A stretch of 32,000 bases of DNA from Hyphomonadaceae bacterium UBA4763 (GCA_002403455.1 DHHV01000128.1:8987-40986), one strand, 5' to 3'; shown: positions 1 through 32,000, counted from the stretch's first letter. Numbers and translations are program-made. The notes: generated by a model from the sequence alone, not told the origin.

Positions 1-1
1 G

Positions 2-556
2 CAGGCAATGGCGGCTGCCGAGCTCGCAATCATGGCGCAAGGCGGGGTTTTACAAAGCGATGTGGTGAACAATTGGCGCTATCCCGCCGACGGGATCGGC
101 GCGCCGGGCGCGCGGGACGACATTCGCGCCACGGTGGCGCTGGTCGGCTTTGGCGCGATGGAGCGGGTCGAAGCCTCCTATGTACGGGCGCAAAGCGATG
201 ATCGGGGCGAGACGTTCGCGGGCGATCGGCGCTATCGCTTGATGGTGCCGGCCGATGTGCCCGCTGACGCATTTTGGTCGCTGTCGATGTATGAGATTGA
301 TGCGGACGGGCGGTTGTTCTTTGCGGAAAACGCCATCGCTCGGTATTCCTTGGGCGATCGCACGCCGGGATTGGTGCGAGCGGCCAATGGCGCGGTCCTG
401 GTGATCATGCAAAGCGATCCCCCAGCCGAAGGCGCGGGCAATTGGTTGCCGACGCCGCGAGGACCCTTCGCGATCCTGTTCCGGCTTTACATTCCTCAGA
501 CGCGCTTTTTGCGCGGCGAATGGCGATTGCCCGCCGTTGAGCGGTTGGCGGCCTAA
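2..556 (+). CDS. DUF1214-domain protein, C-terminal portion (frame open to window edge; first ATG at 8)
   Basis: ORF track 8..556. The translation (FWSLSMYEIDADGRLF, GNWLPTPRGPFAILFRLYIP) fits my recollection of DUF1214 proteins. There is no stop between nt 2 and the ATG at 8, so the gene may continue upstream of the window. Confidence 0.6.
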   Translation, partial: QAMAAAELAIMAQGGVLQSDVVNNWRYPADGIGAPGARDDIRATVALVGFGAMERVEASYVRAQSDDRGETFAGDRRYRLMVPADVPADAFWSLSMYEIDADGRLFFAENAIARYSLGDRTPGLVRAANGAVLVIMQSDPPAEGAGNWLPTPRGPFAILFRLYIPQTRFLRGEWRLPAVERLAA

Positions 557-738
557 GCGGGTCGAGTGGCAGTCCGCTTCGTCCTGTGGCTCGCGCGTTA
601 TGCGTTAAGTCATTGAAATTTAGAAAGAGACGGAGATGATCTGGCGACGGGCGGGGTGTTGCCGATCGCACCGGCGACTAAGCTGCGCCTAAAATGCAAC
701 GCGTTTTCGCGACCTGCGCCCAGCACGACAAAAGGCTT

Positions 739-762
739 TGACGCAGGGTAAATCTTGCGTCA
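739..762. promoter_or_regulatory. Inverted repeat TGACGCA-N10-TGCGTCA upstream of the TonB-dependent receptor gene (operator or 5'-leader hairpin)
   Basis: Perfect 7-bp arms at 739-745 and 756-762 read directly from the sequence. TTGACG at 738-743 could double as a -35 element. Confidence 0.35.
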
Positions 763-776
763 GATTGTCGACAATC
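763..776. promoter_or_regulatory. Perfect 14-bp palindrome GATTGTCGACAATC; candidate GntR-family operator
   Basis: Perfect dyad with a GT..AC core about 37 nt upstream of ATG 813. The 12-nt core ATTGTCGACAAT recurs at 9062-9073 upstream of the operon that encodes the only GntR regulator in the window. Confidence 0.5.
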
Positions 777-812
777 CGAATAACGGAAAAATGATAATCG
801 GGAGGAAGCAAC

Positions 813-3098
813 ATGAAACACCGCAATTTCTGGGCGGGCGCGTCCATCTTGTGCCTGACGGCGCTGACCGCGACGGCCTGGGCGCAGCAAGGCCCGCCGC
901 AAACGGGATCGCAGCGGAGTGCGACACAACCCGCCGATGACGACCTCGTCTCCGACGAGATTGTGGTCAACGCGCGCAAGCGGGCCGAATCGCAAGCCGA
1001 GGCGCCGGTGTCGGTGTCGGTGCTGACGGCGGGCGCGCTGCAGGATTTCGTCATCGAAGACACCGACGATATCTTGCGACAGGCGCCGGGACTGACCTTG
1101 GTCAATGCCGGTCCGGCTTTTACCAATGAAATCTCAATCCGCGGTCAAGGCGGCGGCCGGGTCGGCTTTTCCGAGGCGGCGACCGGGATCTACCGGGACG
1201 GTCATTATATCGCTGGCGGTGGTTTTGGCGGGCGCAGCTTGTCGACGCTCGATCTCTATGACGTTCAAAACGTTGAAATTCTGCGCGGACCGCAAGGCGC
1301 ATTGTTTGGCCGCAATGCCGTCGGCGGGGCGATCAATGTCGTGACGCGTCGGCCGACCGATGAATGGGGCTTCTCGGGCGAATTTGGCTTTGACAATTTC
1401 GAGCGGTTGCAATTGCGCGGGACCGTTAATGCGCCGCTGACAGATACGCTGGCGCTGCGGGTCGGCGGCTTTTTCATCGATCAAAATGACGGGTTTATCA
1501 CCCAATTGTCGACCGGCGACGTTATTGACCAGCGCGGCGATAACGGTCTGCGCGCTCAGCTGCAATTTTCGCCCTCGGACCGCACAAACTTGCGCCTGAT
1601 TTTTGAGTTTCGCGATTCCTTTGACCCGAGCTTTTCGACTTTGGGTTTTCGGCCGTTTCGCGCCGCGATCCCGGGCCCTTTGGGCGGGTCGGTGCTCGAT
1701 CCCGAACAATTTGTGCGCAATTTAGATACGATCAGCCGCGTCGATATCCAAGAATATCAGGGCTTTGCCGAGTTTACGCACGAATTCCCGTGGGCGGTGC
1801 TGGAATTGCGCGCCAGCACGAAATTCCGCGACGGGATCCGGTCCGGCGATGATTTGGACCATTTTTTGGGCTTCCAAGGGGTTTCGTCGAGCTTCCCGCC
1901 AACCCCGCCCAATCCGCAGCCGATCAATCTGGTCGTGGTGCAGTCGGAAGACTTTGAACGGGCGGGCGGCGAGATATTGTTGCGCTCGCTCGATGACAAT
2001 GGCAGCCCGATCCATTGGTTATTTGGGGCCGAATACCAGTTCAACAGCTCGTCGGTGATCACCGACACCACCGGTTTTGCCGGTAATTTCGCTGGATTGC
2101 GGGCGCAATTGCGCACCGACAGCTCGAATGAAACGCTGAATTCATGGTCGGTCTATGGGTCGTTTGAATATGACTTTACGGATCGCTTGTCGGTCGGCAT
2201 CGAAACGCGCGTGCAAGGCGACAGCAAGGATTTCTTCTTCTTCCGCGTCGCCAATGCGCCGGCCTCCTTGTCGCCGCCGATCACCATCCCGGACGAGGAC
2301 CAGAGCTTTGTCCGCGTCACGCCGGCTTTTACGACGCGATTCTCGCTTACCGAAGACGTGTCGGTGTTCGGACGGGTGGCGACGGGCTTTCGCCCCGGCG
2401 GGTTTAACCTCGGCATTCCGCCGGACTTGCCGGTCGCGGATGCGGAAGACTTGTTGTTTTATGGGCCAGAATACGGCGTCTCGGCCGAGTTTGGCGTGAA
2501 GGCGAGTCTGTTTGACGGGCTGATCTATTTTGAAGGCGCGATTTTCAATCAGCGAACCTTCAATGTGCAGATTGTCACCCAACCTTCGGCGACCAACACA
2601 ACCTTCATTCTACAAAATGGCGGCGATTCCAATATTTGGGGGGTCGAATTACAGGCCAATACGCGCTTCAACCTGCTGGGCGGCACGATGACGATCGGGC
2701 TCGGCGCGTCGACCAATCAAGGTCAGTTCCTCAGCGGCACCGAAGCGCTGATAAATGGCGCCGTGGTCGATCTGAGCGGCAACCGCATCAATCGCACCCG
2801 CGACTTCATTGGGCAGGCCAATTTTGTCTATCGGCGGCGTCTGTTTGGGCCGTTGGATTGGTTCGTGACAGGGAATTTCCAAACCCAGCAAGGCGGATTT
2901 GAAGACGCGACCAATACCGACAATTTCGAGAGTTTCGAAGTGTTCGATTTTAGGGCCGGATTGAATACCGAGCACTGGAATTTGTCGTTCTTTGTGCAGA
3001 ACGCCACAAACCAGATTTATCGGATCCAGGAATTGTCGGCGAACGATTTCCTGAACACGCCGCGCAGTTATGGCTTACGTCTCTCCTTCAATTATTGA
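813..3098 (+). CDS. TonB-dependent outer-membrane receptor
   Basis: 761-aa ORF with signal peptide MKHRNFWAGASILCLTALTATAWA and a TonB-box-like DEIVVNARK. Plug-domain block ILRGPQGALFGRNAVGGAINVVTRRP; barrel terminus YGLRLSFNY. GGAGGAAG Shine-Dalgarno lies just upstream of the ATG. Confidence 0.9.
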   Translation: MKHRNFWAGASILCLTALTATAWAQQGPPQTGSQRSATQPADDDLVSDEIVVNARKRAESQAEAPVSVSVLTAGALQDFVIEDTDDILRQAPGLTLVNAGPAFTNEISIRGQGGGRVGFSEAATGIYRDGHYIAGGGFGGRSLSTLDLYDVQNVEILRGPQGALFGRNAVGGAINVVTRRPTDEWGFSGEFGFDNFERLQLRGTVNAPLTDTLALRVGGFFIDQNDGFITQLSTGDVIDQRGDNGLRAQLQFSPSDRTNLRLIFEFRDSFDPSFSTLGFRPFRAAIPGPLGGSVLDPEQFVRNLDTISRVDIQEYQGFAEFTHEFPWAVLELRASTKFRDGIRSGDDLDHFLGFQGVSSSFPPTPPNPQPINLVVVQSEDFERAGGEILLRSLDDNGSPIHWLFGAEYQFNSSSVITDTTGFAGNFAGLRAQLRTDSSNETLNSWSVYGSFEYDFTDRLSVGIETRVQGDSKDFFFFRVANAPASLSPPITIPDEDQSFVRVTPAFTTRFSLTEDVSVFGRVATGFRPGGFNLGIPPDLPVADAEDLLFYGPEYGVSAEFGVKASLFDGLIYFEGAIFNQRTFNVQIVTQPSATNTTFILQNGGDSNIWGVELQANTRFNLLGGTMTIGLGASTNQGQFLSGTEALINGAVVDLSGNRINRTRDFIGQANFVYRRRLFGPLDWFVTGNFQTQQGGFEDATNTDNFESFEVFDFRAGLNTEHWNLSFFVQNATNQIYRIQELSANDFLNTPRSYGLRLSFNY

Positions 3099-3130
3099 TA
3101 GTCAAGGCAATATTTTTATTCTCCCTCCTT

Positions 3131-3158
3131 GAGGCGGCCAATGGTCGCCTCTTTTTTT
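3131..3158 (+). terminator. Rho-independent terminator of the TonB-dependent receptor gene
   Basis: GAGGCGGCC-AAT-GGTCGCCTC forms a 9-bp stem (one G-U pair) followed by a run of 7 T. It starts about 30 nt after the stop at 3098. Confidence 0.8.
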
Positions 3159-3199
3159 GCGCGATGACGTCGGCAGAACATAGCTTGAGGCAACGCCTG

Positions 3200-3308
3200 G
3201 CGAATTGCGCGCTTCAAGGTAATCCAAGCGGACGAAGATGCGTTAGAATCTTGTTTTTGCGCATTTTCTTTGCGCGAACCGGTTCTCACTCCGCTTGAAA
3301 ATGCTCTA
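3200..3308. repeat. Copy A of a ~110-nt intergenic repeat (second copy at 11793-11902)
   Basis: Hand alignment of 3254-3308 against 11848-11902 gives 47/55 identities. The left part shares the blocks GCGAATT, TTCAAG and GAAGATGCG. Copy A contains the palindrome GAACCGGTTC and ends on the GntR stop codon (3306-3308). Confidence 0.7.
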
Positions 3309-4031
3309 TTTCTGGTCACGGACGATGCGCGACATCGTGAAATCGAACAGTTTTTCGATGGCGTCGCGGGCGCGATTGGCGTTGCCCGCGTCGATCGCGT
3401 CGGCAAGGCGGGTCCAACAGGCGGCATTGCGCACGCGATCGCGCTGGGTTGGAAAGCCGGCCGTCTGGAAGGCTTCATGACCAAAGGTGATCGAGCGAAC
3501 GATCTGCACGGTGCGCGGGGTGTCGGCGATGGTGATGAGGCCCTGAATGGCGCGGCGCACTTGCCGGGCGAAGGCCTCAGTATCGGCGCCGGCGGTGGCG
3601 AGCGCTTCGAGCTTGCGCGCTTCACCGATGAAATCGGCTTTGGCGGGGCTGTTCGGGGCTTGCGCGGCCTGCTGGGCCATCAGCCCGGCCAAAGCGCGGC
3701 GGATCAAGAACACCTCATAGAATTGGGCGTCATTGACGGTGGCGACGCGCGCGCCGCGCATCGGTTCGATCACCACCATGCCTTGGCTTTCCAAGATGCG
3801 CAGCGCCTCGCGCACCGGCGCGCGCGAGCAGCCAAAAGCGCGGGCGAGCTCTTGCTCGCGCAAGGGCGCGCCGGGGGCGTAGCGGCCGCGCTCGATGTCG
3901 CGCGAGGTGGCGCGCGCAATGCCAAGCGCTGAGACCCGCGCATCGGGCGTGCGGAGTTTGACGACTTTTGGATCGGGCTTTGGCGCGCCGTCGGGTTGAT
4001 CTTGCGTGGGGGAGGCTATGCCAGAAGTCAT
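3306..4031 (-). CDS. GntR-family transcriptional regulator (FadR/FCD-type C-terminal domain)
   Basis: 241-aa ORF. The winged-helix block REQELARAFGCSRAPVREALRILESQGMVVIEPMRGARV is typical of GntR regulators, and the C-terminal half is helical. The ATG overlaps the upstream stop (ATGA at 4028-4031). Confidence 0.85.
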   Translation of the reverse strand: MTSGIASPTQDQPDGAPKPDPKVVKLRTPDARVSALGIARATSRDIERGRYAPGAPLREQELARAFGCSRAPVREALRILESQGMVVIEPMRGARVATVNDAQFYEVFLIRRALAGLMAQQAAQAPNSPAKADFIGEARKLEALATAGADTEAFARQVRRAIQGLITIADTPRTVQIVRSITFGHEAFQTAGFPTQRDRVRNAACWTRLADAIDAGNANRARDAIEKLFDFTMSRIVRDQK

Positions 4032-5476
4032 TGATCGCCAGGGGTTTGGGGGAGGGGCGGACGCAGGCGATACAAGCCTTGCACCCGCGTTGCGTAAAAC
4101 AGGGAGCCATCGCCGAACGGGGTCAATGTCAACCCAAAATTGCGAGGCAAACCCGACAGATGCGTGAGTTCGACGCCATCGGCGGCGCGCAACCAGCGCG
4201 CGGTCTCGGTCCGGTGGGTCGGCGCGCCGAGCCGATCAATTGGCGCCTCGCCAATGTCGCTGGCGACCAGCACGCGGTTGGCTCGATCGCCCATCAGCGT
4301 CACGAAGGACCCGGTCCGCAAGGGGCGGCGCCAGACGGCGCGCAATTGCCCGCCGGCAAGCTCGAGCGCAGCGAGGCCGCCATAGGCTTCGGCCGAATAG
4401 AGCCGGCCGTTGATCGCATCGGTCGATACTTTCGACGGCATGAATGACCATAGCTGGCCAAGATCGGCGAAGGGCGCGATGCGATAGACGTCGCGCGCAT
4501 CGGCTTGCGCAATGACGGTGACGCGCATCGGCGCGGCCGTCGGCAACGCATTGTTCTGCACCGCGACGTAATCGCCAAAGCCGACGACGGCGGTGCCGGG
4601 GGTTTCCGCGCCGTCGCGATAGGCGACCGGCCCCCAGGCGGGGTCTAAGGTCAATCGGCGGCCGTCATAGATCATCCGATGAACGGCGTTGGCGCCGGCC
4701 AGATAGACATATTCCCTGCCGGCAAAGCGCGTGCTGCTGACACGGCCGCCGATCAATTCGGGCGCAACGCCCTCCCAGATGATCGACAGGTCGCTCGGAT
4801 CGATCAGCGCCAAAGCCGAGGCGGGCAAGCCATCCACACCGCATTCGATGAAAGCGCGAAAGCCTTGCACCGGGCAATCAGGCTGGCGGTGATGGGATTT
4901 GGCAAGGATCATGCCGTCGGAGAGGACGATAAAGCCGTTATAGGTGCTGTGAAGGAGGCCATTCGGGGCGGGGAGGTCGCGCAGCGCCAGCACCGCACCG
5001 CTCTCGGGATCAAGTTTGGCGAGCCGCGCGGCATAGGCAACGAACACCGCCCCTGAGGCGTGCACGCCCAGCCCGCCGGGATAATTCCACAAACCGGGGT
5101 CGTCGCGCATCGGTAAATCCACGCGCCAAACTTCGCGCATGGTCTCTGGGTCGAAGCGGCTGATCGCCGGACCGCGCACGCCGGGCGCTTCGGCGATGAC
5201 GCCGTGCAGGGCAAAGCCGCGACCTTGCGCGTCGAACGCCGCTGCCCATAGGCCGGGCATCGTGGGGATTGTCGCGATTGGCTCTTCGCCTCGCGTCGAA
5301 AAACGCGGCGCCACGCCGTCGAACAGGCTGGTGCGGGAGGATTGCGCATGCTCAAACGCGCCGATGGCGGGGGCCCAATCGCGTGGATCGCGATTCTGGG
5401 TCGGCGTGCTGGCGCAGGCGCCGAGCGCCAGCAGCGGCGCGGTGTGGATCAGGTTCCGACGGGTCCAGTCAGCCAT
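4028..5476 (-). CDS. Exported lipoprotein with PQQ-like beta-propeller-type repeats, function unknown
   Basis: Start placed at Met38 of ORF 4028..5587, giving MADWTRRNLIHTAPLLALGAC (RR motif plus lipobox LGAC). Blade-like segments recur: RFDPETMREVWRVDL, LAKLDPESGAVLALRDL, LALIDPSDLSIIWEGV, LAGGQLRAVWRR. This ATG overlaps the upstream stop (ATGGCTGA at 5469-5476). Confidence 0.7.
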   Translation of the reverse strand: MADWTRRNLIHTAPLLALGACASTPTQNRDPRDWAPAIGAFEHAQSSRTSLFDGVAPRFSTRGEEPIATIPTMPGLWAAAFDAQGRGFALHGVIAEAPGVRGPAISRFDPETMREVWRVDLPMRDDPGLWNYPGGLGVHASGAVFVAYAARLAKLDPESGAVLALRDLPAPNGLLHSTYNGFIVLSDGMILAKSHHRQPDCPVQGFRAFIECGVDGLPASALALIDPSDLSIIWEGVAPELIGGRVSSTRFAGREYVYLAGANAVHRMIYDGRRLTLDPAWGPVAYRDGAETPGTAVVGFGDYVAVQNNALPTAAPMRVTVIAQADARDVYRIAPFADLGQLWSFMPSKVSTDAINGRLYSAEAYGGLAALELAGGQLRAVWRRPLRTGSFVTLMGDRANRVLVASDIGEAPIDRLGAPTHRTETARWLRAADGVELTHLSGLPRNFGLTLTPFGDGSLFYATRVQGLYRLRPPLPQTPGDQ

Positions 5477-7121
5477 GGGGTGGCCTGATTTCAAGGGTTT
5501 CGTAGGGCTCCAAGGTGGCGATGGCGGCGATCGGATCGGGCTCGCGCCAGGCGAACAGGCGCACGATAATCCGGTCGCGCTCGACATCGATTAAGGTAAA
5601 GCCGTTTTTCTCCAGCACCGGCCCATTTTGGTCGAGCGACATGCCGGCCGGGGCTTGCGGCAACGTGCCGCGCGCAAAAGTCGGCCAGCCGGCGCCGGAG
5701 GTTGAAATGGGCCCCGACAAAACTGTTCGCACCGGATTGGCCGAGAGGTCGAGATCGCCGCTTTGGCGCATCGCGCCCCAGCCGATGGCGTGCAAATCGC
5801 CGGACAACATCAGCGCAGCGCGCTGTTTTTGGGCGGAGAGAGCTTGGACAAGGCGCTGGTGCTGGGCATGCCAGCCGCGCTGCCAGAAGAATTTGGCGCG
5901 CTGATTGGTCAGGCGCAGATTGGCGTCGGCGGCGCCATGCGTGCTGACCACGACGTCGCCATCGCCGGGAGCGGCGACAACATCCGGATACCATTCACGC
6001 CATTTGCCGGCCGACCAGCCCATCGGATGCGAGGGGATATGGGCGAAATGGCGGGTGTCCTCGGTGCGCGTGCGGGCGAGCAGCCAGGCTTCGACCTCGG
6101 GCGGGACCAGGCCGGCATGATCGCCCTTCAGGGTCAAATAGCCGCCGCAATCATAAAGCGCCGCTTCAAACAATTTGCCAAAACGGAGGCTGCCGAAACA
6201 AGTCGAGACGGCGCCCTCGCTGAAATCAACGCCGGACAGGCCGACGGGGCGGGTCGGATCGGGCAGAAATTCGGGGTAATAGAGCCGCTGCAGCGCATTG
6301 GCGGCGCGAATCTGGAAATCATCGGGCGGAAAGGTGACGAAATCGGCGGTGGCGTCGTCGTTTTCGAAATAATCATGGTCGTCGCGGACAAAAAAGCTGG
6401 GGGTCGAGCGCAGGCGCACGCCGTAAAGCTCGGCGATCTGCGGGTCAGCAAGCCGCTTCAACAGGTCTTCATTGGCGCCGCCAATGACGCTTTGCACGCG
6501 ATCGAAATACCCGAACCGGTCATAGGCCTCGCGGGACAAGCGTCGGATCTCGGCATTGGGATGTTCGAGCCAGGCGCGCTGGTCCCAATAAATATGGTCG
6601 CCATTGGCGATGACGGCGTCAGGCGCGAAAGACAGCCCGCGATCGAGCAGCATTTGGCGAATGGCCAAGGGGCGGAAGGCTTCGATCCCGCGCACGCTCT
6701 TGGCGCCTTCCAGGCCGCCGGCGCAAGTGAAGGACAACAGCCGAAAGCGTTGGACCTCGGCATCGGGGGCAGGGAAGGTGCGCAGCGGCCATGGATCACA
6801 AAGGGCGCGGCGGCCCTCTTTCAACTCCAGGCGATAGGTCTGCGCCGGAGCGAGGCCATCGATCTGGAAGCGCCAAAAGCGACCCTCAACGTCGCTGCGC
6901 GCGGCTTTGGCCGGAGCGTCATCGACCAGCAGGCGAACATTTTCGGTCGGACGGGAGAGCGAAATCTTGATCCGAAAGGCGCTGGCGGAGACGGTCGGCG
7001 CGATATGGCGCACCACGCCTGGCGACCAATCGGCGGTGCGCGCCAAAGGGATCAGCAAGGGTGAGAGTGCAGCGGCGCTGGCCGCTCCGGCGATGACGCT
7101 GCGGCGATCGGGGGCGGTCAT
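5469..7121 (-). CDS. PhoD-like metallophosphoesterase with twin-arginine signal
   Basis: Metallophosphoesterase motifs GDHIYWDQ, RDDHDYFENDD and SGDLHA. N-terminal PDRRSVIAGAASAAAL is a Tat-type signal, followed by a PhoD_N-like beta domain (YRLELKEG..LRTFPAP). Start at Met17 (7121) gives an ATGA overlap with the upstream gene; the alternative ATG is at 7169. Confidence 0.8.
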   Translation of the reverse strand: MTAPDRRSVIAGAASAAALSPLLIPLARTADWSPGVVRHIAPTVSASAFRIKISLSRPTENVRLLVDDAPAKAARSDVEGRFWRFQIDGLAPAQTYRLELKEGRRALCDPWPLRTFPAPDAEVQRFRLLSFTCAGGLEGAKSVRGIEAFRPLAIRQMLLDRGLSFAPDAVIANGDHIYWDQRAWLEHPNAEIRRLSREAYDRFGYFDRVQSVIGGANEDLLKRLADPQIAELYGVRLRSTPSFFVRDDHDYFENDDATADFVTFPPDDFQIRAANALQRLYYPEFLPDPTRPVGLSGVDFSEGAVSTCFGSLRFGKLFEAALYDCGGYLTLKGDHAGLVPPEVEAWLLARTRTEDTRHFAHIPSHPMGWSAGKWREWYPDVVAAPGDGDVVVSTHGAADANLRLTNQRAKFFWQRGWHAQHQRLVQALSAQKQRAALMLSGDLHAIGWGAMRQSGDLDLSANPVRTVLSGPISTSGAGWPTFARGTLPQAPAGMSLDQNGPVLEKNGFTLIDVERDRIIVRLFAWREPDPIAAIATLEPYETLEIRPPHG

Positions 7122-7783
7122 TTCGCGATCGCTTCGCGGCGGCGAAGTCCTTTTTGCGCCATTCGCCATTGCAGCATGTCAAAGCGGTCTTGGCCGAAGA
7201 ACGGCTCGCCCTCAAAGACCATCAGCGGCACGCCCCAATGGCCGGCCGCATCCAATTGGCGCTGATTGTCTTGGATCGCGTCTTCGTAAGGGGCTGGGTT
7301 CGCGGCGATCGCCGCATCCAGCGCATCTAGGTCAAGCCCGGCGCGGGCGGCGGCGTCGTGCAAATGCGCGCCCTCGGTCCAATTGGCGATTGCAGGCGAC
7401 CACAAAACCTTACTGACCTCGTGGAGGAAGGCAAGGCCCTGGCCCTGTTCGGCGGCGGCTTGGCCAAGCCGCGTCAGCCGGTGGATATAGGGTTGTTCAG
7501 CCAAATAATGGCCCGTTTGCGGGTCGGAGGCGACCGGATCAGGGCGCGGCCAAGCGAGCTCCATCCCCAAATATTCGGCCGATCGGACCATGTCGCGGAT
7601 GAAATAGCTGACCCAATGCGGGTGGCGGCTTTCGATGAATTCGGGCGCGCGAATGGCGGTCGGGTAAACGACCCGCACCTCGCAGGCGACGTCAAACGCG
7701 CGCTCAAAGGCGATCAGGCGCGGCGTCACCAAATACGAATAAGGCGAGCGGAACGACCAATAAAGCTGAAACTTCAGAGTCAT
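7118..7783 (-). CDS. DsbA-like thioredoxin-fold protein, 2-hydroxychromene-2-carboxylate isomerase family (cytoplasmic)
   Basis: 221 aa. The N-terminal YWSFRSPYSYLV motif is characteristic of HCCA-isomerase/DsbA-like proteins, and GVPLMVFEGEPFFGQDRFDML lies near the C-terminus. No signal peptide. AAGGAGG sits 7 nt upstream of an ATG that overlaps the upstream stop (ATGA at 7780-7783). Confidence 0.8.
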   Translation of the reverse strand: MTLKFQLYWSFRSPYSYLVTPRLIAFERAFDVACEVRVVYPTAIRAPEFIESRHPHWVSYFIRDMVRSAEYLGMELAWPRPDPVASDPQTGHYLAEQPYIHRLTRLGQAAAEQGQGLAFLHEVSKVLWSPAIANWTEGAHLHDAAARAGLDLDALDAAIAANPAPYEDAIQDNQRQLDAAGHWGVPLMVFEGEPFFGQDRFDMLQWRMAQKGLRRREAIAK

Positions 7784-8925
7784 TTTTTCGCCTCCTTGCG
7801 CTCGAAGACATCGTCCGCGCCCAGCAAAGCGGCGTAGCCGCCCGCGCGCAGAAACCCGCGCGCTTTGGCGTCCTTCTCAAAGCGCTCGAGCCAGAAGGCG
7901 GCGGCGGCGACCAGGATCAATTGGTGATGACGCGGCAGGCCCGGATAGCCGAAATCGCGCGGCCCGAGCCGAGGATTGGCTTCGCCGCCAAAGGTGAAAT
8001 GGTTGGCGCCCTCCAAGATCAGCAAATATTGATCGACATTATTGGTGCGATCGAAGGGAATGCGGCGGGCCGGCGCGTCGAAATCGCCATTCGGCGCATC
8101 GTCTTTCGTTCCGGTCAAATGGAAGATCGGCAAGAGCATGTCGGTGAACGCCGTTTCTGCATCGCCATAGCCGGCGCGCGGCGGCGAGGGACTGAGCGCA
8201 AAGGCGCCGAGGAGGTTCGGCAAGGCCAAACCTTGTCCAAAGCCGGAGACCATTTGGCCGGCGATGATTTGCGTCGTGATCGCGCCGAAGGAATGGCCAG
8301 CAATCCCCATACGTGCGGCGTCGATGCGCCCCAAAAGCGCGCCAGGGGCTTGCGCCAACCGCGCGGCGGCATAGCCGACGTCTTCAAAGCGCGGCAGGCC
8401 GGCTTTGGGATCGCGGGCGGCGGCGGAGATCTGTTGCGGATCGGTGCGGAAGGCGTCGCGGTCGCTGCCGGCATGCTGCAAATGGAGCGAGGCGATGCCG
8501 TGGCTCGCCAAATGCTGGCCATAGATCGCGCCGCTGCCGCGCGTGCCGCCGCCGCCATGCGAATAGATCACCACCGGAGCGTTGGTCTTTTGGGCGGGCA
8601 AATAAGCGCGCCAGGGGATAACGCGGTCGTTGCGGGCGGCGTTGACCCAGACGTCTTCGAGTTGTTCCACCGCAAAGGCGCCGGGGAGCGCGTAAGGGTG
8701 GCTGATCCCGCCTTGCGGCGTGTCGGGCGGCGGCGCTTGTTCATTTGCGCCTTTTTGGGCGGCGCGGCGTTGGCGTAACCGTTCGCGCAAACGCTCACGC
8801 TGAGACGGCGTCGGTGAATTGGTCTGGGCGTTGCCGGTCGAGGCGCAGGCCGCTGTCAATAACCCCAAGAAGGCGGCGCCGGTGGCGATCGCTTGGCGAC
8901 GCAGGGGATCGATCATGGCGGGCAT
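7780..8925 (-). CDS. Exported alpha/beta hydrolase (PAF-acetylhydrolase / dienelactone-hydrolase-like esterase), probable lipoprotein
   Basis: Nucleophile elbow GHSFGA and a YSHGGGGTRG block. Start placed at Met101 of ORF 7780..9225, giving MPAMIDPLRRQAIATGAAFLGLLTAAC (RR motif plus Cys lipobox-like site). The ATG alternatives at 8916 and 9036 are less convincing. Confidence 0.75.
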   Translation of the reverse strand: MPAMIDPLRRQAIATGAAFLGLLTAACASTGNAQTNSPTPSQRERLRERLRQRRAAQKGANEQAPPPDTPQGGISHPYALPGAFAVEQLEDVWVNAARNDRVIPWRAYLPAQKTNAPVVIYSHGGGGTRGSGAIYGQHLASHGIASLHLQHAGSDRDAFRTDPQQISAAARDPKAGLPRFEDVGYAAARLAQAPGALLGRIDAARMGIAGHSFGAITTQIIAGQMVSGFGQGLALPNLLGAFALSPSPPRAGYGDAETAFTDMLLPIFHLTGTKDDAPNGDFDAPARRIPFDRTNNVDQYLLILEGANHFTFGGEANPRLGPRDFGYPGLPRHHQLILVAAAAFWLERFEKDAKARGFLRAGGYAALLGADDVFERKEAKK

Positions 8926-9060
8926 TTGGGTTGGGTGGGCGCGTTGGTGGGATTTCAAGGCTAAACTCCTCCGCTGATCATGGGGTCGGCTAGGCTTGAG
9001 CCGCCGCGCCGCCGCTTTTATGTACGCTTTGCCCATCGGCTTTCCGGCGAAGGTAACGCG

Positions 9061-9074
9061 TATTGTCGACAATA
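9061..9074. promoter_or_regulatory. Perfect 14-bp palindrome TATTGTCGACAATA; second copy of the candidate GntR operator
   Basis: Core ATTGTCGACAAT is identical to 764-775. It lies in the divergent region between the hydrolase operon (ATG 8925) and the hsp20 gene (ATG 9192). Confidence 0.5.
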
Positions 9075-9191
9075 TGCAAGCCGATCGGGTTACACGATAT
9101 GGCCGCCGGCGGTAGTGGGCTTCTATGCGCTTGCCAGCGGCGTCGATCGCCGCGAGAAACGAATAATCTTGGATTGTCGAGCTGTTTTCGT

Positions 9192-9611
9192 ATGTCGCGC
9201 CCGATTTCTGACCCGCTGGCCGCATTTGGGCCGTTTGTGCTCGGCTTTGACCATGCCTGGGAATGGGCCGAGCGCGCGGCGCGCGCCCAAGACGGATTTC
9301 CGCCGTTCAATGTCGAAGCGATCGCCGATGGCTATCGCATCACTTTAGCGTTGGCGGGGTTTGAGCGCGAGGCTTTGTCGCTGACCATTCAGGGCCGCGA
9401 ATTGGTCGTTGCGGGCGAGCGCGACGTGGACGAAGCGCCGCGAGCGTTCTTGCATCGCGGCATCGCCATGCGCCGCTTTCGGCGGGCGTTTTTGCTAGGT
9501 CCAGGCCTTGAAGTGGTGGGCGCGCGCTTTGCGCTGGGGCTGCTGGCGATTGATTTGCGACAAACCCCGCCAGAACCGCCAAAACGCATCGATATTGATC
9601 GATCGCCATGA
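9192..9611 (+). CDS. Small heat-shock protein, Hsp20/IbpA family
   Basis: Start at Met44 of ORF 9063..9611. FPPFNVEAIADGYRITLALAGFEREALSLTIQGRELVVAGER..FLHRGIAMRRFRRAF..GLLAIDL follows the IbpA alpha-crystallin pattern (YPPYNVE..YRIxxAVAGF..GIAxRxFxRxF). Confidence 0.85.
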   Translation: MSRPISDPLAAFGPFVLGFDHAWEWAERAARAQDGFPPFNVEAIADGYRITLALAGFEREALSLTIQGRELVVAGERDVDEAPRAFLHRGIAMRRFRRAFLLGPGLEVVGARFALGLLAIDLRQTPPEPPKRIDIDRSP

Positions 9612-9670
9612 CGTATTGATGACAAAATTCGGATATCCATATGGTGGGACGAACGAAAGGAGGTCGCGAA

Positions 9671-9937
9671 ATGACCAAGCTTGATGCTGGCGACGGCTCG
9701 ACCGCTGCAGAACAGCCCAAACTCGTCTATGTGCGGCCGCAAAGCGCGCAATCGGTGATCGCGGAAAATGACATCGACCTGGAAAGCTTAGGCATCAAGC
9801 ACATGCCAGGCCCGGATGACATTTGGTACAGCGTTCATGCGGGGAGCGACGGCGCCTGCCTTGCCATTCTGACCGAGCGCGCCGCCGCTTTCGCCGCCGC
9901 CGAAGCGCATGATTTTCTGCCCGTCAGCGTCCATTAG
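9671..9937 (+). CDS. DUF1150-family small protein (commonly paired with hsp20 in alphaproteobacteria)
   Basis: AGGAGG at 9658-9663 lies 7 nt before ATG 9671. The pattern KLVYVRP..IWYSVHAGSDGACLAILTERAAAFAAAEAHDFLPVSVH matches my recollection of DUF1150. It sits immediately downstream of hsp20. Confidence 0.65.
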   Translation: MTKLDAGDGSTAAEQPKLVYVRPQSAQSVIAENDIDLESLGIKHMPGPDDIWYSVHAGSDGACLAILTERAAAFAAAEAHDFLPVSVH

Positions 9938-11736
9938 GAAAGAGTTGCGTCTGCCGCTTCGATGATCCGGTGCGGGTTCCAAACGCGATCGGCAAGGCTG
10001 CGCAAGGCGGCCTGACGCTGGGCGATGTCGGACGGGCTGAACCGATCGAACGGGCCGAGCCGGCCGCCGAGCCGCGCGGCCAATTCGCCCAGCTTGGCGT
10101 GATCGCGCCAGGGCCGATGGGTCAGACTGGCGGTGAGCAAGCTTGCTTCGGACAGCGCGTGGCGCTTGTCGACGAAAGATTGGTCGCGGGTTTCGCGGGC
10201 CAGCGCGCGCGGCAGCAAGGCCAGCGCGCCCAGCAAACGCCGGCTGTGCAGATAATCGGCGGTCGGCGCCCCCAAAGGCGCTGTGCGCGGATCGAGCGGC
10301 GGGATCATCTCGACCTCAAAGGCTTGCGCGCCGGTGCGCGCTTCGTAAAGCGGGTAGCGATCCACCCCCAACACATGCCAATCGACATAGGCATAAAGCC
10401 GGGCGAGCAGCGAATGCAGCTCAGATTTCTTGGCGGTTTCGAGCGACAAATCCGGCGAGACGGCAAAACTGGGCGCGAGCGCGCCGACTTGCGCTGCTAG
10501 GAAGAAGCTCAAGGTGCGGGCGTCCATGCCGCGCGCTTGGCGGGCGGTGTCGGCCATGGCGCGCTCGAGCGCGCGGGGCGTCAAAAGGCGCGGCGACCAG
10601 GCTTTGCGGGCGGCGAACACATCACAAAAGGCGATGCCGGTCGCCAATTTGCGCTCGATGACGTCGGGGGCGTCGGTTGGCTCAAGCGGGGCGAGCAGCA
10701 CCCAGATTGCGCCGGGCAATCCGATCCGCCCAACAAAATAGAGCGCTTCGCGCCCGGCGGTGTAGCTGCGCGCCGCTTCGCGGATTTCGCGATAACGGGC
10801 GAGATAGAACACCAGATCGCGGCCCATCAGCTTGGCGAAATCGAGCTGGCCATCACCGAGGCTGGTGGCGGCGGCGTCGCGCATCAGCCCATAGAAGGTG
10901 CGAGCGGCTGCCGGGCTCGTCGCATCGCCTGCGGCGACTGAATAGCGGGCCTGCAAAACGGCGCGGATGGCGGCGATGTCCTCGTCCGGCCCCATCCGCT
11001 GCAATTTCAGCGTTTCGGTCCTGAATTGGTCATGGGCGATATTGCGTTCGTCCTCATCGTCAATGCGCGCCAGCAGAAAATGCTTGAACATGTCGGCGGG
11101 GCGCAGCGGCTGACCGCGATTGTTCATGGTCTCGAACATGCGAAAAGCCATGTCGTCGTCGGCGGCGGTGATCTCAACAAATGTGCCATGCGTGATCAGC
11201 CAGACCGCAAAGGCCGCCAAGGCGGATTCGCGCAGATCGGTCGGGAAATAATCATCGATATCGGCATAACGCTGCGCGATGGCGCGCTCCGCCGCCGTCG
11301 CATTCTGCTCGTCAAACGCGCCTTCAAGATAGAGATGGGCGAAAACCCGCCGATAGTCGTCGACCGCAAGGACGAAGCCGTCATTTTGCGCGTGAACGGG
11401 GCGGATCAGACGATCGAGCCGGTCCTGCATCTGGGTCGAAATGACGTGACGACGGGCCCAGATCAGCAAGAGCAGCAAGGTCGTCAGGCGCTGCTGGCCG
11501 TCAACGATGAAATCGACGTCGAACCGACGATGGGTGATGATCGGCCCGAGGAAATAGGGGCGGGATTCGTCGTGATCAGTCTGTTCGCGGCTGCGAAAGG
11601 CTTCGACCAAATCATCGATCAGCTTGCGAACGGGATCGGCGCCCCAGATATAATCGCGCTGATAGGCGTCGATCGAAAACGCCGATGCGGCGAACAGCTC
11701 CTCAATCGTCCGGGTTTTACTGGCAATCCCACGCAT
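9934..11736 (-). CDS. DUF262-domain protein (GmrSD/ParB-like NTPase N-domain) with degenerate DUF1524-like C-terminus
   Basis: DUF262 motifs are present: AYQRDYIWG, DGQQRLTTLLLLL, FETMNNRGQPLRPADMFK. The C-terminal region FEVEMIPP...LLGALALLPRALARETRDQSFVDKR resembles the DUF1524 HxxP / GNLxLL..N..F..K layout, but with the His and Asn positions replaced. Confidence 0.8.
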   Translation of the reverse strand: MRGIASKTRTIEELFAASAFSIDAYQRDYIWGADPVRKLIDDLVEAFRSREQTDHDESRPYFLGPIITHRRFDVDFIVDGQQRLTTLLLLLIWARRHVISTQMQDRLDRLIRPVHAQNDGFVLAVDDYRRVFAHLYLEGAFDEQNATAAERAIAQRYADIDDYFPTDLRESALAAFAVWLITHGTFVEITAADDDMAFRMFETMNNRGQPLRPADMFKHFLLARIDDEDERNIAHDQFRTETLKLQRMGPDEDIAAIRAVLQARYSVAAGDATSPAAARTFYGLMRDAAATSLGDGQLDFAKLMGRDLVFYLARYREIREAARSYTAGREALYFVGRIGLPGAIWVLLAPLEPTDAPDVIERKLATGIAFCDVFAARKAWSPRLLTPRALERAMADTARQARGMDARTLSFFLAAQVGALAPSFAVSPDLSLETAKKSELHSLLARLYAYVDWHVLGVDRYPLYEARTGAQAFEVEMIPPLDPRTAPLGAPTADYLHSRRLLGALALLPRALARETRDQSFVDKRHALSEASLLTASLTHRPWRDHAKLGELAARLGGRLGPFDRFSPSDIAQRQAALRSLADRVWNPHRIIEAADATLS

Positions 11737-11792
11737 AACGCGGGCTTAACCGCTCGCGCGACGGGCGAAAAGGGCGATTTGGCCGCAGGTCT

Positions 11793-11902
11793 GCGAATTT
11801 AGCGCATCTTCAAGTTCATCAGACTTTGAGAAGATGCGCCTCATTTTTTTTTGCGCATTTTCTTGACGCGAACCGGTCCCCATTTCGCTTCAAAATGCTT
11901 TA
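11793..11902. repeat. Copy B of the ~110-nt intergenic repeat (first copy at 3200-3308)
   Basis: Same block order as copy A. It ends on the TAA stop (11900-11902) of the sigma-54 regulator gene and contains GAACCGGTCC and the GCATTTT...AAAATGC arms. Confidence 0.7.
11802..11852 (+). terminator. Terminator-like hairpin plus T9 tract on the plus strand (inside repeat copy B)
   Basis: GCGCATCTTC (11802-11811) pairs perfectly with GAAGATGCGC (11830-11839), and AAGT pairs with ACTT further in. Then comes CTCA and nine T (11844-11852). No plus-strand gene lies upstream of it. Read on the minus strand, the hairpin is preceded by A9 and followed only by TAAATT. Confidence 0.5.
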
Positions 11903-13354
11903 GCTGGCGAGGCTTCGTTCATCCAGCCACACGTCGAGGTCATATTCGCGTAATTTGCGGTACAACGTGGAGCGGCCGATCCCGAGCCGGCGAGCGGCTT
12001 CGGACATTTGGCCGTGATAGGTCTCCAGCGCCAATTGAATGATGTCGCGCTCTAGATCCTGCAGCCGGCGGACATGGCCTTGCGCGTCGAGCGCAGCGAT
12101 CCGGGTCAGATCAATCCCGCCGTGGGCGGGCGATGGCGCGGTCAGCGCGGGCGCGCTGTTGGCGCCCATATCGGCAGCGCGCAGATGCAGCAATTGCGGG
12201 AAATCCTCGGGTTGCAAATGCTCGCCATCGCACAAGACCACAGCGCGGAAGACGGCATTTTCGAGTTGGCGGACATTGCCGGGCCAATCAAAGGACAGCA
12301 ACATGGTCATTGCCGCGCTGCTGGTCCCGAGGATTTGGCGGCCCTCTTCGGCATTGAAGCGCTTGATGAAATGCTCGACCAGCGCCGGGATGTCCTCTTT
12401 GCGGGCGCGCAAAGGCGGCGCCTCGATCGGGAAGACGTTGAGCCGGTAATAGAGGTCCTCGCGGAAGGCGCCGGTCGTAATCGCTTGGCTCAAGTCTTTA
12501 TTGGTGGCCGAGACGATGCGGACGTCGACGCGCACCGGTCGGCGCGCGCCGACGGGATCAATCTCGCCCTCTTGCAGCGCGCGGAGCAATTTCACCTGCG
12601 CCTCTGGCGGCAATTCGCCGACTTCGTCGAGGAACAAGGTCCCGCCATTGGCTTCGACGAATTTGCCGGCATGGCGATCGACCGCGCCGGTAAAGGCGCC
12701 TTTTTCATGGCCAAACAAAATGCTCTCAACAAGGTTTTCGGGGAGCGCGCCACAATTGACCGTAACGAAGGGTCGGCCGGCGCGGTCGGATTCCCCTTGG
12801 ATAGCGCGGGCGATCATTTCCTTGCCGACGCCGGATTCGCCCAGGATCAGCACCGGAATCGAGCTGGCGGCGGCGCGCTTGCCCATTCGGACGACATTGC
12901 GCATGGCGGGGGCGGTTGCGATCAGATCGGCGAAGGTGATCTCATTGGCGGCCTTTTTCTTCAGACGCGAGACCTCGCCGGTGAGTTCATTGACTTTCAG
13001 CGCGTTGCGCACCGAAACGATCAGGCGCTCGGGGCTGGCCGGTTTGACGAGGAAATCATTGGCGCCGGCTTGCATCGCCGCGACGACCGAATCGAGCCCG
13101 CCATGCGCGGTCAATACGATCACCGGCAAGGCCGGCTTTTGCGCGCGGATCGCCGCCAAGGCCTCCATGCCCGAAAAGCCCGGCATGACGAGATCGAGCA
13201 ACACGAGATCGCAGGGCAAACCGCTCAACGCCGCCTCGACGCCGGTTTGGCCATCGCTGGCCAGCCGCGCATGGAAGCCGTGCCGCTCGATCGCCGCCTG
13301 CAGCAGACGGCGCTGGGTTGGATCGTCATCAATGATGAGAATGGTCTTGGCCAT
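11900..13354 (-). CDS. Sigma-54-dependent response regulator, NtrC family (receiver + AAA+ + Fis-type HTH)
   Basis: Start at Met20 ([16 protein letters not shown]). The receiver is canonical: [23 protein letters not shown]+ motifs GESGVGKE and GAFTGA are present, and the C-terminal HTH reads [19 protein letters not shown]. Confidence 0.9.
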
Positions 13355-13613
13355 GAATAAGTCCTGCGCCGGCCGCCCCGCTGACGGCCATAAGCGGCGT
13401 TGTGCGGGCAACTCTATGGCCCAAGAGCTTTCAAATCGTCCTTAATTGGATCGCGAAAATCCGGTCTATTCTCGTTTTTGGCCGCGCGCGCCGGATTTCC
13501 GGTCGAAAATGCCGCGCCGTTAAGGCCGCCTTTACCGAACGCTCGGCAAAACTTGCCTAGAAAACGTCGGTTCGGAGCTTCGAGCCGGCGGTTCCAAGCG
13601 GGTTGTTGTCGCC

Positions 13614-15308
13614 GTGAACGAGGTCATACAAGCGATTATGCGGGCCGGGCCGCTGCGCCTCGCCATGGCCGGCGCCATTTTGGCGGCGGTGGTCGTCGCT
13701 TTGGGCGCGATCGTCATGCGGGTCGGCGAGCCCAGCAAATCGCTGCTCTATTCGGGCTTGTCGCTGACCGAAGCCGGCGAAATCGCCCAACGGCTCGACC
13801 AGGCCGGCGTCAGATACGAACTGCGCGGCGATGGCGGCGTCATTTTCGTTGAGCGCAGCAAATTGTTGCAGACGCGCTTATTGTTGGCGGGCGAGGGTCT
13901 GCCGACGCGCGGCTCGATCGGCTATGAATTGTTCGACCGCCAAGAAACGCTCGGCCAGACCTCCTTCGTGCAGAATTTGAACCGGGTGCGCGCGCTGGAA
14001 GGCGAATTGGCGCGGACCATTGCGACCATCAATGGCGTTGATCAGGCGCGCGTGCATTTGGTCTTGCCCGAGAGACGCTTGTTCGAACGCGACGGCGCGC
14101 AGCCAACCGCTTCGATCGTGCTGACGTTGGCCGGAGATGGGGCGACAGCCCAAGCCGCCGCGATCCGCCATTTGGTGGCGAGCGCCGTGCCTGGTCTCGC
14201 GCCGGAGCGGGTGACCATCGCCGATCAGCGCGGGCGCTTGCTCGCCTCGGGCGCCGATGGCGGCGAGAATGCGGCGCTGCAGGAAGGCGCCGAGGACCGG
14301 CGCGCCAAATTGGAAGACCGCTTGCGCGAGCAATTGACGGCGCTGGTTGAACAAGTTTCGGGGGCGGGCGCGGCGCGCGTCGATGTGGCCGCCGATCTCG
14401 ACTTCAATCGGGTCCAGGAGAACAGCGTCATTTATGATCCAGATGGTCGGGTCGTGCGCTCGCAGCAAACTGTCGAAGACACCAATACGCGCCAGGACAC
14501 CGAACAGCCGCAAGGCGTCACCGTTGGGGCCAATGTGCCGGACGCAGCGCCGGCGCAAGGCGGGGTAACGACCAATTCGACCGATCAGGGCGAACGCGTC
14601 GAAGAAACCATCAATTACGAAATCTCGACCACCAATCGGACTGAAGTGTTTGAAAGCGGGCGCATTCGACGGCTGTCGGTGGCGGTGGCGATCGACAATA
14701 TCGCCCGCACAGCCGAGGACGGCACGGTCACCTATGAGCCGCGCACGGCGGAGGAATTGCAGCGCATCGAAGCCTTGGTGCGCACCGCCATGGGTTTTGA
14801 CGCCGAACGGGGCGACGTGCTGCAGGTCGTCAATATCAACTTTGCGCGGCCGGAGATCGGCGAAGGCGCAAGCGCGGCGGCGCCGTCTTTGTTGGAGACC
14901 CTCGATATAGCGCGCTTGGCCGAAGTCGGGGCGTTGCTGATCGGCGCGCTGGCGTTGATTTTCTTTGTCCTGCGCCCGGTTATGGTCGGCGGCGGCAAAA
15001 AGGGCAAAGGCGGCAAGGGCGGCGGATTTATCGCCGGATCTTCCGGCGACGACATGATGAAGGGTCCGATTGCGTTGACCGACTCCTCGGGCGCGGTGGC
15101 GCTCGGCGGCGGCGCGGCGGCGGCGGCTTTGGGCGCGCCTACGGATGGCCTTGCCGCTGATATCGAAGAGCGCATGGCGGTCGCGCGGATTCAGGGCGAA
15201 GTCAAAGTCTCGTCATTGAAGAAAGTCGCCAATCTAATCGAGGCCCATCCGGAAGAATCCGTCGCGATCATTCGCGGATGGCTGAATGAATCGCGTGGGG
15301 CGGCATGA
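13614..15308 (+). CDS. fliF: Flagellar M-ring protein FliF
   Basis: 564 aa, GTG start. An N-terminal TM segment is followed by [35 protein letters not shown]...[14 protein letters not shown], typical of FliF. A second TM segment lies near residue 450. The stop overlaps the fliG start (ATGA at 15305-15308). Confidence 0.9.
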
Positions 15309-16372
15309 CCCAATCAGCTTTAGCTCCAGCGCCGCAACCTCCCGTCGCCATGCAAATGGCGGCGGACGTTCAGGCGTCTATCGCCAAATTGAACGGCGCG
15401 GAGAAGGCGGCGATTATTCTGCTCGCTCTGGGCGACGAACAACATCGCATTTGGGCACAGTTGGACGACGAAGAGGTACGCGAGATTTCCTACGCGATGT
15501 CCAATCTCGGCGTCATCTCGGCGGCGATGGTCGAGCGGTTGATCGTCGATTTCGTCAACCGAATGTCGGCGACCGGCGCGCTGGTCGGCTCGTTCGAGGC
15601 GACGCAGCGTCTGTTGCAGAAATTTTTGCCGCCCGAAAAAGTCGACAGCCTGATGGAGGAAATCCGTGGTCCAGCTGGCCGGACGATGTGGGACAAATTG
15701 GGCAATGTGAACGAGATCGTTCTCGCCAACTTCCTGAAAAATGAATATCCGCAGACCGTCGCGGTGGTGTTGTCGAAAATAAAGCCAGATCACGCCGCCC
15801 GCGTGCTGGGCGCTTTACCCGATGATTTTGCACTCGAATGCGTGACGCGCATGCTGAGCATGGAGCCAGTGCAGCGCGAAATCCTCGACAAAATCGAGAT
15901 GACCTTGCGCGCTGAGTTCATGTCGAACCTCGCGCGCACCTCCAAACGCGACAGCCATGAGATGATGGCGGAGATTTTCAACAATTTCGACCGGCAGACC
16001 GAGGGGCGGTTCTTGGGCTCGTTGGAAGAGCGCAATCGCGAATCGGCCGACAAGATCCGTAGTCTGATGTTCGTGTTCGAGGACTTGAAAAAACTCGATC
16101 CGGGCGGGGCACAAACATTGCTGCGCGCCGTTCCGAAAGACCAATTGGCGCTAGCCCTCAAGGGGGCTTCGGAAACCCTGCGCGATCTGTTCATGGGCAA
16201 CATGTCCGAGCGCGCCGCAAAAATTCTGCGTGAAGACATGGCGGCGATGGGGCCGGTCAAATTGAAAGATGTGGACGCTGCTCAGGCCGCTATGGTGCTT
16301 ACAGCAAAAGATTTGGCGGCGCGTGGTGAAATAATCCTGGCCGAAGGTGGTCAGGACGAATTGATCTATTAA
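15305..16372 (+). CDS. fliG: Flagellar motor switch protein FliG
   Basis: 355 aa. [36 protein letters not shown] and [23 protein letters not shown] are classic FliG blocks. Confidence 0.95.
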
Positions 16373-16379
16373 AGGTAAG

Positions 16380-17051
16380 ATGATGACATCGGCAACGGCC
16401 CCGACGCCGCGTAAATTTAATTTTGATACCGTATTTGATACAAGTGGGCGCGTCACGCGCAACGGTCAAGGCGTCCGTTTGCATTACTTGCCCGAAGAGG
16501 TTGAGCAAATCCGTAAAAAGGCCTTTGAAGAGGGGCGCCAAGCGGAATTGGTCAAGGCCGAGCAATCCGCGGCCCAAGCGATCCAAGGACTGACTGCTCT
16601 ATTGCAGGCGCTCGTGCCGGCCATTGACCGGGAAATCGCGCAAATCCAGCGCGAAAGCGCCGAAGCGATTTTGGCGGCGGCTCGCGCGATCGCTGGCGCA
16701 GCGCTGGACGCAATTCCTGAGCCCGCCATTCTTGCCGCCGTCGATGAGGCGCTGCGCACCTTGCGCGACACGCCTTTTCTCGCGCTTCGATTGGCGCCGG
16801 CGCAGAGCGATGCGCTGGGGCCGCGCATTCTGGCCGCCGCCGAGGGCGCCGGCTTTGCCGGTCGGGTGCGGATTGAGAGCGATCCGCGCGCGCGCGCCGG
16901 CGATTGGCGGCTCGAATGGACCGGCGGGGCAATCGCCTTTGACCGCGCTGAGGCCTTTGCGCGTATCCAAGACGCCGCGGAGCGCTCAATCGGCGCGGCC
17001 ATGAACATCCCCAATGCGCCCGAACCTGCCGAGTTGACCCATGCCCAATGA
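16380..17051 (+). CDS. fliH: Flagellar assembly protein FliH-like (position of Caulobacter flbE)
   Basis: 223 aa, located between fliG and fliN. It has a coiled-coil-like central region (EEVEQIRKKAFEEGRQAELVKAEQ) and a C-terminal domain ending WRLEWTGGAIAFD. The call rests on position and general FliH-like architecture. Confidence 0.7.
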   Translation: MMTSATAPTPRKFNFDTVFDTSGRVTRNGQGVRLHYLPEEVEQIRKKAFEEGRQAELVKAEQSAAQAIQGLTALLQALVPAIDREIAQIQRESAEAILAAARAIAGAALDAIPEPAILAAVDEALRTLRDTPFLALRLAPAQSDALGPRILAAAEGAGFAGRVRIESDPRARAGDWRLEWTGGAIAFDRAEAFARIQDAAERSIGAAMNIPNAPEPAELTHAQ

Positions 17052-17370
17052 TATCGACTTTCCCGATTTCGGCAGCGCCGATGCTGGCCCCCGCATGGAT
17101 GACCCCAGCGAAAAATCGGCGCGCGATCTCGCGCCAATGTTCGACGTGCCGGTCAACATCCAGGCCGTGCTCGGCAAAACCCATATCGAAGTGGCGCGCC
17201 TGATGCGGCTGAAACCAGGCGCCGTGCTCGAGCTCGACCGCAAGGTTGGCGAGGCGATCGACATCTATGTGAATAACCGTCTGGTGGCGCGGGGCGAGGT
17301 CGTGCTGGTCGATGACCGGCTCGGCGTCACCATGACCGAAATCGTGAAAGACGGCGATGCCCAATCTTAA
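17041..17370 (+). CDS. fliN: Flagellar motor switch protein FliN
   Basis: 109 aa. The SpoA-type C-terminus VPVNIQAVLGKTHIEVARLMRLKPGAVLELDRKVGEAIDIYVNNRLVARGEVVLVDDRLGV is diagnostic. It overlaps the fliH end by 11 nt. Confidence 0.9.
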   Translation: MPNDIDFPDFGSADAGPRMDDPSEKSARDLAPMFDVPVNIQAVLGKTHIEVARLMRLKPGAVLELDRKVGEAIDIYVNNRLVARGEVVLVDDRLGVTMTEIVKDGDAQS

Positions 17371-17400
17371 TGTGAACACAGCGAAAAAGGGAGGCCCCTC

Positions 17401-18771
17401 ATGCGCGTTTTGATCGTTGGCGCCATGCGTGGACAATTGTCGAATGCGGCGAAAATCGCGCTCGATCGCGGCGCCAAGGTCTCGCAGGTTGATACGATCG
17501 CGCAGGCGACGGCGACCTTGCGCGCCGGCAAGGGCGCGGACCTGATCATGGTCGAGCTTGGGCTCGATATCGCTGCGCTGATCGCCGCCAATGAGGCCGA
17601 GCGGATCGTCGCTCCGGTGGTCGCCTGCGGCATTCCGGACGATCCGCGCGCCGCCGCCGCCGCCATCCGGGCCGGCGCGCGCGAATTTATCCCCTTGCCG
17701 CCCGATACGGCGCTGATTGCAGCGGTATTGGCGGCCGTTGCCGATGATGAGCGCCCGATGCTGGCCGAGGACCCGGCCATGCGCCGCGTCGCAGACCTTG
17801 CCCAGCAAGTGGCGGGATCGGAAGCCTCGATCCTGATCACCGGCGAATCCGGGGTCGGGAAAGAAGTGATGGCGCGCTTTGTGCACAAGAACTCGCGCCG
17901 CGCCGCCAAGCCGCTGATCTCGGTCAATTGCGCGGCGATCCCCGATAATCTGCTCGAGAGCGAATTGTTCGGGCATGAAAAGGGCGCCTTTACGGGCGCG
18001 ATCGCTCGTCGAATTGGCAAATTCGAAGAGGCCGATGGCGGCAGCCTGTTGCTCGACGAGATTTCAGAGATGGACATCCGCCTGCAGGCCAAATTGCTGC
18101 GGGCGATTCAAGAGCGCGAGATCGACCGGGTCGGCGGCGCAAAACCGGTCAAAGTCGATATTCGCATCATCGCGACCTCGAACCGCGATCTGGCGCAGGC
18201 CGTGCGCGAGGGCAAATTCCGCGAGGATTTGCTCTATCGCTTGAATGTGTTGAACCTGCGCATCCCGCCTTTGCGCGAGCGACCGGTCGATATCGAGACC
18301 CTGGCCAATCATTTTGTCCGCAAATATGCGCAGATGAATGGCATGCCGACCCGCCCACTTGCAGCGGCGGCGCTGGCGGCGCTGAAAACAGCGGCATGGC
18401 CCGGCAATGTCCGCGAGCTCGAAAACACCATGCATCGGGCGGTGCTGCTGGCGAGCGGCGATACGATCGGCCCCGATGCGATCCGCGCCGCCGATGGGAT
18501 GTCGCCAGCCTTGGCGGATGATCGGCCCGAAGCGGTGCGCCATGCCGCCGAGATCGCCCAAAACGCCGCGCAAGGCATGGTCGGGCGCACGGTCGCCGAT
18601 GTCGAACAAGAGCTGATCTTGTCGACGCTCAGCCATTGCCTGGGCAACCGCACGCATGCCGCCGCCATCCTTGGCATTTCGATCCGCACCTTGCGCAACA
18701 AGCTGAAATTGTTCGCCGATTCCGGGGTCGACGTGCCGCCGCCCGGCGCTGACGCGCGCAGCGCCGCCTAA
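17401..18771 (+). CDS. flbD: Sigma-54-dependent flagellar transcriptional activator FlbD (atypical receiver domain)
   Basis: GGGAGG SD before the ATG. AAA+ motifs GESGVGKE and GAFTGA, plus a C-terminal HTH AAAILGISIRTLRNKLK. The N-terminal receiver-like domain lacks the canonical acidic pocket. It follows fliN, as in the Caulobacter fliF operon. Confidence 0.85.
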   Translation: MRVLIVGAMRGQLSNAAKIALDRGAKVSQVDTIAQATATLRAGKGADLIMVELGLDIAALIAANEAERIVAPVVACGIPDDPRAAAAAIRAGAREFIPLPPDTALIAAVLAAVADDERPMLAEDPAMRRVADLAQQVAGSEASILITGESGVGKEVMARFVHKNSRRAAKPLISVNCAAIPDNLLESELFGHEKGAFTGAIARRIGKFEEADGGSLLLDEISEMDIRLQAKLLRAIQEREIDRVGGAKPVKVDIRIIATSNRDLAQAVREGKFREDLLYRLNVLNLRIPPLRERPVDIETLANHFVRKYAQMNGMPTRPLAAAALAALKTAAWPGNVRELENTMHRAVLLASGDTIGPDAIRAADGMSPALADDRPEAVRHAAEIAQNAAQGMVGRTVADVEQELILSTLSHCLGNRTHAAAILGISIRTLRNKLKLFADSGVDVPPPGADARSAA

Positions 18772-18788
18772 GAGGATCGATTGAGCCG

Positions 18789-20885
18789 ATGACCGATCTG
18801 ACCGCTCAGACTACGCCCGCTTCGGGCCTCGATTGGAAAGGGATCGGTACGGCGATCCTGCGCGGCGAGATCGGCTTGGCGGTTTTGGTGATCGGCATCC
18901 TGGTGATGCTGATCTTGCCGGTGCCGACCTTTTTGTTGGACGGGCTGCTGGCGATTTCGATCACCAGTTCGGTGCTGGTGTTGATGACGGCCTTGCTGAT
19001 CCGCAAGCCGTTGGAATTCAGCGTGTTCCCGTCGGTTTTGCTGCTGACGACCCTGTTTCGGCTCGGTCTGAATGTGGCCTCGACCCGGTTGATCCTCGCT
19101 GAAGGTCACAATGGCCCAGACGCGGCCGGCGCGGTGATCCAGGCCTTTGGCGGCTTTGTCATGCAGGGCAATTTCGTCATCGGCGTCATCGTCTTCGTTA
19201 TTCTGGTGCTGGTCAATTTCATGGTGATCTCGCGCGGCTCGACCCGCATCGCCGAGGTTGCCGCCCGGTTCACACTCGATTCAATGCCCGGCAAGCAATT
19301 GGCGATCGATTCGGATTTGTCGTCCGGGTTGATCAATGAGGACGAAGCGCGCCGGCGCCGCAAAGAGCTCGAGCAGGAGAGCGGTTTTTTTGGGGCCATG
19401 GACGGCGCGTCGAAATTCGTGCGCGGCGACGCCATGGCCGGCATTATCATTACGCTGGTCAATGTCATCGGCGGGATGATCATTGGCGTTGCGCAAAACG
19501 GGATCAGCTTTGAAGAAGCGGCGAGCGTCTATACGCTGCTGACCGTTGGCGATGGGCTGGTCAGCCAGATCCCGGCGCTGATCATCTCGGTGGCGGCGGG
19601 TATTTTGGTGTCGAAGGCCGGCGTCGAAGGCGCCGCCGACAAGGCCCTGGTTGCGCAATTGGCCGGCCGGCCAGAAGGGCTGGCGATCGCGGCCACCTGC
19701 GCCGGCATTGCGGGCCTGTTGCCGGGCATGCCGTTTTTGGCGTTTTCGGCGCTGGCGGCCGGCCTTGGTTATTGGGCGTTTCGGATCAACAAGGCCAACC
19801 AAGCCAAAACCAAAGAAGCGGACAAGCCGAAACCGGCCCCGCCGCCCGCCGAGGAGCCGATCTCCACCGCGCTCGCGATGGACGATCTGCGCGTTGAGCT
19901 GGGCTTTAGCCTTTTGCCGCTCGCCAATGACGTGGCGGGCCGCAAGCTGACCGATCAGATCAAAGCGGTGCGCCGCCAACTCGCCGCCGAATTCGGCTTT
20001 GTGGCGCCGTCGGTGCGCATCGTCGACAATCTGGAGCTGCCAGCCGATCATTATTCGGTGCGGTTGAAGGAAACGATTGCCGGCGGCGGCCGTTTGAAGC
20101 TGAACCATTATCTCGCGATGGACCCGAGCGGGCGCGGTCCCAAGCTCCCGGGCGAGCATGTGAAAGAGCCGGTCTTTCAAATGCCGGCGACCTGGATCGA
20201 CGAAGGCCAGCGCGAAGAGGCCGGCATACGCGGCTTCACGGTGGTTGACCCGGCCACGGTGCTGACCACCCATTTCACCGAAATCGTCAAAGACCATATG
20301 GCCGAATTGCTCAGCTTCGCCGAGCTGAAGAAATTGATCGATGGCCTGACGAAAGAACAAAAAGCGCTGGTCGATGACATCGTGCCGGCCCGGATGACGC
20401 TTTCGGGCATTCAGCGCGTGTTGCAGAACTTGTTGAAAGAGCGCGTCTCGATCCGCGATCTGCCGACGATTTTGGAGGGCATCGCCGAGGGCGCCCAAGG
20501 CGGCTCTGATCTGGTCGCCATTACCGAAACCGTGCGGGCGCGCCTTGCCCGCCAGCTCTGCGCCGCTCTGCAGGCGCCGGACGGGGCGTTGCCGATCGTC
20601 ACCTTGTCGCCGGCCTGGGAGCAGGCCTTTGCCGAAGCAATCGTTGGAACCGGCGCGGAGCGGCAATTGGCGCTCGCCCCTTCTAAGCTCCACAGCTTCG
20701 TCGCCGACGTGCGCAACGCCTTTGATGCAGCCGCCGCGCAAGGCGAAACGCCCGCCCTTGTCACCAGCGCCGGGGTGCGCCCCTTTGTGCGCTCGCTGAT
20801 CGAGCGGTTCCGGTCGCAAACCATCGTGATGTCGCAAAATGAAATCCACCCGAAAGCGCGGCTGCGCGCGCTCGGCGCCGTCTAA
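18789..20885 (+). CDS. flhA: Flagellar type III export apparatus protein FlhA
   Basis: 698 aa. The N-terminal membrane domain carries FPSVLLLTTLFRLGLNVASTRLIL, the FHIPEP-type loop reads RFTLDSMPGKQLAIDSDL, and a large cytoplasmic C-domain follows. Confidence 0.95.
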   Translation: MTDLTAQTTPASGLDWKGIGTAILRGEIGLAVLVIGILVMLILPVPTFLLDGLLAISITSSVLVLMTALLIRKPLEFSVFPSVLLLTTLFRLGLNVASTRLILAEGHNGPDAAGAVIQAFGGFVMQGNFVIGVIVFVILVLVNFMVISRGSTRIAEVAARFTLDSMPGKQLAIDSDLSSGLINEDEARRRRKELEQESGFFGAMDGASKFVRGDAMAGIIITLVNVIGGMIIGVAQNGISFEEAASVYTLLTVGDGLVSQIPALIISVAAGILVSKAGVEGAADKALVAQLAGRPEGLAIAATCAGIAGLLPGMPFLAFSALAAGLGYWAFRINKANQAKTKEADKPKPAPPPAEEPISTALAMDDLRVELGFSLLPLANDVAGRKLTDQIKAVRRQLAAEFGFVAPSVRIVDNLELPADHYSVRLKETIAGGGRLKLNHYLAMDPSGRGPKLPGEHVKEPVFQMPATWIDEGQREEAGIRGFTVVDPATVLTTHFTEIVKDHMAELLSFAELKKLIDGLTKEQKALVDDIVPARMTLSGIQRVLQNLLKERVSIRDLPTILEGIAEGAQGGSDLVAITETVRARLARQLCAALQAPDGALPIVTLSPAWEQAFAEAIVGTGAERQLALAPSKLHSFVADVRNAFDAAAAQGETPALVTSAGVRPFVRSLIERFRSQTIVMSQNEIHPKARLRALGAV

Positions 20886-20899
20886 GAAAGGAAAAAACG

Positions 20900-21895
20900 A
20901 TGCGGATAAGGACGTTCCGAGGCGCTTCGATGACCGAGGTCATGGACCGCATGCGGCGCGATTTGGGTCCGGAAGCGATCATTATTTCCTCGTTCGACAT
21001 GGATGACGGGGAAGTCGAAGTGCGCGCCGCCATTGAAAACGCCCCGGCCATTCGGTTGGTGAGCGAGACCTTCGACCGGCCTGAACGCCGCGCCGCGCCG
21101 ATGCTGCAAATCGGTCGGGCCCGCGAGCAGATCGAGGATTTGCTGACCTGGCATGGCGTGCCGCAAGGTTTTGCGCAGGCGTTGTCGCGCGCCGGATTGA
21201 CGCTCACCCATACCGATCCAATGGCGATTTTGACCGCGGCGCTGGAGCAGACCTTGCATTTTGCCCCGATCGATCCAACCCAAACTGGGGCGCTGGTGCT
21301 GGTCGGCCCGCCGGGGTCGGGCAAGACCGCTTTGGCGGCCAAGCTCGCCGTGCGCGCGGCGGCCTATGGCGTGCGGCCGCATTTGATCTCGGCGGATTTC
21401 TCGCGCCCGCATGCGGCGGCGCAATTGGCGGGTCTGGCGCAAATGCCGGTCGACGCGGTGCGGCGCGCGTCCTCGCTCGCCGACCTGCTTAGCGCGCTGC
21501 AGACGCCGCGTTCGCCGCGCGAACCGGTGATTGTGGATATGGGGCCGCTCAATCCGTTTGACGATGACGACCTCGCGCTCGTCTCAGAAGTAACCATTGC
21601 TTCAGATGCTGAGCCTATTCTGGTGATGTCGGCGGAGGGGCACCCCGCCGACCAGGACGACATCGCCGATCTGTTCGCAGGGCGCGGGATAAAACGCATG
21701 ATCGTGACGAAACTGGATGCGGTGCGCCGACGTGGCGGCGCGATCGCCGCTGCGGCGCGGGCCCGGCTGGCTTTGGCGCATTTGGGCGTGACGCCCTTTA
21801 TCAGCGGGGGGCTCGCCCCGGCTTCGGCCGGGCGGCTGGCGCGATTGCTGCTCGATTCGAAACCAGATTTCACTTTAGCGCGGGGCGTAGCGTAA
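20900..21895 (+). CDS. flhF: Flagellar biosynthesis regulator FlhF (SRP-type GTPase, divergent motifs)
   Basis: 331 aa. The N-terminus MRIRTFRGASMTEVMDRMRRDLGPEAIIIS is FlhF-like. P-loop GPPGSGKT and G4 motif TKLD are present. It lies between flhA and a MinD-like ATPase gene. Confidence 0.75.
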   Translation: MRIRTFRGASMTEVMDRMRRDLGPEAIIISSFDMDDGEVEVRAAIENAPAIRLVSETFDRPERRAAPMLQIGRAREQIEDLLTWHGVPQGFAQALSRAGLTLTHTDPMAILTAALEQTLHFAPIDPTQTGALVLVGPPGSGKTALAAKLAVRAAAYGVRPHLISADFSRPHAAAQLAGLAQMPVDAVRRASSLADLLSALQTPRSPREPVIVDMGPLNPFDDDDLALVSEVTIASDAEPILVMSAEGHPADQDDIADLFAGRGIKRMIVTKLDAVRRRGGAIAAAARARLALAHLGVTPFISGGLAPASAGRLARLLLDSKPDFTLARGVA

Positions 21896-22722
21896 TGCCG
21901 GAAATCATGGAACGATCTTCGCGCGGGCGAACGACCCCGCGCGGACGCATAGCGCCGATCGTGGCGGTCGGCTCGGGCAAAGGCGGGGTCGGCAAGACCT
22001 GGCTGTCGATCAGTCTGGCGCATGCTTTCGCCGCCGCTGGCAAAAGGGTCTTGTTGGTCGATGGCGATTTGGGGCTCGCCAATATCGATGTGCAATTGGG
22101 CCTCAACCCGGAATCGGATTTGTCCGCCGTGATGGCGGGCTGGATCGAGCTCGACGACGCGGTCAGCAAGGTGGCCAATGGCGCCGGGGCCGGCGGCTTT
22201 GACGTATTGCCGGGACGCTCTGGGTCGGCCGCTCTGGCCGAATTGCCGATGGAAGAGACGGCGCGTCTCGCCGCCGGGATTGCGGCCTTGTCGCTGCGTT
22301 ATGATCACGTGCTGATCGATCTTGGCGCCGGCATCGAGCCGAATGTCATGCGCCTGGCAAGGGCGGCCGACCGCGTCGTCGCTGTCGTCAATGACGAGCC
22401 GACCTCGCTCGCCGATTGCTATGCGTTCATCAAGCAGTTCCGGCTCTATCGCCCGGATTCGACGCCTTGGGCGGCGGTCAATATGGCGGATAATCGCGCC
22501 AGCGGCCGACGCACGCATGAAGCCTTGTCAAAGGCCTGCCAAAGCTTTCTCGGGTTTCGGCCGCCGCTGGCGGGGATTGTCAATCGCGATCCGCTGGTGC
22601 GCGACGCCATTCGCGCGCAAGTGCCGCTGTCGATCCGTCATCCGCGCGCGCCGGCCTGGATGGACGTCAAAGCCATGGCGGACGCCTTGCTGGAAGGCGT
22701 CAGCATGCCGGACGATCGTTAA
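21895..22722 (+). CDS. flhG: MinD/ParA-type flagellar number regulator FlhG (FleN/MotR)
   Basis: Deviant Walker A VGSGKGGVGKT, followed by LLVDGDLGLANIDVQLGL. The ATG shares one nt with the flhF stop (TAATG). Confidence 0.85.
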   Translation: MPEIMERSSRGRTTPRGRIAPIVAVGSGKGGVGKTWLSISLAHAFAAAGKRVLLVDGDLGLANIDVQLGLNPESDLSAVMAGWIELDDAVSKVANGAGAGGFDVLPGRSGSAALAELPMEETARLAAGIAALSLRYDHVLIDLGAGIEPNVMRLARAADRVVAVVNDEPTSLADCYAFIKQFRLYRPDSTPWAAVNMADNRASGRRTHEALSKACQSFLGFRPPLAGIVNRDPLVRDAIRAQVPLSIRHPRAPAWMDVKAMADALLEGVSMPDDR

Positions 22723-22781
22723 GCGGTGACGCGGCGCACTTAAAGACATAAAGAAATCTTTATATCCCATTGCCCCCGCAA

Positions 22782-22813
22782 CGCGCCGCTGCTATCAGCG
22801 GCGCGATCTTATT
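22782..22813 (+). terminator. GC-rich hairpin downstream of flhG (possible operon terminator, weak T tail)
   Basis: CGCGCCGCTG-CTAT-CAGCGGCGCG forms a perfect 10-bp stem, followed by ATCTTATT. It starts 60 nt after the flhG stop. Confidence 0.4.
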
Positions 22814-22845
22814 GCCGGCTGCCGGCGCGCAGGAAGGACCCCATT

Positions 22846-24240
22846 ATGACCACCGATTATATCGTCAAGGATATCGGCCTCGCCGATTTCGGCCGCAAAG
22901 AAATCATGATCGCCGAGACCGAAATGCCTGGTCTGATGGCGCTGCGGGCGCGACATGGCGCCGAACAGCCGTTGAAGGGCGCGCGGATCGCCGGCTGCTT
23001 GCACATGACGATCCAAACGGCGGTGCTGATCGAGACCTTGAAACATCTTGGCGCCGATGTGCGCTGGGCCTCGTGCAACATCTTCTCGACGCAAGATCAC
23101 GCAGCTGCGGCGATCGCCGCCTCCGGCACGCCGGTTTTTGCGGTGAAGGGCGAAACGCTCGCCGAATATTGGGATTATGTCGATCGCTTGTTCGATTTCG
23201 CCCAAGGCGAGACGGCCAATCTGATCCTCGATGACGGCGGCGACGCAACCTTGATCGTGCTGCTGGGCGCGAAGGCCGAGAAAGATCCCAGCGTGCTGGC
23301 CGATCCGAAAAACGAAGAAGAAACCGAGCTCTACGCGACGATCCAGCGCCGTCTCGCGCGCCAGCCCGGCTTTTACTCGCGCGTCCGCGAAGCGATCCGC
23401 GGCGTCTCGGAAGAAACCACCACGGGTGTGTTGCGCTTGCGGCAAATGCAAGCGCGCGGCGATCTGCCCTTCCCGGCGATCAACGTCAATGACAGCGTCA
23501 CCAAGTCGAAATTCGACAACAAATATGGCTGCCGCGAGAGCCTTGTGGACGGCATTCGGCGCGCCACGGACGTGATGATGGCCGGCAAAGTTGCGCTCGT
23601 CGCGGGCTATGGCGATGTCGGCAAAGGCTCAGCGCAGTCGCTGGCTGGCGCCGGCGCGCGCGTCGTCGTCACCGAGATCGACCCGATCTGCGCGCTGCAA
23701 GCGGCGATGGACGGCTTTGAAGTTGTCACGGTGGATGATTTCGCCTCGCGCGCCGACATTTTCGTCACGGCGACCGGCAACAAGGACGTGCTGACGGTGG
23801 ATCACATGCGCGCGATGAAGCCGATGGCGATCGTCTGCAATATCGGCCATTTCGACAATGAAATCCAAGTCGACGGCTTGCGCAATTTCAAATGGACCAA
23901 TGTCAAGCCGCAGGTCGATCTGATCGAATTCCCGGACGGTAAGCCGATTATTTTGTTGTCGGAGGGGCGCCTCGTCAATCTCGGCAATGCGACGGGCCAT
24001 CCGAGCTTTGTGATGTCGGCGTCGTTCTCGAACCAGGTCTTGGCGCAGATCGAATTGTGGCAACGCGGCCATGAGTATCGCAACGAGGTCTACACGCTGC
24101 CAAAGAAACTCGATGAGATGGTCGCCGAACTGCATTTGGCCAAATTGGGCGCAAAACTGACCCAATTAACGCCCGATCAGGCGGCCTATATTGGCGTTGA
24201 CGATGGCGGCCCGAAAAAAGCCGATCATTATCGCTATTGA
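22846..24240 (+). CDS. ahcY: Adenosylhomocysteinase (S-adenosyl-L-homocysteine hydrolase)
   Basis: 464 aa. [60 protein letters not shown] and the C-terminal DHYRY are textbook AhcY. AGGAAGGA SD is present. Confidence 0.97.
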
Positions 24241-24273
24241 TGCCGGCCCGGCAGCCGGATCGGAATCCAAAGG

Positions 24274-24308
24274 ACCCCCGGCGCGGCCTTCGCGCCGGGG
24301 TTTTTCTT
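24274..24308 (+). terminator. Rho-independent terminator of ahcY
   Basis: CCCCGGCGCG-GCCTT-CGCGCCGGGG forms a perfect 10-bp stem (24276-24300), followed by TTTTTCTT. Confidence 0.85.
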
Positions 24309-24404
24309 GCAAAAAGTTAACGAAATTGCCGCGTTTCAGGCGCCGCGCCCTTGCGGGGATTATCGTTAGACAATATGTACACAGCGTAAAGTGGAGGTTC
24401 TTGC

Positions 24405-26174
24405 GTGAAGCAATTCTTTATCACCGTGTTCGGCGTCATCGTCGGCATGATCGTGTTTTCGGTGTTGATGTTGTTCGTCCTGCCATTGGTGTTGATCGGC
24501 GTCGTCGCCAGCGCGACCAGCGGAACGGAAAAAGCGCCGTCCTCGATGGTGCTGACGATCGATTTGCGCGAGCCGGTCGCTGACCAACCGGCGCGGACGG
24601 CGTTGCCGGGCCTTGAGCCCAACTCGACCTTGCGGGTCGTGCGGCATTTGGCGGCCGCCAAGACCGATGACCGCGTCAAAGGCGTTTACCTGCGCGGCGC
24701 GGAGTTCGGCGCGCCGATGGCGTTTGCCGAGGAATTGCGCGCCAGCCTGCAAGATTTCCGCAGCAGCGGCAAATTCGTGATCGCTCATACGCAAGGCTTG
24801 GAGGCGTCCAGCCTGTCCGGCTATGTCGCTTTGGCCGACGCCGATGAATTGTGGATGCAACAGGCCGGCACTTTCGCCATTGCCGGCTATTCGTTCGAGC
24901 CTTTTTTTGCGCGCGGCGTGCTCGACAATCTGAAAATCACGCCGGATTACATCCAGTATGAAGCCTATAAGGGCGCGGCCGACACCTTTACGCAAACCGG
25001 CTTCACGCCGGAATTTCGGGAGAGCTTTGGCCAATTGGCGCAAGGCCTCTATGACGCCTCGATGGCGATGATCGCCACCGATCGCGCGCGCAGCGTCGAG
25101 GAGCTGACAACCTTATTCGCCGCCGGGCCGTATAATGCCGGGCAGGCGTTGGAAAACCGCTTGATCGACAAGATCGGCTTCCCCGAAGACGCTGCGCAGG
25201 CCGCCTTGTCGCGGGCGGGCGCCGGCGCCGAATTTGTCGAACTCGCCGATTATGAGCCGACCGCCAGCGCCAGCGGGCCGGAAATCGCCGTTATCGGCGG
25301 CGAAGGGCCGGTTGAGACGGGCGGGGGCGACAGCGATTTATTCTCCGCGCCAGCCGGGTTCGCCAGCGATACGCTCGCCAAAGCCTTCAAAGACGCCACC
25401 GAGGATGCGGACGTCAAAGCCATCGTCTTTCGCGTGAACACGCCCGGCGGCTCGGTCTCGGCCTCGGAGCAAATCTGGGACGCAGTGCGCCGCGCCAAAG
25501 AGGCCGGCAAGCCGGTGATCGTCTCGATGGGACCACAAGCGACCTCGGGAGGCTATTACGTCTCCGCCAATGCCGATGCGGTGGTGGCGCTCGACACCAC
25601 GATCACCGGCTCGATCGGCGTCGTTTTCGGCAAATTTGTCACCAAAGGCGCAACCGATTGGCTGGGCCTCAATTTTGAAGAACTGACCTATGGACCCGAA
25701 CATGCCAACGCTTTCACTGGCCAGCGCGCGTTCAGCAATTATGAGCGCACGCGGCTCGATGGCTTGATCAAGGAAGCCTATTTCGACTTCACCCAAAAAG
25801 TTGCGGACGGCCGCAATTTGCCGGTCGACCAGGTGCGCGCGAGCCTTGCCGGCGGGCGGCTGTGGACCGGCGCGCAAGCGCGCGAGCGCGGCCTCGCCAC
25901 CCATGCCGGCGGCTTTATGGCGGCGATTGCGGTCGCCAAGGAAAAAGCCGGGATTGCGGCGGAAGAGCCGGTGACGCTGAAATTCCTTCCCCTCCCGGAG
26001 GACCCGTTTACCGCATTCACCAAGGCCTTGGGCGCCTCGGCGCAAGCCCCGCAAACCCTCGGCGCGCTGATGCGGGCCGCAAAAGCGGCGCGACTGGATG
26101 AGGCGGCGGCGGCCGTGGAGCAGGCGCGCCAGCCCGGCGCGCAAAGCTGGACGCCGGCGCTCGCGCCGCGTTAA
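24405..26174 (+). CDS. sppA: Signal peptide peptidase SppA, 67K type (two S49 domains)
   Basis: 589 aa; GTG start preceded by GGAGG. An N-terminal TM anchor is followed by two ClpP/S49-like halves. The second half carries GPQATSGGYYVSANAD (catalytic Ser region). Confidence 0.9.
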   Translation: MKQFFITVFGVIVGMIVFSVLMLFVLPLVLIGVVASATSGTEKAPSSMVLTIDLREPVADQPARTALPGLEPNSTLRVVRHLAAAKTDDRVKGVYLRGAEFGAPMAFAEELRASLQDFRSSGKFVIAHTQGLEASSLSGYVALADADELWMQQAGTFAIAGYSFEPFFARGVLDNLKITPDYIQYEAYKGAADTFTQTGFTPEFRESFGQLAQGLYDASMAMIATDRARSVEELTTLFAAGPYNAGQALENRLIDKIGFPEDAAQAALSRAGAGAEFVELADYEPTASASGPEIAVIGGEGPVETGGGDSDLFSAPAGFASDTLAKAFKDATEDADVKAIVFRVNTPGGSVSASEQIWDAVRRAKEAGKPVIVSMGPQATSGGYYVSANADAVVALDTTITGSIGVVFGKFVTKGATDWLGLNFEELTYGPEHANAFTGQRAFSNYERTRLDGLIKEAYFDFTQKVADGRNLPVDQVRASLAGGRLWTGAQARERGLATHAGGFMAAIAVAKEKAGIAAEEPVTLKFLPLPEDPFTAFTKALGASAQAPQTLGALMRAAKAARLDEAAAAVEQARQPGAQSWTPALAPR

Positions 26175-26286
26175 CAAGACGGGAAAAAGGTCTGCCTGCT
26201 GGGTCCGTTGGTTGGGGCGGCGACCCGGCGGGCCGACGAGTTTAGCGTCAGTTTTAGCTGGAGCTTTAATTATTTCTTGTCAGCGG

Positions 26287-27183
26287 TTACAGAGCGTCCC
26301 GCGAACCTAGATTTTGGCTTGCCGCCCAAGCTTCGGCGCAGCCCTTGGCGAGATTGCGCACCCGGGCGATGAAGCTTTGCCGCTCGGTGGGCGACACCAC
26401 GCCGCGCGCGTCGAGCTGATTGAACAAATGCGAGGCCTTTAGCGCATAATCATAAGCGGGCAGCGGCAGCGGCTTTGGCAAAGCCAATAATGCCGCGCAT
26501 TGCCGCTCGGCGTCTTCGAACCAGCGCAAGATCATGGCGGAGTCGGATTGTTCGAAATTAAACGCCGAGAATTGCTTTTCTTGCTCCAAGAAAACATCGC
26601 CATAGGTCAGACCAGCGCCATTAAAATCCAGATCATAGACATTGTCGATATTTTGCACATACATGGCGAGGCGCTCGAGACCATAGGTCAACTCGCCCGA
26701 CACCGGATTGCAGTCCAGCCCGCCAACCTGCTGGAAATAGGTGTATTGCGAGACCTCCATCCCATCGCACCAGACTTCCCAGCCAAGGCCCCAGGCCCCG
26801 ACCGTTGGGTTCTCCCAATCGTCTTCGACAAAGCGAATGTCGTGTTCGGCAAAATCAACGCCGATCGCCGCCAGCGATTGCAGGTACAGCGATTGCATAT
26901 TCGGCGGGTTGGGCTTCAAAATGACCTGGAATTGATAATAATGCTGCAGCCGATTGGGGTTTTCGCCATAGCGCCCGTCCTTTGGCCGCCGCGAAGGCTG
27001 CACATAGGCCGCGCGCCAGGGCTTTGGCCCGAGCGAGCGCAAACAGGTCGCTGGATGCAGCGTGCCGGCCCCGACCTCCACGTCATAGGGCTGTAAAATC
27101 GCGCAGCCTTGCGCGGCCCAGAAATTCTGCAAGGTCAGGATAACGCCCTGAAAGCTCAGCGGCGCTGTGTTTGTGGCGGTCAT
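26287..27183 (-). CDS. glyQ: Glycine--tRNA ligase alpha subunit
   Basis: Start at Met94 of ORF 26287..27462 ([34 protein letters not shown]...), giving 298 aa. [30 protein letters not shown] and [22 protein letters not shown] are diagnostic GlyQ blocks. Confidence 0.95.
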
Positions 27184-27198
27184 GGCGGCGGTTTTAGC

Positions 27199-27229
27199 GG
27201 GCGCAATGGGGGGCGCAAGGGGGGGCGCT
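27199..27229. repeat. Three imperfect tandem copies of G(3-7)CGCAA/T in the glyQ / sel1-like divergent region
   Basis: Read directly: GGGCGCAAT GGGGGGCGCAA GGGGGGGCGCT. The repeat lies 16-46 nt upstream of the glyQ ATG (27183, minus strand). Confidence 0.6.
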
Positions 27230-27286
27230 GGAACTAACACAGAAGAGGTGGTATCATAATTTCCGAAGTTGACATTGGAGAGCACA

Positions 27287-28042
27287 ATGGCCCGCGTCAG
27301 CAAATACCTCGAAAGGTTGTATTCGATCCTTTTCGCATGTGTTTTTTCGTCGGCCTTTGCACAGGAACCGCTTAACGAACGTTTTGCGCGCGAGTTTGCG
27401 CCGTTTAGTAAAGCCGCTGCGGAAGCCGCCAAAGAAATGGAAGGAACGGATCTATTCCTCATTGCGAAGGAAATGGATAGCGCAGTTCCTGGCCGTCGCG
27501 GGCAGGTTGATGATAAACGCGCAGCGCGCCTATATGAAGCGGCGTGCGCTTTTATGGAAGCATTCGCGTGTAATAACCTAGGTTTAATGTACGAGCAAGG
27601 ACGCGGCGTAATTCAAGAATATGCACGCGCAGCCGATTACTATAATCAAAGCTGCAAAGGTAAGGACCATCGCGGGTGTTATAACGTTGGATTAATGCTT
27701 TTGGATGGACGCGGAATCGAACAAGACCTCCTTCAGGCAGCAACCAATTTTCGCTTGGCTTGTGATGGGGGCCTCACGAGCGGCTGCAATGAACTCGGGG
27801 TCATGCTTCAAAATGGAATTGGATTGCCGCAAGATGAAAGGCTTGCGGTTGCGCTTTTCCGCGCCGCTTGTGATGACGGTCTCGCCGACGGGTGCGGCAA
27901 TTTGGGCTTCTTGGTTTGTCAAGGACGCGGCGTCGAACAGAATCAACATGAAGGAACGCTATTGATGCGACGAGCCTGCGATAGCGGCGAACCAAACACG
28001 CAAATCCATTGCGAACGCTTATCGGAAAAGGGTCTGCAGTAA
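27287..28042 (+). CDS. Secreted Sel1-like repeat protein, cysteine-rich (Helicobacter Hcp-like)
   Basis: GGAG lies 6 nt before ATG 27287. Signal peptide [25 protein letters not shown]|QE. SLR repeats recur with 36-aa period ([52 protein letters not shown]), each preceded by a C-x7-C pair. Confidence 0.85.
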
Positions 28043-28109
28043 TTGTTCGGCGACCTGTTATAGACTGCAGCCGTTCTGAAGAATCATACGCCCGCCCGAT
28101 ATCTCAGCC

Positions 28110-28538
28110 CTACTCCCCGTCCTCTCCCTCGCGCCAGGACCGGCCGGCTTTGACCGCCGCCCGGACCGATTTCGCCTGCAGCCGGCGGCGCACCGAGCCT
28201 TGCGTGGGGCGGGTCGCGCGGCGTTCCTTTGGGGGGGCGGCGGCGGCCATCACCAGCGCCGCCAGCCGGGCGCGGGCGTCGGCGCGATTGCGCGGCTGAT
28301 CGCGAAAACGTTGCGCGACCAGGATGATTTCCCCGCTTTGGGCGAGGTAACGGCGCGCTTGCGCGGCGAGGCGCAGACGCACGGGCTCTGGCAAAGACCG
28401 ATTGCGGGCGAGGTCAAAGCGCAATTCCACCGCGCTCGACACCTTGTTGACATTTTGCCCGCCCGGGCCTTGCGCCAGAATGAACCGCTCGGTCAAATCG
28501 GCTTCGTCGATGAAAAGATCGTCCGTGACCCGCATCAA
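28110..28538 (-). CDS. arfB: Alternative ribosome-rescue factor ArfB (peptidyl-tRNA hydrolase, YaeJ family)
   Basis: 142 aa. The GGQ motif sits in AQGPGGQNVNKVSSAVELRF, and the C-terminal tail is basic. Confidence 0.9.
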   Translation of the reverse strand: MMRVTDDLFIDEADLTERFILAQGPGGQNVNKVSSAVELRFDLARNRSLPEPVRLRLAAQARRYLAQSGEIILVAQRFRDQPRNRADARARLAALVMAAAAPPKERRATRPTQGSVRRRLQAKSVRAAVKAGRSWREGEDGE

Positions 28539-28555
28539 CGCCTCCGAATGCTTAT

Positions 28556-29074
28556 TCAGCCCGCCTTCGGCATCTCGCCGAGGAAATCCGCTTTGCCGAG
28601 CTCAACCCCGCATTGACGCAAGATCGCGTAAGCGGCGGTGACGTGGAAATACAAATTCGGCAGGATGAAGTGCAGCAACATGGCGTCGCGCTTAAAGGTC
28701 ACGGTCCCATTGCGCATGGGGAGCATTACTTGCCCGTCCGGATCGGCGTTGATCGCGTCGCGGTCGAGGCTGTCAATATAGGCCTTGGCGCTGGCGACGC
28801 GCGCTTGCAGCTCGGCAAAGCTGGTTTCGACATCGGGGAAGGATTTCGGTTCTTGCCCGGCTAGGCGCGCCAGGCCGCGCGCCGGGATGTCGCAAGCGAT
28901 CTGGATTTGCCGCGCCAAGGGAAACATGTCGGGCGCCAGCCGCCAGTGCAGCAAATTGGCTTCCGGCAAATTGCGGGCGGCGCAATGCGCCGCGCCTTTG
29001 GCGAGCATCCGGTCGAGCGCGCCGAACATTTGCGACAGCGACGCATCAGCGATCGCGGCGACGGAAAAAGTCAT
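28556..29074 (-). CDS. DUF1993-domain protein (DinB-like helical bundle)
   Basis: Start at Met28 of ORF 28556..29155. The C-terminal LPNLYFHVTAAYAILRQCGVELGKADFLG matches my recollection of DUF1993. It lies 17 nt upstream of arfB, so the two are probably co-transcribed. Confidence 0.75.
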   Translation of the reverse strand: MTFSVAAIADASLSQMFGALDRMLAKGAAHCAARNLPEANLLHWRLAPDMFPLARQIQIACDIPARGLARLAGQEPKSFPDVETSFAELQARVASAKAYIDSLDRDAINADPDGQVMLPMRNGTVTFKRDAMLLHFILPNLYFHVTAAYAILRQCGVELGKADFLGEMPKAG

Positions 29075-29179
29075 GTTGTGGACCCCTGGCGGAATGAAGT
29101 TCGCCCGGTTTCCGGGCGCGCCGCTCTTAGCGCAGTTTAATCGCGCGCGCCGCAACGAACTTCGATCCGATCAGCGATT

Positions 29180-30346
29180 TCACCGTTGCGCAAAATTGTT
29201 TGATAGACCGTCGAAATAGGCGTCAATGGCGCGCGCGACGGCCGTCATGCGTTTTTTTTGCTCGGCCGGATTGGTCAGCTGCCGCTCGTCGTCGGCATTG
29301 GTGATGAAGCCCATTTCCAACAAAACGGCGGGGGGTTCGGGGGTGAGCAAGACATAAAACTCCGCCGCCCGATGGGTGCGACGCAACAACGCGCCGGCTT
29401 TTTCCAGCTCCGGCACCAGGAGTTTGGCGAATTGGCGCGAGCGCGACACTGATTCGTTCAAGGCAAGATCGCGCAACACCCGATTGACCGGATCGGCGAG
29501 CTCCTCGGCCTCATCGACCGACACCGCCCAATTATGCTCATCGCCAATCCGGCGCGCCCGATCAAAGCCGGTGGTCGACAGCGAATAGACGGCTGCGCCG
29601 CGCAAATTGGGGTTGGCGCCGGAATCAGCATGCAGCGAAATGAACAGATCGGCGCGGCGGCTGCGCGCAAATTCAACGCGGGCGTCAAGGCTGGGCAGGC
29701 TATCGCCGGTGCGGGTCAGCGAGACGTCATAACCACGCGCCGTTAGAATGCTTTCCAAGGCGCGGGCGGCGGCGAGCGTGACGTCTTTCTCTTTCGCGCC
29801 ATTGCGGCCGCGCGCCCCCGGATCTTCGCCGCCATGGCCGGGATCGATGACGATATGGCGGCGCTTTTCGACCAAAGAGGCGGGCTGCGACGCTTCGCCA
29901 GCCGAAACAGCTTGCGGGTTGGGGGCCGCGTCAGCCTTGACGTCGATCACATAGCGGAACGGCTGGCCAGGGCCGGCGGGGTCGAGCGCAAAATGCGCGC
30001 CGAGCCGCGCGCCCTCAGCCAAACGAAGCGTAATGGTTGCGGCCGCGGCGGCGCTTTGGATATCGTAGGATTTGACCGCGCCAATCCCGTCGCCGCGCGG
30101 GCGCGCGGCCTTGACCGGCGCGTCCAACGCCAGAACGATCGCGCCGGGCGTCGAATCTTCCCGAACCTGTGGGGCCAGCTTTCGCGCGCTGTCGATCACA
30201 ACCCGGGCCCCGTCAGCGCGCGCGCCAAAACGCAAATCGATCGGCACCGCATCCACGGCCACCGCGCGCGAGGGCGCCATCAGCCCGAAGAGGCTGGCTG
30301 CAAACGCTGCGAGGGTCACGCCGATCCGCCACGTCACGAGGCGCAT
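29180..30346 (-). CDS. N-acetylmuramoyl-L-alanine amidase (amidase_3 with N-terminal AMIN-like domain, AmiC-like)
   Basis: Signal peptide ..AAFAASLFGLMAPSRAVA. Amidase_3 blocks: IVIDPGHGGEDPGARG, DLFISLHADS, PAVLLEMGFITN. The AGGAGG is only 1 nt from ATG 30346, so the GTG at codon 4 is an alternative start. Confidence 0.9.
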   Translation of the reverse strand: MRLVTWRIGVTLAAFAASLFGLMAPSRAVAVDAVPIDLRFGARADGARVVIDSARKLAPQVREDSTPGAIVLALDAPVKAARPRGDGIGAVKSYDIQSAAAAATITLRLAEGARLGAHFALDPAGPGQPFRYVIDVKADAAPNPQAVSAGEASQPASLVEKRRHIVIDPGHGGEDPGARGRNGAKEKDVTLAAARALESILTARGYDVSLTRTGDSLPSLDARVEFARSRRADLFISLHADSGANPNLRGAAVYSLSTTGFDRARRIGDEHNWAVSVDEAEELADPVNRVLRDLALNESVSRSRQFAKLLVPELEKAGALLRRTHRAAEFYVLLTPEPPAVLLEMGFITNADDERQLTNPAEQKKRMTAVARAIDAYFDGLSNNFAQR

Positions 30347-30817
30347 TCCTCCTTCTGGAAGAGACGGGTTCCGCGCCGGGACATTGGCGCGGCGCCAGCC
30401 GACTCAAAGGTCATTCATTATACATATCACGGGCTGCAATTTCGTTGACGAAATCAGCGAAGATTGATCCCTTTTCAACCGACGCGATTTGCGCCATCAT
30501 AAGGGATAGCGTTTGCGGGCCGCCGCCAGATGAACCGGCGCCTGCCTTTGCGCTATTGCCGACAAATTCAACGCGCTTTCGGGCTAAAAGCCGTTAGCGC
30601 GGCGATCTTGTGGTCGTATTTAGGTGTGCTCAGAGTGAACTTGAGCTGAATGGAAACGATGACCGATTGGTTCCAGCACGATTGCTCCACCGCGCCGGCC
30701 TTGCGCCGACCTGCGGTTGGCGCAAGCTCTTTCGCCTGCTTTGATCTCTCCCTAACGGCCGCCGGTTTCCATCCGTTAAGCCGCAGTTCCGCTGCGCCGC
30801 GCCTTTTAATGCCTCGG

Positions 30818-30836
30818 CTCCCTGGCGCGCCAGGAG
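30818..30836 (+). promoter_or_regulatory. Hairpin/palindrome overlapping the rne Shine-Dalgarno
   Basis: CCTGGCGCGCCAGG is a perfect palindrome at 30821-30834, extendable to CTCC(C)TGGCG/CGCCAGGAG. The GGAG at 30833-36 lies 6 nt before ATG 30843. Confidence 0.3.
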
Positions 30837-30842
30837 AAATCC

Positions 30843-32000
30843 ATGTCCAAACATATGCTTATCGACGCCGCTCACCTCGAGGAGGTCCGCGTCGCGGTCG
30901 TTGACGGCCAAGACATTCACGATTTTGATTTCGAAAGCAGCGCCAAGAAACAGCTTCGCGGCAATATTTACCTCGCCAAGGTGACGCGCGTTGAACCTTC
31001 GCTGCAGGCGGCGTTCGTCGATTATGGCGGCAATCGCCACGGCTTTTTGGCCTTTCCGGAAATTCACCCGGATTATTACCGGATCCCGGTCGCGGATCGG
31101 CAAGCATTGATTGCAGCCGAACGCGCCGCCGCCATGAGCGAAGACGGCGATGAGGATGACGATGACGGCGAAGGATCGCGCGCGCGCAATCGCTCCGCCG
31201 CTTTGCAGCGTTACCGCATCCAAGAGGTGATCAAGCGCGGGCAGAATCTGCTTGTGCAAGTGGTCAAAGAAGAACGCGGCGGCAAAGGCGCGGCGCTGAC
31301 GACTTATTTGTCCTTGGCCGGACGCTATTGCGTGCTGATGCCGAATTCGGGCCGGGGCGGCGGCATTTCGCGCAAAATCACCAACCAGGCCGACCGCAAG
31401 CGGTTGAAAAAAGTTGTCTCCGATCTCGCCGTGCCGGACGGCATCGGTCTGATCGTGCGCACCGCAGGCGCCAAGCGCACCAAGACCGAAATCAAGCGCG
31501 ATTACGAATATTTGCTGCGACTATGGGAAGACATCCGCACGCGGACCTTATCGTCCTTTGCGCCAGCCCGCATCCATGAAGAAGGCAGCCTAATCAAACG
31601 GGCGCTGCGCGATCTGTTCGACAAGGACCTTGAATCGATCCAGATCGAAGGCGAAGCCGGCTATCGCGAAGCCAAAGACTTCGTGAAAATGATGATGCCG
31701 AGCCAGGCCCGGAAAATTCATCAGCACAAAGACTCAACGCCCTTGCTGGCGGCCTATGGCGTTGAAAAGCAGCTCGAGACGATCTTCTCGCCGATCGTGC
31801 AATTGCGCTCGGGCGGCTATTTGGTGATCAACCAGACCGAAGCTTTGGTGGCGATCGACGTCAATTCTGGCAAATCGACCAAAGAGCGCTCGATCGAAGG
31901 CACGGCGCTGCGCACCAATTTAGAGGCGGCGTCGGAAGCAGCGCGGCAAATGCGCTTGCGTGATTTGGCCGGGCTGGTGGTCATCGACTTTATCGACATG
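30843..32000 (+). CDS. rne: Ribonuclease E, N-terminal catalytic region (3'-partial, runs off the window)
   Basis: Not in the ORF track because it has no stop. I translated the frame by hand from ATG 30843 to 32000 and found no stop. MSKHMLIDAAHLEEVRVAVVDG, S1-domain blocks NIYLAKVTRVEPSLQAAFVDYG and KEERGGKGAALTTYLSLAGRYCVLMPN, and the catalytic ALVAIDVNSGK and GLVVIDFIDM are all present. Confidence 0.95.
   Translation, partial: MSKHMLIDAAHLEEVRVAVVDGQDIHDFDFESSAKKQLRGNIYLAKVTRVEPSLQAAFVDYGGNRHGFLAFPEIHPDYYRIPVADRQALIAAERAAAMSEDGDEDDDDGEGSRARNRSAALQRYRIQEVIKRGQNLLVQVVKEERGGKGAALTTYLSLAGRYCVLMPNSGRGGGISRKITNQADRKRLKKVVSDLAVPDGIGLIVRTAGAKRTKTEIKRDYEYLLRLWEDIRTRTLSSFAPARIHEEGSLIKRALRDLFDKDLESIQIEGEAGYREAKDFVKMMMPSQARKIHQHKDSTPLLAAYGVEKQLETIFSPIVQLRSGGYLVINQTEALVAIDVNSGKSTKERSIEGTALRTNLEAASEAARQMRLRDLAGLVVIDFIDM

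Follow-up and report, generated by a model that had tools for sequence, protein, structure and literature searches.

Within a 32,000-nucleotide stretch of DNA from Hyphomonadaceae bacterium UBA4763 (the window), a gene for a TonB-dependent receptor and a five-gene operon encoding exported hydrolases are preceded by the same palindrome, and the last gene of the operon encodes a GntR-family regulator. Do these genes form a single regulon, which protein would act at the palindromes, and how far does the unit reach? The initial annotation had proposed that the regulator autoregulates its operon and co-regulates the receptor, and that the six genes constitute one unit.

The 12-mer ATTGTCGACAAT is present without mismatch at 764-775 and 9062-9073, in both cases between genes in a window that is 62% G+C, and each copy is embedded in a perfect 14-nt palindrome (Table 1). 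These positions and palindromes agree exactly with those first reported, and the distances given then (37 nt to the receptor and about 137 nt to the operon) came out as 37 and 136 nt. The second interval would range from 103 to 136 nt depending on whether the operon starts at ATG 8925 or at the alternative TTG 8958, which is in frame and has a GGAGGAG box 7 nt ahead of it. Operator 1 overlaps a promoter-like -35 hexamer, TCGACA; the sole sigma-70-like match there predicts a start site inside the ribosome-binding site, and promoter positions are uncertain. Partial matches listed earlier at 20022, 1239, 10166 and 18619 were all recovered, together with an additional copy of TTGTCGAC at 1506. A weight matrix constructed from sites of other genomes only ranked the two palindromes first and second in the window (21.7 bits at 9062 and 21.3 bits at 764), the third-best match being 16.2 bits within fliG coding DNA.

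Table 1. Features of the locus, in window coordinates
Feature	Position	Strand	Description
DUF1254/DUF1214 gene, 3' end	8..556	+	Pfam DUF1214 E 2.5e-28; full gene 459 aa, start left of window
Operator 1 (predicted)	763..776	.	GATTGTCGACAATC, perfect 14-nt palindrome; 3' end 37 nt before receptor ATG 813
TonB-dependent outer-membrane receptor	813..3098	+	761 aa, Sec signal; Plug E 4e-22, TonB_dep_Rec_b-barrel E 8e-30
Terminator-like hairpin + T7 run	3131..3151	+	After receptor gene, in convergent gap ahead of GntR stop
GntR-family, FadR-subfamily regulator (wHTH + FCD)	3306..4031	-	241 aa; last gene of five-gene operon
Eight-bladed beta-propeller lipoprotein, Tat/lipobox	4028..5476	-	482 aa; weak PQQ_2 match
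PhoD-like / purple-acid-phosphatase-like metallophosphoesterase, Tat-exported	5469..7121	-	550 aa; RR signal
DsbA-fold protein, cytoplasmic	7118..7783	-	Pfam DSBA E 2.6e-16; HCCA isomerase / GST-kappa resemblance
Exported alpha/beta-hydrolase, first operon gene	7780..8925	-	PAF-AH / cutinase-like; PAF-AH_p_II 29 bits, cutoff 20
Operator 2 (predicted)	9061..9074	.	TATTGTCGACAATA, perfect 14-nt palindrome; 266-bp divergent region, hydrolase operon (-) / Hsp20 (+)

Repeated 12-nt palindromes are in general common by chance in so G+C-rich a window: 195 of 300 Markov simulations contained one, and two further repeated palindromes, both G+C-rich and in coding DNA, are present in the window itself. 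The pair could thus be a chance repeat, or non-regulatory sequence such as a restriction-site-like element or the remnant of a repeat. Repeats of a palindrome in which 8 or more positions are A/T, however, arose in only 1 of 600 simulations, and both copies are intergenic. Allowing up to 2 mismatches, the 12-mer had 7 matches in the window against 1.0 expected, a count that none of 100 shuffles reached.

Comparison with relatives also argues against chance. The pattern ATTGT-NN-ACAAT lies ahead of the orthologous hydrolase operon, TonB-dependent receptor and GntR gene in 12 further distinct genomes with several gene arrangements, and the flanks of the sites are not conserved. Sites precede the receptor gene in loci L001, L002, L016, L081, L084-L087, L091 and L092, and the hydrolase gene in L001-L004, L016, L081, L084-L087 and L092. 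Where a cluster includes the GntR gene, most genomes have sites directly upstream of that gene or its operon. Cluster loci (46 sites in 213 kb) have about 22 times the site density of 75 control loci that carry the PhoD-like gene only (13 sites in 1.31 Mb), and in the roughly 41 kb of the source organism's DNA that was scanned, strong matches are confined to the cluster. Together these observations leave the chance reading strongly disfavoured, with a very small probability.

Across the relatives' loci, the genes for the hydrolase, the DsbA-like and PhoD-like proteins, the propeller, the GntR regulator and the receptor co-occur repeatedly. Footprinting, co-occurrence and motif frequency, the three computational checks suggested at the outset, all gave a positive outcome. 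Clusters in relatives also hold an MFS transporter gene, which has a site of its own, and a gene for a benzoylformate-decarboxylase-like TPP enzyme, the two being fused in two genomes (L085 and L086); neither gene is in the source locus. A divergent variant, L091, has the motif at five intergenic positions and a sulfatase in the slot of the PhoD-like gene.

Which regulator would recognize these sites? The GntR protein of the operon has a GntR domain (PF00392, 63.1 bits against a cutoff of 27, residues 38-96) and an FCD effector domain (PF07729, 32 bits against 24.3, residues 106-229), and its recognition helix, SRAPVREALRILE, is conserved among the cluster orthologues. FadR-subfamily operators are palindromes with GT and AC 2-3 nt apart; their consensus, TKGT/ACMA, and groups with 2-nt spacing are given in PMC4494728. 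The operator ATTGT-CG-ACAAT fits this pattern, its GT and AC standing 2 nt apart, and in a logo of 40 orthologous sites T3, G4, C9 and A10 are invariant. The 12-mer was known before as a PrpR/PmiR and FadR-subfamily motif: in Pseudomonas it is the published (predicted) consensus for PrpR/PmiR of the GntR type, and the region upstream of GntR-type PrpR, which carries the palindrome, was bound in EMSA. The supplement of Suvorova 2015 lists the motif for further FadR groups, among them the Bxe_A4089 group. Because ATTGTCGACAAT is common to several groups, sequence alone is not enough to tell which regulator acts, and there may be cross-talk.

The sites might therefore be real yet bound by a FadR-subfamily protein encoded elsewhere, for example a methylcitrate regulator of the PrpR/PmiR type, with the local GntR protein acting on some other target. 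Besides the shared consensus, the best PDB sequence match of the local regulator is itself a PrpR-group protein, 7xp0. That similarity, however, covers only residues 43-132, with 37% identity in the HTH region, and no prp genes (prpBCD / acn) were found in the window or in any cluster locus. Moreover, in 11 of the 12 genomes compared the motif goes together with the local GntR gene, and whether that gene lies within the operon or stands alone, a site is found immediately ahead of it. We consider control from elsewhere improbable. Autoregulation of the operon with co-regulation of the receptor, as originally suggested, is supported by this comparative evidence.

Operator 2 had been assigned to the hydrolase operon. 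It does lie upstream of ATG 8925, but the intergenic region is shared with a divergent Hsp20 gene (9192-9611, + strand), and the site could serve the Hsp20-DUF1150 unit, either alone or along with the operon. The Hsp20 ATG is 118 nt away, about as near as the operon start; a half-site, GGATTGTCGAGC, occurs at 9170-9181 immediately ahead of the Hsp20 gene, and a weak 13-bit matrix match falls at 9615, between Hsp20 and DUF1150. In relatives, however, it is the MFS/TPP unit that diverges from the hydrolase operon; Hsp20 genes occur near the cluster only in L085, where they do not share that intergenic region, and the site ahead of the hydrolase gene is conserved whatever its neighbour. A role in Hsp20 expression thus seems unlikely. 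On balance, both palindromes are likely to be operators of the FadR-subfamily GntR regulator at 3306-4031 and part of the full proposed regulon. We infer that binding by this protein is most likely, and our proposals for the sign of regulation, effector and substrate are of the same kind.

The predicted unit is larger than the six genes initially proposed. Their shared motif and joint recurrence uphold the idea of a single unit, but contigs 99.99-100% identical to the window contain two more sites just beyond its left edge, one exact and one with 1 mismatch. These precede genes for a carboxylesterase and a Tat lipoprotein, which form a divergent pair, and the DUF1254/DUF1214 gene, whose full version has an exact ATTGTCGACAAT 139 nt upstream (at 8214 in the identical contig L088). 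Every transcription unit of the cluster accordingly has its own site, four in all. The predicted unit runs past the left edge of the window and, with its four sites, counts at least nine genes.

The gene calls made initially were borne out by Pfam, with the PhoD match just under its cutoff. The receptor has both plug (PF07715, 79 bits) and 22-strand barrel (PF00593, 105 bits) domains and matched no NCBIfam equivalog at or above its cutoff. All four gene junctions of the operon overlap, three as ATGA, so that its five genes are coupled, and six products have signal peptides that direct them out of the cytoplasm. The alpha/beta-hydrolase has the nucleophile motif GHSFG (GxSxG at residue 210) and matches esterases and cutinases in a PDB sequence search. 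In the DsbA-fold protein the CxxC motif is replaced by SPYS (FRSPYSY, residues 11-17), which leaves the protein without the active site of a DsbA thiol-disulfide oxidoreductase and makes it HCCA-isomerase / GST-kappa-like; 2-hydroxychromene-2-carboxylate isomerase (2imd) matches over its full length.

The PhoD-like protein belongs to a family with more than 2000 detected homologues. It scores 25.8 bits against the Pfam gathering threshold of 27 for PhoD (PF09423), with no match in NCBIfam and none at the sequence level in the PDB. Its predicted model (pLDDT 89) has the PhoD / purple-acid-phosphatase fold, an N-terminal beta-sandwich with a metallophosphoesterase domain; PhoD 2yeq heads the fold matches in the PDB (E 8.6e-17, TM 0.50-0.53), followed by purple acid phosphatases. 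Residues C133, D175, Y178, D247, D248, H249, D250, D442 and H444 are invariant; mapped by eye rather than superposed, these Cys, Asp, Tyr and His residues may be those of a PhoD-type metal site. Phosphomono- or phosphodiesterase activity is putative, since in some loci sulfatases adjoin or replace this enzyme. The propeller lipoprotein (AlphaFold2 pLDDT 91.5) has Rv3035, BamB and YncE as its best folds and belongs to a family of only about 50 detected homologues, largely confined to this cluster; its gene lies directly 3' of the receptor gene in five loci.

From its gene content and sites, the locus is best described as a predicted FadR-type local regulon superimposed on a nutrient-scavenging, TonB-dependent utilization locus. 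A dimer of the regulator would bind ATTGT-NN-ACAAT in four promoter regions of the source organism, those of the receptor, the five-gene operon (which would make the regulator autoregulatory), the DUF1254/DUF1214 gene, and the carboxylesterase and Tat-lipoprotein genes, which diverge. Binding would most likely repress until a small molecule, probably a carboxylate that is set free from the substrate, occupies the FCD domain as effector. The receptor would import a scarce organic compound, and in the periplasm exported enzymes (two alpha/beta-hydrolases and the PhoD-like metallophosphoesterase) would cleave off its ester and phospho-ester groups. The propeller lipoprotein, probably a receptor partner, and the DUF1254/DUF1214 protein would be further exported members, and the cytoplasmic GST-kappa / HCCA-isomerase-like enzyme would work on the product. 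In relatives the regulon would add a carboxylate-type MFS transporter and the benzoylformate-decarboxylase-like TPP enzyme. The substrate is probably an organic acid that is both esterified and either phosphorylated or sulfated.

More tentatively, these clusters could represent a modular, TonB-dependent and as yet uncharacterized catabolic system whose substrates would be anionic ester conjugates of an organic carboxylic acid (2-oxo or aryl), bearing phosphate or sulfate as well as carboxyl-ester groups, a reading that we regard as possible but doubtful. Its constant parts would be the FadR-type regulator, the receptor with its dedicated eight-bladed propeller lipoprotein partner, DUF1254/DUF1214, the GST-kappa-like isomerase and the MFS transporter coupled to the benzoylformate-decarboxylase-like enzyme; swappable parts would be the esterases and either a PhoD-like enzyme or a sulfatase.

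The predicted regulatory logic is that of a textbook: a local FadR-type regulator with a known operator consensus. The common operator delimits a putative regulon conserved among uncultured alphaproteobacteria from freshwater and soil, and would tie families that have no assigned function (DUF1254/DUF1214, the widespread PhoD-like family, the narrow propeller lipoprotein family and the benzoylformate-decarboxylase-like TPP enzyme in its fusion with an MFS transporter) to one import pathway. Regulator and operator could act as a biosensor in a screen for the inducing compound, and the inducer together with the enzymes would reveal a class of dissolved organic esters harvested by these bacteria. 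Should the modular reading be true, the substrate would give first functions to DUF1254/DUF1214, the PhoD-like family and the cluster-specific propeller family.

Among known systems, the regulator most resembles PrpR/PmiR (PA0797) of Pseudomonas aeruginosa, the repressor of the 2-methylcitrate prp operon. Both are GntR/FadR proteins with wHTH and FCD domains, with an identical 12-nt consensus, the 2-nt GT..AC spacing and an autoregulatory site (here predicted) ahead of their own operon, and the best PDB sequence match lies in the HTH. In contrast, the FCD domains do not align, and the targets here are a TonB-dependent receptor and exported hydrolases. We rejected the local regulator as a PrpR orthologue, as full-length orthology fails and the loci lack prp genes; with these different targets, the effector is unlikely to be 2-methylisocitrate.

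The 550-aa PhoD-like protein, which has a Tat signal, finds its best structural matches in Bacillus subtilis PhoD and plant purple acid phosphatases / phytases. It differs from PhoD in its low similarity (13% identity to 2yeq, TM ~0.5), in its predicted control by GntR rather than the Pho regulon, and in yielding its slot to a sulfatase in one variant cluster. The propeller is likewise close in fold to the eight- or seven-bladed propellers BamB, Rv3035 and E. coli YncE (TM 0.62-0.75 by query or target length, for Rv3035 and BamB) and is a lipoprotein, but identity is about 14%, its family is small, and nothing ties it to the BAM complex. The gene order also recalls YncE: E. coli yncE adjoins the receptor gene yncD, and the propeller gene of these clusters often lies directly after that of the TonB-dependent receptor.

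The closest parallel for the locus as a whole is with the CUT loci of Caulobacter, Xanthomonas and sphingomonads, which combine a receptor, a regulator, degradative enzymes and an inner-membrane transporter. The enzymes here are esterases and a phosphoesterase or sulfatase rather than glycoside hydrolases, and the source organism's locus has no inner-membrane transporter, although the clusters of relatives supply one of the MFS type. Like a CUT locus, the source locus brings together a receptor, a local regulator and exported degradative enzymes under a common motif, and the receptor would be co-regulated with those enzymes by a local repressor-type regulator.

The window contains two exact copies of the 12-mer ATTGTCGACAAT, located at 764-775 and 9062-9073 as given in the initial annotation. 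Both are intergenic, and both are the core of a longer, perfect palindrome of 14 nt (GATTGTCGACAATC and TATTGTCGACAATA). The first copy (site 1) ends 37 nt short of the ATG (813) of a 761-aa ORF, and the second (site 2) precedes the minus-strand ATG at 8925 by 136 nt. Every partial match reported earlier was also located, and matches with up to two mismatches numbered 7 in the window against 1.0 expected. A match with one mismatch, at 20019, is inside flhA. Repeated 12-nt palindromes of any composition were present in 195 of 300 simulated windows (the window is 62% G+C); the G+C-rich 12-nt palindromes TCGGCGCGCCGA (4219 and 24706) and CGGCGATCGCCG (7303 and 23108) also have two copies each, all coding, which chance could account for in G+C-rich DNA. 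ATTGTCGACAAT stands apart from these repeats because it is A/T-rich, both of its copies are intergenic, and it has comparative evidence behind it. With 8 or more A/T positions required, 600 simulations gave a repeated palindrome once, and a weight matrix built from relatives only scored the two window sites at 21.7 and 21.3 bits, followed by a 16.2-bit match within fliG.

Pfam agrees with the earlier gene calls for the receptor and the five minus-strand genes, in one case just below its cutoff (see table). Neighbouring minus-strand genes overlap at all four junctions (at three of these as ATGA), which couples the five genes translationally in one operon. Twin-arginine signals in the hydrolase, the PhoD-like protein and the propeller, with lipoboxes in the hydrolase and the propeller, fit the export previously predicted for these three proteins. 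The DsbA-fold protein has no signal and carries SPYS in place of the DsbA CxxC, and thus resembles HCCA isomerase/GST-kappa (PDB 2imd). The annotated hydrolase ATG is without a Shine-Dalgarno sequence, and an in-frame minus-strand TTG (8956-8958) has GGAGGAG 7 nt upstream; the TTG at 8958 may be the true start, giving 392 aa instead of 381 aa. Downstream of the locus are a GmrSD-type (DUF262) gene at 9934-11736 and a flagellar block (11900-22722; FliF, FliG, FlhA, FlhF-like and MinD/FlhG-like ORFs plus two sigma-54 activator genes), which is unrelated to the regulon.

Features of the window locus, of its leftward extension on near-identical public contigs (L088-L090), and mobile-element genes at comparison loci (L082, L086, L091, L092)
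Feature	Position	Strand	Pfam
TonB-dependent receptor	813-3098	+	yes
GntR + FCD regulator	3306-4031	-	yes
Propeller, weakly PQQ_2/BamB-like	4028-5476	-	yes
PhoD-like protein	5469-7121	-	just below cutoff
DsbA-fold protein	7118-7783	-	yes
PAF-AH-like alpha/beta-hydrolase	7780-8925	-	yes
Type-B carboxylesterase	left of window, on L088-L090	-	
325-aa Tat lipoprotein	left of window, on L088-L090		no family
DUF1254/DUF1214 gene, full	on L088-L090; 3' end at window 8-556		
Mobile-element genes beside cluster	L082 1-5564; L086 1-2027, 20291-21086; L091 1006-2232, 18851-21464; L092 1-3834		

Using the PhoD-like protein as anchor, we compared 80 loci from species-representative genomes and further loci from assemblies; 75 loci carrying only a PhoD-like gene served as the control set. 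The genes do co-occur, as had been proposed: the full cluster is present in 11 other distinct genomes and a partial version in a twelfth (L016). Its hosts are Caulobacterales, Hyphomonadaceae, Parvularculaceae and Allosphingosinicella MAGs, together with metagenome contigs, and their PhoD-like proteins are 53-67% identical to that of the window. Gene order varies, the regulator being last in the operon or alone, and the propeller gene following either the PhoD-like gene or the receptor gene. Despite these changes ATTGT-NN-ACAAT is kept upstream of the orthologous hydrolase operon, receptor and GntR genes, and of DUF1254/DUF1214 genes. Cluster loci contain 46 sites in 213 kb versus 13 in 1.31 Mb of the 75 control loci, all of which lack the exact 12-mer. 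In a 40-site logo T3, G4, C9 and A10 never vary and the central CG does. Together, these comparisons argue strongly, at the level of sequence, for a shared operator and a local regulon.

Sites are also kept in a divergent variant (L091; propeller 43% identical), at five intergenic positions ahead of transcription units. This variant has a sulfatase (PF00884, 11461-12882) in the PhoD-like slot and a PHB-depolymerase-type esterase for the PAF-AH-like hydrolase; a GST gene adjoins its DsbA-like gene. Extra motif sites at two cluster loci (L081 2985; L087 1012 and 2410) adjoin genes for an ECF sigma factor and an AlgE-like (Alginate_exp) outer-membrane barrel, which may also belong to the regulon in some genomes. 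Conjugative or integrative genes (VirB4, TraG, ParB, ArdC-N, integrase, IS66) often lie beside the cluster and suggest its horizontal mobility; the propeller protein had no match in a plasmid collection. At a Porticoccaceae locus (L070 1233-1559), four ATTGGTAACAAT-like palindromes at exactly 105-bp spacing resemble a tandem repeat array with no connection to the regulon.

To the left, the sequence continues for another 9.2 kb on public contigs that match the window at 99.99-100% identity, one of them from a freshwater metagenome. These contigs carry a ATTGTCGACATT site between the divergent carboxylesterase and lipoprotein genes (L088 7096) and an exact ATTGTCGACAAT 139 nt upstream of the DUF1254/DUF1214 gene (L088 8214). 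In this organism, four sites thus fall within 11 kb, one ahead of each transcription unit of the cluster. The initial annotation had treated six genes as one unit; the shared motif upholds the unit but not its size, since the cluster has at least nine genes and extends beyond the left window edge.

The local regulator combines a GntR wHTH with an FCD domain, which places it in the FadR subfamily. The consensus for this subfamily is an A/T-rich palindrome with TKGT/ACMA boxes and a GT-AC spacing of 3 nt, or 2 nt in some groups including PrpR and MdcY (PMC4494728). ATTGTCGACAAT matches letter for letter the predicted consensus of a GntR-type PrpR, PA0797 of Pseudomonas aeruginosa, which binds the palindrome-containing region upstream of prpR by EMSA (PMC9765439). 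The same sequence is given for other FadR groups, e.g. the 'Bxe_A4089' group in Acidiphilium, in the Suvorova 2015 supplement, a search of which found no Caulobacterales or sphingomonad regulon with this motif. The proposed operator of the window locus is a sequence already known from PrpR, and the recognition helix reads SRAPVREALRILE in the window regulator versus SRGPLREAI(R/H)RLE in PrpR-type comparison proteins. The best PDB sequence match, 7xp0, which we take to be PmiR/PA0797, has an HTH about 80% identical to that of Acinetobacter PrpR (counted by hand from aligned segments), and aligns with the window regulator at residues 43-132 only, at 37% identity. Because of this confined alignment, and because there are no prp genes near the locus, we rejected PrpR orthology; the window regulator is another FadR-subfamily member with a recognition helix similar to that of PrpR.

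Since the motif follows the local GntR gene in two architectures and also precedes that gene, the local regulator is the most economical binder, and we infer that it binds the sites. Repression is the usual mode in the FadR subfamily, and site 1, being very near the start codon, should overlap any promoter; repression is a reasonably likely sign of regulation. The sole sigma-70-like match at site 1 was given no weight because its predicted transcription start falls inside the ribosome-binding site, and no convincing -10 element was found near site 2. A perfect 7-bp inverted repeat, TGACGCA-N10-TGCGTCA (739-762), abuts site 1 upstream. It is confined to contigs of this organism, and shuffling gave a comparable match in 14 of 100 cases. 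It is not part of the operator motif, and could be the site of a second regulator, or chance. Site 2 lies in a divergent region: 118 nt away on the far side an Hsp20 gene (9192-9611, plus strand) begins, and DUF1150 comes next. A half-site, GGATTGTCGAGC, is found at 9170-9181, 11 nt ahead of the Hsp20 ATG, and a weak full-length match, ATTGATGACAAA (13 bits), at 9615-9626 between Hsp20 and DUF1150; these are possibly weak Hsp20 links to the regulon, or chance. An Rfam scan of 1-12000 returned no RNA family, leaving neither a riboswitch nor a ROSE element as an explanation.

Confident models were obtained for the PhoD-like protein (pLDDT 89) and the propeller (pLDDT 91.5). The best PDB fold for the PhoD-like model is Bacillus PhoD (E 9e-17, TM ~0.5), with purple acid phosphatases and phytases next, and its invariant Cys, Asp, Tyr and His residues could form a PhoD-type metal centre; a PDB sequence search with this protein found nothing. 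Its family is large (2080 matches at E < 1e-10), and recurrent neighbours in other lineages are TonB-dependent receptors, sulfatases, an alkyl sulfatase and esterases, loose associations with no conserved operon beyond the alphaproteobacterial cluster. In the cultured Porphyrobacter sp. CACIAM 03H1 (CP021378.1, L093 9255-20850), a 1006-aa TonB-dependent receptor gene directly follows the PhoD-like gene, with a CRP-family regulator gene upstream on the opposite strand and FGE-sulfatase, alpha/beta-hydrolase and sulfatase genes nearby. That locus has no GntR gene and no motif; the strain is a possible experimental host for the PhoD-like/receptor pair.

The propeller is modelled as an eight-bladed BamB/Rv3035/YncE-like lipoprotein of a small family (~50 members detected). 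Its gene is often directly 3' of the receptor gene, which suggests a receptor partner. A phytase-type propeller was also considered; the sole Pfam match is weak PQQ_2/BamB and the best folds of the model are BamB-like. In relatives the motif also covers an MFS transporter and a TPP enzyme, encoded as separate adjacent genes (L084, L087) or as one uninterrupted ORF with the MFS part N-terminal and the TPP enzyme C-terminal (L085 5112-8027, L086 5047-7926); the window organism's locus has neither. NCBIfam places the TPP enzyme in NF005760, and its closest PDB match, over its full length, is benzoylformate decarboxylase (E 1e-34).

In the pathway we propose, TonB-dependent import would be followed by cleavage of acyl and phosphate (or sulfate) groups in the periplasm, uptake of the carboxylate via the MFS transporter, and decarboxylation and glutathione-type isomerisation in the cytoplasm. 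Our guess at the substrate class is an organic acid that is esterified, phosphorylated or sulfated and may be aromatic; a literature search on this gene set and on DUF1254/DUF1214 function found nothing useful. The value of the locus lies in an uncharacterised enzyme set grouped by a shared operator. Judged from its sequence, it is a TonB-dependent utilisation locus under a FadR-type local regulon. A local regulon on such a locus is a familiar design in Caulobacter, Xanthomonas and sphingomonads; whereas their loci carry glycosidases, the window locus carries esterase and phosphoesterase content.
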